Source of the DNA: Leucoraja erinacea
Lineage: Eukaryota
Direction: 5' to 3'
Length of the DNA stretch: 64,000 bases
Assembly: GCF_028641065.1 (NCBI RefSeq)
Contig: NC_073400.1
Coordinates: 19,282,001 to 19,346,000, forward strand
Each line of letters opens with the position of its first letter. Position 1 is the stretch's first letter. This document shows, in pieces, positions 1-64,000 of this stretch. Under the pieces are notes generated by a model. The model did no database searches. It was not told the DNA's origin and was given only the letters and a program-made list of their open reading frames with translations. Both the position numbers and the translations under genes were made by a program.

Positions 1-905
1 CTATGATATACACGTGGGTTGCAGTTCCCCGTGATGCACATGTGGGCTGATACACTGTGACTGCATTCCCCGTTCCATACATGATGGACGTATTGCCTGT
101 TCTATACAACCTATCGCTGGTTCTATACACTGCAACCGTATTCCCTTTTCTATACACTGTGGCGTTGGCCGCTGTTGTACACACTGTGCTACCTTCCCTG
201 TTCCGTACACCATGGCTGTATTCCGTGTACTATACACGGTGACTCCAATGCCTGTTCTAGACATTATGGGCATATTACTGGTTTTATACACTGTCACTGT
301 ACTGCCTGTTCTAGAAAATGTGCCTGTTCCGAACACTGTGTCCTTATTCAATTTTTCATTCTTTTGGCTGTTCTAAAAAAAACGAGGCTACTCTACACAC
401 TATGGATGTGATCCTTATTTTGTATATCCTGGCTAGATTGCCTGTTTTATACACTCTGACTGTATTACCAGTTCTGTGCATCAACGCAGTATTTCCTATT
501 CTATAAACTGCTTCTTGTTCTATACACTGTGGCTGTATTTCCTGGTTCAATACACTGTGACTGCATTGCCTGTTTTCTACTCTTGGCCTGTGTTCCCTGT
601 TCTACACACAGTAGCTGTATTCCCAATTCTATACATCATGGCCATATGCCTGCTCCATACACTGCAGCTGTGTTGCCTTATTCAACGCATTGTGGCTGCA
701 TTCCCGGTCTATTGCCTATTTCCTTCGCTCCATAGATGCTGCTGCACCCGCTGAGTTTCTCCAGCATTTTTGTGTACTGTGACAGTACTGCCTGTTCTAT
801 GCAATGCACCTATTCTGCACATTGTGACTGTATTCCCTGTTCCGTATACTGTTGCTGAGCTCCCCTGTTTTATACACGGTGCTGTATTGCCTGTACTATA
901 TATGG
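1..905. repeat. Degenerate ~27-bp tandem repeat (ctatacactgtgactgtattccctgtt-like) with a small embedded repeat fragment at about 715-775
   Basis: Recurring tatacactg/ctgtattcc/ctgttct units. Confidence 0.8.
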
Positions 906-931
906 TACACTCCCCCATGCACAACTCCTAC

Positions 932-1055
932 CATCCATCAGCTCGCAGTGTTTCTTTCCCGATCCATTAGCATCCAGCAGGTATTCTTTCCGGATGCAGT
1001 ACTCCTGCAGATCCCTGGTGTTGCTCAGACACTGGAGAATAGCGTTCATGAAACA
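932..1055 (-). CDS. USP21: USP21 coding exon 3 (catalytic Cys box); gene continues left of the window
   Basis: AG/GT-bounded 124-nt exon encoding CFMNAILQCLSNTRDLQEYCIRKEY...ELMD; joins upstream GLRNLGNT to give the USP Cys box GLRNLGNTCFMN. Confidence 0.93.
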
Positions 1056-1871
1056 CTGTGGAACCGATGGGCTATGTGTTAGTTCAGTCAGCTGGAGTTT
1101 GAACACACCCGTCTCCGTCACCAGCCTGGGTCTCGGCCGGCACTTGTTCAGCTGCCGATTGTTACCCACCCCTGACTGCCCCACAAGGAGTGAGTGTACG
1201 CTGGCCCTGTACCTCATTGCAATAAATGAGGCGTAAGTGTTTGCAGAGAACTGCCAATCCCACCCCCTGTCAAATCCTCTCTCACCTCTCTCTCTTTCCT
1301 CCTCTCTCTCCCATCCCTCTCTCTCTCTCAACAATTCCCTTTCAATGCAGGACCATCCCCCAGTATTGTTAATGCCATTTCTCTCTCCACAGATACTGCC
1401 TGATGTGTCGAGAATCTCCTGTATTCCCCATCTTCGTTTTATTCCCTGTCTAATCCCATCCTCTCACCTGCCTCCCTCCTGCCCTGTGGCAATGTCCCAC
1501 CGTGTGCTCGAGGAACATCACCTCATCTTGTGACTGGGCACTTTAATCCCATGGCTGGATATTGACCTGAACTTCAGATAACCAGCAATTCCAGTTTGTG
1601 CTAGAAACAGCCGGCTCTGATGCAGGGTCATCAACCTACAACCTAACTCAATTCTCTCCACAAACACTATTCCCCACCATCTCTAGAGCTACACATTCTC
1701 TGTGAATGCTGTGCTCTAGTTCATGCAATGTCTCTTTCCCTCTCAGCATTCACTTCCCTCTATTTATCCCTTCTCCAGATACATCAACTGGGATTAACCA
1801 CCCTTCCACACCCTTGCCCAGCCAAACCACAACCACGTACATCATCCAAACTCCCCTAGACTTACCCCTCC

Positions 1872-3159
1872 TGAGGAAATATTATACAAATAGAACCGCT
1901 TGGATAGTGACTTTTATATAAGCTAGGTAATTTGCAAAAGAAAAGCTAAAAGCTTTCCTGAACCGAAATAAAGTGCAAACAGACACATACACACAGGCAA
2001 AGATGAATAAAAACATGGAGGCCTGAACCAGAACCTGCTTAGCTTAGGTTATTGTTTGGGGCAATTATAGCACTGAAAGAAAAATTGTATTTGATATGGC
2101 TTTGTGTTGAAGATTCGGAAGCTGAATAAGGGGCCTCTTCTTAGGCCATCTGCTCTGTCTCTATGGTACATTTTTGAGCTCTGAATGTGACATAAAGGTG
2201 AAGAGTTATGGCTTGTTTTGCTAGGTTTGAGAGAATTCAAGGCTGAGAGATGATAGACTGCAGTTAGCTTTGGCTGTGTACAATTATAATGTGTGATAAG
2301 GAATAAGATGCAAGTGAAAGAATAGTTGCTTTGAGAAATAATTAGATTAAGGGAGTAGTTTATAGAAGGTTGAAGCAGATGGAATTCTGACGTAATGGTC
2401 TGAGATGTAGTCTCTTGTGTTCTGCCTGGTACATGAGATTGGAAATCCTACTTCCCGATAACAGGAAAGGCACCAAACTCATATTAAGTAAATTGACAGA
2501 TTTACGACCCATGTATCTTTGGATGGGAGATGGAAATGTGTGTTTTGAACTTAGAAACCGTAATTCAGCAAATTTATATAATTAATGTTTTAAAGACATA
2601 GGTAATGGTATTTCAAAATGTATAAAATTATAGTAACACCAATTATGAAATGTATTGGCTTAATAGAAAGGTACACTTTAGACTTATAGAAATTGTTTAG
2701 ATTTATAGAAATATATTTTCTCTTGGTATAGACAGTGTATGACTTGTGTGATCATTGTGTTATATATGTATCTTGTATTTTGAGGAATGGTCTTTCATAA
2801 GAGCCTACTGGGGTTTTGCTGTGTTGCAATAAAATAATTCTAAAACAGTTATAAAGCACAGGCAAACAAAGGCTGTAATGAGGCCAGGGAAGGGGGATCA
2901 TGTGACTGATGTTGTAAATCACCAGAAGGACTCAGATGATTGGTTACTAGCTTGTCATACCCTCTGTATCTGAAATGTCTAATACCTATATAAATGCCAT
3001 GAGTTTGTATCAAAGTTACTCCTCTCTGGACCCGCCCCAGAGCATTAGCTCTGTGTTGGAAGGTTCAAGAGACTAGTCTCAGCTGAATAAAGAATTGATT
3101 TTAACAGCAACAAGTGTTTGAGTCAAGTTGACTTTAGATTGAAAGAACTCAGTTTAACA
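1872..3159 (+). mobile_element. ERV 5' LTR (1288 bp)
   Basis: Direct repeat of 8846-10133; TATATAAA at 2987, AATAAA at 3086. Confidence 0.97.
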
Positions 3160-3161
3160 TT

Positions 3162-3179
3162 TGGTGTCAGAAGTGGGAT
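3162..3179 (+). promoter_or_regulatory. Primer binding site, tRNA-Leu(CAA/CAG)
   Basis: TGGTGTCAGAAGTGGGAT just after the LTR, complementary to the tRNA-Leu 3' end ATCCCACTTCTGACACCA; likely leader splice donor GTGAGT at 3264. Confidence 0.88.
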
Positions 3180-4020
3180 TCAGATGGATAACTGACAACT
3201 CAAGGAACGAAAATAAGAGTCAAACTGCGCACTGATCAGACCAGAGGAATTGGCCAAGCAGGAGTGAGTAGTTAAACACCACTCTGTTTTCCTCTTCTCC
3301 GTATTCTCTGTGTAGTCGACCCTTCGTTCTTGTGTTGAACGGGATCCTGACAGAATCAAGTCAATCTAACAAACCTTGTTGAGTGGTAAGATAGACTTTT
3401 AAACATACTGGTCCATTGGGAATGGAAAGACTCTGCCATTTGGAATGGAGAGACTTGGTTATTGGGAATGATCGATGGTAAATGATGGCTGAACTGGATC
3501 CTGTCAGCTAAACACTGACAATGCTAAATTCCTCTTGGTAATTTGGAATGGCAAGAGGGTTGAACTGGATCCTTCTTCTTGTCATTTAGAATGGCAAGAG
3601 GGGGGTTAAAGATTTGGAAACAGGGTCGGCTAAACACTGACAATGCAAAATTAATCTTGAATCATTTGGAATGGTGGGAAACAATTGAATTCAGATCCAG
3701 TGATGTCACGGTTGCTAAATAAGAAATAGTAAAACGTTAACGTCATTATTATATTGTTGTAAGAATAAAGCATAAGAATATTAATACTGTGTATGGAATA
3801 AGTGGGTGTGAATATTGTAGTGTGATAAATTTAATAAGTGGAGGTATTGAAATGAGAGTGTGCACACTAGAGGAATAAGCAACAGGAGAGAGAGAGAGAG
3901 AGAGAGATAAGACTGAAAACAAGCAGGCTGGAAATTCTGGAAGATAAGAAAGGACTGTGCAGTTCAAATGGTTGGCCTTCAATTAGCAGTGGGAGACGAA
4001 GGGGAGGTATAGGAAAATAA

Positions 4021-4900
4021 TTGGAATTTGTTCCCTATCAGCCCCCGGGTCACAGTCCGAGCTCTAGTCAGTGGTGGCAGAAATTTACCCAAGTTTACCC
4101 AGGGCAGAGTCAGGAACCGACAGTGCATCCACCTCAGGCGTCTGACCCAAGAAGAAGGAGAAGCCCCAGTTTAGTAGCAAGGCATACTAGGTCCCAGTCT
4201 AGAGAAGGTGCTGAAGAACAGTCCCTAACCCCAGAGCCCTAATGCCTCCTCCACCCAATCAACAAGACAACGACGAAACAGCCATGAATAATGTGTGGCT
4301 GCTGTGGAAACCACATGAGATGATGGCAATTTTGTTGGGAGTGCCTAAGAAACGGAATCCACAAGCTTTCATTGAATTTTTAAGAACAACGATATCTGTA
4401 TATCACGCTGATTCCCGAGATTTATTGGTACTAGTTCAGCAAGTCTTAACAGCGATTGAGTATACCAGATTCTTGGTTCATTTAACCTAGAACAACCATG
4501 CAGCCCTAGCGGTGGCGCACCCAGGGGCAGGTAACAATGAGGATCGATTACAGCTTATGCTGGCAGCCGTGGGCCTCACTCTCCAGCAGCCAATCGATAT
4601 ATCAAAGGGAGATATGAAACCAGGGGAAGGAGAGGCTGCAGAAGATTTTCTGGGAAGGTTTAAAAAACCCATCTACGGCAACCAGTCAGGTGACACTCAG
4701 TATCAGCAAGGAAATGACTGGCCACGGTTTTGTGCTATGGTTATGAACTGTTTGCCTTCCAGCATTGCAATGGGTATTTAAACCAATAATATGGACTGGT
4801 CAGTCTTCATCGGCCCGCATGTCAAGAGCTGTGAAAGCCTTTTGGAAAGACTGTCCTATTGGAGACAGTGAAGCCCAGGTAAAGGTAAAAACGAATATGT
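4021..4900 (+). pseudogene. ERV gag remnant (capsid-like)
   Basis: Position after the leader; broken frames with PPPPN, WKPHEMMAI and KPGEGEAAEDFLGRF (MHR-like). Confidence 0.6.
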
Positions 4901-4959
4901 GATGAGAGAAACGAGAGAATTTCCACCAGTGACTGTCCCTGACTGAATGGGCTAACAAA

Positions 4960-5900
4960 TCTGGATGTTACCCTGTTTACGGATGGCAGCTCATTCATTG
5001 TTGAAAAGGGAGAATGGTTGTCAGGCTATGTGATTGTTAATCAGGAGGGAACGACCATTGAAGCAGCATCTTTTGAGGCTCCCTTCTAGGCCCAGCTAGC
5101 CGAACTATTTGCGTTGACTAGAGCCTGCACCCTGGCCGAAGAACTATCTGCAAATATTTACACAGACTGCCAATATGCTTTTGGAGTGGTTCCTGATATG
5201 GACAATTATGGAAGAATCGGGGGTTTCTAACCTCTTCAGGGACAGTGATATCTCACAAAAATTGGTTTCTAATTTGCTACAGGCCATTCAGTTACACAGT
5301 CAGCATGCTGTTATCAAAGTTAGAGCCCATAGTATAGGCCAAGCCCCATAGACATAGGGAATTGCCTTGCCAACGAGTTAGCTAAGAAAGCTTCTAGGAG
5401 TTACCAAATTGTGGGTCCCACACGATGAGGCAGTTTAAAAATTCTACTATGAATAAGTCTCCCTCGAAAAAAGGAATGCCAACCATCCAAGAAGTACTTC
5501 AAATACAGGAGGACGCTCCTGCATGGGTAGAACAGCTGTGGCAGGACCAGGGTTGTCTGTACGATCCTGTCACTAGCTTATGGGTTACGCCTGCCGGACA
5601 GACTTGCAGGTCTGATGAGCTTGCGTTGTGGATTATTGAATTTGTACATTTTGCAACTCATTGTGGGGCCAAGGCTGTAAGTGATATGCTTTTAGAGACC
5701 TGGTGGCACCCGAAACTTTTGACTTGTCCCAACGCATCAGCCAGCAATGTCTGATTTGCTAGCAGCATAATCCAGGTAAAGGCTTGCCCTGTGAACCAGT
5801 TAAGACTCCTTTACCATTTGAGACCTTTCAAGTGGACTACATTGAGTTGGAATGATTTCAGTGTTATAAGTATGTTTTTGTAATCATTGATGTTTTTAGT
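4960..5900 (+). pseudogene. ERV pol remnant: RNase H and integrase N-terminus (protease and RT absent)
   Basis: FTDGSSF, AQLAELFALTRAC, ANIYTD, HFATHCG...C..C..HNP zinc finger, FQVDYIEL and VIIDVFS, with stops and frameshifts. Confidence 0.85.
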
Positions 5901-6499
5901 AAATTAATAATTAGTGTAAAGACCTCTCATGTGTGTGGTAGCATTATGGTTTTTGAATGAATGCTGAAGTTAAGTCTTTTATTTGTTGTAAATCACATGT
6001 TATAAGTGTAGGTGTGTGTCCCTTTAAAAAAAAACTGTAAGCAGGGGGCTGAAGTTTTTTTTACAGCTACCCTCGGCTGTGAGGTTAACCTCTCAATTTA
6101 AAAGGGGAAATAAGTTAATTGCTGAAACACGACCAGCTTTAATGGTTTGTTTAGATAAACATTCTTGTTGATGAAGGGAACTGACTGATAATGGGTTAGT
6201 CATGAGTTAACGTGATATTTTGCTAAATCACTGGAATATAACATCTTTGATCACTCCTGTTTGACAGAAAAATTGAAAGTATGTTGGGTTTATTTTAATT
6301 TGTTGTATTTTACCTGTTTTTAAGATGCAAACAGTATTATGTGACAATCCACCTGAGATTTCGAAGTGGATTGATTTGATTGTTTGCTGAAATTTTCAGA
6401 AACAGACAGTGTATCGGATAGTATGGAGAACTATAGAAGAGGGGAAGAATAAGAATACAGACCACTCCATCTGGTACAGCATGAATAATGCCTGCGGGA

Positions 6500-6725
6500 A
6501 TCCTATGTATTAACTTTAACCTGTGCTTTGCAAACTTCTCATTCACAGGTCAGGGCTGCATATGGTGAGGAGCCAGCAGTCAAAGTTCCAACTAATATTG
6601 AGCCATGTTGCTATGTGCTGGTCAGGAACTGGATGGGTAAGCACTTGGACCCAATCCGACCGCTGCCAAGGTCGAGGGTCGTGCTGCATGGGTTCATCTG
6701 AACCACTGCAAATTGATTGGGGAGC
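6500..6725 (+). pseudogene. ERV integrase C-terminal remnant
   Basis: YVLVRNW and, after a frameshift, PTAAKVEGRAAWVHLNHCK. Confidence 0.7.
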
Positions 6726-6989
6726 CCAATCAAAAGGGGGGAGAAGAGTAATTTTATTAAGTTTTTAGTTTTTACATTCCTGCTTTGCTTGGAAGTTGTA
6801 TCATTATAAGTTTAGTTGTATCATTATAAGTTTAGTTTTGAATCCTTATTTTGCTATATGGTTAAGTATATGCAACTGATTACTGGACTGACTGACTGAA
6901 GGACGGTTAACTTGAATGAATAGTTGATTAAGTCAATTAAGTAAGAAATGAACTTTTTGTGAGCCTTTGCATATTTCAGATAAATTAAA

Positions 6990-8558
6990 ATGAGGCGATT
7001 CATCCTGCTATGCATCCTGATGCTACTACAGATGGAGGGAAATGAAGGAAAAATTTGACGATGTGTCCCGGGACAAACAAGCAGAGTCTTTCACCTCTGC
7101 AAAAGAGATGTGGTACAGTGCAATGGCCCAGATGCCTTTGGATCCTGGGATGTCACCAAGATTGACTATTGCAATGGGATACAGCGTCAGCCCGATTGGC
7201 AGGTAGACTTAGATAACCAACACCCAGGGAATTACCCTGTTGGTCTCTGGAGTGCAAATTTGACTTTTTCTGCAAACGGTATTCTTTGGAAGACAACTCG
7301 GCAAAGGAACATTTGTATGATGGACTATGCTATCGAGAAGCATTAGAGGTCTACCCTTGTTTACAGGAGAAAGAACATGAGAAAAATATGGGAAAAATGG
7401 GCATTGGAAGAAATAGACTCTAACATGTTTATACAAGCCCATAATGAACTATTTGGTAAAGGACAAATTGTGTGTTACCTTGCTACTATCAGAAATACAT
7501 CTGTTCTCTTTACAGGATAGATATGCCTTATACTATCTGTTGGCACATGAGGGAGGGACATGTGCTATTGTGAAAGACAGATGTATGATGGGAATTCAGG
7601 ACAGAACAGTAACATCACAAACATCAAAATGACATTATTACACTGCTCGATGGGATACAGGAGGGTATTGAATGGGGAGACTGGGGATTTGGGGGATTTT
7701 CTAATTGGATAAATTGTACTACTTTGGTTCTGTCTTCACCAAGGAAGACATTAATAATCTGCTGGAAATAGCAGGGGACCGGGGGGTCAAATGAGATGGA
7801 GGAACTGAGTGAAATCCAGGTTAGCTGGGAAGTGATGTTAGGTAAATTGAATGGATTATCTGAATGGTGGCCGATTAGGAAAAGGGGAGATGCAACGAGA
7901 CCTGGGTGTCATGGTACACCAGTCATTGAAAGTAGACATGCTGGTGCAGCAGGCAGTGAAGAAAGCGAATGGTATGTTAGCATTCATAGCAAAAGGATTT
8001 GAGTATAGGAGCAGGGAGGTTCTACTGCAGTTGTACAGGGTCTTGGTGAGACCACACCTGGAGTATTGCGTACAGTTTTGGTCTCCCAATCTGAGGGAAG
8101 ACATTCTTGCCATAGAGGGAGTACAGAGAAGAATCACCAGACTGATTCCTGGGATGTCAGGACTTTCATATGAAGGGGTTGGACAGGCTAGATGCAGGAA
8201 GATTGTTTCCGATGTTGGGGAAGTCCAGAACAAGGGATCAGGGGTTATGGAGAGAAGGCAGGTACAGGATACGGAGTTGGATGATCAGCCATGATCATAT
8301 CGAATTGCGGTGCAGGCTCGAAGGGCTGAATGGCCTACTCATGCACCTATTTTCTATGTTTCTATATATGCAGCAATAGTGGTTTTGTGTTTGTTTGTGG
8401 GAATTGCTATTGTTAAATGTACTATTTCTAGACTAATGACAGCCTTGGGTAATGTGGAAACTGGTGAGAAGATATTATTGCAACATCTAGAAGAAGACAT
8501 TCTAATGTTGAATGATGAGGTAGTTGAAAGGATGGTAAATGCGCAGGTTGAGAAATAA
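6990..8558 (+). pseudogene. ERV env remnant (gamma-type TM), split by a CR1 insertion
   Basis: Signal-like MRRFILLCILMLL; LQDRYALYYLLAHEGGTCAIVKDRC (ISD plus CX6C); membrane anchor IYAAIVVLCLFVGIAIVKC after the insertion. Confidence 0.8.
7719..8365 (+). mobile_element. Internally deleted CR1 LINE fragment inside ERV env
   Basis: FGSVFTKED, QRDLGV, LVRPHLEYCVQFWSP and the CR1 (tctatgtt)n tail. Confidence 0.9.
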
Positions 8559-8845
8559 TTATTAGAAGATGAATGTATTAGAATGAATAAAATGGAGATA
8601 GATCAGTGGTATGGAACCCAGAATAGCTGAGCACCCTAAGGGCTAGGGTATTAAACACAGCAGAGAAGTAGGGAACAGCATTGGTGTCAACAAGCCAGCC
8701 TGCTGACCTACGTGGTCCAGGTTTTGGGGGCTATAAAGCATCTCGAGGTTAGGTATAAACTTGGATGACTAATAAGCCAATGCTGATGAATCTCTGCCTT
8801 GTGTTATTATCCTATTAGTGGTCATAGAATGACCAGAGTGGGGAA

Positions 8846-10133
8846 TGAGGAAATATTATACAAATAGAACCGCTTGGATAGTGACTTTTATATAAGCTAG
8901 GTAATTTGCAAAAGAAAAGCTAAAAGCTTTCCTGAACCGAAATAAAGTGCAAACAGACACATACACACAGGCAAAGATGAATCAAAACATGGAGGCCTGA
9001 ACCAGAACCTGCTTAGCTTAGGTTATTGTTTGGGGCAATTATAGCACTGAAAGAAAAATTGTATTTGATATGGCTTTGTGTTGAAGATTCGGAAGCTGAA
9101 TAAGGGGCCTCTTCTTAGGCCATCTGCTCTGTCTCTATGGTACATTTTTGAGCTCTGAATGTGACATAAAGGTGAAGAGTTATGGCTTGTTTTGCTAGGT
9201 TTGAGAGAATTCAAGGCTGAGAGATGATAGACTGCAGTTAGCTTTGGCTGTGTACAATTATAATGTGTGATAAGGAATAAGATGCAAGTGAAAGAATAGT
9301 TGCTTTGAGAAATAATTAGATTGAGGGAGTAGTTTATAGAAGGTTGAAGCAGATGGAATTCTGACGTAATGGTCTGAGATGTAGTCTCTTGTGTTCTGCC
9401 TGGTACATGAGATTGGAAATCCTACTTCCCGATAACAGGAAAGGCACCAAACTCATATTAAGTAAATTGACAGATTTACGACCCATGTATCTTTGGATGG
9501 GAGATGGAAATGTGTGTTTTGAACTTAGAAACTGTAATTCAGCAAATTTATATAATTAATGTTTTAAAGACATAGGTAATGGTATTTCAAAATGTATAAA
9601 ATTATAGTAACACCAATTATGAAATGTATTGGCTTAATAGAAAGGTACACTTTAGACTTATAGAAATTGTTTAGATTTATAGAAATATATTTTCTCTTGG
9701 TATAGACAGTGTATGACTTGTGTGATCATTGTGTTATATATGTATCTTGTATTTTGAGGAATGGTCTTTCATAAGAGCCTACTGGGGTTTTGCTGTGTTG
9801 AAATAAAATAATTCTAAAACAGTTATAAAGCACAGGCAAACAAAGGCTGTAATGAGGCCAGGGAAGGGGGATCATGTGACTGATGTTGTAAATCACCAGA
9901 AGGACTCAGATGATTGGTTACTAGCTTGTCATACCCTCTGTATCTGAAATGTCTAATACCTATATAAATGCCATGAGTTTGTATCAAAGTTACTCCTCTC
10001 TGGACCCGCCCCAGAGCATCAGCTCTGTGTTGGAAGGTTCAAGAGACTAGTCTCAGCTGAATAAAGAATTGATTTTAACAGCAACAAGTGTTTGAGTCAA
10101 GTTGACTTTAGATTGAAAGAACTCAGTTTAACA
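8846..10133 (+). mobile_element. ERV 3' LTR (1288 bp) preceded by PPT AGAGTGGGGAA (8835-8845)
   Basis: Direct repeat of the 5' LTR. Confidence 0.97.
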
Positions 10134-10991
10134 CTCCAACAGACTCTTGCTCCCTCTCCCCTCCCACCGAGCTGCAACTTCAAACCTTTGCCTGGGTCTG
10201 AGGAAAGACCGTCGACCTGAAATCTTAATCCTCTCCACGGGTTCCACCAGAGTACCCCAGGCATTGTCCGAAGGCCCGCAATGAACACAAACACCAGAAC
10301 AGCAGTAGGCTATTCAGCTCCTTTGGCATGCTCTACCATTCAACAACTCCTCAATCTTGGCCCACACCACTGTTCCCCTCCCTCCCCACAACCCTTGTGT
10401 TTGAATGTCTGCCAACCTCTACTTCCAGTCCACTCAATCAAGCTTCCTCCACTGTTCTCTGCGGGAGAATCCACATCTCGGAGAAGAAATCCCTCCTAAG
10501 GGATGCTAACTGCATTTCGATGTCTCTGTACTGTACATTGCACAATGACAATAAAGATTGAATCTGAATCCTTTCCTCGGTCTGACACTGACAACCCCGT
10601 ATCCCACAAGGGTGGCGTCCTCTCAACGCCCACCCTGTCAGTCTACCTCAGGAACCCTTTCACCTCTCATTGCTCCCCACTCCAATGAAAAATGACCTCT
10701 CATCATTAGTTTAGTTTCGTGATAGAGCGTGGGAAACAGGCCCTTAAGTTAAGTGGGAATGAGAGGAAAAAATAGATTAGCCATGATTGAATGGTGGAGC
10801 AGACTCGATGGACAAACTGGCGTAACTATGTTCCTATGTCTTATGATTGTATGATCCCATCCCCCCTGTTCTCTCCATTTAGTCTCCAATTTTCCATCTA
10901 CTCTGTCCTCCTTTACACACAGCCCCCAATTTCCCATTTGCATACAGTCCCCAATTCTCCATTTGCACACAGCCACCCCATTTAATCTCAC

Positions 10992-11051
10992 CGTATTTCC
11001 GAGATTCCTGAGCCCAATTTGACCGTTGCCAATGGGCAAGATGGAGTCCCT
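10992..11051 (-). CDS. USP21: USP21 coding exon 2
   Basis: 60-nt phase-0 exon with ttttccag acceptor and gtgag donor encoding RDSILPIGNGQIGLRNLGNT. Confidence 0.93.
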
Positions 11052-11579
11052 CTGGAAAATAAAGCAGAATAAAAGGCAAACTGAGACGTGCAGCTTATTT
11101 ACATACCAGTACATTCCCAGTTTGCTCAATAACGTTACTTTTGTCTCATGACTTGGGCCTCTCTTGATGAGCATTTCTTGCCCATCCCTCATTGCCCTAG
11201 AGAAGATGCGGCCAGCTGCCTACTGCTACAATGCTGTCCTTCTGGTGAAGGTGCTCTCATGGAGCTGTCACGGAGGCAGTGCCCAGCACCTAGACACAGT
11301 GACCATGAAGGAGCGATGATGTATTTCCCAGTCCAGGTGAGAACTGGAGGGGAACCTGCAGGTGGTGGTGCTCCCTCATTGCTCTTTCCTTCTTGATGGG
11401 TGATACGGCAGGGTTGGGAGGCCCTGCCAGAGTAGCCTGAGTGAGGAACCACAGTGCATTTTGTTGATGGTGCACTCTGCAGCCACTGGGCACTGGTGAA
11501 CGGAGGGAGGGAGTGTTTAGGGTAGTGACAGAGAGACTGAGAGGTACAGATATATATTTTACTGAAAGTGGATACACTG

Positions 11580-12100
11580 GTAGACAGGGTGATGACGAAG
11601 GCACATCAAATGCTTGCCTTCATCAGTCAGGGAATTGAGTACTAGAGAAGGTACAGCTGTACAAGTCATTGATGAGACCACACTTGAAGTATTGAACCAA
11701 TTCCAGTCGGCTTGCTATAGGACAAATATCATTATGCTGGAAAAGATGCAGACAAGATTCACGAGAATATTACAGAGACGGGAGGGCTTGAGCTATAAGG
11801 AGGGTCTGGATAAACTGCCACCGTTTTCCCTGGAGCATTGGAAGCTGATAGGTTTAAAAAATAATTTAAAGGCGACCGGAGGAGCAGCTTTTTCTAAGAG
11901 AGACTTTTTCTAAGACATGGAATGAGCTGCCAGAGAGTGAGAGGGTTGGGTACAATGACAACGTTTAAAAGACACTTGGACAGTACATGGATAGGACTCA
12001 CGTTTAGAGGGATATTTGTCAATGGGAATGGCTCATGTAGGCACTTTGGTTGGCATGGGAAGGTTGGGCTGAAGTGCCTGTTCCAGTGCTGTGTAGCTGC
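11580..12100 (+). mobile_element. Degraded CR1 LINE 3' fragment
   Basis: QTRFTRIL...GLSYKEGLDKL and FKRHLD remnants. Confidence 0.75.
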
Positions 12101-12174
12101 TGGACTCGAGCAGGGAGAGCGGGTGTGCACTGGGGCTGAAGTGAAGGTCGGTGGTGTGGCTGCACGAGACTCAC

Positions 12175-12960
12175 CTTGGACGTCCGTTGCTGCTCGGGGG
12201 CGAGGCGGTGCCCGCTGCGGGCTGTTGGTCGGGAGCCGTTCGTGGTGCGGGAGGTCCCGGGCAGGGTGTCCAGCTGGCCGGAGCGAAACGTCCCACTCGC
12301 CCCTCCCGCGCCGGGTGGCCTGGCATCCGGGTCCTGGGGCAGTCCCCGCAGCGAGGAGCTGCGGCGGAGAATGGGGGGCCGGTCCCGGCCCTCCAGCCGT
12401 CCCAGCGAGGGCGAGCGCCGCGGCTCCGTGCTGGGCAGCTTCTGCAGGCACTCCTGCACCTCCCGTGGGTCCCGCAGCTGAGAGCAGCGGCTCAGGGGGG
12501 CTCCCCGGGACCCCCGGACACGGCCTGGCTTCTGCTGGGCTGGAGGCGAGGAGGCGGGCGAGGGCGGGCTGGAGGAGGAGGATGAGGAGGAGGAGGAGGA
12601 GGAAGGTGGGGCAGGGGCAGTGGGAGGCTGAGAGAGCCTCAGCCCCAGCGAGTGGTCAGCACGCAGGGGGCCACGTCTGGTGGAGGGCTGGGCCGTGTGG
12701 GGCTGCCCCCGGGCTTTGGCCTCCAGCTTCCTGCCCCGCTCGTCCAGGGGCCCCGGTCCCGGTGGCAGAGGCCGAGGCTTGGCCGGGGTCATGACAGACA
12801 GCCGCCCGCCCGGCGAGGTGTGGCTGGTCCCCACCGAACGTGGCCCCACCCGCTCCGTACCCACCGAGATCAGCAGCGGCCGACGGCTGGGCTTGGGGGT
12901 CAGGGGAGCGGAGCCGAGGGGGGCAGGGTAAGGGGTGCGGAGGGAAGAGGGCTGAGGCAT
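12175..12960 (-). CDS. USP21: USP21 coding exon 1 (disordered N-terminus; exon begins at 12995)
   Basis: ATG at 12960; MPQ..., RPLPPGPGPLDERGRKLE, RGPLRADH and PPILRRSSSLR match the recalled USP21-specific N-terminus; 786 nt, donor gtgagt. Confidence 0.92.
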
Positions 12961-13689
12961 CTCTCATCACGGTGAGGCTGAAGGAAGCAACAGACCTGCG
13001 GAGGGAAGCAAAGGAGGTGATAAGTAACAGTGAGGGGGGGGGGGGGCAGGTCACAGAGCAACGGGGTGAGAGAGCCGGATTAAGGTCAGTGGAGATACAG
13101 TCAGTGACACTTGTGGGGAGGGGTTACCGTGGGACAGTATGAGGGGAAATGGAATAGCATTAACGGGATGCAGTCAGTGTCGCAAGGAACTGGGAGTGGG
13201 GCGTTACTGAGGGAAATTATGATGAGATTGGGATCACACCTGTGGAGATACAGTCAGTGTCACAGGCCAGAGGGGAAGAATTACTGAGGGAGTGTGTAAG
13301 GGAGCTGGATTAATATTAGTTGAGATAGTCAGTGACAGAAAAACTGGGGGAGAGTGAAGGCCGATGGCGGGGCTGCAAGTGGTCTCAGGGTGATGGCTGG
13401 TCAGCACGAACTTGATGGGCCAAAGGGCTGTATGCCGAAGGTCTAAAAAGGGATAATGAGACAGTTAGGGAACTGAATTAACACGAGGGACGAAACAATC
13501 AGCGACACGAGGTTCTTGGGTCGAGAGATTACTGACGGACATTGTGAGCAAAGTGCATTAACATCAGTAAGGATGCAGTCAGCGTCACAAGGCAAGGCAA
13601 GGATTACTGAGGGAGCTGGATTAACCGATAGAAATAGTGACACTGGGGAGAGAGTCAGTGACACACGGTTCTAGGGACATGAGATTATT

Positions 13690-14945
13690 GAGTCATAGAG
13701 CACGGAAACAGGCCCTTTGGCCCAACTGGCTCATGTCAACCAAGATGCCCCATATGTATTAGTCCTACCTGGCCACATTTGGCCCATATACATCTCTAAA
13801 TCTCTCCAATCCAAATGCCTTTTAAATGTTGTTATAGTACCTGCCTCCACTACATTCTCTGGCAGCTTGTTCCATGTGCTTACTTGTCTGTGTGTGAAAA
13901 AGTTGCCCCTCAGGTTGCTACTAAATCTTACCCTTCGCACCTTAAACCCATGTCCTGTGGTACTTGATCCACCAACTCTGGGGAATAGTCTGTGTATTCA
14001 CGCTATCTATTCCCATGATCGTATACACCTCTATAAGATCACCTCTCAGCCTCCTGCGCTTCAAGGAATAAAGTCCTAGCCTGTCCAGCCTCTCCTTGTA
14101 GCTTAGGCCCTCAAGTCCTGGCAACATTCTCGTAAATCTCTGCACTCTTTCCATCTTAACAACATCCTTCTTACAGCGGAGTGACCAAAAATGAACACAA
14201 TGCCAAATGTGGTCTCACCAACATCTTGTACAAATTTCACATAAGGAACTGCAGATGCTGGTTTACACCGAGGATATACACAAAATGCTGGAGTAACTCA
14301 GTGGGTCAAGCAGCATCTCTGGAGAATAGCAATAGGTCGAGACCCTTCTTCAGTTTCGACCCGAAACGTTACCTATTCATTTTCTCCAGAGATGCTACCT
14401 GACTCGCTGAGTTACTCCAGCATTCTGTGTCTATCCCGACTTCTATACAATACCTTGATTGATGAAGCCCAATGTACCAAAAGCTTTTTTGATCAACCTA
14501 TCTACCCGTGAGGCCACTTTCAGGGAACTGTGCACCTATACTCCTAGATCCCGCTACCCTACAGCACTCCCCTGGGGCTATTTACTGTGAAGATCCTGCC
14601 CTGGTTTGACCCTCCAAAATGCAATATCTTGCACTTAACCATTCCCAAGCGCACTTGCCCAACTGATCAAAATCCTGCTGTAATTTGTTAGTACTATCGT
14701 CACTATCTATGATACCATCCACTTTAGTTTCATCTGCAAGCTTACTAATCATGCCTCCTACATTCTCATCCAAATCAACAGCAACAGGCCCAGCACCGAA
14801 CCCTGAGGCACACCACAAGTGACAGTCTGTAAATCAACCTTCCACCATCATCCTTTGCTTCCTTCCATGAAGCCAATTCTCTATCCAGTCGGCTGGCTCT
14901 CCGTATCACATGCGATCCACCCTCCAGAGCAGCCTTCCTTGCGGA
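13690..14945 (-). mobile_element. CR1 LINE 3' portion interrupted by a short inverted-repeat element (about 14240-14435)
   Basis: ERVQRFTRMLPGLEGLSYKERLDRLGL, RGNFFTHR..WNKLP, ISKLADETK. Confidence 0.85.
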
Positions 14946-15571
14946 ACAGGGACAGTGTAAGGGAACTGGATTAATACAGTCAGTGACTCAGCGCACTAAG
15001 GGAGGTCTTACTGAGGGACAGTGTTAGGGGGCTGGATCAACGTCAGTGCAAATACAGTCAGTACAGGGCATTGGGGAGAGAGGTTACTGAGGGCCTGTGT
15101 GTGTGTGTGAGCTCGATTAACATCAGTGGAGATATAGTCAAATTCAAATATAGTTAAATTACTTACAGTATCAATGATTGTTTAGAGGGTGATGAGTGAA
15201 ATTCTTTTCTTTCCCATCAAAATGCTGATCAACTGCAGGAAAAAGGTAATGTTACGGATATGAAACGACTGCGTGTATTTGTTGGGGGGATGCGAGGTTT
15301 TTCACTTTAGTGGAGACGCAAGGCGTTGTGTAAACGGAGAGAGGATGCAGAACGCTGAGTGTGGAGAGATGTGGGATCCCCCCAGTACCCGCAACTCAGC
15401 AGATCAGCACGGGGTCACCCCCAGGGCAAGGGGGTGCGATGGCCTTTAATACAGAGGGAGGGGTTAAGAATGCAGGCGTGTCAGTACATGGGACCTCACC
15501 TGGAGTAGTCCCGTCAACCCCAGAATCCTACGGGCTAATGCAGTCACTGGAGAATAAGGTAGAAGCCCTTT

Positions 15572-15862
15572 GGGGCGGCACGGTGGCGCAGCGGTAGAGT
15601 TGCAACCTTGCACCGCCAGAGACCCGGGTACAATCCTGACTATGGATGCTGTCACTACGGAGTTTGTACTTTCTCCTTGTGACCTGCGTGGGTTTTCTCC
15701 GAGAGCTCCGGTTTCCTCCCAAAGACCTAGAGGTTTGTAGGCTGATTGGCAATAAAATTGTAAAATGTCCCTAGTGTGTGCAGGATAGTGCTAGTGTACT
15801 GGTTGGTGTGCACTCGGTGACCGAAGGGTCTGTTTCCGCGCTGTATCTCTAAACTAAACCAA
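15572..15862 (+). mobile_element. tRNA-derived SINE (V-SINE/HE1-like)
   Basis: GGCGGCACGGTGGCGCAGCGG A-box head, V-domain-like core, CR1-like tail; related copies at about 27445-27660 and 39178-39925. Confidence 0.8.
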
Positions 15863-16479
15863 ACCTAGAAGCAAGCCTGCTGTATCAGAGGGACATAAGG
15901 AACTGATAGAGACTCATAGAGACATGGCTCACGTCCAACACTCCTGATACGGCGCTCCAACCCGCATGGAGTGAAGGTTGGCATCTGCTTCACAATACAC
16001 TCATTGTGATGCTCAGATGACAGTCTTGTTCCATTCCTGTTCCCCTGACCTGGAACATCTGAAGGCAAGTGCGGACCAAGCGACTGAAGGAGTTTGCCGC
16101 ATCTACTGAATGCAGTCTACATCCTGCCTCAGGCAGACGTCAAGCCCACACTTGGGGAACAGAGTGCTGCGATCAACAAGCACAAAACTGTGTGGACCGA
16201 CGCCTTCCTCATCATCGCTGGGGACTTCCAACCAAGCTGAATGGAAGATGTCTCTGCCTAACTAACATCAACGCAACACTAGAGGACCCAACACACACAA
16301 CCGATGCTAAACCATCACCAGGAACGCCGACCACTCCATTCCTCACCTGCATTTGGAACATCGCACCACCCGGCTGTGCTTTTTCTTCCCGCCTAAAGAC
16401 AGGGAATGAAGAGCAAGAGGACCTTAAAGAGCTGGACAAAGGAGACAGAGGAACGCTTTTAGGACTGCTTCAAGTCAGT

Positions 16480-18050
16480 GGATTGGGTCATGTTCAAGGA
16501 TTCATCAGTGGACCTGAATATGCTACACTTGTCACTGACTTCATAAAGCAAAGTGTGGACAAGTTTGTACCTACAGAAGCCCTGGATGAAGCAGGAAACT
16601 CATAATGTGTTGAGGCATAGATCTGCGGCGTTTAAAACAGGTGATCCAGTATCATACAAGAGGTTTAGGTGTGACTTCCTGAAGACCACCAAGTGCGGCA
16701 ATTCCAAGCTAAGTTGCAGTCACAGGTGGATGCTCGACAGCTAAGGCAGGGCTTGCATGCCATTAGCATCTCTGAGGAAGGATGTGCTGGCGTTAGAGAG
16801 GGTCCAGTGGAGGTTTACAAGAATGATACCGGGGTTGATTGGGTTAACATAGGATGAGTTTGAGGTCACTGGGCCTGTACTTGCTGGTTTAGATGGGGGA
16901 CCTCATTGAAACTTACTGAATAGTGAAAGGCCTGGATAGAGAGGATGTGGAGAGGATGTTTCAACCAGTGGGAGAGTGTAGGACCAGAGGTCACAGCCTC
17001 AGAATAAAAAGATGTACCTTTAGAAAGGAGATGAGGAGGAATTTCTTTGTTCAGTGGGCGGTGAATCTGTGGAATTCATTGCCACAGGCGGCTGTGGAGG
17101 CCAAGACATTGGGTATTTTTACCACAGAGATCGACAGATTCTTGAATGGTAAGGGTGTCAATGGTATGGGAAGAAGGCAGGAGAATGGGGTTGAGAGGGA
17201 AAGATAGATCAGCCTTGACTGAATGGCTGAGTAGACTCGATGGGTCGAATGGCCTAATTCTGCTCGTGACATGAACTTATCACCTCCTCCAAGGCGAAAC
17301 CGAGTAGCATAAGTGGCAACAGCACATCATTTCCATCTGCGCTCAATGGCTTCCATGCACGCTTTGAAAGGGAGAACACTGACACACTTACAGTTGCTTC
17401 TCCAGCCCTGACTGCCCTGTGGTCAAAGCATCTTTCGAGAGAGTCTATCCAGAAGAAGTGTGCAGCCAGGGGGAGTACCTGGCCGAGTGCTGACAGCCTA
17501 TGTGCACCAAACGGTTGGAGTATTCAAGCTCACCTTCAACCTAGCGCTTCTGCACTCTGAGCTTCCACCCACTTCAAGGGCAACTACATATGGTGCCCAA
17601 CAAGAGCTCAGTGACCTGCCTCAATGCTACCTGGCGAGTAGCACTTACATCCACTGTGATCAGGTGCTTTGAGAGGTTGATTATGGCACGTCAACTTCAG
17701 CTTCAAAAATGAACTAGATCCTCTTCAATGTACTTATCGCCACGTTAACAACTTTCGCATTGAGTCTCCACTCTTCTCAGGACATACATCAGGCTGTTGT
17801 TCATCGACTATCGCTCGGCATCAAGCATCCCCTCTATCGTCACCAAGCTCCAAGACCTGGACCTCTGTACCACCCTTTGTAACTGGATCCTCTGCTTTCT
17901 CATCAGCAGATCTCAATGTGGAACAGTAATAACATCTCCTCCCCACTGACCATCAACACAGGTGCCCCTCAAGCTGCGTGCTTAGCCCTCTGCGCTACTT
18001 TCTTGACTCCCATGTTGGTGTGGCTAAACAGAGCTCCAATGCCATCTGTT
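16480..18050 (+). mobile_element. Degraded Rex1/Babar-like LINE with a nested CR1 fragment (about 16775-17280)
   Basis: KPWM, GVPGRVL, LDPLQ, LLFIDY, LCNWIL, NTGAPQ remnants; nested KGLDR..MF...TRGHSLRI..NLWNSLP. Confidence 0.7.
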
Positions 18051-18730
18051 GATGAGCTTGTGATATTAATTTAAAATCTGAGGAATAGGTCCGTGTCACT
18101 GAAGCTTTTATTTTATGCAGAGAAGTTATGATGTGAAGAAGGAAAGAACTGCAGATGCTGGTTTAAAACCAAGGTAGACACAAAATGCTGGATTAACTCA
18201 GCGGGACAGGCAGCATCTCCGGAGGGAAGGAATGGGTGACGTTTCAGTTATGATGTGATGATGTCTAAAGGGAGAAACGGGATCAATGGGGATAGAACAT
18301 ATTCCGGGAACAAATCCAGAAATGGGTCCAGAGGTTTTCTATGCTGTGGCAAAGGGATGATTGACAGACTATGTGGGTTTACTGATTGCCATAATTTTGC
18401 TTACTGTTTGGTCATTGGCTGATTCATGGGTTTATCGCATGTTTATTGACCAGCTTGGGTTTATTCATTAATTATTGGTCGGCATTGGGTTTATTGATTG
18501 GTTACTGGCTGAATGTTTACTTTCATTGGGTTTACTCACTGAACGTTAACCGACTGTGGGTTTTGTCATTGGCTGTTGTAGTGAGCCCCTCTGACCTCGC
18601 GGTAACCCCTCCCCGGGATTCAGTCCCAACTGACCGTCCTGTCCACCTGCTCCAGCCTCTCCACTCATGATCCAACTGGGAGCCATCCCGCCCCTCGCGC
18701 TCACCCCCCCAACTACAGCAAACCATTTAC

Positions 18731-18830
18731 CTCCGCGAGAAACCCATTGCCACCGCCGCCGCCGCCATCTTAGATTTTCCCCACCGGCGTTGGCGTCAGC
18801 GACGCAGCACGCGCGGGGTGACGTCACCGC
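18731..18830 (-). other. USP21: Putative first (5' UTR) exon of USP21; 5' end approximate
   Basis: Inside CpG island; AAGATGGCGGC (YY1-type) motif on minus strand followed by GAG|gtaaat donor at 18730. Confidence 0.5.
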
Positions 18831-19186
18831 GCCTATTGTTTGGGAGACGCTGTCGACGAGGAGGAGGCGACGGTAGGCGTTAACTCGAGCGAGCGCTTGA
18901 TCGCCGTCTTAAAACGAAAGGCGCACATTCAACACGTCGAATTAGGTTGCAGTTTCCATTTGCCGTTACAAATACTAATGAAGGGATCAACAATCGTATT
19001 ATTATTCCCCATTGATTGGTGCAAAGTTGGAGTCGGCGGAGTTAGAGTGGCCAGGCGGTGATGTCACTGGGAGTGGGTGGGGTCAGGCTGAGTGACAGTT
19101 CAGACCGCTGAGGGCGTGGTCAGTGACGTCAGGAAGGCGGAGTCAGAGTGATGGGCGGTGTGTGGCAGCATGAGGCTGGTTCAGAG

Positions 19187-19214
19187 CAAAGATCCTATAG
19201 CTATAGGATCTTTG
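19187..19214. mobile_element. 28-bp perfect palindrome with 8-bp TSD-like flanks (minimal hAT-like remnant)
   Basis: CAAAGATCCTATAG|CTATAGGATCTTTG flanked by GTTCAGAG and GTTCGGAG. Confidence 0.7.
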
Positions 19215-19329
19215 GTTCGGAGTGATCGTCGGCACGTGATATCCAGCGGGCAGGGCCAGTGACGGGGCGGGACCAGGCTGACGCACGCTCAAGCCAGACG
19301 TCGGTGGAGGTCGCGCCAGTGACGGTCAC

Positions 19330-19425
19330 GTGGGGACGCTCCAACGTAGCGTGCCCACCCGGGCCTGTGCGCCGTCGCTGTCGTCGAGGACCGGCGCCGG
19401 GCCGCGGGCCTTCGAGCGGCGCCGG
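19330..19425 (+). other. B4GALT3: Putative non-coding first exon of B4GALT3; 5' end approximate
   Basis: CGG|gtgagt donor at 19426 at the right edge of the CpG island. Confidence 0.5.
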
Positions 19426-19654
19426 GTGAGTATCGGGCTCGAGCCTTCGCGACGTTACCGCGAGGACCCGCCTGGTCACCAGGAACCCGCGCTGCAGGCC
19501 GTTAAGGTCAACTCTTTCCTCACTCTCGCTAACCCCGCCTCTCCCTGACATCACATCAAGCGGCCAGTCAACAGCCCCGCCCCTTTGCACGCAGCTGTCA
19601 ATCAACCATGCCCCGCCCCCTCTGACCGCAGACACTTGTGCGTTCACACTATCG

Positions 19655-20280
19655 ATAGAAACATAGAAAATAGGTGCAGGAGTAGGCCATTCGGCCCTTC
19701 GAGCCTGCTCCGCCATTCAATATGATCATGGCTGATCATCCAACTCCGTATCCCATCCCTGCCTTCTCTCCATACCCCCTGATCAGTTTAGCCACAAGGG
19801 CCACATCTAACTCCCTCTTAAATATAGCCAATGAACTGGTAGTTACCTTCTGTGGCAGAGAATTCCACAGATTCACCACTCTCTGTGTGAAAAATGTTTT
19901 TCCTCATCTCGGTCCTAAAAGACTTCCCCCTTATCCTTAAACTGTGACCCCTTGTTCTGGACAATCTTCTTGCATCTAGCCTGTCCAACCCCCTTAAGAA
20001 TTTTGTAAGTTTCCATAAGATCCCCCCTCAATCTTCTAAATTCCAGCGAGTACAAGCTGAGTCTATCCAGTCTTATAAGATCACCCTCTGCTTCCTGTAC
20101 TCCAAGAAATAACATTCTAACCTGCCCAATCTCTCCCTAAGGCTCAGGCACTTGAATCCTGGCAACATCCTTATAAATCTTCTCTACACTCTTTCCAGTT
20201 TAATGACATTCTTTTGGAGTGACCAATACGCCAATTGCAGCGTCACTAACGGCTTGTACTTCTGTAACATAACCTCCCAA
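19655..20280 (-). mobile_element. CR1 LINE 3' fragments
   Basis: (atagaaac)n tail; LYSLEFRRLRGDLMETYKILKG. Confidence 0.85.
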
Positions 20281-20899
20281 TATCTACAGCTTTGCCCTCG
20301 TCAACCTTTTTGGTCATATCATCAAAAAGCTCGACCACACTGACTATCCCTAGACCAGTCTGAAGAAGGGTCTCGACCCGAAACATCACCTATTCGTTCT
20401 CTCCAAAGATGCTGCCAGTCCCGCTGAGTTACTCCAGCTTTTTTTGTCTATCTTCTGACTATTCCTAATCAGCCGTGTCCATCTAAAAATGCATATATAT
20501 CTTATCCCTCAGAATACTCTCCAACCACAGATGTTTGGCGTACAGTCCTTTAATTCCCAGCTTTTCCCTTCTGCCCTTCTTAAATAGAGGCACAATATTA
20601 GAGGCTACTCTCCTGTATTCTGGCACCTCACCAATATTTAATCGTAAATCTCATCCAGGGCACCTGCAATTTCCTCTCAAGCTTCCCACAATGACCTCCG
20701 ATATATATGATCAAGCCCTGGAAATTTGTCCACCTTTAAACACGTCAGGACCTTCAGCTCCATGTGTCAGGCCCAGGACCAGACCTGGGATGGGAGCCCA
20801 GGTGGGTCAGAGTGCAAAAAGACTGCATGTTCCATGCTCCTGAAACTCCTTCCCGTCACCTTATGTGTTTCCATTGAGATCTCCCTTTTTGGACTGCAC

Positions 20900-21420
20900 C
20901 GCAGCTTTCACCCCTTCTCCCCCTGGATGGGGCAAGAACAGACTCTCCCAGGTCCTCATCTTCCATCCACCAGCCTCCGCATTCAACGGATCGTTCTTCA
21001 CAATTTCCGTTCTAACGAAATTCCACCTCCAGACACATCTTTCCCTCCTCTTCCATCCTTACCCAGGGACTTCTGAGATGCCCTGTTCCCCACCTCCATC
21101 TCCACCCACCACTACCTGCGGTTCTTCCCCGTCAACCACAGGAGGTGCAACACCTGACCTTTTTCCTCTTCTGCCCAGGGACCACAGTCCTGTAGGTGAA
21201 GCAGTGAGTCACTTGCACATCTTCCAATCCAGAGGGCTGTGTTGGCTATCCCAACTGGGGGTCTCCTCTACACCCGGGGACACTGGACACAGGTTAGGGG
21301 TGACTGCTCTGCAGACCGACTGTGCTCAGTCCACAGGGGAGACCCTGAGCTTCCAGTTGCTGACATGTTGATTCCCCACCTCACTCCCACTCTGTCTGTG
21401 ATCTGTTACAACCAGGCCCA
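20900..21420 (+). mobile_element. Degraded Penelope-like element fragment
   Basis: Resembles the GIY-YIG-proximal region of fish Penelope elements; similar remnant at about 45830-45960. Confidence 0.45.
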
Positions 21421-21699
21421 AGGTCCCCCAAGATGGACACAAAATGCTTGAGTAACTCAGCAGGTCAGGCAGCATCTTTGGAGAAAAGGAATAGGTGACA
21501 TTTCGAGTCAAGGCCTTTCTTCAGACGCCAGCCCCACCTCATCTTCAGTTGGGACAGATTGTATCCAGCAGGACTCTGGCACGATTCCTGTAACTGTAGA
21601 TAACGTTCTGTCTTCCTGACTAAACTGGATTCGCTTCCAGCTGCCAGCCTTTTCCTTTCCCTCTCTGTCGTGCTGGGTTTGCGCTGGGAGCCAGAGCCA

Positions 21700-21916
21700 C
21701 AGTAGCTCCCATTACAGAGTGCGGTTCCCATTATAGAGCGCAGCTCCCATTACACAGTGTAGCTCCCATTACAGAGTGCAGCTCCCATTACAGAGCGCAG
21801 CTCCCATTACAGAGCGCAGCTCCCTTTACAGAGTACAGCTCCCATTACAGAGCACAGCTCCCATTACAGAATGCAGCTCCAATTACACAGTACAGCTCCC
21901 ATTCCAGAGTGCAGCT
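21700..21916. repeat. 19-bp minisatellite (cagctcccattacagagtg), about 11 copies
   Basis: Direct inspection. Confidence 0.9.
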
Positions 21917-22129
21917 CTTGGCCCGGTTGGGAGACTGCCTAGCTAGCCCTTGTCCCACCGTACCAGGTGTTGGGGAGGCTCAAATTTGTAGAGTAGTTCC
22001 GGCTGAGGTAGACTCCGCTCAGCCGGAAGTACTTGTTGGCACCATGCCCAGGAATCCTTCTCGGGAGCCGGTCCCACACAACCTGAGCCGCCTTTCCTCG
22101 ACATCCTTCATCTCCCTCTGAGATGCTGG

Positions 22130-22680
22130 AACGACTCACCCCAGTTACAGTTCTGACATTAACGACACTCCCTGGTTACAAGGTTCTGGGGTTAACAACT
22201 CTCCCTGTTACAGTCTTGGGGTTAACAACCCTCCCCATTACAGTCCAGAGGTTAACGACTCTCCTCGTTACAGTCCTGAGGTTTACAATTCTCCCCATTA
22301 CAGTCGTAGGGTTAATGACTTCCCATTGCAGGGTTCTACTAACGACTGCCCCTGTTACAGTCCTGAGATTAATAACTTTCTCCGTTACAGTCCTTGGGTT
22401 AACAACTCTGCCTGTGACAGTCCTGAGGTTAATAAATCTCCCCATTACATTTCTTGGATTAGCAACTCTCCCTGTTACAGTCCTGAGGTTAACAAATCTC
22501 CCCATTACAATCCTGAGGTTAACAACTCTCCTCATTATAGTCCTTGGGTTAACAACTCTGCCCATTACAGTCCTGAGATTAACAACTCTCCTTGTTACAG
22601 TCCTGGGATTAAGGACTCTCCCTGTTACAGAACTGGGGTTAACAACAGCCCGTTGCAGTCCTGAGGTTAATGACTCTCCT
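22130..22680. repeat. 30-bp minisatellite (ttacagtcctgaggttaacaactctccctg), about 18 copies
   Basis: Direct inspection; gives the spurious 10-aa-periodic ORFs on both strands. Confidence 0.92.
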
Positions 22681-22716
22681 TCCCCCCTCATTCCAGTGTC
22701 CGGAGGCTGATGGTTA

Positions 22717-23005
22717 ATGCTCCCCACCCCCGGGACGATGCGGTGTCTCTCTCTGCCCTCTGGCTGGGGCTTTCCTCTGGACCGACAGTGCACCTTCGGC
22801 CTGCTCCTGGCCTCGCAGCTCCTCTTCCTGCTCTACTACACATTTGGAGGGATCCGTAGCATGGCCCTCCAGCTGTGGCACGGGCCGCAGCCCGCCTGGG
22901 ACTACTCCAAGACGCAGGACGTCTACACCAACCTCAGCCTGATCCAGCTACTCGTCCCGGGCACCCATCACCTCGCCTACTGTCCCCAGAAACCCCCGTA
23001 CCTTG
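22717..23005 (+). CDS. B4GALT3: B4GALT3 coding exon 1 (type II TM anchor and stem)
   Basis: LDRQCTFGLLLASQLLFLLYYTFGG...DYSKTQDVYTNLS...YCP resembles the B4GALT3 N-terminus; acceptor at 22696, donor gtaagt; start could also be the second ATG at 22738. Confidence 0.9.
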
Positions 23006-23419
23006 GTAAGTAGCTGCAACCCAGCCAGAGTGGTGGGAGGTGGTTGAGGATTGGGGGGTGGAGGTGATGTAGGCAGGTGAATGGAAGACAGAGGGGGGCG
23101 GGAACGGGGAAGCTGCAGTCTGACAGGGTGCACTGGAAGGAGTGAGAACTGTGGCAGAGGAAGGAAGAGGAAGAAGAAAATGAGAGCAGCAGTAAGATTG
23201 CAGGCACCACCACTGCCTCTGTTTTATTTATATACAACACTTTGACCTCAGTATTCGCGTCCCCCCTTGCACCGCTCACAATTGGCCCTGACCTTACTCT
23301 CTTCTAGAACTTTCCTTCCCATTAATTCGAAAATCTTTTGTAACTATTCACTATTCCTGTATTCACTTCCCCTTCTTCTCCATCTATACTCACAATTTGT
23401 CAATCCCTCACCCCACTAT

Positions 23420-23960
23420 TTAGTTTAAACCCACACGTGTAGCCCTAGCAAACCTGCCTGCCAGAATGTCGGTCCCCCTCCAGTTAAGGTGTAACCCGTC
23501 CCTTTTGTACAGGTCATCCCTACCCCAGAAAAGATCCCAGTGGTCTATAAATCTAAATCCTTGCTCCCTGCACCAGCCCCTCAGCCACACATTCAGATCC
23601 CCTATCCCCCTGTTCCCGTCCTCACTAGCACGAGGTACTGGAAGCAATCCAGAGATAACCACCCGAGAAGTCCTGCCTTTCAGTCTTCTTCCCAACTCTC
23701 TGAACTCATGTTGGAGAACCTCCTTCCTCTTCTTCCCAATGTTGTTTGTGTCTACGAGCACAACTACTGCTGGCTGTTCACCTTCTCTCTCGAGGATGTT
23801 CTGAATTCGGCTCGTGACATCCTGAACCCTGGCACCAGGGAAGCAACAGACCATCCTCGCGTCTCGTCTGCCGCCACAAAGTTTCCTGTCTGCTCCTCAG
23901 ACAATGGAGTCACCCACCACTATGGTTCTGCCCAACGTTGGTCTCTCCGGTCGAGTCCCA
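23420..23960 (-). mobile_element. CR1 LINE ORF1 fragment (SGNH esterase domain)
   Basis: VCCFPGARVQDV, VVISGLLPVP, DHWDLFW, YKRDGLHLN; homologous pieces at 52905-53100 and 53570-53815. Confidence 0.88.
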
Positions 23961-24004
23961 TCTCTAGGTTTCAATTCTAGGTTTCTTCAGTTTCAATTTA
24001 TGTG

Positions 24005-24195
24005 TAGGAAGGAACTGCAGATGCTGGTTTAAACCGAAGATAGACTCAAAGTTCTGGAATAACTCAGCGGGACAGGCAACATCTCTGGATAGAAGGAATG
24101 GGTTACGTTTCGGGTCCTTCTTCGGACTCCTTTCTCTCCAGAGATGCTGCCTGTCCTGCTGAGTTACTACAGCATTTTGTGTCTATCTTCTGTTT
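24005..24195. mobile_element. Short inverted-repeat non-autonomous element (aaggaactgcagatgctgg family), representative copy
   Basis: Same self-complementary unit recurs at about 14240, 18140, 20360, 21435, 33200-33620, 34050-34375, 43575, 46575 and 62495. Confidence 0.75.
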
Positions 24196-24199
24196 CAGT

Positions 24200-24660
24200 T
24201 CAGGTTTGTTTATTGTCACGTGTATAAGGTACAATGAAAAGCTTTTGTTGCGTGCTAACCAGTCAGCGGAAAGACTATACATGATTACAATCAAGCAATT
24301 TACAGTGTACAGATACATGATAAGAGCAACGTTCAGTGTAAGGTAAAGCCAGCAAAGTCCGATCAAGGATAGTGTGAGGGTCACTAAAGTGGTAGATCAT
24401 AGTTCTGGTTGTGGTAGGATGGTTCAGTTGCCTGATAACAGCTGGGAAGAAACTGACCCTGAATCTGGAGGTGTGCGTTTACACACCTGTACTTGTTGCC
24501 TGATGGGCGAGGGGAGAAGAGGGAGTGGCCAGGGTGAGACTCGTCCTTGATTGCGCTGCTGGCCTTGCCGAGGCAGCGTGAGGTATAAATGGAGTCAATG
24601 GCAGGTAGGTTGGTTTGTGCGATGGTCTGGGCTGCGTCCACAATTCGTTGCAATTTCTTA
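24200..24660 (-). mobile_element. Rex1/Babar-like LINE 3' end
   Basis: LQRIVDAAQTI..LPAIDSIYTSRCLGKA..IKDESHPGHSLF; related copies at about 43790-44000 and 59870-60110. Confidence 0.75.
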
Positions 24661-25111
24661 ATGCTTGCTGAACCTATTTATTTTTCTGGGGAGAGTTGTC
24701 AGTGTCAGTGGTTATTGGGGAGAAGGCAGGGGAATGGGGTTGGGAGGGAGAGATAGATCAGCCATGATTAAATGGTGGTGTAGACTTGATGGGCCGAATG
24801 GCCTAAGTCTACTCCTACTTGTGGGAGAGTCTAGGACTAGAGGTCTAGCCTCAGAATTAAAGGACGTTCCATTAGGAAGGAGATGAGATAGAATTTCTGT
24901 AGTCAGAGGGTGGTGAATCTGTGGAATTCTTTGCCACAGATGGCGGTGGAGGCCACGTAAGCGGATAAGGCAGAGATTTACGTAGTCTCTGAAATTTATG
25001 TTAAGATTAGAGTCGGGACTTTTTTACCGACTCCAGCAGCACCAAAATTGCTCCGACTCCACGACTCTGACTCCAGGGCCCTGGTACAAACATCAGTCTC
25101 CCTCTCTCTAG

Positions 25112-25347
25112 TGGGCCCTCTGGCCATTGCCTTTAACCGGACCCCCTCGCTGGACGAGATCCGGGATCGGAATCGCCTTGTGATGCCCGGGGGATTCTAC
25201 ATGCCGCCGAATTGCCAGGCCCGCCACCGGACGGCAGTGATTGTGCCACACCGAAACCGGGAGCCTCACCTCCGGCACTTCCTCTACTACATCCACCCAT
25301 TCCTGCAGCGGCAGCAGCTGCAGTACGGGCTGTACATCATCCATCAG
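25112..25347 (+). CDS. B4GALT3: B4GALT3 coding exon 2
   Basis: 236 nt; GGFYMPPNCQARHRTAVIVPHRNREPHLRHFLYYIHPFLQRQQLQYGLYIIHQ, GT7 family. Confidence 0.96.
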
Positions 25348-26121
25348 GTGAAGAGCCCTGGGACCACCCTCCTCTCACAGCACTGCCCTGACACACACCC
25401 CACAACACCCCCTCCCGATTGTACCACCCAGACATCCCCCTCCTCCCATCAACTGCACTACCCAGACACCCTTATCCCACAGCACCGATCTGATAGTCAG
25501 CCCCCCCACCCCCCACTGCCCTTGCACCACCCCCTCATCCCATCGACTGCACCGTCCTGACACCCCCCCCCCCCCCCCCAACGGCACTGCATTGACACCC
25601 TCCCCACAACACCCACCCTGTCAGCACCGCTCCCATACGCTCAACCCCATCCCTAGTGCCCCTCTCAACACCCCTCCCCTACTCATCCCTATACCCCTTA
25701 CCTACCCCGTCTCCCTACCTCATCCTTACACCCCCCACCCTACCTCATCCTTACACCCCCTCCCTACCCCATCCCAACACCCCTCCCTATCCCATCCCTA
25801 CACCCCCTCCCTACCCCATGCCACCTCTGTCTATGGTCCCACCACTCTTCCTCCTAACCCTGCACCCTCTAACCTTACTTGCCAACAACACCTTCCACCC
25901 CCCTCACACTCACCTCCCACCCTCTCAACACCTACCAGCCCGCCCACCCCCTCCTACATCTCAACTCTAACTCCTTCCCCTCTCCACTAACACCTCCATT
26001 CCCATCCCTCCCAGCTCCACCCTCCCCTTACCTCTCCCAGCCCTATAGCCACCGTCCACTCCAAAGTCCTTGTCTCCTTCCTGAAGCCACATCCAACATC
26101 TGACCCCCTCCCTTTGGCCAG

Positions 26122-26312
26122 GCTGGGAACGAGACCTTCAACCGAGCCAAGCTGCTGAACGTGGGAGTGAAGGAGGCGATGAAGGATGAGGACTGGGACT
26201 GCCTCTACCTTCACGATGTGGACCTCATCCCAGAGAATGACCACAACATCTACACCTGCGACCGCTCTCACCCCAAGCACGTCTCCATCGCCATGAACAA
26301 GTTCGGCTACCA
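26122..26312 (+). CDS. B4GALT3: B4GALT3 coding exon 3
   Basis: 191 nt; AGNETFNRAKLLNVG...WDCLYLHDVDLIPENDHN (FNRA and DVD motifs). Confidence 0.96.
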
Positions 26313-26413
26313 GTGAGTAACACACACGGATAATGGACGATTCCACACATCGAGGCTGACACACACTGACACCAGGACTCATGCCCACTGTAATCCTCAC
26401 ACTCACATGCTCA

Positions 26414-26597
26414 CAGTGCCCTCCATAATGTTTGGGACAAAGACCCAACATTTATTTATTTGCCTCTGTACTCCACAATTTGAGATTTGTAATTTTAAAA
26501 AAATCACATGTGGTTGAAGTGCTCATTGTCAGATTTTATTAAAGGGTATTTTTATACATTTTGGTTTCACCATGTAGAAATTACAGCTGTGTTTATT
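26414..26597 (+). mobile_element. Tc1/mariner-like terminal fragment
   Basis: Begins CAGTGCCCTCCATAATGTTTGGGACA, resembling Tc1-like TIRs; other end not seen. Confidence 0.5.
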
Positions 26598-28306
26598 CTG
26601 AGACTTTGCCCCTCTCAATTTAAAGCTAAGCCCTGGAAAAGAGAGGGCATACTGGGAAAGGTAATGGCTGTCTTCCGTGACTCTGCCTCTCATAATTTAA
26701 TATACTTTGTTTAACTCTTCCGTCAACCTACCTTTCCAGAGAAAACAATCTAAGTCTGTCAAACCTCTCTCTGTAACTAATATTCATAATCTAAGTAACA
26801 TTCAGGTAAATCACTTCTGTATGCTCTCCAAAGCCGCCACACCCTCCCTGTAATGAGACAACTAAAACTGCAGGCAAAAATCCAAAGTCTTATGGAGCCG
26901 CATCATGATTTCCTGACTCGTATACTCTGCCTCGACCACTAATGGCAAGCACACCACAAGCCTTCTTTACTACTCTTATCTGCTTGTTTTGCCACTTTCA
27001 GGGAGCTATGGATCTAGAGCCCCAGATCTCTCTGCACAATCTTCTTAAGGGTCTTGCCATCAACCATATACCTTCCACCTTACATTTGACCTCCCAAAGT
27101 ACAACACTTCGGATTAAGTCTGCCATCTTTCCACCCATTTCTGTAGGTGATCCATATATCACTGTATACTTTAACAGCTTTCCTCACAGTCTCAACTCCA
27201 CCAACTTTGGTGTCATCAGCAAACTTGCAAACCAACCCATTTACATTTACATACAGCACAAACAATAGAGATTCCAACAAAGATCCCAATTGAACTCTTC
27301 TTCTTTTGTATGGCGTGCACAGCCTAAAGTAGGACAACTTGTTCTTTTTGATCTTTCATTTGTGCACGTCGAGTTGATTGCATTAATCGAAACAAGGCGG
27401 ACCACGTGAAGGTTGCAATCTTCCACCCCATTGAACTCCATTAGTCACAACATACAGGTGCTGGCTGTATGGAGTTTGTACGTTCTCCCTGTGACTGCAT
27501 TTGTTTTCTCTGGGTGCTTGGGTTTCCGCCCATATTTCAGACGCGCAGGGTTGTAGGTTAATTGGCTTTGGTAAATTGCCCCGATAAAACTAATGCATGA
27601 GTGATCATCGTCAGCGCAAACTCGGTGGAACGAAGGACATGTTTCCACACCGTGCTCTTTCACCGCAACCCTCCAACTTCCATGTAATCCAGTTCTATGC
27701 TCTGGGAAAGAGAGGGCACTCTGGGGTAAAAGGTTCCGGCTGTCCACCCCATCACTGCCTCTCATAATTATATATACTCCAATTAGCTCTTCCCTCAACT
27801 AACCTTTCATTCCAAAGAAAACAATCCTAGTCTGTATCCGTATGACCAAGTCACTGTGAATCTGTGCATCTTAATCTTCTGGATCACCCTTACACCTACA
27901 CACACTGACATCACTTCAAAAGCAGTGGTCCATCGCCTGTACTCTGAAATTACACTAAAGCAGTGTTTCATAGCACCAGGGTTTTCACACAAAATTCACC
28001 AAATAGAGGCATCATCTATCACACTCGGGCTCACAGACATTTGTTACAATTATCAGAGCATTCACTTACACCCAGTCTCTCACTCTCTCACACACGCGCG
28101 CGCACACACATACACACATCACTATTAACAGAGGGTTCCCTCACACCCAGCCTCACGCACACACTAACATGACCATTAAAGGAGGGTTCTGCCACTCCCA
28201 ATGTTTCAGGTGCCACATTCTGATGGGGCCATTGTGCGTTGATGGTTCTTGGGGTAGTTTGGCGCTCTGTTTAGTTGCTGACCTGCCGTTGCTGGTGTGG
28301 TTTCAG

Positions 28307-28429
28307 ACTACCGTACAGGACGTATTTTGGAGGCGTATCTGCCGTGACACCCGAGCAGTACCTGCGAATGAACGGATTCCCCAACGAATACTGGGGCTGG
28401 GGGGGTGAGGATGATGATATCGCTACCAG
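28307..28429 (+). CDS. B4GALT3: B4GALT3 coding exon 4
   Basis: 123 nt; LPYRTYFGGVSA...NGFPNEYWGWGGEDDDIATR (WGWGGEDDD motif). Confidence 0.97.
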
Positions 28430-29809
28430 GTAATCCCCAACTGACCACTCACCCCGACCCTCCAAACATCCCAGCCTGGGACTCACTTGGACATCATCTG
28501 TTATTCTGTAAAGTCCTGGCCCCCTCCATTGCATCCCAGTCTGTGACCCAGAGATTTGTTATGCTGTAAACCCCTGACCGTCTCAGAGATCTGTTATTCT
28601 GTAAAAACCCCGCCCCCTCCATTACATTCCAGCCTGTGACGCACACAAATATCTGAATATAAACTGCAAAACCCTGGCTTAGATCCCAGCCTGTAACTCA
28701 CCCTCAGAGATCTGTCATTCCATATATAAACCCCAAATCCACTCAATCAGTTCCAGGCTGTAACTGGTTCCTGGAGATCTGTAATTCTTTATAAAAACTC
28801 CCAACCCCTAGATTAATATCCTAGCCTGTAACTTGCCCCCCTGGGATCTGTTATTCCCTATATAAACCCCCAAACCTAATGATTAGATCCCAACATGTAA
28901 CCCACACCCAAATATCTGCTTGCGTGTGTTATTCCACATGGGAGATTGTGAGGGCATGCGAGAAAGTGAGTTTGTGTGAGAGAGAAAGAGAGAGTGATCA
29001 AGAGGGAATGTTAAAATAAGGAGAGAGGGAGAGTGAGTCACTGAACACTCTGATTTTCCTTGTCAATTGTACCTGTTGTTTTCTGTCTTGCCTGATGTAT
29101 CTCTCATTTTACATTCTCTCTCCCAATCCCACACTTTTTTCCCCATTTCCCAGTCACGTTTCTGTTCCAGGAACTCCGACATTTCAAGGTGAGTGCAACA
29201 CTGTCCTTCAGTAACCTCTCCCTCCAGCATCCTGTGTCACTGACTGTATCCCAGCCAATGTCAATCCAGCTTCCCCAGTAAGCCCTCTTCCCCCAGTACC
29301 CTGTGTCACAGACTGTTTCCCTTGACTTGCTCCATCTACAATGATGTGAAGTCAACCCCCTCATGCTGTCCCTCAGTAACCCCTCTTCCCAGGCCCTGTG
29401 TCACTGAATGTATATCCATCAATGTTAATCAGGCTCTCTCACACTGGCCCTCGATAACCATTTCCTCTTGTGCCCTGTGTCACTGAATGTAACCCTACTG
29501 ATATTAATCCAGATCCTTCACATAATCTCGCAGTAACCCATCTAACTCAGTGCCCTGTGTCACTGACTGTATCTCCATTGATAATAATCCAGCTTCCTCA
29601 CCCTGTCCCTCAGTAATTCCACTGTCCTAACCCTGTTGATATTAACGTTTCCGTATGTATTACTATTTCTCCTTATCCCGGCAGCCTCTTTGACCCCATT
29701 ATCACTCCTGGTATTTTCCCTATCAAACCTGCCCATACCAACATCCTACATTCTTTCCCATGCTCACTGAAGAATATTTCCTCCCTTTACTCCCTCTTTC
29801 ACGTGTTGC

Positions 29810-29960
29810 TCCCTCACCCCTCTCTCTGCCCCCACCCCTCTCTCTGGCCCCACCCCTCTCTCTGGCCCCACCCCTCTCTCTGCCCCCACCCCTCTCTCTG
29901 CCCCCACCCCTCTCTCTGCCCCCACCCCTCTCTCTGCTCCCACCCCTCTCTCTGCCCCCC
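29810..29960. repeat. 18-bp tandem repeat within a long C/T-rich low-complexity tract
   Basis: (ccccacccctctctctgc)n. Confidence 0.85.
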
Positions 29961-30941
29961 CCCTCTCTCTCTGCCCCCCACCCATCTCTCTGCCTCCTCC
30001 CCTCTCTGCTCCCTCTCCTCCCCTCCCTATGCTCTCTCATTCCCCTTTCTCTCAGCCACTCCCGTCATTCGCCCAACCCTCGTTTGCCCCCCACTCACTC
30101 CCTGCTCCACTCGCACCCCCTAGCTCTTTCTCCCCCTCTCTCTTTCTCCCCCCCTGCTCGCTTGCTCCCCCCCCCTGCTCGCTCACCTCCTGCTCGCTCC
30201 CCCCGCTCACTCCCCCCCCCCCCCCCTCGCTCACCTCTCCTGCTCGCTCCCCCCCGCTCTCACTCCCGCCCTGCTCGCTGCCCCCCTCCCCTCTCGCACT
30301 CCCTTTAATTCCCTATCCCTCTCATTCCCCCTCCCTTCCTTCCCCCTCCCGCCCTCCTCCCCCTCCCTCCCCCTCCCTTCCCCCCTAGCCCTCTCCCCCT
30401 CCCTTCCTCCTCGTCCTCCCTCCCTTCCCCACGATCTGCACTCCCCCCACCCCCACCACACCCCTCTATCCTTCTGCTACACTCTTTCTGTGCCCTCTCT
30501 ACCTCATCTCATTCCCTCTACCTCTCCCTCTTGTCTCCCAATCACCCCACTCCCTCTGTTCCCCACTATCTCTCTATATATCTCCGTGTCTGTCTCCTCC
30601 CCTTCCCTACTCTCTGTCCAATATGTATTTTCCTCTCTTTTTTTGCTTCCCATTGTCTTTCTTTGGGGACATCCAGTGTTTTTCTGTTTATGTTAATCCC
30701 CCCCCCCCCATTCTGTTGCAACCTCAGTCCATCCTTGTGTTATTTTCTTGGTCTCTCACTAAATTCCTCCCCTTCAGTCTTACATCTCATGAACTCTCCT
30801 CGTTCTCTCAACCTTAGCTCCCTCCCTCTGCCTAACTCAATAACTCTGCCATCTCTCTCTCTCGCACATATTTCTGCGCATCCTCTCTCTCTCCTCTTCC
30901 ACCTGCCCTCTGTGTAGCTCACCCTCCGCTCTGCTCCGCAG

Positions 30942-31046
30942 GCTCCAGCTGGCTGGAATGACAATCTCGCGCCCCCCTCTCTCCGTGGGCCGCTACAAGA
31001 TGATCAAACACAACTCGGACCGGGGAAATGAGCAGAACCCAAGGAG
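30942..31046 (+). CDS. B4GALT3: B4GALT3 coding exon 5
   Basis: 105 nt; LQLAGMTISRPPLSVGRYKMIKHNSDRGNEQNPR. Confidence 0.95.
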
Positions 31047-32246
31047 GTGTGTGGGCCCGGGGACAGGGCAGGATGGTGGTGGGGGGGGGGGGTTCCTGTG
31101 TGTTGGAGAGGGGGTGAACAGAGGAGGGGGTGGAGAGAGGCCGTCCTGTGTCTTTGATGAGGGGAGGGGAGAGGGTTGTTTGGGGGTATCTATCCCCTGT
31201 GTGTTGACTGGGGGGAGGAATGAAAGGAAAGGGAGGTACCTTCCTGTGGGTTGGTTGGGGGGGGGGGGATGGGTGGGGACTGGGGTGAGATACGTACCTG
31301 TGTGTTGGACGTGTGGAGGTGATGGGCAGAGGGGTGGGGCGGGTGGGGGCTTGCGCAGGGTGGAGGGGGGGGGGGGGAAGTGAAGTGGGGGGGGGGGGGG
31401 GCAAGGGGGGAAGAGTGCCACCGATGCGGTGGGTCCGCCCACCACTGCTCTATGGAGATATACAGCCGGTGCGAGCTTCATCCTGGAGGGGTTGGGGTCG
31501 GGTGGGTACAGCCCCTGCGGTGGGGGGTGTACAGCAGTTCAAGTATTCATGGACATTCTCTGTTTCCCTCCCACTCCCCCTCCACCACTCCCTCCCACTC
31601 TCCCTCTCCCCTTTGTTCCCTCACACCTTTCTTCCTTCATATCTCTCTTGATCCCGATATTTATATTTCACATCTATTTCTTACATTATTTCCCTCAAAC
31701 CCTTTTCTCGCATTCTCTATCCATTCCATCCATCTATACCTACCTTCCTTCCTCTATCACTTTCATTTCCTTTCCTACCTGCTTGCTGTTTCTCGCTTTC
31801 CATTTATATGCATTTTCCACCCCTCCCCCTCTCTTGCCCCCTCTCCCTCTCTCTTGTTCCTTCTCCCCCCTTGCCCCTCCCCTTCTTGCTCCACCCTCGT
31901 CCCCTTTCCCCCCTCTCTTTCCCCCTCCCCTCTCTTGCCCCCTCCCCTTTCTTGCCCCCTCCCCTCTCTTGCTGCCTCTCCCACTCTTTCACCCTCTTGC
32001 CCCCTCTCGCTCCCCCTCTGTTGCCCCTCCCCGTCTCTTTCCTCTCTCACCCCTTCTTCCCCCTTTCTTTCCACTTCCCTCACACCCTCTTTCTCCCCCC
32101 CCTCTCCCTTACTCTCTCCCCCCCTTACTCCCATCCTTTCCCTCTCCCCTTTTTTGTTCTCCGTGCCTTTTTCCCTCCCTACCGTCCTTGTCCCCTCTTT
32201 CCCTTCCTCAATCTCTGATTCTCCCTTCACCCCACACTCCTGGCAG

Positions 32247-32448
32247 GTTTGACCTACTGCTCCGTACCCGCCGCTCCTGGACCCAGGATGGGATGAACTC
32301 TCTGGTCTACACTACTCTGGCTCACCAGCGCCACCCTCTGTTCACCAATGTGACTGTGGACATTGGCCCTGCTCCCCGCCGTCCAGGAACCCCTCTCCCC
32401 AAAACCCACAAAGGCTCCCTTGTGTCTCTGAGGGCAGCAGGGGTGTGA
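32247..32448 (+). CDS. B4GALT3: B4GALT3 last coding exon
   Basis: [19 protein letters not shown]...[12 protein letters not shown] ending at 32448. Confidence 0.94.
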
Positions 32449-33649
32449 CCAACACATGGTCTGACTGTGCTTCTACTCTAGAGGAGGGGCAGTGTGGCCG
32501 TGAGCTCACGGCCGGACGTCATGGGGACAGTTGGGCTGGACGATGATATCCGTGATGGGGAGGCAGGACAGTGAATTTACAGGCCCCTCACCTCCATCAC
32601 TTCCCTCTACCTCACCAACTGTCCTCAACTCCCACCATCCCAGCCAGAGCTGAGATCAGGGGCTGAGAATCGCTGTCAACGTGGGGAGCTGCCTTCTGCC
32701 TCAAGTGACGGTTCCTGGTTACATTGTGGAGCAGGACATCACTATGCGAGTGTGTGTGGTGTCCCTGTCTGTGTATGTTTGTGTCCACCTTCTTTCCCTG
32801 TGTGTGGGGAATGCCTGTTTCTTAGCTTTGATAATGTGCTTTAAATCTCTGCGTCAATTTTCTAGTGGAAATCATTATATGGAGATAAATAGTTTAATTT
32901 TTGTACAATTACCTGGTCTCTGTGTTTCAAACACTGTGAAACTCCCTCTGCACTATCCCGTCACACATTGGCCAGGGATAGGGGGGAAACGGGCGAGGTC
33001 GCACAGGGAACTGGGTGAGGGGCTGTGGGTTATTCCGGCATGAACCCAAGCCCAGCTGTTCCTGAGCCCCCTCCCTCTCTTCCCCCTTCCCTCCCTCCTG
33101 TGGGCTCCATAATGTACCATAGATCTTTGGGGCAAGAATGCTCCCTATTCACAGAAGCATACTGTACCTTATTGGCAAACCAACAAAGTACAGTGTAAGG
33201 TAGACAAAAATGCTGGAGAAACTCAGCGGGTGAGGCAGCATCTATGGAGCGAAGGAAATAGGGAACGTTGCCTTGTACTCACTAGAATTTAGAAGATTGA
33301 GGGGGGATCTTATAGAAACTTACAAAATTCTTAAGGGGTTGGACAGGCTAGATGCAGGAAGATTGTTCCCGATGTTGGGGAAGTCCAGAACAAGAGGTTG
33401 CAGTTTAAGGATAAGGGGGAAGTTTGTACCCCAGTTAAATTTTGCGGTCATGTGGGTGAGGATCTATGCTCCAGTGACCTTTCGTGAAATCACCTTATAG
33501 GCAACGTTTCGGGTCGAAACCCTTCTTCAGAAGAAGGGTTTCGGCCCGAAACATTGCCTATTTCCTTCGCTCCATAGATGCTGCACCCGCTGAGTTTCTC
33601 GAGCACTTTTGTCTACCTATTCCTTCTGTACCATTTTGGCATTTGTCAC

Positions 33650-33990
33650 TGGCTGCGGCAATGAGGACTCAAACTACAAATCCCAGGATCCTCCAGGACG
33701 CAGCTGCGCAGTGACCAAGCGGATCGGGGAGCACCACGGCCGCGCATGTGCATCTCCAGTGGGGCGGATCCTACTGCCGGCGGGCAATGCGTGCACGCAT
33801 GCGCCGTGCACTGGTCCTCCGAGTGCGGACATGCGCGGTGAGGCGAGGAGTGGGAGGTAAGGCCGCGACCCGCAGGCTCCTCCAGCAGCAGCAGCTGCCG
33901 CCATCCCCGTGTATCCCCATCTCACTGCCGCCTGTGGCCAGCGGTGTGATCGCTGGTCGCCCACCGCAGGCAGGGTGGGGTTGTGCTGGA
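33650..33990 (+). promoter_or_regulatory. PPOX: CpG-rich promoter and probable non-coding first exon of PPOX
   Basis: ACTACAAATCCCAGGAT (ZNF143/THAP11-type) at 33673, GC box, NRF1-like ACGCATGCGC near 33795, GAG|gtaagg donor at 33857. Confidence 0.6.
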
Positions 33991-35320
33991 GAGGGCGCAG
34001 GGAAAGATATTGGCCGGACTGGGGGTAGGTTCAGTCTTGGTGAGAGATCGTGTAGGAAGGAACTGCAGATGCTGGTTTATGGTGAAGATAGACAGAGTCC
34101 AGAGTAACTCAATGGGACATTCAGCATCTCAGGAGACGAAGGATGGGTGACATTTCAGGTCGGGACCCTTCTTCACACTGTCCGAACTCCCGTCCGGAAG
34201 AGGAGAACAAAGTAGGCACAACCAAAGATACTAAAGTATAACTTGAGGAGCTATCGAAGTGGGTCAGACAAACAGAACTCCCGTCCGAGTGAGGAGGAGA
34301 ACTTCAGTCTGAAGATGGGTTCCGACCCAAAACGTCACCTATCCCGCTGAGTTACTCCAGCACTTTGTGTCTATGAGATCAGTCTCTCTGAACGTTGTTT
34401 CACAATGCTTGCGCTTCACTAAGCTCCGATCGTTTTTGCAGCAAAGTTGCATCAAACATCTGAATTCTTGCCTTGAAAATTGATCCAGTTATTCATCATT
34501 TTGTTGTTCGAAATTTTTTGAATGCATTTAACTGATTATGTTTACATTTTTGGTTAGCTTTACTGGATAAACTGACTGATATGTTACCAAACATTCATTG
34601 ACAAAACAATGAATTCTCATAGTGTCCAATTTCTAGTGCTAATCATTGATCACTTAAACAAAAACTGATTCATCAGAGCAGCCTTACTCTAAACTAAACA
34701 AACTCCCCCCCACAACATAAATACGTCCATGCAAACCACATACACCCTAAAGAACCAAAATACACCCCTCCCCCACAATCCGCATACACCCCCACAAGCC
34801 AAATACACCCCTCCCAGCACAACCCACTTTCATCTCTCCCCCCACAACCCACATACACCCCTCCCCCCACAAACCGAATTTCAGGTACACCCTCCCCACT
34901 CAAATAACGTACCCCCCGCCACTCAATTTAGGCACCATCCCACTCAATTTATATCCTCCCCCGCTCAATTTAGGTACCCAGCCCCCCTTCATTCAATTCT
35001 TTAAATGCTTCCCCTCTCACCTTAAACCTATGCCCTCAAATGTTGGATTCCTTAACCCTGGTGAAAAGCCTGTGACCAACCATCTTTTCTGCACCCCTCA
35101 TCATTTTATAGACCTCTATAAGGTCACCTCGCAGCCTCCTACGCTCCAAGAAAACATTATCGGCCTATCCAGTCTCTCCTTATAACTAAATCCACCAATC
35201 CCAGTAGCATCCTCCTGCAATCGTTACTGCACCTTTCCCAGAGACAGACACACACACACACACACACACACACGGGGAAAACACACATACACATACACAC
35301 ACACACACACCGGGGAAAAC

Positions 35321-35462
35321 NNNNNNNNNNNNNNNNNNNNNNNNNNNNNNNNNNNNNNNNNNNNNNNNNNNNNNNNNNNNNNNNNNNNNNNNNNNNNNNN
35401 NNNNNNNNNNNNNNNNNNNNNNNNNNNNNNNNNNNNNNNNNNNNNNNNNNNNNNNNNNNNNN
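35321..35462. other. Assembly gap (142 N) next to a (CA)n microsatellite
   Basis: N run. Confidence 1.
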
Positions 35463-37477
35463 TCACCAACTTGTATCTTTGTAATATGATGTCCCGATTC
35501 CTGTATTGAGTGCCCCAATTCGATCCCCTCTTCCTCACCCGCTGGTGCTGGAGGGATGATACTGAGAAGTTAATCCCCAGTGCTGTCCCGAGCCTCATGC
35601 CGGGGCTGTATGCAATGGGAGTGCTTTATTTACAATGCTGTGTCAAGGAGCGCTGCTCCCTCCTGGTGTATCGGTTCTACCCAGTGGCTCAGTGTTAACA
35701 GACATGGGCTCCTGCAGAGTCCCCTCCCCTTCTGCCTGCACCGAGTGTGGAGGGAGATAACACGGGCAGGCTGTCCCTGACCCACCTCTCCTCCCAGTCC
35801 CCCACAAAGCCGTAAGGCTCCTGCCTCGTGGCAGCTTCACAGGGAATCCACGGGAAGAAGGCCACAGCTTACCGGTAGGATGCAGCTTGGGCGACGGTCA
35901 GCTTGGACGGGGGGGCTACAGGGTGCACTCCTGATCATCCAGCTGTACAGAGGGTGCTTTGAACAGCAAAGGGTACAGAAAGCATTCACTAGGAGGCTAT
36001 CGGGACTGGAGGGCTTGTGTTATAAGGAGGGGCTAGACAAGCAGGAAGTCTTTCCCTGGTGCAAAGAGGCTGTGGGGTGACCCAGAGGGGCATCAAATCA
36101 TGAGGTGCTTAGATAAGTTGAATTCTCACAGTGTTTTCTCCAGGGTAGTAGAGTCTAAAACTGGAGGGCACGGGTTTAAAGTGAGAAGGGAACGTTTTAC
36201 AGGTGATCTGAGGGGCAACTTTTTCACACAAAGGGTGGTGGGTATGTGAATGAGATGCCAGACGTAATGGCAGAGGCAGGTACGATAACAATTTGGACAG
36301 GTATGTGGATAGGAAAGTTTTGGAGATATAGGCTAAATGTAGGCGAATGGGACTAGTTCAGGAAGGCACTGGTCGTGGGTGAGTTGGGGTGAATGGACTG
36401 CTTGGTGCTGCCCAACTCTGACTGCAATTGGGGGGTTGCTGGCATTCTTTACCTATGCTGCTTGAAGCATTATTTACTTGTGGGCCGAAGGGCCTGTTGA
36501 TGTGCTATATTGCTCTATGCTCTCAGTGCATCCTCCACAACTCAACTGTGGCTGTGACACAACTGGGTGGCTCATTGAAGAGGAAAGATTCAGACCGCAG
36601 GGAGGTGGAGAGGATCTGGGCAGCTGGGCATGGAAGTAGCAAATGTATTCATTTAGATGAGAGTGTGATGGTGGGTTGGGAGGTGAAGCATAGTTAGGAA
36701 TGCACAATAAATGGGGGGTGGGGGAGATTGCATTCCCACCGATCCCCAAAGGTGCGGGATAACTCATCACGGGTTAGAACGACAGACTGTTTGCTTTCCT
36801 TCAGACGAGGCTCAGAGTACAAGGGCAGGGAGGGAGTGCAGGAACCGTGCCCTACACCAGTTAGACCCCAGCCTGATCCTGCAGCGAGTTGTGGTCACCA
36901 TGTCCCAGAGGGACGGGATCAGACGGGAGAGGGTCTGGGACACTGCTTGAAGGGAGGGTCAAGGAGTCAGAGAGCCTCCCCACAGTTACACATCACCCGT
37001 GGCTGGGCTTGAGAGCAATGAGAGAGTAGTGGTGGTCTCCATCATCTGATATTGGAGAGGCCTGACTCACTCCAACAACAGCTGTACAAGGAAACCAGGA
37101 ACAGGAACAAACCTGTAAAACAACAGCAAGCCACTCGTAAGGCTTGTACAGGGAGAGGCAGGTCGATCCGGCTCTGCGGAAACATTGCAGATAAAGGAAC
37201 TTGCTGTGTCACCCTGATAAACAGCCAGGCGCAGAGAGCACAAACTCAGACGTGAGGGCTCAGCAGGAAAGGCACGTTCACCAGAGTGTCCACAAGTGTT
37301 CCAGCTCCCTCTATGTTCCCTCCGCCTACCTTTGTCTCCTGCTTCTCTCTCTCCTCTTCCCCCTCTCCCACACCCTCCTGTTCCCACCTCGCACTCCCCC
37401 TTCCCTCTGTCACTCGGGCTTCTGCCCCTCATGTCTCTGGGCCTTACCCTGCTCTTCCTCATCTCCCCGCAGGTTTG

Positions 37478-37564
37478 ATGCCGCGCACCGTGGTCGTTGT
37501 GGGAGCTGGTGTCAGTGGCCTCGCTGCCGCTCTCCACCTCAGCAGAGTTGTACCTGCTGCCAAG
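37478..37564 (+). CDS. PPOX: PPOX (protoporphyrinogen oxidase) coding exon 1
   Basis: MPRTVVVVGAGVSGLAAALHLSR, FAD-binding GxGxxG; acceptor at 37472, donor gtaac. Confidence 0.95.
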
Positions 37565-38003
37565 GTAACGTTCCCTGCCCCGATGCTCCACCAACCCACC
37601 CCTGGCGGTGCTCCCACGCAACCCCTTCCTCCAGTGCCTCCACCCAATGCCTCTTCCCAGGTGCCCACCAACCCTCCCTGTGTGCCCCCTCACCCACCAC
37701 CCCCCCCCCCCCCCCCGTGTGTTCCCTACCCCAGCACCCAGGATAAAATCCCAGCGTCAGACCTTGTGAAGTGCTTGGAAATTCTGCTTGGTTCTAACCC
37801 AAGTAACTGCAGCATCCCTGACACAGGGACAAGACTCAAACTGTAGTAATCCATCATCCACTGTTTACTTCCTCTTCCACCTGTTCCCAATCCCATATTT
37901 CCCCACCCTCTAATCCCCTACTCCCAGTCGCCTGTCCCACCTCCCCTCCCTTCGTTCCTCCCTCCACACTATCCCATCCTTCAATCCTCACTTACCTGTC
38001 CAG

Positions 38004-38138
38004 GTGCTGCTGCTGGAAGCGAGTGATCGCACGGGCGGTTGGCTGCAGACCACACGCACCGAGGAAGGGGCGATATTGGAGCACGGACCCAGGGGAGTCC
38101 GGTCAACAGGGACAGTGGGCACGAACACGCTCCAACTG
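38004..38138 (+). CDS. PPOX: PPOX coding exon 2
   Basis: 135 nt; VLLLEASDRTGGWLQT...EHGPRGVR. Confidence 0.96.
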
Positions 38139-39177
38139 GTGAGGGAGAGGGTCTGCGACCCGGGCCAGGGGGGGTTTCACCAGAATTTCACATCTCCAGG
38201 AGTGCGTTACAGGCTGCAATCTATGCAAGGGTCTTGTGGGTTTATTTATATTATGACGGTTTCCTAGGATCTAATCCAGGCATTGGGGTTTATGTATAGA
38301 ATATCAGATCACTGGGAATGAATTAAAGGCTGGGATCTAATTGAGAGGTTCGGATTTCATGTTTTGACAAAACATTAATGTTTTAAACTGAACAAAACTA
38401 ACAGATTATGTATAAGTGATGTAACATAGAACAGTACAGGAACCTTCAGCCCACAATGTTTGCGCTAAACATGATGCCAAGTGAAACTGAACTCATCTGC
38501 CTGTACATGATCCATAACCCTCCATTCCCTGCACTTCCTTGTGTGTATCTGAAAGCCTCTTACATGGCGGAGGTCCCAGCACAGATCTCTGCGGAACTCC
38601 ACTGGTCACAGCCAGAATATCTATCTTCCACCACAACCCTCTGTCTTCTTTGAATAAGCCAATTCTGAATCCATGTGACCAAGTCATCATGACTCCCGTG
38701 CATCTTAATCTTCTGGAACAGCCTACCATGAGGGACCTTATCAAAAGTTTTACTAACACAATATCCCACCTTCATCAATCTCCTTTGTCACCGCAGAAAA
38801 TGCAATCAAGTTAGTAAGACACATCCTGCCATTTAGAAAGCTGTGGTGGCTCTCCCTAATTAGCCCATTCCCAAATGGGAGTAAATTCTCATCGAAGATT
38901 TCTCTCCCGTAGTTTCCCAACCACTGATGTGAGGCTCGCCGGCCTATAGTTCCCTGGATTCTCTCTTATTTTCCTTCTTAAATAAAGGAACATCACGGGC
39001 AACTCTCCAGTCCTCCGAGAAGGAACATAGATCCTAATCAAGGCCCCCTCAACAACCTGGGATAGATCCCATCAGACTCTGGGGGCGTCCATCTAAATGC
39101 TCTTCAAGAGCCGAAGCACCGCCTCCATAATCACATAATACATACTTTGTCACTATGACCAAAATAGTGTCAATTAT

Positions 39178-39925
39178 TGGCGGCACGGTGGCCAGCCGTA
39201 GAGTTGCTGACTTACAGCGCCAGAGACCCAGGTTCGATGCTGACTGGGTGCTTGTATGTACGGAGTTTGTACATGCGGAGATTTTCTCCGGGACATCTGG
39301 TTTCCTCCCAGTTGCCAAAGACGTGCAGGTTTGTAGATTAATTGGATGTGTATAATTGTAAATTGACCCTAGTGTGTGTGTAGAATAGTGTTGGTGCGCG
39401 GGGATCGCTGGTTGGCGCGGACTCCCAGGAATGTGTAGGTTAACCTATGATGAGTGTTTGTCGGCACTTTGCCTGTACTCACTGGAGTTTAGAAGAATGA
39501 ACGGGGAACCTCATTGAAGAATAGTGAAAGGCGTGGATGTGGAGAGGATGTTTCCACTAGTGGGAAAGTCTACGACTAGAGGTCATAGTCTCAGAATTGA
39601 AGGTCGGTCTTTTAGAAAGGAGACAAGGAGAAATGTCTTTAGTCAGAGGGCGGTGAATCTATGGAATTCTTTGCCACAGAAGCCAGTGGAAGCTAAGTCA
39701 GTGGATATTTTTAAGGCAGAGATAGATAGGTTCTTGATTAGTACAGGTGCCAGAGGTTATGGGAAGGCAGGAGAATGGGGTTAGGAGGGAGCGATTGATC
39801 AGCCATGATTGAATGGCGGAGTAGACTTGATGGGCCGAATGGCCTAATTCTACTCCTATCACTTGTGACCGTAAGACTCGGTGGGTCGAAGGGCCTGTTT
39901 CCGTGCTGTCTGTCTAAACTAGAAC
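39178..39925 (+). mobile_element. SINE with a nested CR1 3' fragment (about 39425-39874)
   Basis: SINE stops at ...gcggactc and resumes gactcggtggg..., duplicating GACTC around the CR1. Confidence 0.75.
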
Positions 39926-40048
39926 TATATGTTGGGACACTATTGACCCCAATTTGACACTATTTTGGGAGTGAATTACAGGGTGGGATGGACATGAAAA
40001 GTTTACCTTCATTTTCCTTTTTCCTCTTCCTTTCTGTTTCACCTCCAG

Positions 40049-40164
40049 GTTTCTGAGATTGGTTTGGAAAGTGAATTGCTTCCAATCACTTACAATGATG
40101 CTGCAACCAAGAATAGATATCTCTTCGTTGGCGGCAAGCTTTGCAAATTGCCTACTAGTATCAG
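40049..40164 (+). CDS. PPOX: PPOX coding exon 3
   Basis: 116 nt; VSEIGLESELLPITYNDAATKNRYLFVGGKLCKLPTS. Confidence 0.94.
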
Positions 40165-40537
40165 GTAGATGGCCATCGCGATGATCAGCCTTTGGTTCAC
40201 AGTCGCCTACTGCATGGTCGCTCGACCCACCATTGCTCCATCAACCCATCTCGGCCCAGTGCTCCCACCTGTGGTCTGACCCAGGGACACTGATCTCTAC
40301 ACTATCCATTTGTCCTCAAATTCCAGAATGCAACTGATGGGGATTCATGGGGGGGGGGGGGGGGGGGGGGGGAGGGAGGGTCAGAGGTCAGAGGTTGGGG
40401 GTGGTCGAGCGGAGGGTGGGGGGGGGGAGGCTGGGACTGGCTGGGATGGATTTGGTCCTGTGGTAATATCTGGCCACAGTTGGGCTCCCATGGACAGCCT
40501 CGGTGTTGACAGTTTCTTGCCCATCTTCCTTGTGCAG

Positions 40538-40671
40538 GAGTGTGTTCAGCAAGTTACCTCCGTTCTCCCAGCCCCTGGCCTGGAGCCTGGCCCGGGAACC
40601 CCATCCTGCCACGGAGCAAGGAGGAGGACGAGAGTGTGCACGCATTCTTCCCCCACAGGTTCGGGGCCGAG
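40538..40671 (+). CDS. PPOX: PPOX coding exon 4 (apparent +1 frameshift and GG donor as assembled)
   Basis: SVFSKLPPFSQPLAWSLARE, then after the C-run at 40599-40602 in the +1 frame ILPRSKEEDESVHAFFPHRFGAE; donor reads gggaga. Confidence 0.85.
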
Positions 40672-41280
40672 GGGAGAGTCCTCGGAGGAGTAGGGCAGCG
40701 TGTATCCACTGCCAGCAGCCCCCACACCAAGGCCCACTCCCCATCCCCCAGCCCCCCCCCCCCTCACCCCCCCCGACCCCCGCTCCCCCACTCCCCGCTC
40801 CCCCCCACACCGCCCGCTCCCCAGACCCCGCTCCCAGCCATTCTCCCCCATCCCCAACATTCCCCGCCAAGCCCCCTACTCTCTGCACCCCCCTTCCCAC
40901 CACACTACCCTTGCCCCCACCCTGCTCCGCCCCCCTTAGCTCCTACCTCCCAGCCCCCAACTCTGCCCCCCTCACCATACTGCCCTCACCAACACCACTG
41001 TACCTCTCCCAGCCCCCACCTCCCAGCCCTCCCTCATCAGGTGCACCACTCCCCACTGGCCCCCCGTACACTCCGTCCCCCTCCTCCACTGCCCCCCCCC
41101 CCCCCCACATTGCCCGAGCCCCCAACTTGCTGACCCCATTCCTCCAACCCCCATCTCCCAGCCACCTGCCCAACAGCACCATCACTGCCCACTGTTCCGC
41201 CCTGTCCTTTCTCCCCCCCCCCCCCCCCCCCCCACACACACTGCCTTCCACCCCCGTTGCTGACGCTGGCTCTCCCACAG

Positions 41281-41429
41281 GTGGCGGACTATGCGGCGGA
41301 CAGCCTGTGCCGAGGGATCTTTGCTGGTGACAGCCGGAAGCTCAGTGTCCGCTCCTGCTTCCCCCCACTCTTCAAGGCAGAGAGGAGCTGGGGCTCCGTG
41401 CTGCTCGGCATGTTTGGTTGGATCAGGGG
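41281..41429 (+). CDS. PPOX: PPOX coding exon 5 (one base too long for the next exon's phase)
   Basis: [34 protein letters not shown]; 149 nt to gtgagt, whereas 148 would keep frame. Confidence 0.9.
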
Positions 41430-41947
41430 GTGAGTGAGGCCCCCTTCTTCTCTCCGCCCCCCTCCCCCTCGCTGCCTTGCATGTCTCGCCCCCTCTCCGC
41501 CCTTCCCCATCAGCTGCCCGTGCACCCCCCCCATCACATCGCCCCTCCCTACCCCCCCTCTATGTCTTGCCCTGCCTCCCTCCTTTGCCCCCCCCCCCCC
41601 CCATCCCACTCCTCCCTCTCCCTCCTCCTTCCTTCGCTCCCTTCCTCCTCCCTCTCTCCTCCTGGCCTGGCTCCCCTCCTCCCTCCTTCCTTCATCTACC
41701 TCCCTCTCCCCCCCCCCGCCCTACCCTCCCCCCTCCTTCCATCTACATCCCCCTACCTCCCCCTCACCCCCCCCCCCCACCCCCCCCTACCCATCCTCCC
41801 TCTTTCGCCCAGCCCCCCCCTCCTTTGCTCTGCCCCCTTCTTTCCCTCCTTCCTTCACCCGGTCCTCCTCCCACCCTCCCTCCCTCCCTCGCTCTCCCGT
41901 CCCCTCACGCCTCCTGCAACACGAACCTGTGGCCACTGTCTGTGCAG

Positions 41948-42141
41948 CTGTGAAGTGGGACGGAGCAAAGACGGAGGTGATGGAGCGTGCGCGGCGCGAG
42001 GGCTGGGCACAGTGGAGCCTGCGCCGGGGGATGCAGAGCCTGCCCGAGGCCATGGAGGCTGCCTTACGGGCGAAGGGGGTGGAGATCCACCTGCACACCC
42101 CCGTCACCGAATTACGACCCGCTGCCGATGGAGGCTGCCAG
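41948..42141 (+). CDS. PPOX: PPOX coding exon 6
   Basis: ARREGWAQWSLRRGMQSLPEAMEAALRAKGVEIHLHTPV. Confidence 0.93.
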
Positions 42142-42177
42142 GTGGGTGACGTGGAGAGCCGGGTGTTTCATTGGCGG

Positions 42178-43460
42178 ATGTACCCGTCACATCATGTACC
42201 CGTCACATCATGTACCCGTCACATCATGTACCCGTCACATCATGTACCCGTCACATCATGTACCCGTCACATCATGTACCCGTCACATCATGTACCCGTC
42301 ACATCATGTACCCGTCACATCATGTACCCGTCACATCATGTACCCGCCACATCATGTACCCTCACATCATGTACCCGTCACACAACAGTCACATCATGTA
42401 CCCCGCCACATCATGTACCCGCCACATCATGTACCCGCCACATCATGTACCCGCCACATCCCATGTACCCGCCACATCATGTACCCGTCACATCATGTAC
42501 CCAGCACATCATGTACCCGCCACATCATGTACCCAGCACATCATGTACCCGCCACATCATGTACCCGCCACATCATGTACCCCAGCACATCATGTACCCG
42601 TCACATCATGTACCCGTCACACAACAGTCCATCATGTACCCGCCCATCATGTACCCCTTCCATCATGTACCCGCCACACCATGTACCCGCCACATCATGT
42701 ACCCAGCACATCATGTACCCAGCCTCATGTACCCAGCACATCATGTACCCGTCACATCATGTACCCGTCACATCATGTACCCGTCCCATCATGTACCCGC
42801 CACATCATGTACCCGCCACATCATGTACCCGTCACATCATGTACCCGTCACATCATGTACCCGCCACATCATGTACCCGCCACATCATGTACCCGCCACA
42901 TCATGTACCCGCCACATCATGTACCCGTCACATCATGTACCCGTCACATCATGTACCCGCCACATCATGTACCCGTCACATCATGTACCCATCACACAAC
43001 AGTCACATCATGTACCCGCCACATCATGTACCCGCCACATCATGTACCCGCCACATCATGTACCCGCCACATCATGTACCCGTCACATCATGTACCCGTC
43101 ACTCATGTACCCAGCACATCATGTACCCGTCACATCATGTACCCAGCCATCATGTACCCGCCACATCATGTACCCGCCACATCATGTACCCGACATCATG
43201 TACCCAGCACATCATGTACCCACATCATGTACCCGCCACATCATGTACCCAGCACATCATGTACCCGTCACATCATGTACCCGTCACATCATGTACCCGC
43301 CACATCATGTACCCGTCACATCATGTACCCGCCACACCATGTACCCGCCACATCATGTACCCAGCCACATCATGTACCCAGCACATCATGTACCCGCCAC
43401 ATCATGTACCCACCACATCATGTACCCGCCGCACAACAGTCACATCATGTACCCGTCACA
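42178..43460. repeat. 16-bp minisatellite (atgtacccgYcacatc), about 80 copies, in a PPOX intron
   Basis: Direct inspection; explains long stop-free ORFs in all three forward frames. Confidence 0.97.
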
Positions 43461-44298
43461 CAACAATAACAGGCCAGTAAACACAAATCACATACATAAA
43501 TATATAATAATTATAATACAACACATTAACTGTCATATTAGGTAACCAAAGACACAGTCCGTCGAAGATTAAAATAGGCACAAAATGCTGGAGTAACTCA
43601 GCGGGTCAGGCAGCATTCTGGAGAAAAGGAATAGATCGAGATCCTTCTTCAGACTGATGATGAAATGTCACCTATTCCTTTTCTCCAGAGACGCTGCCTA
43701 ACCTATTACTCCAGTATTTTGCGTCTATCTTCAGTGTAAAGCGGCATTTGTAGTTCCTTCTTATATAGAAGATTCATGTTGCTCAGGTTCGTGTTGTGCA
43801 GTGTTCAAGAGCCGGGATGAAGCGGTTCTTGTACCTGGTGGATGGGGTTTTCAGTCTCCTGTACCTTCGTCCTGACGGTCGTAACAAAACGATTCGGTGC
43901 CCAGGGTGGTGTGGGTCTTTGATATTGGCTGCCGCTTGTGTAGATGCCCTTGATGGTGGGGTGGTCAGTAGCTGCGTTGTGCCGGGCGGTGTCCACCATT
44001 CTTTCCTGACCAGTTACTGTCCCTTGTTGCTGGGTGTCTGTTTTACATATCACCCCCAAACTCTTGGATTAGAGCCTGTTCTGTAACCCACTGCTGAGTA
44101 TCTGTTATTCTGTACACAAGCCCCAACCCTGGGTGGGGTGACGGCCTGTAGCCCACTCCCAAGTACGTGTTAATCTGTGTATAAACCCTGACCCCTTGGG
44201 TGAGGTGTCAGCCTGTAAGCCACCCCCAGGGGTCTGTGTATTAGCCCCGATCCTGGGTGAGGTCTCAGCTCTGTCTGATCGGTTTGTGTCTTTGGCAG

Positions 44299-44359
44299 GT
44301 GCTGACAGAGGGAGGGATCCTGGCAGCGGACCACGTTTTCTCTGCACTTCCTGCTGGAG
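44299..44359 (+). CDS. PPOX: PPOX coding exon 7
   Basis: 61 nt; VLTEGGILAADHVFSALPAG. Confidence 0.93.
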
Positions 44360-44454
44360 GTAGGTAGAGTGGTGCAGTGGCGTCTGGCCCCAATCACTGT
44401 GTGTGCCGCCCCTGACCTCTGCTCTCCTCACTCCCCCCCCTCCCCCCCTTGCAG

Positions 44455-44573
44455 TGCTGGGCCCGCTGCTGCCCCCTGCCTGGCGACCGCTGGCACAGGC
44501 CCTGGGCAAGATCGGCAGCGTCTCTGTGGCCGTGGTGAACCTGGAGTACGAGGGACGAGTGCTGCCTGTCACG
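44455..44573 (+). CDS. PPOX: PPOX coding exon 8
   Basis: 119 nt; PLAQALGKIGSVSVAVVNLEYEGRVLPV. Confidence 0.95.
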
Positions 44574-44980
44574 GTGAGCAAACCACCCCCTTCTACACTC
44601 CTCGTTCCATTCTAGCCCACCCCTCCCTCGTTCCCTCCCGCTCCACACCCCCTGGTGACCACTCCACCCTCCTTGCTGGCCCCTTCCACACTCCTCGTGC
44701 CCCACCCAACCGTCCCAATCTCACCCTCGCTCCCACTCCACACAGCACCCCTCCCCGCCCCACTCTCTTCCCCCTCGCTCTCCTTTCCCCACCTTCACCC
44801 CATCTCACTCTCCCCATCCTCTCTCTCTCCCCCCACACTCCTCTCTCTCTCTCTCCCCATCACCCTTCCCCTCCCCGCTCTCACTTTCCCCTCCCCCTCT
44901 CTCCCCCCCCCCCCTCTCACTCTCCCCCCTCCCTCAGTGCCAGTCGTCTAATTCTCCCTCTCTACCGCCCCACCCCACAG

Positions 44981-45094
44981 GGTTTCGGACACCTGATTCC
45001 GTCGGGTGAGTGTGGGGAGATTCTGGGTGTTGTCTACGACTCCTGCAGCACCCCCCAGCATGACCGATCGGGATCACCGACCACCAGACTGACG
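44981..45094 (+). CDS. PPOX: PPOX coding exon 9
   Basis: 114 nt; GFGHLIPSGECGEILGVVYDS...RLT. Confidence 0.95.
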
Positions 45095-47208
45095 GTACGC
45101 ATCCCTGCCGGGTGGGTGGGGACATCAGTGGGCACACTGTCAGGTTCCCCTCTGGATGGGTGAAGTCGTGGGCACTGGGACAGATACCCTCATGGATGAG
45201 GGTGGGTGCATCAATGGGCACTCTGGTTAGATATCCACCAGATGACGGTGGACCAGTGGGCACCGTGCCAGATACCCCACTGGGTGGGTGTGTGTATATC
45301 AGTGTGCACTGACACAGATACATGACTGGGTGGGTGAATATCAGTGGGCACCATGTCAGATACACCACTGGGTGAGGCTATCGGTGGACACTGGGACAGA
45401 TACCCCTCTGGGTGAAGGTGGACCAGTGGATACCCATGTTGTGCTCAGGCCGACCCCAGATTGGGTCCCTATGGCAACAATGGAGGCCATTCATGCTATC
45501 GTTATCCCAACAATGGAGGCCATTCATTGCATCCTGTCTATCCTGCTCTTCCACTCTGTGCCCTGACTACAAGGCCATTGCACAATTTCCTTGTAATTCA
45601 CCCCTCCCCTCACAGATCACCATCAGCTGCTGCCAGATCCTCCCAGAAATGAAAAAAAAACAAAACGTGTGAGGCAAAATGATAGAAGAGTTGTGAATTG
45701 GAAAGCCAGAGGAAGGAATGTTGGGGTTGAGGAGAGGAGGGGGAGGGGGGGGGGGGGGGGGAGGGAGAAGAAAAAGGGTCTGCGTGAGAAGGGGTGGAGG
45801 GGAGTGTTACCTAAAACTTGAGAATTCTGTTCATACCATTACGTACAACCCGGTGAGTTGTGTTGGGTGTCCACACTGGGGTCTCTTCTACACTGGAGGT
45901 ACCGGACACAGGTTGTTGTGGACCGCACGATGGACCGACTGTGCTCAGTCCACAGGGACTGTCACCTCTCACTCTCCAGCCCCCACCAATCTCATCACAC
46001 TGTCTGCCTTGCTGCCCTCTCCCAGCGTATGCTTGAGTACCACCCTAGTCACTGACTTGCTGAGTACAGACACAGATCCTTCGGCCCACCATGTCCCTGC
46101 TGACCATCACGTGCCCATCTATGCACATCCCATCTCCCAACAATGTTCTTCAGCCACCTCTATTTTAGCAATTTAAGTGGTTATCTGGGGACTTTTGTGA
46201 GTCCTTGGCTCGACCACCTCTTCACACTCCAAGCATTGTTTGGCAGAAAATAAATCCTCAGATCCTCAAAACCTCACCTTGAAGCTGTGGTTTCGGACAT
46301 CTCTGAAATGAGATGTTTCCTGCTCTCACCCCTGCTCTGCCTCTCATAATTGCCAGCCTCTTATAATTCCCAGGTCCTGACAGAGGGCACAGGCCCTGGG
46401 CACGACCCTCGCCCCTCTCGGAGGAAGGACATGCAATACTCCAACTGCAGCCTAACCAATGTTATACACTCTTCCACTCTGCGCCCCACAACTACCGAAG
46501 GCCAGCATCCCCCTTCTCCACATGTGCTGTTATTTTCAGGGTTCCTTGGCTTTGTACTCCGAGGTTCCTTTGTTTAGGAAGGAACTGCAGATGCTTGTTT
46601 ACACCAGATAGACACAAAATGCTGGAGTAACTGAGTAGGTCTTAGCCCAAAACGACACCCATTCCTTCTATCCAGAGAAGGATCCTTTGTTCCTCCACAC
46701 CACCTGGAATCCCACCCTCCTACTTTCATCAGACTTCCCAACGTGCGTCGCCCAAGCATGGCGGGATTAAATTCTATCTGCTTGCCCAATTTACCAGCCG
46801 GCCAATCTCATTCTGAAGCTGCCTTGCTGTTAACAACACCACCAATTTTCCTGGCATCTGTAAACTTAATCTCCTGATTTGACTAACTGCAGCCCTCGGA
46901 ACTCGCTATTGAATTCTGATAACGAGCCTTTCCAGTTTGTGCCTCTTGCCCCAGCATGGTTTCCTCCTCTCTCCCCTGCTCACCTTACAGTTTTCATTCA
47001 CCTCTAAGTTTTATGCCAGAGACCAGCACCAGAGCATGTCATTCAATCCTGGCCCCGGCATCATGTTTGGCATAGTGGTGCTGAGAGCCCTGTTCCTGTG
47101 CTGTACTGCCCTGTGTGTCCTACTGGGACAGTTTTTTTCCGTAGATGGGGTCAGTGAGAGATCAGTTGCCGTGGGTTTCCTCTCCCTGACTGGCTCCAAT
47201 CTCGGCAG

Positions 47209-47358
47209 GTCATGATGGGTGGATCGTGGTTCACTGGTGCATTCGGAGACCCACAGAGAGTGTCAAAGGAGCACCTGCTGGAACGAGCCAAGGAGGCAGT
47301 GCAGGAACAACTGGGAATCGCAGGACAGCCACTGACAGCCATCGTCAAAGTGCACAAG
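47209..47358 (+). CDS. PPOX: PPOX coding exon 10
   Basis: 150 nt; VMMGGSWF...AKEAVQEQLGI...VHK. Confidence 0.95.
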
Positions 47359-47524
47359 GTGAGAGGGGGCGGCAGCTCGGCAAAATACGGGGGGGGGGCA
47401 CGGGTCAGACAGCGCAGAGCTCCCTCTACACTGTCCTGTCACATGCTCCCAAGGCACGGATCAGACACAGAGTGAAGCTCACCCCGTTTTTATCTCTAAC
47501 TATTCCCATGTTTTTGGCACACAG

Positions 47525-47567
47525 GATTGTATCCCACAGTATGGAGTCGGACACTGGAAACTCCTGG
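47525..47567 (+). CDS. PPOX: PPOX coding exon 11
   Basis: 43 nt; DCIPQYGVGHWKLL. Confidence 0.94.
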
Positions 47568-48616
47568 GTAAGTGTGTTGAGCTACTCGCAGTGTGTCCAG
47601 GTCTGCCTGTGTCAGCGCCGCACCAGCCCCATGCCCTTGACCTGCCCCCCGCTAACCCCTCAGTGTGACCAGGTCTACTTGAGTCGGCACCACTCCATCG
47701 CACACACTCGACCCCGACCCTCACCGCCAGCCACCAGGCATGACCAGGCACAGAGAAGGACAAATGTGGCATTAAACGTCGTTGATGGATGCACCTTTGT
47801 TGGAGGCACTGTCGTGGCATTGCCCGGGCATGGCCTCCCACGCTGTGCCCACCTACCATCTCTCTGCTCCACAAGCAGCAGACATCACATAGTACTCAAC
47901 ACTGGCAGAATGGCACCCAATCCCCATCTGCCACCAGCCCTCACCGCCCCTCTTCTCCTGCATGAAACTACACCTCTGTCACATCTGGCTGTTCCCCCTC
48001 CTGAACCCCCCCCCCCCCCCCCCCCCCCAGCCTCTGTAACCCCCTCCAGTGGAAAACCTCCCTCCCTGTCTCTATAATCTGTGATGCCAACTTCCCTCCG
48101 TCTCCATATGCCCCCCTTTCTATAACCTTGCTACCCTATACCCACCCCATTGTCTAACTCCCTACTATACCTATACCCCTCCCTGTCTCTGTAACCCCCT
48201 CTGCCCCATACAGCCCCCCCTCCTCCAGCCAGTCTGCCTTCCACCAACTCTGTACCTCTTCACACACCGGCATCATTCCCTATCTCTGCAACGCCCCACA
48301 GCGGTCTGTCTCTGCAGCCACATCCGACCCCTACATCCCTCCTTCCCTCTGTAACAACTTCTGGCCCATACACTCCACCCTCTCTCTGTAACCCAAACCC
48401 CAACGCTGAACCCACCGAACTCTAGTGTCCTGCGACTCTCTGGTAGCTGCGATCTTGCTAGGTCAACACTGGTGACACCCAATCAACCCTGCGGCACTGA
48501 CTAACTACATGTTATCTCTCCCCACACCTCCCTCTTCACCCCTCCCTCTTGCTCTCTACCCTCCCCTCCATCTCTCCTCCCTCCCTCTTGCTCTCTCCTT
48601 CCCCCCCACCCCACAG

Positions 48617-48744
48617 CAGACATCTCCAAGTGGACAGCCAGCCACCGTGTACCGCTGACGCTGCTCGGTGCGTCCTACGACGGCGTGTCGGTCAACGACT
48701 GCATCTACCAGGCCCAGCGCGGGGTGGAGCGGCTGCAGGGGTGA
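48617..48744 (+). CDS. PPOX: PPOX last coding exon
   Basis: HRVPLTLLGASYDGVSVNDCIYQAQR...TGA; NAGNAG acceptor. Confidence 0.95.
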
Positions 48745-49368
48745 GGGACGTCGCCGCCGGTCGCAGGCCTGTCGCCAGCTCACTCTCGCCCCCTGCACGG
48801 ACTCGCCACCTCCACAGCGAGGGATCCTCGGCCCCTGTACCGTTCAGCGTGGGCCGGGCATTACCGGTTTCCCGGGGGACGCGAGCCATGACTCGGCGAG
48901 CAGGGCTGGCACACAGCAGATGCATCGATGCGTAAACCCGCAGCTGCATTCGGCGGCGGAGATGGAGGTGGGGCCGAGGAGCGGCACATACTGTTCAATA
49001 CAGGGAGGTGTGAAGCGAAGCACCGTGTGCGTGTATTATATCGCCTCGACGATCCTCTCGGTCAGATACAGGTGGCGGTAACAAACCCACGCTGCTTTTC
49101 ACGGAACGGTCCATTCACCCGACTGGCCAATTCTTTCCTTCATCTTCATGCCTGTTCCCACCCCGAGGTCACATTGATGGCTCCATAGATCCGCTCATAG
49201 CTAGAACTCTGCAGCTCCATCCGCATCCACCCACCCCCTCCTATCTATCTCTGTAACCCTCTCTCACCCTGACAGCCCTCTCTAGAACTCCGCTCCCCCC
49301 TGTCTCTGTGACCCCTGTACACCGACAAGTCCTGGTCACCCTCTCTCACCCCCCACATCCCTCCCTAC

Positions 49369-49995
49369 TGTCACAGTCTGTCCTCTCCTCATTCTCATCC
49401 ACTTCACCTCCCGGTACTTTTCCACCGGTCCCTCCTTTTCCTCACCTGCCTGCCTGCCACTCCCCTCTCATCAGCCCAACTCTCCTCACCTGTTGCACTC
49501 AGTTGCCTCTGATCACCTATTAACCCGGTATATAGACTCTCCTCACCGTTCACATAGTGCCAGATTGTTCTCAGCATTCATGCAAGACTCTCCAGCGATT
49601 TCCCGACTGCCAACATGGATTCGAACCTGCCTGCCCCTGACCATTCCGTCCTGTCGTCTTCCCGGATATCACCTCAGCCTTCTGTCCCAGACCCCGGCCT
49701 TCGTCCCGTACCTCCTGGTTTCTGTCTGCCTCTCTCCTGGGCTGTTTGGTGTATCCCTGCAACGGCTCCTCGACTTCCTGCCTGGCTTCGACTCTCCTTT
49801 CCACTGTCCCTCGCAGGTTTGTTTGCATCGTGTGTTGGATCGCCTGGTTACCGGACTTTCCGCTACCCCGACCACGTCTCCTGCCTGCCCCTCTTCGGAA
49901 CCCTCGCTCAATCCTGAGCCTCTGTGTGAGTACGGTGTACCCATTCCCGTGTTTCTACTCTGTGCTGCTATTGGGTCCAAGCTATACCCGTTACA
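49369..49995 (+). mobile_element. Solo LTR (Gypsy-like), 627 bp; strand tentative
   Basis: TGTCAC...GTTACA termini with perfect 5-bp TSD CCTAC (49364-49368 and 49996-50000). Confidence 0.8.
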
Positions 49996-50081
49996 CCTAC
50001 AACCCAGCAGCTTCCTTTGCACCCATATCTGTAACCCCGACACACCGCCCTATAACTGGAGCTCCGTCTTTAACCCGCCCT

Positions 50082-50520
50082 TTTTAGAAATACAAATATT
50101 TTTATTCAGTATAAAACAAAAACAAATATTTACAAAAGGGCAACACGATCAAAACCGCCGTTGTGGCAGTTCACCAAACAACGGTTATCAATTTTAAAAT
50201 AATGTCATCCTCAACAGTAATACACTCGGGCCTCTCGCGGCGACCGGCGTCCACAGGAGGCGGCCATAGTCCCCGTGGACACCGCGTCTTCCCTCTCCAG
50301 GGACACGCGAGCCCATAGGCCGGGAAAAGGGACAAGTCGCCGACCCCGGTGTGGCCGGAACAGCGAATGGCCATCTTGGCCAGGCCCAGCTTCCCCCTCC
50401 CCCCTCTGTACCGGGTGCCCAAATATCAGGAGCGTGGGGCTAAAATGTAGCCAAAACCTAAGGAACAGCCCCTTTAGATATTCGAAAAGTGGCTGCAACT
50501 TCTCACACTCCATGTACTAA
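50082..50520 (-). mobile_element. Tx1/L1-clade LINE 3' end
   Basis: ECEKLQPLFEYLKGL..HFSPTLLIFGHP and LGLAKMAI motifs, then AATAAA and an A-rich end. Confidence 0.7.
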
Positions 50521-50949
50521 CCAGCCCTGGGAGAGTTTGCGTGATGGTGCCCTGCTCTCTCGCCGTGTCCTTCACTACAGAGAGAGCTCCGTTGCAAACG
50601 AGCCCACCGCGCTGGGCAACCACTGTTGTGTGTGGCGAGGGTCCTTGCCGCGGTTACACCAGGCAGTCCCCGTGGTGAGGTAGCGAGGTGAAGCTTGCCC
50701 AGACCAGCGCCACCCCATTCACAATCTCTGCATGTGGCCGGCTGGGTCTACCGCTGGATTATGGGAGTCACTGCCTACTGTCAGGCTGTAGAGGGGCCGA
50801 ACGGCCGTCACCTAGCCCAGTAGTTGCAAGAGAGAGGGTGCACGGCTTCCTCTTTCCGCGGAACAGTCTCCGGGGCCGAATGGCCTTGCGCGGCCAATCA
50901 GTGATAGTGTCTCCAGTTACCGGACTGGCCCGGGTGATGAGCCGGCGCT

Positions 50950-51104
50950 TCATGCGGATGGCCCTCGCTCCAGGCACAGCTCGCACGCCCGCTCCCCCAA
51001 ACAGCACCGCCCTGGCAGTAAGGCCAGCAACACGAGCAACAGCAGCAGCACGGCGCTGAGGACCACGCCGATGCGTCGGTGCGGAGAGCAGTGGGCCGGG
51101 GAAC
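50950..51104 (-). CDS. B7-family Ig gene exon 4 (transmembrane helix and short Cys-rich tail)
   Basis: ttgcag acceptor; SPAHCSPHRRIGVVLSAVLLLLLVLLALLPGRCCLGERACELCLERGPSA*. Confidence 0.8.
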
Positions 51105-51292
51105 CTGCAACACAGGGGACTAGTCACACACAGATCGTGCAAACTCCGCATAGGCAGCACCAGCAGTGAAGATCGAAGCCGAGTTCAGAGCGGGTAACGG
51201 GAGGGAGGCGTGGCAGGAATACAGAGAGGGATGAGTGGCGGGGAGCAGCGGTGCGGAGCTGCCTCGTGTGGTACGGGCTGAGGTGGTATTAC

Positions 51293-51634
51293 CGTCGTTG
51301 TTTGAGCAGCGGCCCGGCATGGAGACGCTGCCCTCGCTCCTCCCGGCGGGGCACGTGGCGCGGCTGCTCTCGGACCGGTTGCTACCGGGAAGGCCGAGCA
51401 CACACCGCAGGGCGGGCGCCTGGCTCACCGCCACGTCCAGCCAGCTCCGGAGCCCGAAGGTCCCATCCGTAGCCGGCATCGTCTTCGAACCCGAGGCCCC
51501 GGGCCCGTACGCGCTGCCGTTGTCCCAGCGCCAGCTCAGCTTGGAGGAAGGGTAGCCGCCTGTCGCCAGGCATATCAGCCTCACCACGGAATCCGGCTTG
51601 GCTTGACAGCTCACCCGAGGGACGCTGAAAGGAG
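51293..51634 (-). CDS. B7-family Ig gene exon 3 (IgC domain and stalk)
   Basis: APFSVPRV...LICLATGGYPSSKLSW...DGTFGLRSWL...LRCVL; ccccag acceptor, G|gtaat phase-1 donor. Confidence 0.85.
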
Positions 51635-51685
51635 CTGGGGAAAGAAGCCACAGGAGGGATTACTTTCAGTTCAACCACCATGGCA

Positions 51686-52839
51686 GGCTGCTCTGGAAGG
51701 TTAGATCGCATGGGATTCAATGAGAGGCAGCTGAACGGATAGAAAATTGGCTTCGTGGAACGAAGCAGAGGGTGATGGTGGAAGGTTGCTTCTCGGACTG
51801 GCGGTCTGTGATTAATGGTGTGCCTCAGGATTCGATGCTGGGCCTGTTACTGTTTGTCAACTACATCAATGATTCGGTTGAGAACATACACGGCAAGATT
51901 AGCAAGTTTGCAGGTGATACAAAAGTGGGTGGTTTTGCAGATAGTGAAGATGGTTGTGAAAACTTGCAGCAGCATCTTGATCGATTGGCCAGGTGAGCTG
52001 AGGAATGGTTGATATAATTTAATGCAAAGGAATGTGAGGTTTGGCATTTTGGGAAGTCTAACATAGGCAGGACATACACAGTGAATGTTAGGGCTCTGGG
52101 GAGTGTTGTAGAGCAGAGGGATCGAGTAGTGCAGGTACATGACTCCTTGAAAGTGGAGTCACGGGTAGATCGGGTGGTCAAAATGACTTTTGGCACATAG
52201 GCCTCCATCAGCCAGAATATTGAGAATGGAAGTTGGGAGGTCATGTTGCAGTTGTAGAAGGCATTGGTGAGGCCGCTTCTAGAGTATTGTGTTCAATTCT
52301 GGGCACCGTGTTCTGCGAAAGATGTTGTCAAGTTGGAAAGGGTACAGAGAAGATTTTCGAGGATGTTACCAGGACTAGTGGGTCTGAGCTATAGGCAGAG
52401 GTCAAGTAGGCTGGGACTCTTCCTTGTAGTGCAGGAAGATGAGGGGTGATCGTATGGAGGCGTATACAATCATGGGAGAAATAGATCGGGTAGATGCACA
52501 GAATCTCTTACCCAGAGCAGGTGAATCGAGGACCAGAGGGTCTAGGTTTAAGGTAAAGGGGAAAATATTTAATAGGAATCTGAAGGGTAACATTTTCCAC
52601 ACAGTGGATGGTGGATATAAGGAACAATCTGCCAGAGGAAGTAGTTGAGGCAGGGACTATCCCAAAATTTAAGAAACAGTTAGACAGGTAGATTGATTGG
52701 ATATGTTTGGAGTGATATGGACCGAATGTGGGCAGGTGGGACTAGTGTCGCTGGGACATGTTGGCTGGTGTGGGCAAGTTGGGCTGAAGGGCATGTTTCC
52801 ACACAGTGTCACTCTATGACACCGCTGTGACTGCAAAGC

Positions 52840-52883
<44 letters not shown>

Positions 52884-55800
52884 CTCTAGTGCTCGTGAGG
52901 GTAAGGGCAGAAATATTGGGGAGATTAATATGTGGCCAAGGAGTTGGTGCCGGGGGCTGGGATACCAATTTCTAGACCATTGGGAATTCGAATGGGGAAG
53001 GGGTGGCCTGTACAAGAGGAATGAGTTGCACCTGAACTGGAGGAGAACCACTATCCTGGCAGGCAGGTTTGCTAATGCTACATCGTGGGTTAAACTAGAT
53101 TGGCATAGAATTAGGATTGTATACAAGACCAAGGCAGGTGAGAGGTTAGAAGTTGATATGGAGATTGATGAGAGACATTATAGAGGACAGAATAGGCAAG
53201 AGAAAGGCAGGGAGTGATTAGATTAGATTAGATTTTATTGTCATTGCACTTTTCAGTGCAATAAAATGATTTTGCCTGCAGTCATAACATAGAATAAATA
53301 ACAAAACAAACACTCAACATAGTTTAAAGTCCAGAAGTCATTGTCTCTTCGCTCCTTGCTCTCCCTCTGCGCTGAGGCAATCCAGGCCTCCGATGTTATG
53401 ACTCCGCCGGGTGATGGTAAGCAAGCCCTGCGGCTGAATGCCAGCTCCGCGAACGGGCCGGTTCAAAGTCCGCGATGAAGGAAAGTTGGTTTCAACTGCA
53501 CATATTATAATGCAAGAGGCGTGACAGGTAAGGGAGATGAGTTTAGATAATTAGAGAGCTCGGAAAAAATGCTGAAAAGCAGGACCTCCAGGGTGGTTAT
53601 CTCCAGTTTGCTTCCAGTTCCTCGTGCTGGCGAGAGCAGGAACTGAATGCGTGGCTGAGGAACTGGTGCAGGGGGCAGGGATTTAGATTCTTAGACCACT
53701 GGGATCTGTTTGGAGTAAGGGGGAACTGTACAAAAGGGACGGATTGCACCTTAACAGGTGGGGGACCAGTATTCTGGCAGGCAGGTTTGCCACTGCTACA
53801 TGGTGGTTTTAAACTAAATAAGGGGGGGGGGGGGGGGGGGAGTTAAATGGGATAGTCAAGGACGGAGTTAAAGGGAAAGAGAGTAAAGGGATAGTTAATG
53901 ACCCAAGAATTAATGGGAAAGAAAGCTCACAAAGGGATAGGAGAGTATGGACAAGTGTAATAGGGATCGATGTGAAAGGTGAGATGCGTAAGGAATTAAA
54001 ATTATTGTATATGAATGCGCGAAGTATAAGAAGTAAGGTAGATGAGCTTGAGGCTCAGTTAGAGGTTGGTAGATATGACATTGTGGAGATTACTGAGACG
54101 TGGCTGCAGGAGGATCGGGCCTGGGAACTTAATATTCAGGGTAATACATCCTATAGAAAGGAAAGGCAGGTGGGCAGAGGAGGGGGGGGGGGTGTAACTC
54201 TGCTGGTGAGGGATGGCATTCAGTCCCATGCGAAGGAAGACAATAGGGACTGGCGAGGTAGAGTCACTGGATTGAGTTGAGGAACTGTAAAGGCATGAAG
54301 ACTTTGGTGTTATCTATAGACCCCCCAAATAATAGCACAGATGTAGGGTGTATGTTGCAGCAGGAGTTAAAACTGGTATGTAACAAAGGTAATGCCACTG
54401 TAGTGATGGAGGATTTCAATATGCAGGTAGACTGGGAAAATCAGGTTGGTTCAGGACCCCAAGAAAGAGAGTTTGTAGAATGCCTCCAAGATGGATTCTT
54501 AGAGCAGCTTGTAATGGAGCCGACCAGAGAAAAGGTAATTCTGGATTTACTGTTGTCTAAAGAACCAGATTTGATAAGAGAACTCGAGGTTATCCCACTT
54601 TTCAAGAAAAGAGCAAGAGAGAAAACGGGGAATTACAGACCAGTTATCCTGACTTCGGTGGTGGGAAAGATGCTGGAGTCAATTATTAAAGAGGTAATAA
54701 TGGGGCATTTGGATAGCAGTAAAAGGATTAGTCCAAGTCAACATGGATTTATGAAAGGGAAATCATGCTTGACTAATCTTCTGGAATTTTTTGAGGACAT
54801 GACAAGTAAGATGGATGAAGGGGAGCCAGTGGATGTAGTGTATCTATACTTTCAGAAAGCCTTTGATAAGGTCCCGCACGGGAGACTTCTGACTAAAATT
54901 AAAGCACATGGTATTGAGGGTAGGGTGTTGACATGGATAGAAAATTGGTTGGCAGGCCAGAAGCAAAGAGTAGGAGTGAACAGGTCCTTTTCAGAATGGT
55001 AGGCAGTGGTGAGTGGAGTGCCACAAGGCTCGGTGTTGGGGCCGCAAATGTTTACTAAACATATTAATGATTTGGAAGAGGGAATTAGGAGCAACACTAG
55101 CAAGTTTGTGGATGACACAAAGTTGGGTGGCAGTGTGAACTGTGAAGAGGATGTTAGGAGGTTGCAGGGTGACCTGGACAGGTTGAGTGAGTGGGCAGAT
55201 ACGTGGCAGATGCAGTATAATATAGATAAATGTGAGATTATACACATTGGAGGCAACAACAAGGGGGCATATTATCATCTCAATAGGTAAGGTGGAAGTG
55301 CAGCGAGACCTGGGTGTCCTTGTACACCAGTCACTGAAAGTTGGCGTGCAGATACAGCAGGCAGTGAAGAAAGCTAATGGAATGTTGGACTTCATTACAA
55401 GAGGATTTCAGTATAGGAGTAAAGAGGTTCTTCTGCAGTTGTGTGGGGCTCTGGTAAATACCACATCTGGAGTATTGTGTACAGTTTTGGACCAATTTGA
55501 GGAAGGACACCCTTTTGATTTAGGCAGTGCAGTGTAGGTTCAGGAGATTGATCCCTGGGATGGCAGAACTGTCATATGAGGAAAGATTGAAAAATGGGGA
55601 ATCGTATAGAAACATATACATTTATAAAAGGACTGGACAAGCTGGATGCAAGGGAAATGTTCCCAATGTTGGGCGAGTCCAGAACCAAGACAGGAGGCCT
55701 TTTAAGACTGAGGTGAGAAAAAACGTTTTTCACCCAGAGAGTTGTGAATTTGTGGAATTCCCTGCCACAGAGGGCAGTGGAGGCCAAATCACTGGGTGGA

Positions 55801-57170
55801 TTTAAGAGAGAGTTAGATGGAGCTCTAGGGGCTAGTGGAATCAAGGGGTATGGGGAGAAGCAGGCACAGGTTATTGATTGGGGACGATTAGCCATGATCA
55901 CAATGAATGGCGGTGCTGGGTTGAAGGGCCGAATGGCCTCCTCCTGCACCTACATTCTATGTTTCTATAAGTACTTATGGCGGGGACATTGTAGCCATTA
56001 TGGAGACTTAGTTAAGAGAGGGGCAGGACAGGCAGCTCAATATTCCAGGGTTCAGGAGAGACGGGGGTAAAAGAGGAGAGGAAGTTGCATTATGAGTTTA
56101 GGAGGATGTCACGGCAGCGGTCAGAGGTGACATTATAGACGGGTTGCCCAGTGAGGCTATATGGGTGGAGCTGAGGAACAAGAAAGGGATGATCACCTTG
56201 TCAGGGGTGTACTACAGACCCCTGAACCGTCAACGGGAATTAGAAGTACGAATATGCCAGGAGATTGCAGACAGTTGCAGGTCAAATAAGGTTGCCATAG
56301 TGGGGGATTTTAACTTTCCTAATGTTGACTGGTAATATCACAGTGCAAACGATGTAGACAGGTAGAATTTGTCAAATGTGTTCAGGAGGAATTCCTCCAG
56401 AAATATGTAGAGGGCACCACATGGGAGAGGGCAACACTTGATCTAGTCTTATGAAATTGGGAGGGGCAAGTGGATGAATTGTTTGTGGATGTGCCTTTTG
56501 GGACCAATAACCGCTGTTCGATTAGGTTCCATGGGATTCAAGGAGAGATAGCTGAATGGATAGAAAATTGGCTTCATGGAAGGAAGCAGAGGGTGATCAT
56601 GGAAGGTTGCTTCTCGGACTGGCGGCCTGTGACTAGTGGTGTTACTCAGGTTTTGATGCAGGACCCATTGCTATTTGTCATCTACATCAATGATCTGGAC
56701 GAGAACGTACATGGTGGCATGGTTAACAAATTCGCAGATGACACACAAAGGGGTGATATTGTAGATAGTGAAGATGGTTGTCAAAAATTGCAGCAGGATG
56801 GCCGAGGAATGGTTGATGCAGCATTAACATGGGCAGGAGCTACACAGAGGATAGGATAGACTTAGAGCAGGGGTTCCCAACCTTTTCCGTCCCGTTTACC
56901 CCTGGCAACTTTAATAGCACATGACAATATTATTTCACTTATTTATGGACAACTAATGATGAACAGATACCGGTATACCGGAACCAAACACAGTCAGTCA
57001 ATGAGAAATGTACTCCCTGAGGGTAAATTTACCCCAGGTTGGGAACCCTTGATTTAGAGGGATACGGGCCAAACGCAGGCACGTGGACTACTGTAGATGG
57101 GACATGTTGGTCAGTGTGGGTAATTTGGGCCGAAGGGCTTGTTTCCATATTGCAAGACTCTATGACTCAC
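51686..57170 (+). mobile_element. Cluster of several CR1 LINE copies filling intron 2 of the B7-like gene
   Basis: ORF1 esterase, endonuclease (YMNARSI, ITETW), RT (NYRPV, SQHGF, FQKAFDKVPH, GVPQGSVLGP, KFVDDTK) and 3' tails, with stops and deletions. Confidence 0.92.
56868..57051. mobile_element. hAT (Charlie-like) MITE inserted in a CR1 tail
   Basis: TIRs CAGGGGTTCCCAACCT...AGGTTGGGAACCCTTG; 8-bp TSD ACTTAGAG/ATTTAGAG. Confidence 0.85.
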
Positions 57171-57543
57171 AGCCCCCCCCCCCCCCCCCCCCCCCCCCTC
57201 AACAACCAACTCTGACCAACTTCCCACCACCACCCTTAAGAATCCCTGATCTATCCCTCCTCCCCCTCTACCTCCCGTTCTGCTGGCCCCCCCCCCCCCC
57301 CCCCCCCGGCACCCCTACCATTACCCCCTCTTTACTGCACCCCACCACTTGCTCTCCCCCATATCTGGCAACTCAATCTCTGCCACTCTCGCTCAGGCCA
57401 CTTTCTGCCCCGGCTCCCCCCCTCCCCCCCCCCCCCTCACTCGCTGTCCTCTCATTCAGTCACCTCTCACCCTCTAACTTCCCACTCTTTATTTTTCTCC
57501 CCACTCCCTCTCCCCCACCTCCCCCATCCTCCCTGCCACCCAC

Positions 57544-57930
57544 CTGTAACGGTGAACTGAGTGTCGATCTCGGTTTTCCAGTCCCGGGTGCGCACTATGC
57601 ACCGGTATGTGCCCTCATCCTGAACCGTGACGTTGTGCAGGCGGAGAGACGCGTCCCCCAGGTCGAGCAGCGTCTCGTTGATGGTCGCCCTTCCCATGAA
57701 GCGGGCGTCCTGGTACTGGGGTTGACTCGCCCCGTCGTAGTAGCTGTAGACCACCAGGGTCTTGGCGGGGTTCCGCAGGCTCCACTCCACGCCCAGGTCG
57801 GAAGCCCGGGGCCGGTTGAAGTGGCAGGTCAGCGTGGAGGACTGGCCCAGCTGCGCCGGGGCAGGGCTCAAGGTCAGGGCATAGGTCAAAGTCAAGACTA
57901 GAGTCAGGACCGGAGTCAGGGGCAGGGTCT
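57544..57930 (-). CDS. B7-family Ig gene exon 2 (hydrophobic leader end and IgV domain)
   Basis: LTCHF...VEW...YQDARFMGRAT...GDASLRLHNVTVQDEGTYRC, the B7/butyrophilin-type IgV signature; phase 1/1. Confidence 0.92.
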
Positions 57931-58182
57931 CTGCAAACGGAGACACATTGTGACTGGCATCGTCCACGGGCTGAACAGACCGAATATCCCAGCCCTCCAT
58001 ATCATATCCCACACCCGGGATCACAATGTCACACTCACTCACACACTCACAACCCCAACCCCCACCCTCACCACCTTCTTCAACCCCACGCCCCCCCCCC
58101 CCCCCATCGCTACCACTCTCGCTACCACTCTCCCTCATCCCCCCCCCCCCCCCCCCCACGTGGCGCCTGTGACCCGCGTTAC

Positions 58183-58234
58183 CTGCGCGCACCAGGAACT
58201 GCGCTGCCCCGCTGCCTCTCCGTCCGTCCAGCAT
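58183..58234 (-). CDS. B7-family Ig gene exon 1 (leader start)
   Basis: ATG, MLDGRRGSGAAQFLVRA, CAG|gtaacg phase-1 donor matching the phase of the next exon. Confidence 0.7.
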
Positions 58235-59025
58235 ATCGGTCCCCTGTCGCTATCTCCTGGTGCGGGGGGTGGGTATCCGCTGGGGAGTCTTGCCCTCTCT
58301 CAGTCTCTCCCTCCTATCCTCACGGTCCCAGCCGGCGGCCGCTGTCTTGTGACCTTCATGCCGGTCACGTTGACCGGTCCCTGTGCGGTGGGATGTGTGT
58401 GTGTGGGAGTGGGAGATCGAGAGGGGGAGGGGGAGGGGGGAGACGTAGTGGGATAGGAGAGGGGAGAGGGAGAGAAAGTGCGGCGGGGAGAAAGGGGGGC
58501 GGGGTCAGTGTGAAAAGGGACACAACGTTCGGGGAAAGAGGAAATGTTCTCGATGGGGAAGGAATGTGTGTTGAGAGAGACGAGAGGTGGAGGGGGAAGG
58601 GGGAGAGACAGTGCGAGGAGTGCGAGGAGTTGGGGTGTACATGTGGTGAGAGGGACGGAGAGAGTTACGGCCTCCCGAGTGTAGCGGCGCTCCTTCCACC
58701 TGTTGCTGAGGGCTGGGCTGTTCCTGGTTCCTTCCGAGACGGGTAGGGGAATGCACCGCGCTGATGTGAGAACGGGCAGGCAGCCAGGGAGAGCGTTAAC
58801 CCTCTCGCCACCTCTCCCCACCCACAACCCGGGAGGCCCTCCCCATCGCAGGCGTTAACCCTCACACCCCACTCCCTTCCCCGATCCACTCCCACCATCC
58901 ACACCCCGGCAGCCACCTCACATCGGAGGCCTTGGCCCCCAAACCTCACTCCCCCTCAACCCCCTCCTCCCGCCCGGGATTTCGACAGAGGTGTCCAGAG
59001 TCCAGATCGGTGTTGAAATATTGGT

Positions 59026-59031
59026 TTTATT
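59026..59031 (-). terminator. Polyadenylation signal of the ATP6V1A-like gene
   Basis: AATAAA on minus strand about 40 nt after the stop codon. Confidence 0.65.
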
Positions 59032-59073
59032 TTTCACGGGGAGTTTGGAGAAGCGCCTATAGAGCGCGCACCT

Positions 59074-59166
59074 TCAGTCCTCCAAGTTATGGAACGCGTT
59101 TTGCATTTCTTCCAGCAGCAGCGCGTAGTCTGCCTTAATCTTCGCCTCCCCGTCTCTGATGGGGTC
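59074..59166 (-). CDS. ATP6V1A: V-ATPase subunit A-like last exon
   Basis: [30 protein letters not shown]. Confidence 0.95.
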
Positions 59167-59455
59167 CTGGGGGAGGGAGGGGAGGGGGGGCAGTGGCAAT
59201 TAGCAACACTTTCTTAAACCTCTTTGCTGCACCGCCCCCCCCCGCCCTTTGTCACACCTCATTCGCTCTCCTCCCGCTCCCTCTCTCCCTCCACATTTTC
59301 CCTCCCCCTATCCACCCCCCCCACCTCTTTAATCCTCTCTCTCCGTCTCACCGACCCTTTCTTCCCAGCCTCCCTCCCTCCTCCCAATATCTCGCACTCC
59401 CTCCCTCCCTTTCTCCACCCACCCTACCACCACGCCCCACCCTAGGGTCGCTGAC

Positions 59456-59627
59456 CTTGAACTTCATGGCACTCAGCTTGTAGAGGACGTCGCCCAGGTT
59501 GTCTCGGATAATGGCCCAGGTGAGGCGGTTATCAGAGTGAGCCGTGGTCTCCACCGAGTGTCGCGCCAAGTCGTAGAAGGCGATGATGTTCTGCAGGATC
59601 CCCACCGTCTTGTAGAAGGGACAGTAC
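59456..59627 (-). CDS. ATP6V1A: V-ATPase subunit A-like penultimate exon
   Basis: 172 nt; [26 protein letters not shown]...KLSAMKFK. Confidence 0.95.
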
Positions 59628-61349
59628 CTGCAGTCAAGGCGTGGAAACAGGCCCTTTCAGTCTACATTGGTCCCATCTGACTGGGTTTGGCCCATATTCG
59701 TCTCAGTTCGTCAAGTCAAGAGAGTTCAAATTCAAGTCAAGTCTCGTGTCCCAGATAGGACAATTCTTGCTTTGCTTCAGCACAACAGAATATAGTAGGT
59801 ATGAATATAGAACAGATCAGTGTGTCCATATACCATTATATAAATATATACACCCAGCTCAGGTGTGGTTGGATGATTCAGTTGCCCGATAACTGGGACG
59901 AAACTGTCCCTGAATCTGGGCGTGCGCGTTTTCACACATCTATACTTTTTGCCTGATGGGAGAGGGGAGAGGAGGGAGTGGCCAGGTTGCGACTCATCCT
60001 TGATTATGCAGCTGGCCTTGCCGAGGCAATGTGAGGTATAAATGGAGTCAGTGGAAGGGAGGTAAGTTTGTTTGGTGGCTGCGTCCACAATTTTCTGCAA
60101 TGTCTTGTGATCTTGAATGGTATCAATGTACCTGTCCAAATGGTTGTTAAATGTTGTGATAGATAGTACCTGACTCAAACACCTCCCTCGGCAGCTAGTT
60201 CCACCCTTTGTGGAAAGAAAAGTTGCCCATCAGGATCCTATTCAATATTTCGCCTTTCACCTCTCACCTTAAACCTGTGTCCTCTGGTTCTCAATTCCAC
60301 TACTCGGGAGACCTGATTTGGAGGCCAAACCACTGGATTTATGGAGGCCAAATCACTGGAGAGATTTATGGAGGCCAAATCACTGGAGGGCTTTAAGAGA
60401 GAGTTAGATAGAGCTCCATTTGGGCTAGTGGAGTCAAGGGATATGGGGAGTAGGGAGGCACGGGTTATTGACAGGGAACGAACAGACATGATCACAATGA
60501 ATGGCGGTGCTGTCTCGAAGGGCCCAATGGCCTCCTCCTGCACCTATGTTCTATGTTTCTATGTTACTCTGGTCAAAAGACTGCATTTAACGCATCTATT
60601 CCTCTCATGATCTTATAAACCTCTGTAAGATCACCGCTCATCCTCCTGCGTTCCAAGGAATAAAGTATAGCCTGCTCAACCTCTCCCTGCAGCTCAGGCG
60701 TGGCCTCGCTGATGCAAGAAAGAATTTCATTGTTCCATTGTCTGTAAATATTACAATCAAACATTCGTGGTTCTGTATTTTGAAATTTCCACCCTGGGAA
60801 AATTGTCCAGGCTGTCTACCCGATCTTCATGGGGGTAACATACAGAGGTGCAAGGAAAGCAGAGCGGCTTGGGAATATGTGTTGAGCCACAGAGAGAACA
60901 TGCAGCTTCACATGGTCACAACATCACACAGATTGAAGCTGCAGCAAGGCCAGCTGCTTGCCCGCTGTTTGCTCCGAATGTTAACTCCGCGTCTCCCTTC
61001 ACTGATGTCCTCAAACCTACTGTGGTTGAGGACATTTCCCATTCCATCTCCCATTTCCAGCAGACTTTCGTTTTATACAATGAAAAAATCCTGAGCGGTC
61101 GCCTGGAACAGCCCAGAGAGAGGGGCAGAGCAACCTCCTCCTATCGCTCTGCCCACCCCAGCCCCTCTCCCCTTGCATCCCCCAACCTGAACCTCTCCCT
61201 CCTCACCCCGAATCCCCCCACCTCTCTCCGAATCTCCCCCCCCCCCCCCGCCTGAATCCCACACCCCCTCTCTCCCCTGTAATCCCCCACCCTGAATCTC
61301 TCCGTCCTTCTCTCACCCCGAATCCCTTCCCCTCTCACCCCACCCTCAC

Positions 61350-61444
61350 CTGTCGTAGGGGGCGTGTCCGTTCTGCTGCAGGAAGTCGTCCTTCAGCAGT
61401 TTGGCCACTTCCAGCGTGATCTTGTCCAGCTCGGCCAGCGATGC
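61350..61444 (-). CDS. ATP6V1A: V-ATPase subunit A-like exon
   Basis: 95 nt; [32 protein letters not shown]. Confidence 0.95.
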
Positions 61445-61900
61445 CTGTGGAATGGGACACACACACACACTCGCAATGGGCCATGGAGAGAGTGCAGGGG
61501 TCGCGGGTGGAGACTCAGAGAGAGTGGATGGGCCACTGGGAGAGTGGAGGGGCCCTCGGGGAGAGTGGAGGGGCCACGGGCAGACTAAGGGACAGGGCGC
61601 GGGGAGAATGGGGGGTGCGGGTCTTCGGACTAGTGGAGCCACGACTGGAGTATCGTTAATCTGTCCGGTCGCCAGACTAGGGGCAATGTGGGAGTACACT
61701 GGAAGGGGGGGGGGGGGAGAGGGGGTGCAGAGGAGATCCACCAGTGCAGGTGTAGCGTCTGGCCAGAGGCATGGCCTGTGTTTCCCTCCACGGACGGTGC
61801 CTGACCCACAGGCTCCTCTCCTCCCATCCTTGGCCCCAGATCCCAGTATCCGCACTCTCCCCCGTCTCCAGGGACGGAGCGCGACAGTTACACACTGACA

Positions 61901-61958
<58 letters not shown>

Positions 61959-62709
61959 GCGGTGTTCCTGAGCTGATGCAGCTGAACACATGATGGGGAC
62001 AGAGTGGCAGTCTTTCACCCATGCTGGGGTGTTATGGAAGCTTAGGTACAAGAGTAGGTCTTTCGGCCCTTCGAGCCAGCACCGCCATTCAATATGATCA
62101 TGGTTGACCATCGAAAATCAGTACCCCGTTTCCTGCTATTCCCCCATATCATTTGATTCCGTCGAGGATTACAGCGAAGGTTCATGAAGGGGTGGAGTGT
62201 GCAGAGGGGTTTGAAGGGAACTTGATTTCCTCTTCCCGCAGTGACCACGGAGTGGAGCCAAAGAGTCTCACAAACACCAATCGTGAAGGCAGAGAAGGTT
62301 ATAGAACAAGTACCGGTGAACGGGATCGGTGGAGATGGGACTGCATGTGGGCCGAAAGGCCTCGTTCTCGGTTGAATGACTCCACACCACACACGCACAC
62401 AATGTACAGACATACTCAAACATACACAGACACATAAACAGACCCCCACACACACAGACACACAAACTAACACAAACAGACATATACAAATATGAAGGTA
62501 CACAAAAAAGCTGGAGAAACTCAGCGGGTACAGCAGCATCTATGGAGCGAAGGAAATAGGCAACGTTTCGGCCCGAAACGTTGCCTATTTCCTTCGCTCC
62601 ATAGATGCTGCTGCACCCGCTGAGTTTCTCCAGCTTTTTTGTGTACCTTCGACTTTCCAGCATCTGCAGTGCCTTCTTATACAAATATGAACACATTGTG
62701 CGGCCTCAC

Positions 62710-62913
62710 CTTGCCCACCAGCTGCACGATCTCGGCCAGGTCCTCCTCCTCCTGCAGGATCTCCTTGGTGCGGGTGCGGAGCGCGACAAAGTCGGGGAAG
62801 TGCCTGTCGTAGTAATCGTCGAGCAGGCGCGCGTACTTGCTGTAGCTCACCAGCCAGTTGACTGAGGGGAAGTGTTTGCGCTGGGCCAGCTTCTTGTCCA
62901 GTCCCCAGAACAC
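62710..62913 (-). CDS. ATP6V1A: V-ATPase catalytic subunit A-like, internal exon; gene continues right of the window
   Basis: 204 nt; [20 protein letters not shown]...[19 protein letters not shown]; probably a paralog rather than the ortholog. Confidence 0.95.
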
Positions 62914-64000
62914 CTGGAGCAGGACGGGGCGGCGAGAGGTGAGCCAGGGAAATAGAGACGCTCCCTCGCCGCCCCTCCCACAACGCGGCGCTCCCTCACC
63001 GCCCCTCCCATAGCGCGGCGCTCCCTCACCGCCCCTCCCACAATGGGGGGGATCTGCCCCAGGCTGTCAGCGGTGGAGTTATTTTCCATGGGCGGCTACG
63101 GAGCAACCGGTTGAAGCTTCATGTTTCACAATCCGTCCCAGTTTCGGCGCCTGGGGGCTGTGTGAATCTGATCTCGGCGAGAGCAGACAGTGCAGACAGG
63201 GTATTATGACGGGAGAGCGATAGGGAGTGTAACTGCAGCTCAGATTGCCAGCCGCTGGGGACAGGCCCGTCAGTGGTGGAGCAGCCGGAGGTGGCGGTGA
63301 ATAAGACCAGGATTACCCACACAAGGGGGCTTTGAGAGACTGAGGTGGGCTGGGAATGGGATTACTGGGAAAGGGCGGCGTGTCGGGGCAGGAGGTGGTC
63401 ACAAAGATCGTGGGGGTGGGGGGGGGGGGGGGAGTGGAAGGATCAGGAGGGACTTACAGCGAAAGGGAGGGAATGAGTGAGAGGGTTACTGAGAAAGGGG
63501 GAGATGTGGGGACAGGAGGAGGTTACAAAGAAGGGGAGACATAGGCGGAGTTGGAGGGTTCAAGCTGCTGTTTGGTCAATGATTTGGTGACCCCTGAGAT
63601 TGGTGTTGGGTCCATAGTCCATCACTCAACCACCCTCAACCCTCCCTCCCTCCACCACCCCCAACCCGCACTCCCTCCACATACCCTTTCTCCACTACCC
63701 TACGCCCTCCCCCCTGCACGCTCCCTGCCTCCACCACTGCTGCAGTGTGCATGCACCATCACCATGTATGTACACATGCCCTATGGTTGCCCACCCAGGC
63801 TACTGCGACAGACCCTGATCACACCCCCCCTCTAACCCCCACACCCACCACCTGTAAATTCCCCCACCGTCCCGACCGGGCACCATCAACGGCACCCGCC
63901 TGCAGGATGGGAGCTCCGTCACCGGTTGCGTGGGTCAGCTACGCCCTATCCCACCGGGCAATGAGGAGCGGGGCGCGATCAATGCCACTGCGCCAGGCCA

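Follow-up and report, generated by a model that had tools for sequence, protein, structure and literature searches.

A B7-family gene beside an ATP6V1A-like gene in the skate Leucoraja erinacea: what looks like a separate old lineage of sharks and rays

Which B7 ligand, if any of those already named, is encoded between PPOX and an ATP6V1A-like gene in the skate Leucoraja erinacea? B7 ligands are "checkpoint" proteins of the cell surface by which T cells are regulated. The stretch of DNA that we analysed (hereafter the window, 64,000 nucleotides) had been interpreted, from its letters only, as carrying at this place a complete and uncharacterised B7-family gene, perhaps of an ancient co-signalling lineage lacking a mammalian orthologue. 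The gene is a new member of the B7 family and is already annotated in RefSeq; "uncharacterised" therefore holds as regards experiments and fails as regards the database, which models the gene and names it "CD276 antigen-like". On balance, we lean towards a single, ancient, unnamed B7-ligand gene that is distinct from CD276, from PD-L1 and from the butyrophilins. It looks like a separate old B7 lineage retained in sharks and rays, and the same lineage has probably been kept in coelacanth and bowfin.

Table 1. Features of the skate B7 gene and its neighbours (positions in the window; nt, nucleotides; TM, transmembrane segment)
Feature	Position	Strand	Remarks
GT7-family galactosyltransferase, first exons	22738..25557 (approximate limits)	+	
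PPOX	37490..48744 (approximate limits)	+	convergent with the B7 gene
Probable 3' UTR	50101..50949	-	inferred; ends near AATAAA at 50106-50101; distal part is repeat
Exon 4, coding part	51104-50950	-	155 nt; end of stalk (C266), basic cluster, TM, tail, stop
Exon 3	51634-51293	-	342 nt; IgC and beginning of stalk (C256)
Intron 2	51635..57543	-	5.9 kb; mostly decayed LINE fragments; RVT_1 and endonuclease matches (54262-54999)
Exon 2	57930-57544	-	387 nt; hydrophobic leader core (residues 20-38) and IgV
12-bp tandem repeat, 2.6 copies	57890-57920		inside leader-core coding sequence
Exon 1	58234-58183	-	52 nt; runs from the ATG to a phase-1 donor; hydrophilic beginning of leader (residues 1-17)
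ATP6V1A-like neighbour (XP_055510641.1)	59077..62922	-	last four coding exons; runs beyond the window

The gene spans 7.3 kb (Table 1) and its three introns are all GT-AG and in phase 1, with one exon for each Ig domain as in the B7 family. Once joined, the four exons give 936 nt and 311 aa with a single terminal stop, in agreement with the protein of about 311 aa that had been predicted, and the product shows 0 differences from the RefSeq protein XP_055510639.1. The predicted leader needs a correction: exon 1 does not encode a hydrophobic leader, the hydrophobic core being present in exon 2, and the signal peptide is called from hydropathy alone. All three skates have a longer leader than rays and sharks. 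We could confirm that the gene is spliced, because three short public contigs (1.5-2.2 kb) encode near-identical proteins, intact across all three junctions, junction 1 being found in P0001, P0004, P0005 and P0006. Over 50000-51720, three RNA runs (5-25% of each) and one contig set gave an exon depth of 0-2x, with none in X13, and the joint 51104/51293 is absent from the junction listing of three RNA runs, where most reads are repeats. In RNA run X9 the depth is 1-3x as far as about 50060 and near 0 below, and the AATAAA given in Table 1 is the sole polyA signal within 49000-50950.

The skate protein is a type I protein composed, in order, of leader, IgV, IgC, stalk, a single TM (about residues 272-290) and a short tail of 21 aa, which is the arrangement of B7 proteins. 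The IgV carries C53, W67 and D122-x-G124-x-Y126-x-C128, and the IgC carries C168, W181 and C224; these canonical Cys/Trp and D-x-G-x-Y-x-C columns are invariant, as in B7 proteins, and go with a B7/BTN-like fold. The four sequons of the sequence-only reading are present, at N102 (NET) and N117 (NVT) in the IgV and at N185 (NGS) and N232 (NRS) in exon 3. That reading was also right in seeing B7/BTN-type V and C domains and no B30.2, as Pfam and fold matches agree: Pfam returns V-set (53.5 bits) and CD80-like C2-set_2 (24.9 bits), and no B30.2/SPRY among the 9 families compared. It had passed over several cysteines, namely an additional IgC pair (C156/C241), two in the stalk (C256, C266) and two next to the membrane (C294, C295). 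In the AlphaFold model of V+C (pLDDT 76), VIA Z values against PD-L1, ICOS-L, BTN3A and B7-H3 are tied (17.7-16.2), the spread among B7 subfamilies is about 1.5, and fold searches give no subfamily ranking. A similar extra membrane-proximal disulfide occurs in CD2/SLAM proteins; membership of that group was dropped, as the top sequence and fold matches are all B7/BTN.

As the family of this gene, we took orthologous-looking proteins of nine elasmobranchs, the coelacanth and the bowfin, that is 18 records from 11 species. All 18 possess the extra IgC cysteine pair, as against 0 of 68 other V+C units. The nine elasmobranch proteins form a clade (100/99) in which sharks split from batoids, and this clade joins coelacanth and bowfin at 89/65 (unstarred support); when the two cysteine columns are removed, coelacanth, bowfin and a long-branch CD80/86-like unit of fish come together without resolution (79/96). 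In BLASTP, the coelacanth and bowfin units each match a family member best after themselves (127 bits, where CD276 reaches 115 and 111), a lead of only 12-16 bits. A single copy was found per species, by low-sensitivity searches rather than genome scans, and tblastn with six family proteins found no second copy within the window; the dispersed expansion that would have spoken against the earlier interpretation was not seen. No mammalian orthologue appeared among the best 150 of 3229 matches or in two word-limited searches, a weak negative. A profile search of a large database returned 9 proteins and no teleost, amphibian, reptile or mammalian orthologue, while missing 6 of its own 10 inputs; three perciform proteins labelled "CD276 antigen (homolog)" also surfaced in it.

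Both neighbours of the gene were confirmed. The ATP6V1A-like gene ends about 840 bp upstream of the B7 ATG on the same strand, and the two genes lie on one contig in 6 of the 6 elasmobranchs that have both records, one shark included; the proposed pair is thus conserved between shark and batoids. Their accessions are nearly consecutive in four of the six (Leucoraja 055510639/641, Rhinoraja 078276524/523, Narcine 069797263/258 and Scyliorhinus torazame 072354395/394); they share one 850-kb scaffold in Mobula and one chromosome in Amblyraja. This count covers elasmobranchs: coelacanth, bowfin and canonical tetrapod ATP6V1A are absent from the ATPase exon matches, and the ATPase tree was built without canonical tetrapod and elasmobranch ATP6V1A. 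In bowfin, a gene called "CD276-like" has been reported close to runx1/DONSON (bioRxiv 10.1101/2021.06.11.448072); it might be the bowfin family protein, which would then be located elsewhere.

RefSeq names the skate, stingray, catshark, coelacanth and bowfin copies CD276 or CD276-like, and those of 5 of the 11 species "butyrophilin-like". The first name could be roughly right if the family and CD276 (B7-H3) were sister paralogues, parted by an early duplication or by one of the whole genome; the skate protein would then act like B7-H3, as a broadly expressed and mostly inhibitory ligand, and its link to ATP6V1A would be incidental. CD276 is indeed the top match in the PDB for the C exon, for the family profile (135 bits per V+C unit) and for the bowfin protein (95 bits), the V-C-TM layout and the beginning of the IgC are alike in alignments, and an AU test does not reject the family and CD276 as sisters (p=0.12). 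However, free trees keep the two apart, and CD276 lacks the extra IgC cysteine pair that the family possesses together with a short unconserved tail and, in elasmobranchs, a Cys-rich stalk; we regard this explanation as distinctly unlikely. Orthology is contradicted by both conservation and grouping, in a tree that holds no elasmobranch CD276: monkey and carp CD276 are 54% identical to each other while family members are 25-33% identical to them, and AU tests reject coelacanth with mammalian CD276 (p=0.0019) and bowfin with fish CD276 (p=1e-6). Best-hit naming says little here because CD276 is the slowest-evolving B7 (PMC13262535, section 10) and is also the top whole-protein match of unrelated B7 units; two perciform proteins named "CD276 antigen (homolog)" were placed in the tree and neither groups with CD276. 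The skate gene is not PD-L1 (CD274) either, since its Amblyraja orthologue, XP_032898064, is separate from the PD-L1 of this thorny skate, XP_032874294 (PMC12151841 supplement); PD-L1 has the same fold as the skate model (Z 17.7, rmsd 3.2-4.8) but 19-20% identity. The claim that no named B7 gene is the orthologue thus stands for CD276 and PD-L1, and is less settled for CD80/86, ICOSLG, VTCN1 and HHLA2, as the trees contained no cartilaginous copy of these (or of CD276), most outgroup labels are guesses for unnamed proteins and the ICOSLG, VTCN1 and HHLA2 references are unnamed look-alikes, none of which falls with the family.

A rival explanation takes the gene for an orthologue or co-orthologue of CD80/86, ICOSLG or VTCN1 that has diverged, has perhaps moved to another locus and works as that ligand does; we think it unlikely. 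ICOSLG (B7-H2) has a similar V + C1-type ectodomain (Z 17.5, rmsd 2.9, 197 aligned) and gives its name to the ESM Atlas clusters nearest to the skate protein (0.96), but BTN, CD80 and HHLA2 clusters score within 0.01 of these. The V exon has VTCN1 (B7-H4) as its best single-domain PDB match (46.4 bits), and the nearly tail-less coelacanth copy, which stops 3 residues past the TM, resembles VTCN1, a protein that also ends shortly after its TM. Yet the ICOSL-like unit P0115 and the VTCN1-like unit P0081 have no extra cysteine pair and stand apart from the family in the trees, and profile scores fall from CD276 to ICOSL (111 bits) and CD86 (72 bits), with CD80 outside the best 60 matches. The fish CD80/86-like unit, for which CD80 is the best two-Ig match in the PDB (a weak one, at 33.5 bits), lies beside or within the family in two trees (88/48, and the 79/96 group above) and has extra IgC cysteines of its own, at positions other than the family's; it is a long branch of odd composition, 17-24% identical. 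We give little credence to the further idea that the protein is butyrophilin-like without a B30.2 and has gamma-delta T cells as its target, or that it is an adhesion molecule outside co-signalling. The top Foldseek matches are BTN1A1, BTN3A1 and BTN2A1, the V-C ectodomains of BTN1A1, BTN2A1 and BTN3A are like the family's (100-114 bits), the RefSeq name given to five species points the same way, some BTN-like proteins also have no B30.2, and the rejection of the family with BTN is borderline (AU p=0.053). Against this, the skate protein has no B30.2, free trees keep the family apart from BTN-like units, which form their own clade (93/92, 95/89), VIA Z shows no preference for BTN over PD-L1 or ICOS-L, and one gene was found per species rather than a cluster.

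If the skate gene belongs to a separate B7 lineage, its product would be a glycosylated type I protein on antigen-presenting or epithelial cells, and the front (AGFCC') face of the IgV would contact a lymphocyte receptor of the CD28 family that has a single V domain; the binding surface of ICOS-L is the AGFCC' sheet (PMC7545189). The signal would be produced by the receptor tail and none by the skate protein. Tails among the family models measure 3-64 aa and are unconserved, that of Rhinoraja being another reading frame of skate exon 4 (74% over 34 aa), the Cys-rich skate tail has no Tyr, and a YxxPhi motif is found in 0 of the 9 TM-bearing models (2 of 11, Hemitrygon and Mobula, have no TM). 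The protein is therefore better seen as a ligand than as a signalling receptor, because its tail is unconserved, frameshifted between skates and devoid of a tyrosine motif. A GPI anchor was considered, in view of the basic cluster ahead of the hydrophobic stretch and the 3-aa end in coelacanth, and is less likely given tails of 8-64 residues in most copies and the conserved cysteine at the TM end (8 of 9 TM-bearing models). This last cysteine is likely a palmitoylation site; C156 and C241 are most likely joined in an A'-G disulfide, which would make the membrane-proximal domain stiffer, and the elasmobranch stalk cysteines may close a loop or hold two chains together as a dimer.

As to origin, human CD80 and CD86 lie close to ATP6V1A and B4GALT4, ICOSLG belongs to the 3q13/21q22 paralogy group, and the GT7 galactosyltransferase of the window is presumably B4GALT3. 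From these human gene positions it is plausible, as the earlier interpretation had suggested, that the skate gene and the B7 genes of 3q13 are ohnologous: a B7 copy would have been retained beside an ATP6V1A duplicate in the USP21-B4GALT3-PPOX block, would be paralogous through whole-genome duplication to the region of CD80/CD86/HHLA2/ICOSLG, and would have been in the jawed-vertebrate ancestor and lost toward mammals. Sequence similarity does not point to this region, as it is highest to CD276 (135 bits) and lower to CD86 (72 bits). A literature search found no confirmation of the 3q13 paralogy. Searches of full-text literature found no paper on the skate gene, and five accessions and six B7 terms are absent from one supplement file each of PMC13262535 and PMC3964593, respectively.

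CD28-family receptors mainly bind B7 proteins, and a 2024 survey describes four orphan members in fish lineages and non-mammalian jawed vertebrates, none of them in human; the portions of it consulted name no ligand for these four (PMC11599192). One of them, CD28X, is listed there in sharks, rays, sterlet, gar, turtles, birds and crocodiles and not in teleosts or mammals (PMC11599192). The known range of the family resembles that of CD28X, and their pairing is a guess. A founding B7 lineage, whole-genome-duplication sister of the CD80/CD86-ICOSLG region and marked by the extra IgC disulfide, which served as CD28X ligand, was lost together with CD28X and shows in clustered amino-acid variation the effect of pathogen-driven selection, is a long shot.

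For the family as a whole, the extra IgC cysteine pair provides a simple diagnostic for the lineage, and the name "CD276" that RefSeq gives to coelacanth, bowfin and elasmobranch proteins would cover a different gene, which would distort counts of B7-H3 conservation. For the orphan CD28-family receptors, the counterpart to be expected is an old B7 ligand from outside mammals; if the separate lineage that we favour is true, it would add one more ancestral member to co-signalling and a marker of the spread of B7 genes through genome duplications.

The window holds a real, spliced and conserved gene for a B7-type ligand. Its four exons join in phase, as the sequence-only reading had proposed, across three introns that are all GT-AG and phase 1, giving 936 nt, 311 residues and a single terminal stop. 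The Pfam matches are V-set at 53.5 bits and CD80-like C2-set at 24.9 bits, in agreement with the B7-type IgV and IgC described earlier, and all four N-glycosylation sequons are correct. The gene had been called uncharacterised; no description was found in the literature searched (the main B7-evolution paper lies outside that search), but RefSeq already annotates the product as XP_055510639.1 (Leucoraja erinacea 'CD276 antigen-like'), with 0 differences from our spliced product. Three unnamed proteins from Logan, 309-311 aa long (8, 10 and 15 substitutions relative to the skate), cross all 3 junctions and, since their source contigs measure 1,484-2,167 nt against a gene span of 7,285 nt, the gene is spliced. 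Raw reads over exons 3-4 reach a depth of 0-2x in three RNA runs, and at that depth no read joining exon 3 to exon 4 is listed. The Amblyraja model (P0002, XP_032898064) begins in what corresponds to the window's intron 1 and leaves exon 1 unused; its N-terminus is probably mis-annotated.

Coding exons of the B7-type gene and exons of the ubiquitin-specific protease (window coordinates)
Feature	Position	Strand	Basis and remark
B7-type gene exon 1	58234-58183	-	spliced ORF
B7-type gene exon 2	57930-57544	-	spliced ORF
B7-type gene exon 3	51634-51293	-	spliced ORF
B7-type gene exon 4, coding	51104-50950	-	spliced ORF
Ubiquitin-specific protease exons (presumably USP21)	10900-13100	-	ORFs; extends human 1q23.3-like block

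Using a search of 1.84 billion representatives, with names obtained by cluster look-up, we found relatives with a single unit among the best 150 of 3229 matches in Amblyraja, Rhinoraja, Pristis, Narcine, Hemitrygon, Mobula, Scyliorhinus torazame, Pristiophorus, Latimeria and Amia, which RefSeq labels inconsistently as 'CD276' or 'butyrophilin-like'. Among the matches listed there is one B7 gene for each species, which argues against the dispersed expansion that would have spoken against a distinct lineage.

The main tree comprised 40 of 86 V+C units (paired IgV and IgC domains, cut from 178 stored Ig proteins), without near-duplicates and isoforms and with three units cut by hand; the outgroups were mostly unnamed proteins labelled from PDB matches or characteristic motifs. 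Nine elasmobranch proteins form a clade (100/99) in which sharks split from batoids, and are joined by coelacanth and bowfin at 89/65; CD276 and the BTN-like units form clades of their own (96/95 and 93/92). Identity between monkey and carp CD276 is 54%, whereas members of the family share 25-33% with either. With the columns of the extra IgC pair, C156 and C241, dropped, a 28-unit tree groups the family with one long-branch fish CD80/86-like unit (79/96), and AU tests on this set gave p=0.40 for the family alone, p=0.12 for the family with CD276, p=0.053 for the family with BTN, p=0.0019 for coelacanth with mammal CD276 and p=1e-6 for bowfin with fish CD276. The family profile scores CD276 highest among solved structures (135 bits, followed by BTN1A1 114, ICOS-L 111, PD-L1 91 and CD86 72, with CD80 not among the best 60); CD276 is also the top match for unrelated B7 units, and is described as the slowest-evolving B7 (PMC13262535). 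From the separate clades, the low identities and the AU results for coelacanth and bowfin, we reject CD276 as the identity of the skate gene, in trees built without cartilaginous CD276, CD80/86, ICOSL, VTCN1 and HHLA2. PD-L1 is rejected because skate PD-L1 is a separate gene (PMC12151841), and a classical BTN because Pfam finds no B30.2 domain, as had been noted. The protein is structurally a member of the B7 family; CD276, PD-L1 and classical BTN are set aside as its identity, with CD80/86, ICOSLG, VTCN1 and HHLA2 still candidates, and the lineage is apparently unnamed. Perciform proteins P0176, P0177 and P0178 carry the label 'CD276 antigen (homolog)'; the two of these placed in the tree lie on a long separate branch, with 23-24% identity to true CD276, and are another mislabelled B7-like lineage.

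In the AlphaFold model (mean pLDDT 76, from a 10-sequence alignment), two Ig domains are followed by a stalk that is disordered at residues 245-270, and a TM helix spans 270-289. The model's top-ranked Foldseek matches are butyrophilins, and VIA-align ties PD-L1, ICOS-L, BTN3A and B7-H3 (Z 17.7-16.2); the predicted fold is B7/BTN-type and does not tell the subfamilies apart. The hydrophobic core of the leader (residues 20-38), encoded by exon 2 and partly by a 12-bp tandem repeat, is extended in skates relative to other elasmobranchs. Besides the canonical Ig cysteines there are an IgC pair, C156/C241, two in the stalk and two directly after the TM. C156 and C241 are common to all relatives found (10 other genera), and occur together in 18/18 family records and 0/68 other V+C units when aligned to a family-built profile. 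Because CD276 carries hydrophobic residues at both positions, the end of strand A and strand G, a putative A'-G disulfide can reasonably be inferred. In two Logan variants, P0001 and P0006, Cys replaces W211 in IgC strand E, an additional and possibly unpaired cysteine.

The neighbours reported earlier, PPOX and an ATP6V1A-like gene, were both recovered, together with a GT7 galactosyltransferase, which we take to be B4GALT3, and a protease that is presumably USP21, whose single ORFs gave no Pfam match. About 840 bp separate the end of the ATP6V1A-like gene from the B7 start codon. The two genes share a contig in all six species with a contig for both records (Pristis, Hemitrygon, Pristiophorus, Latimeria and Amia returned no ATPase record); accessions are near-consecutive in Leucoraja, Rhinoraja, Narcine and the shark Scyliorhinus torazame, and the pair lies on a single 850-kb scaffold in Mobula hypostoma and on the same chromosome in Amblyraja. 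Linkage in a shark and in batoids makes the pair older than the shark-ray split; the lineage itself has at least the age of elasmobranchs and probably that of jawed vertebrates. The ATP6V1A-like gene (59077-62922) encodes a second-type V-ATPase A subunit of sharks and rays that evolves fast in batoids (skate-shark identity 83%), and its Leucoraja model is marked low quality by RefSeq. The window also contains a long tandem array within PPOX (41980-43540), an assembly gap of 142 bases (35321-35462) and broken ORFs at 4200-7350 (+), six of which gave no Pfam match; the stretch repeated on either side of them (about 2050-3000 and 9030-10040) may represent the LTRs of a degraded retroelement.

We take the human USP21-PPOX-B4GALT3 block to lie at 1q23.3, with presumed paralogues at 3q13 (B4GALT4, ARHGAP31, NR1I2, NECTIN3 and ATP6V1A, beside CD80 and CD86) and at 21q22 (ICOSLG), 11q23 and 19q13. 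This presumed paralogy would fit the earlier suggestion that the ATPase and B7 genes are a co-retained ohnologous segment, and B4GALT3/4 would add a second paralogous pair beside the ATPase; the literature searched yielded no confirmation of it. A competing paralogy would link 1q21-23 with 15q24 (CD276) and 9p24 (PD-L1). Human chromosome 1 carries an MHC paralogue (PMC10751288), and no mention of the skate gene was found in the accessible part of that paper. A bowfin preprint reports runx1 and DONSON in the vicinity of a 'CD276-like' gene, which may or may not encode the bowfin protein of the family.

Among the Logan proteins seven V-domain positions vary, all of them in the CC' loop or in strands C', F and G; they group into roughly three linked clusters and could be differences between species, so that this clustering is a lead only. 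A DNA contig from run X3, under another organism label, differs from window exon 3 at 9 bases; 8 of these changes are non-synonymous and alter 7 residues, 6 fall inside 14 bp, and no difference is listed in coding exon 4. Some of these letters recur in single reads of RNA runs X9 and X16, and Logan proteins vary at matching residues (157-161, 197-211); allelic diversity or fast evolution is possible. The intron 3 donor is weak in the window, with T at +5 (51288); the consensus base, G, is found in the X3 contig and in one X9 read, and X9 depth within the intron is ~1x. Retention of intron 3 would yield a TM-less product, and the Narcine gene models likewise include an isoform without a TM.

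Tails range from 3 to 64 residues across the family, and no YxxPhi motif occurs in the tails of the nine TM-bearing models, eight of which have a Cys within the TM-end window and the ninth three residues earlier. The Rhinoraja tail is a different reading frame of window exon 4, so this part of the protein can vary freely in sequence. Such a variable tail without YxxPhi is best read as that of a ligand; judged by its architecture, the protein would work like other B7 ligands, the signal running through the receptor. ICOS-L binds by its AGFCC' sheet (PMC7545189), and fish Cd80/86 binds Cd28 and Ctla-4 (PMC12092003, in whose accessible part nothing on the cysteines of Cd80/86 was found). The known range of the ligand is elasmobranchs, coelacanth and bowfin, with no teleost or mammalian copy among the matches listed in what were weak searches. 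This range is compatible with that of CD28X, an orphan CD28-family receptor (PMC11599192), which makes CD28X the first candidate partner.

Follow-up and report, generated by a model that had tools for sequence, protein, structure and literature searches.

A probable second V-ATPase catalytic A-subunit gene on a 1q23-type chromosome block of the little skate

The V-ATPase exons and their neighbours

The window analysed here, a 64,000-nucleotide stretch of contig NC_073400.1 of the little skate Leucoraja erinacea, carries on its minus strand four exons of a V-ATPase subunit A paralogue, referred to below as A2. Read in the direction of the gene, these are 62710..62913 (residues 431-498, the end of the nucleotide-binding domain and the start of the C-terminal domain; assigned by frame, homology, tblastn and Pfam), 61350..61444 (residues 499-530, with histidine at 525; frame, homology and alignment), 59456..59627 (residues 531-587, a 100% match to the A-like model of Amblyraja radiata; frame and homology) and 59074..59166 (the final coding exon, residues 588-617 followed by TGA; frame and tblastn). 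An AG acceptor precedes all four exons and a GT donor opens all three introns, whose phases are 0, 2 and 0, and the spliced exons form an uninterrupted frame of 187 amino acids with a GC3 of 0.87 (0.93, 0.87, 0.86 and 0.74 per exon), which confirms the four intact, GT-AG, GC3-rich exons of the earlier note. The stop is followed, some 40 bases on, by an AATAAA/ATTAAA match. Residues 1-430 were not found in the window, where tblastn recovered the four exons only, the upstream exons lying past the window end. The three GT-AG introns, the open frame and intact full-length orthologues rule out a retrocopy or pseudogene.

The first three exons match mammalian V-ATPase subunit A at residues 431-498 (E~1e-35), 499-529 (E~1e-11) and 531-587 (E~1e-25), similarities that on sequence comparison are far beyond chance, and the window protein is identical to the Amblyraja radiata A-like model at 183 of 187 positions. 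Counted on the alignment, 16 of the 57 positions of exon 3 are unlike PDB chain 6wlz_A, which we take to be the human enzyme; the earlier note had given about the same figure.

At lower positions in the window lies PPOX, a marker of 1q23 (37500..48744, plus strand, start approximate, by homology), whose stop at 48744 is 10,330 bases from that of A2, confirming the spacing of about 10 kb proposed earlier. Between the two genes sits a B7/butyrophilin-family immunoglobulin gene on the minus strand (50950..57930), with its V exon at 57544-57897 or -57930, its C exon at 51293-51634, a transmembrane exon at about 50950-51107 and a leader that is not fixed. Homology further identified a beta-1,4-galactosyltransferase gene (22738..32349, plus strand, ends approximate) and the 5′ part of a USP2/USP21-family deubiquitinase gene (930..12960, minus strand, ends approximate). 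The earlier note had linked A2 to B4GALT3 and USP21: genes of both families are indeed present, and these exact names are given by linkage. The single USP exon compared slightly favours USP2 (39 bits) over USP21 (33 bits), little-skate Usp2 lies on a different chromosome (Leri_32C), and an Atlas search with the USP N-terminal exon returned leads that were all under 0.9.

A full-length A2 orthologue (P0003) contains PF02874, PF16886, PF00006 and PF22919, all above curated cut-offs, corresponding to the beta-barrel, non-homologous insert, nucleotide-binding and C-terminal domains, and the window itself codes residues 431-617 only. The P-loop (250-257), E279, R280, E283, C254, C277, C532, S384 and F445 are invariant in all 32 A2 rows inspected, F445 and C532 being the ones coded in the window; we take the listed positions and roles to be those of the P-loop, catalytic glutamate and regulatory cysteines. 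Y525H, Q242L and S285A are present in 6/6 elasmobranch A2 rows. Residue 525, histidine in the window and in those six rows, is tyrosine in nearly all of the other 72 rows, and tyrosine or phenylalanine in every other row inspected; it corresponds to position 532 in yeast and to 513 in the E. hirae chain. It is presumably the aromatic site of the adenine/nucleotide-pocket loop, a role for which the papers searched gave no confirmation. Since histidine also has a planar ring, His525 is treated as a variant and not as exclusion from subunit A.

Chromosomal setting, trees and taxonomic distribution

The little skate annotation lists two genes, Atp6v1a-1 and Atp6v1a-2 (PMC10115646, supplementary file 2). 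In the same file the Atp6v1a-1 bait is at Leri_6C 13.02-13.03 Mb and the Usf3 bait at 13.06-13.07 Mb; the former gene thus adjoins Usf3 on chromosome 6, a 3q13-type block. Atp6v1a-2 (LE29312) belongs to the same ID block as Mpz, Pfdn2, Tomm40l, Ppox and Casq1 (PMC10115646, supplementary file 2), and Tomm40l (LE29412) is on Leri_24C, where Atp6v1a-2 is put by its gene-ID block; linkage and the ID block, rather than sequence, equate the window A2 with LE29312. The proposal of a second A-subunit gene on a 1q23-type block is thereby upheld, the skate having two Atp6v1a genes on different chromosomes and not, as would have spoken against it, only one. The canonical copy had been expected in the same region as B4GALT4, and its block is of the 3q13 type, but its little-skate neighbour on Leri_6C is Usf3, whereas B4galt4 is on Leri_13C together with Tagln3. 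Nectin3-3 is on Leri_6C, Nectin3-2 is LE29242, and Tagln, Usp2, Arhgap32 and Cdon are on Leri_32C. Leri_6C/13C, 24C and 32C therefore share nectin, transgelin, B4GALT, ARHGAP and USP paralogues, and A2, placed on 24C via its gene-ID block, and canonical ATP6V1A lie on paralogous chromosome segments.

A canonical orthologue was defined by nesting in the canonical group and by location beside USF3/NAA50/GRAMD1C. The window A2 lies outside that group, although its inclusion is not formally rejected (AU p 0.07-0.13), and its neighbours are PPOX, B4GALT and USP genes. Vertebrate A rows form a clade (97/97, 47-row tree) with two sequence groups. A2 occupies one side of a branch supported at 71/92 with 47 rows and at 98/95 with 25 rows from which long branches were dropped, a set reduced after the first tree had been seen; the trees left out canonical chondrichthyan, coelacanth, amphibian and bird sequences. 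Skate A2 is outside the canonical group in 4/4 trees, so that the nesting named beforehand as contrary evidence was not recovered. Among four alternative topologies subjected to the AU test, a duplication of amniote age (all amniotes together) is rejected (p=0.006); the other three, namely a grouping of the bony vertebrates (p=0.127 and 0.073), one of the tetrapods (p=0.219 and 0.057) and the elasmobranch copy with the canonical gene (p=0.127 and 0.073), are not. The best trees fit a duplication that came after the separation from invertebrates and before cartilaginous and bony fish diverged. Trees and paralogous blocks thus largely support the ohnolog reading of the earlier note, with older alternatives left unrejected by the AU test (p 0.06-0.22).

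The A2 group contains elasmobranchs, coelacanth, sturgeon, amphibians, reptiles and birds, and the canonical group mammals, squamates and teleosts; the Komodo dragon has both genes. In the 78-row tree 3/3 mammalian and 20/20 teleost rows are canonical, and A2 was not found in mammals or teleosts among the best 120 of 2220 hits. The suggested loss in mammals accordingly stands for the rows seen and widens to an apparent absence from teleosts, and A2 occurs beyond fish, in amphibians, reptiles and birds. It is more widespread than first thought, being carried under "A-like" database labels: all elasmobranch hits bear this NCBI name, and "A-like" proteins were found across jawed vertebrates. In Pogona, Alligator, Pleurodeles and Struthio, however, members of the A2 group are labelled plain "A", and because both labels are used inconsistently A2 has not been recognised as one gene.

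Origin and role

We regard A2 as a real second catalytic A-subunit gene, probably WGD-derived. An origin in early-vertebrate genome duplication is in our judgement probable, and the explanation taken whole, that the window holds the 3′ third of an intact A2 gene of this origin serving as a cell-type-biased isoform, seems likely. Given such an origin, an active, expression-biased isoform is somewhat more likely than not. Early-vertebrate WGD would have put A2 on the 1q23-type block, paralogue of the 3q13 block with canonical ATP6V1A; A2 would then have been retained in elasmobranchs, coelacanth, sturgeon, amphibians, reptiles and birds, with apparently separate losses in mammals and teleosts. 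Its product may take up A positions in the A3B3 ring, either by itself or together with canonical A, and would hydrolyse ATP at the A/B interface, turn the central stalk and pump protons as the ordinary enzyme does. Its most likely role would be that of a cell-type-biased isoform, comparable to the B1/B2 pair, that differs in how it is regulated, assembled or coupled, because its changes fall mainly outside the catalytic core: against bear, skate A2 is 91% identical in the nucleotide-binding domain, 63% in the non-homologous region and 77% in the C-terminal domain. The same most-diverged domains are also the fastest in limpet (70% and 81%), and therefore this pattern does not itself show specialisation.

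A2 evolves faster than the canonical gene. The two Varanus copies share 86% identity, canonical Varanus and bear 94%, and canonical copies average 94% among themselves, and skate A2 is farther from bear (82%) than limpet is (85%). Such a rate would also suit a redundant dosage copy of the same ancient origin without a special job, lying on a beta-type chromosome that is small, GC-rich and prone to loss, where relaxed constraint lets it drift towards the loss apparent in mammals and teleosts; we consider this a possible but clearly less probable account. The GC3 of 0.87 and the expression of Atp6v1a-2 in pectoral-fin RNA-seq (baseMean 550) agree with it, as do the greater loss and faster evolution described for beta segments (PMC10115646), the LER24 and GGA25 segment being classed as beta (PMC10115646, SI Table 3). 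Redundancy is opposed by the survival of an intact A2, its catalytic motifs unchanged, in at least seven major lineages from the gnathostome radiation onwards, and by lineage-fixed changes at otherwise near-invariant sites, 10 in elasmobranchs and 13 in birds. The stronger proposal, that A2 is a distinct catalytic isoform for cells of non-mammalian jawed vertebrates that specialise in moving protons (ionocytes, intercalated-type cells, osteoclasts) and that His525 alters nucleotide handling in elasmobranchs, appears unlikely. Acid-secreting gill cells had been suggested as such a site, but the expression recorded for Atp6v1a-2 is in pectoral fin, and in elasmobranch gills the V-ATPase-rich cells secrete base and not acid. 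V-ATPase-rich cells of dogfish gill and PKA/AMPK control of subunit A are borne out by PMC3918592, though not the direction of transport. Bird A2 could be the unusual A subunit of chicken osteoclasts, mammals being without the second gene, though its predicted mass of 67.5-68.0 kDa, near the canonical 68.4 kDa, weakens the link. That vanadate-sensitive subunit, from the early 1990s, reportedly had roughly 63 kDa.

Other origins were weighed against genome duplication. A chondrichthyan-specific duplicate could have moved to the 1q23-type block, the "A-like" genes of tetrapods, coelacanth and sturgeon stemming from a separate duplication and being grouped with it by long-branch attraction. The AU tests do not reject this, the batoid stem branch is long (0.20, 47-row tree), and a strict polarised count gives just 3 sites for the A2 clade versus 2 for the bony clade; yet support for A2 goes up and not down once long branches are removed, A2 rows share states at 18, 168, 203, 397 and 526/527, and two duplications plus a chance landing on the paralogous block would be required, which makes the scenario improbable. 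A weak further argument against it is that 12/12 bird A2 rows are on contigs of at most 8.4 Mb (some may be scaffolds), fitting a chromosome-25-type microchromosome. We also give little credence to an origin of A2 by one small-scale duplication along the gnathostome stem instead of a genome duplication: only two copies are seen, and lamprey and hagfish vary in placement (together at 66/58 in the 47-row tree, split in the 78-row tree), but the chromosomes of both copies share the five paralogue sets named above. Because of this same variation the trees do not show whether 1R or 2R was the event. That A2 is the sole, fast-evolving and translocated canonical gene is scarcely credible, given Atp6v1a-1 beside Usf3 on another chromosome in the annotation and the name "A-like" on all elasmobranch hits.

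Significance and comparison with known systems

To our knowledge subunit A is usually regarded as a single-gene V1 head subunit in vertebrates, which is true of mammals. Because sharks, amphibians, reptiles and birds keep a second A gene, work on the V-ATPase with antibodies, qPCR or inhibitors in shark gill, in the skin and bladder of amphibians, in turtle bladder and in bird osteoclasts may have recorded one catalytic subunit or the other. A2 is a candidate, open to test, for the odd A isoforms of older reports, His525 provides a natural variant of the nucleotide-pocket loop, and the group reveals inconsistent database naming. The literature searched, in which few subscription journals were reached, yielded no description of the paralogue: ATP6V1A, PPOX, B4GALT3 and USP21 are absent from one supplement of PMC8040251, which curates trios and quartets only, and no match was found in the supplements of PMC9974502 or the main text of PMC3296468.

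Canonical ATP6V1A (PDB 6wlz, 6vq6 and 7u8o, chains A) resembles A2 in its length of 617 residues (as in the Amblyraja orthologue), its four Pfam domains and its catalytic motifs, and differs from it by the 82% identity to bear, the other chromosome block and the elasmobranch changes Y525H/Q242L/S285A. The NCBI models named "V-type proton ATPase catalytic subunit A-like" and the little skate Atp6v1a-2 are the same gene as the window A2, although this automatic label is also given to teleost duplicates of the canonical gene. Those duplicates, which we take to be atp6v1aa and atp6v1ab, likewise give two A genes per genome, as A2 and canonical do in skate. They represent a younger duplication and not A2, since each of the 20 teleost rows groups with the canonical gene, and A2 as a teleost-type duplicate is ruled out. 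The nearest precedent is subunit B, whose ohnologs atp6v1Ba/B1/B2 are described as WGD paralogues more than 80% identical with lineage-specific losses, B1 being tissue-restricted and lost in teleosts (PMC3827601). B1 is kept in mammals, whereas A2 is seemingly lost there, and tissue restriction is shown for B1, proposed for A2. As an ohnolog with lineage-specific loss A2 would be evolutionarily ordinary, a V1 head subunit kept, like subunit B (PMC3827601), in the form of WGD paralogues.

A second subunit A gene near PPOX

Four minus-strand exons in the window make up the 3′ part of a second, divergent V-ATPase subunit A gene, hereafter A2. Three match mammalian V-ATPase subunit A, at 62710–62913 (residues 431–498), 61350–61444 (residues 499–529 matched, including residue 525) and 59456–59627 (residues 531–587), and the last coding exon, ending in TGA, lies at 59074–59166. 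The splice sites are AG acceptors and GT donors with intron phases 0, 2, and 0, and the spliced exons form a 187-residue open frame closed by the TGA stop, with a GC3 of 0.87, bearing out the earlier note, which had read them as intact, GT-AG and GC3-rich. Its estimate of about 16 differences among the 57 residues of the penultimate exon is matched by the same count (16/57) against chain 6wlz_A. No further A2 exon was found in the 64-kb window, so residues 1–430 lie past base 64000. Once translated, the four exons share 183 of their 187 residues with Amblyraja radiata "subunit A-like", 180 with Rhinoraja, 166–171 with other rays and 156 with Mustelus, which marks the window as skate DNA.

From left to right, the window carries a USP2/USP21-family gene (minus), a beta-1,4-galactosyltransferase gene (plus) and PPOX (plus), followed by a B7/butyrophilin-family gene (50950–57930, minus; one V, one C and one transmembrane exon, short tail) and A2, whose stop codon is separated from that of PPOX by 10,330 bases, confirming the distance of about 10 kb first proposed. 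At human 1q23, USP21, PPOX and B4GALT3 are adjacent, as are USF3, NAA50, ATP6V1A and GRAMD1C at 3q13. Since B7 genes are also present at 3q13, the B7/butyrophilin-family gene, whose top PDB matches are CD276, VTCN1 and BTN2A1, may belong to the same paralogon as A2. A long intron of the USP gene contains a 1288-base direct duplicate (1872–3159 and 8846–10133, 99.6% identical), which is either a recent repeat or an artefact of assembly; a PPOX intron holds a tandem array with a short unit of about 16 bases (42178–43465), and a 142-base N gap (35321–35462) separates the galactosyltransferase gene from PPOX.

Two loci in the little skate

The little skate genome paper (PMC10115646) names two genes in supplementary file 2, Atp6v1a-1 and Atp6v1a-2, in agreement with the second, separate A gene that had been postulated. 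The Atp6v1a-1 loop bait lies at Leri_6C 13.02–13.03 Mb, and the Usf3 bait 40 kb away identifies this gene as the canonical one of the 3q13 type. Atp6v1a-2 carries the ID LE29312 and shares an ID block with Mpz (LE29206), Pfdn2 (LE29326), Tomm40l (LE29412), Ppox (LE29457) and Casq1 (LE29598), and Tomm40l is mapped to Leri_24C; A2 of the window is probably Atp6v1a-2, a match made by linkage and ID block rather than by sequence. In the same paper, Nectin3-3 maps to 6C, with another nectin among the LE29 genes; 13C carries Tagln3 and B4galt4, and 32C carries Tagln, Usp2, Arhgap32 and Cdon. With Usp2 on Leri_32C, the USP2/USP21-family gene of the window is likely USP21 by linkage, despite a single compared exon scoring slightly closer to USP2. 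SI Table 3 assigns LER6 and LER13 to one alpha cell and LER24 to the beta segments, which show greater gene loss and faster evolution (PMC10115646). The paralogon argument for the 3q13-type and 1q23-type blocks holds in that the paralogue sets span these chromosomes, although B4galt4 (13C) is off the chromosome of the canonical copy (6C).

Distribution and age of the duplication

The full-length Amblyraja protein gave 2220 matches, the best 120 of which were listed. Trees of 78 rows (FastTree), 47 rows (IQ-TREE LG+C20) and 25 rows were built from species-named rows, after setting aside rows with no species name, additional isoforms, incomplete proteins and a number of redundant bird and invertebrate rows; they contain no canonical chondrichthyan sequence. 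The 25-row set, chosen after the first tree was seen, also excludes birds, sturgeon, hagfish, tunicates and most rays. In the 78-row tree, vertebrates split into a canonical group (3/3 mammals, two squamates, 20/20 teleosts) and an A2 group of six elasmobranchs, coelacanth, two sturgeons, four amphibians, tuatara, seven squamates, turtle, alligator and 12 birds. Support for A2 was 71/92 in the 47-row tree, in which the long-branched sturgeon was wrongly placed within the reptiles, and 98/95 in the reduced 25-row tree; the canonical group received 83/81 (47 rows). The Komodo dragon has one copy of each, 86% identical. These data suggest that jawed vertebrates other than mammals and teleosts have widely retained A2. 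Its apparent loss in mammals, as the earlier note had it, and in teleosts would follow from its absence among the best 120 of 2220 matches; all three mammal rows are canonical.

Lamprey grouped with canonical and hagfish with A2, both weakly (78 rows), and the two paired at 66/58 with 47 rows. The two proteins (P0145 and P0147) are only 84% identical and may stem from different paralogues. In birds, A2 shows a long stem and 13 bird-biased changes at conserved positions, and all 12 rows come from contigs no longer than 8.4 Mb. Fast-evolving copies from the air-breathing fishes Betta, Anabas, Monopterus and Channa (P0140, P0107, P0152, P0137, P0153, P0154) form one group within the canonical teleost clade of the 78-row tree, an acceleration separate from that of A2.

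Holding all amniote rows together was rejected by the AU test (p=0.006). Uniting all tetrapods (p=0.219 and 0.057), all bony vertebrates (p=0.127 and 0.073), or elasmobranch A-like with canonical (p=0.127 and 0.073) was not rejected. A strict count of derived sites gave the A2 clade three, a clade of bony vertebrates two and the elasmobranch–canonical grouping none. Hence the protein by itself favours, without proving, a duplication predating the shark/bony fish split. The proposed whole-genome-duplication (WGD) origin gains from the trees, the two loci and the paralogue sets, but the older AU alternatives are not rejected; on balance, we regard A2 as a real, intact second catalytic subunit gene that is quite probably WGD-derived.

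Constraint, function and precedent

The P-loop (250–257), E279, R280, E283, C254, C277, C532, T175, S384 and F445, which we take to be functional sites, are unchanged in 32/32 A2 rows inspected. Against bear, skate A2 shows 91, 63 and 77% identity across the nucleotide-binding domain, non-homologous region and C-terminal domain, compared with 99, 82 and 90% for a canonical flatfish copy and 95, 70 and 81% for a limpet. Together, the invariant motifs and domain identities mark A2 as an intact yet accelerated catalytic subunit. That A2 is redundant with the canonical copy and under relaxed constraint is a serious rival, which the lowered identities would fit and the invariant motifs weigh against. 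As an intact subunit, A2 would join the A3B3 ring and power rotation in the usual way, any difference presumably concerning regulation, assembly or coupling. Elasmobranch A2 has 10 changes at sites near-invariant elsewhere, with Q242L, S285A and Y525H in 6/6 rows; residue 525, otherwise a near-invariant Tyr, aligns with yeast Vma1 532, presumably part of the adenine pocket. Subunit A is under PKA and AMPK control, according to PMC3918592.

RNA-seq of the pectoral fin shows expression of Atp6v1a-2, with a baseMean of 550 and a log2 fold change of 1.0 from one fin region to another. V-ATPase-rich gill cells of elasmobranchs secrete base, and the suggested gill specialisation of A2 finds no support here.

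The existing names, "A-like" and "Atp6v1a-2," are automatic labels, and our search of the open-access literature found no paper treating A2 as a gene in its own right. The nearest precedent on record is the B subunit, for which PMC3827601 describes three WGD paralogues with lineage-specific losses.
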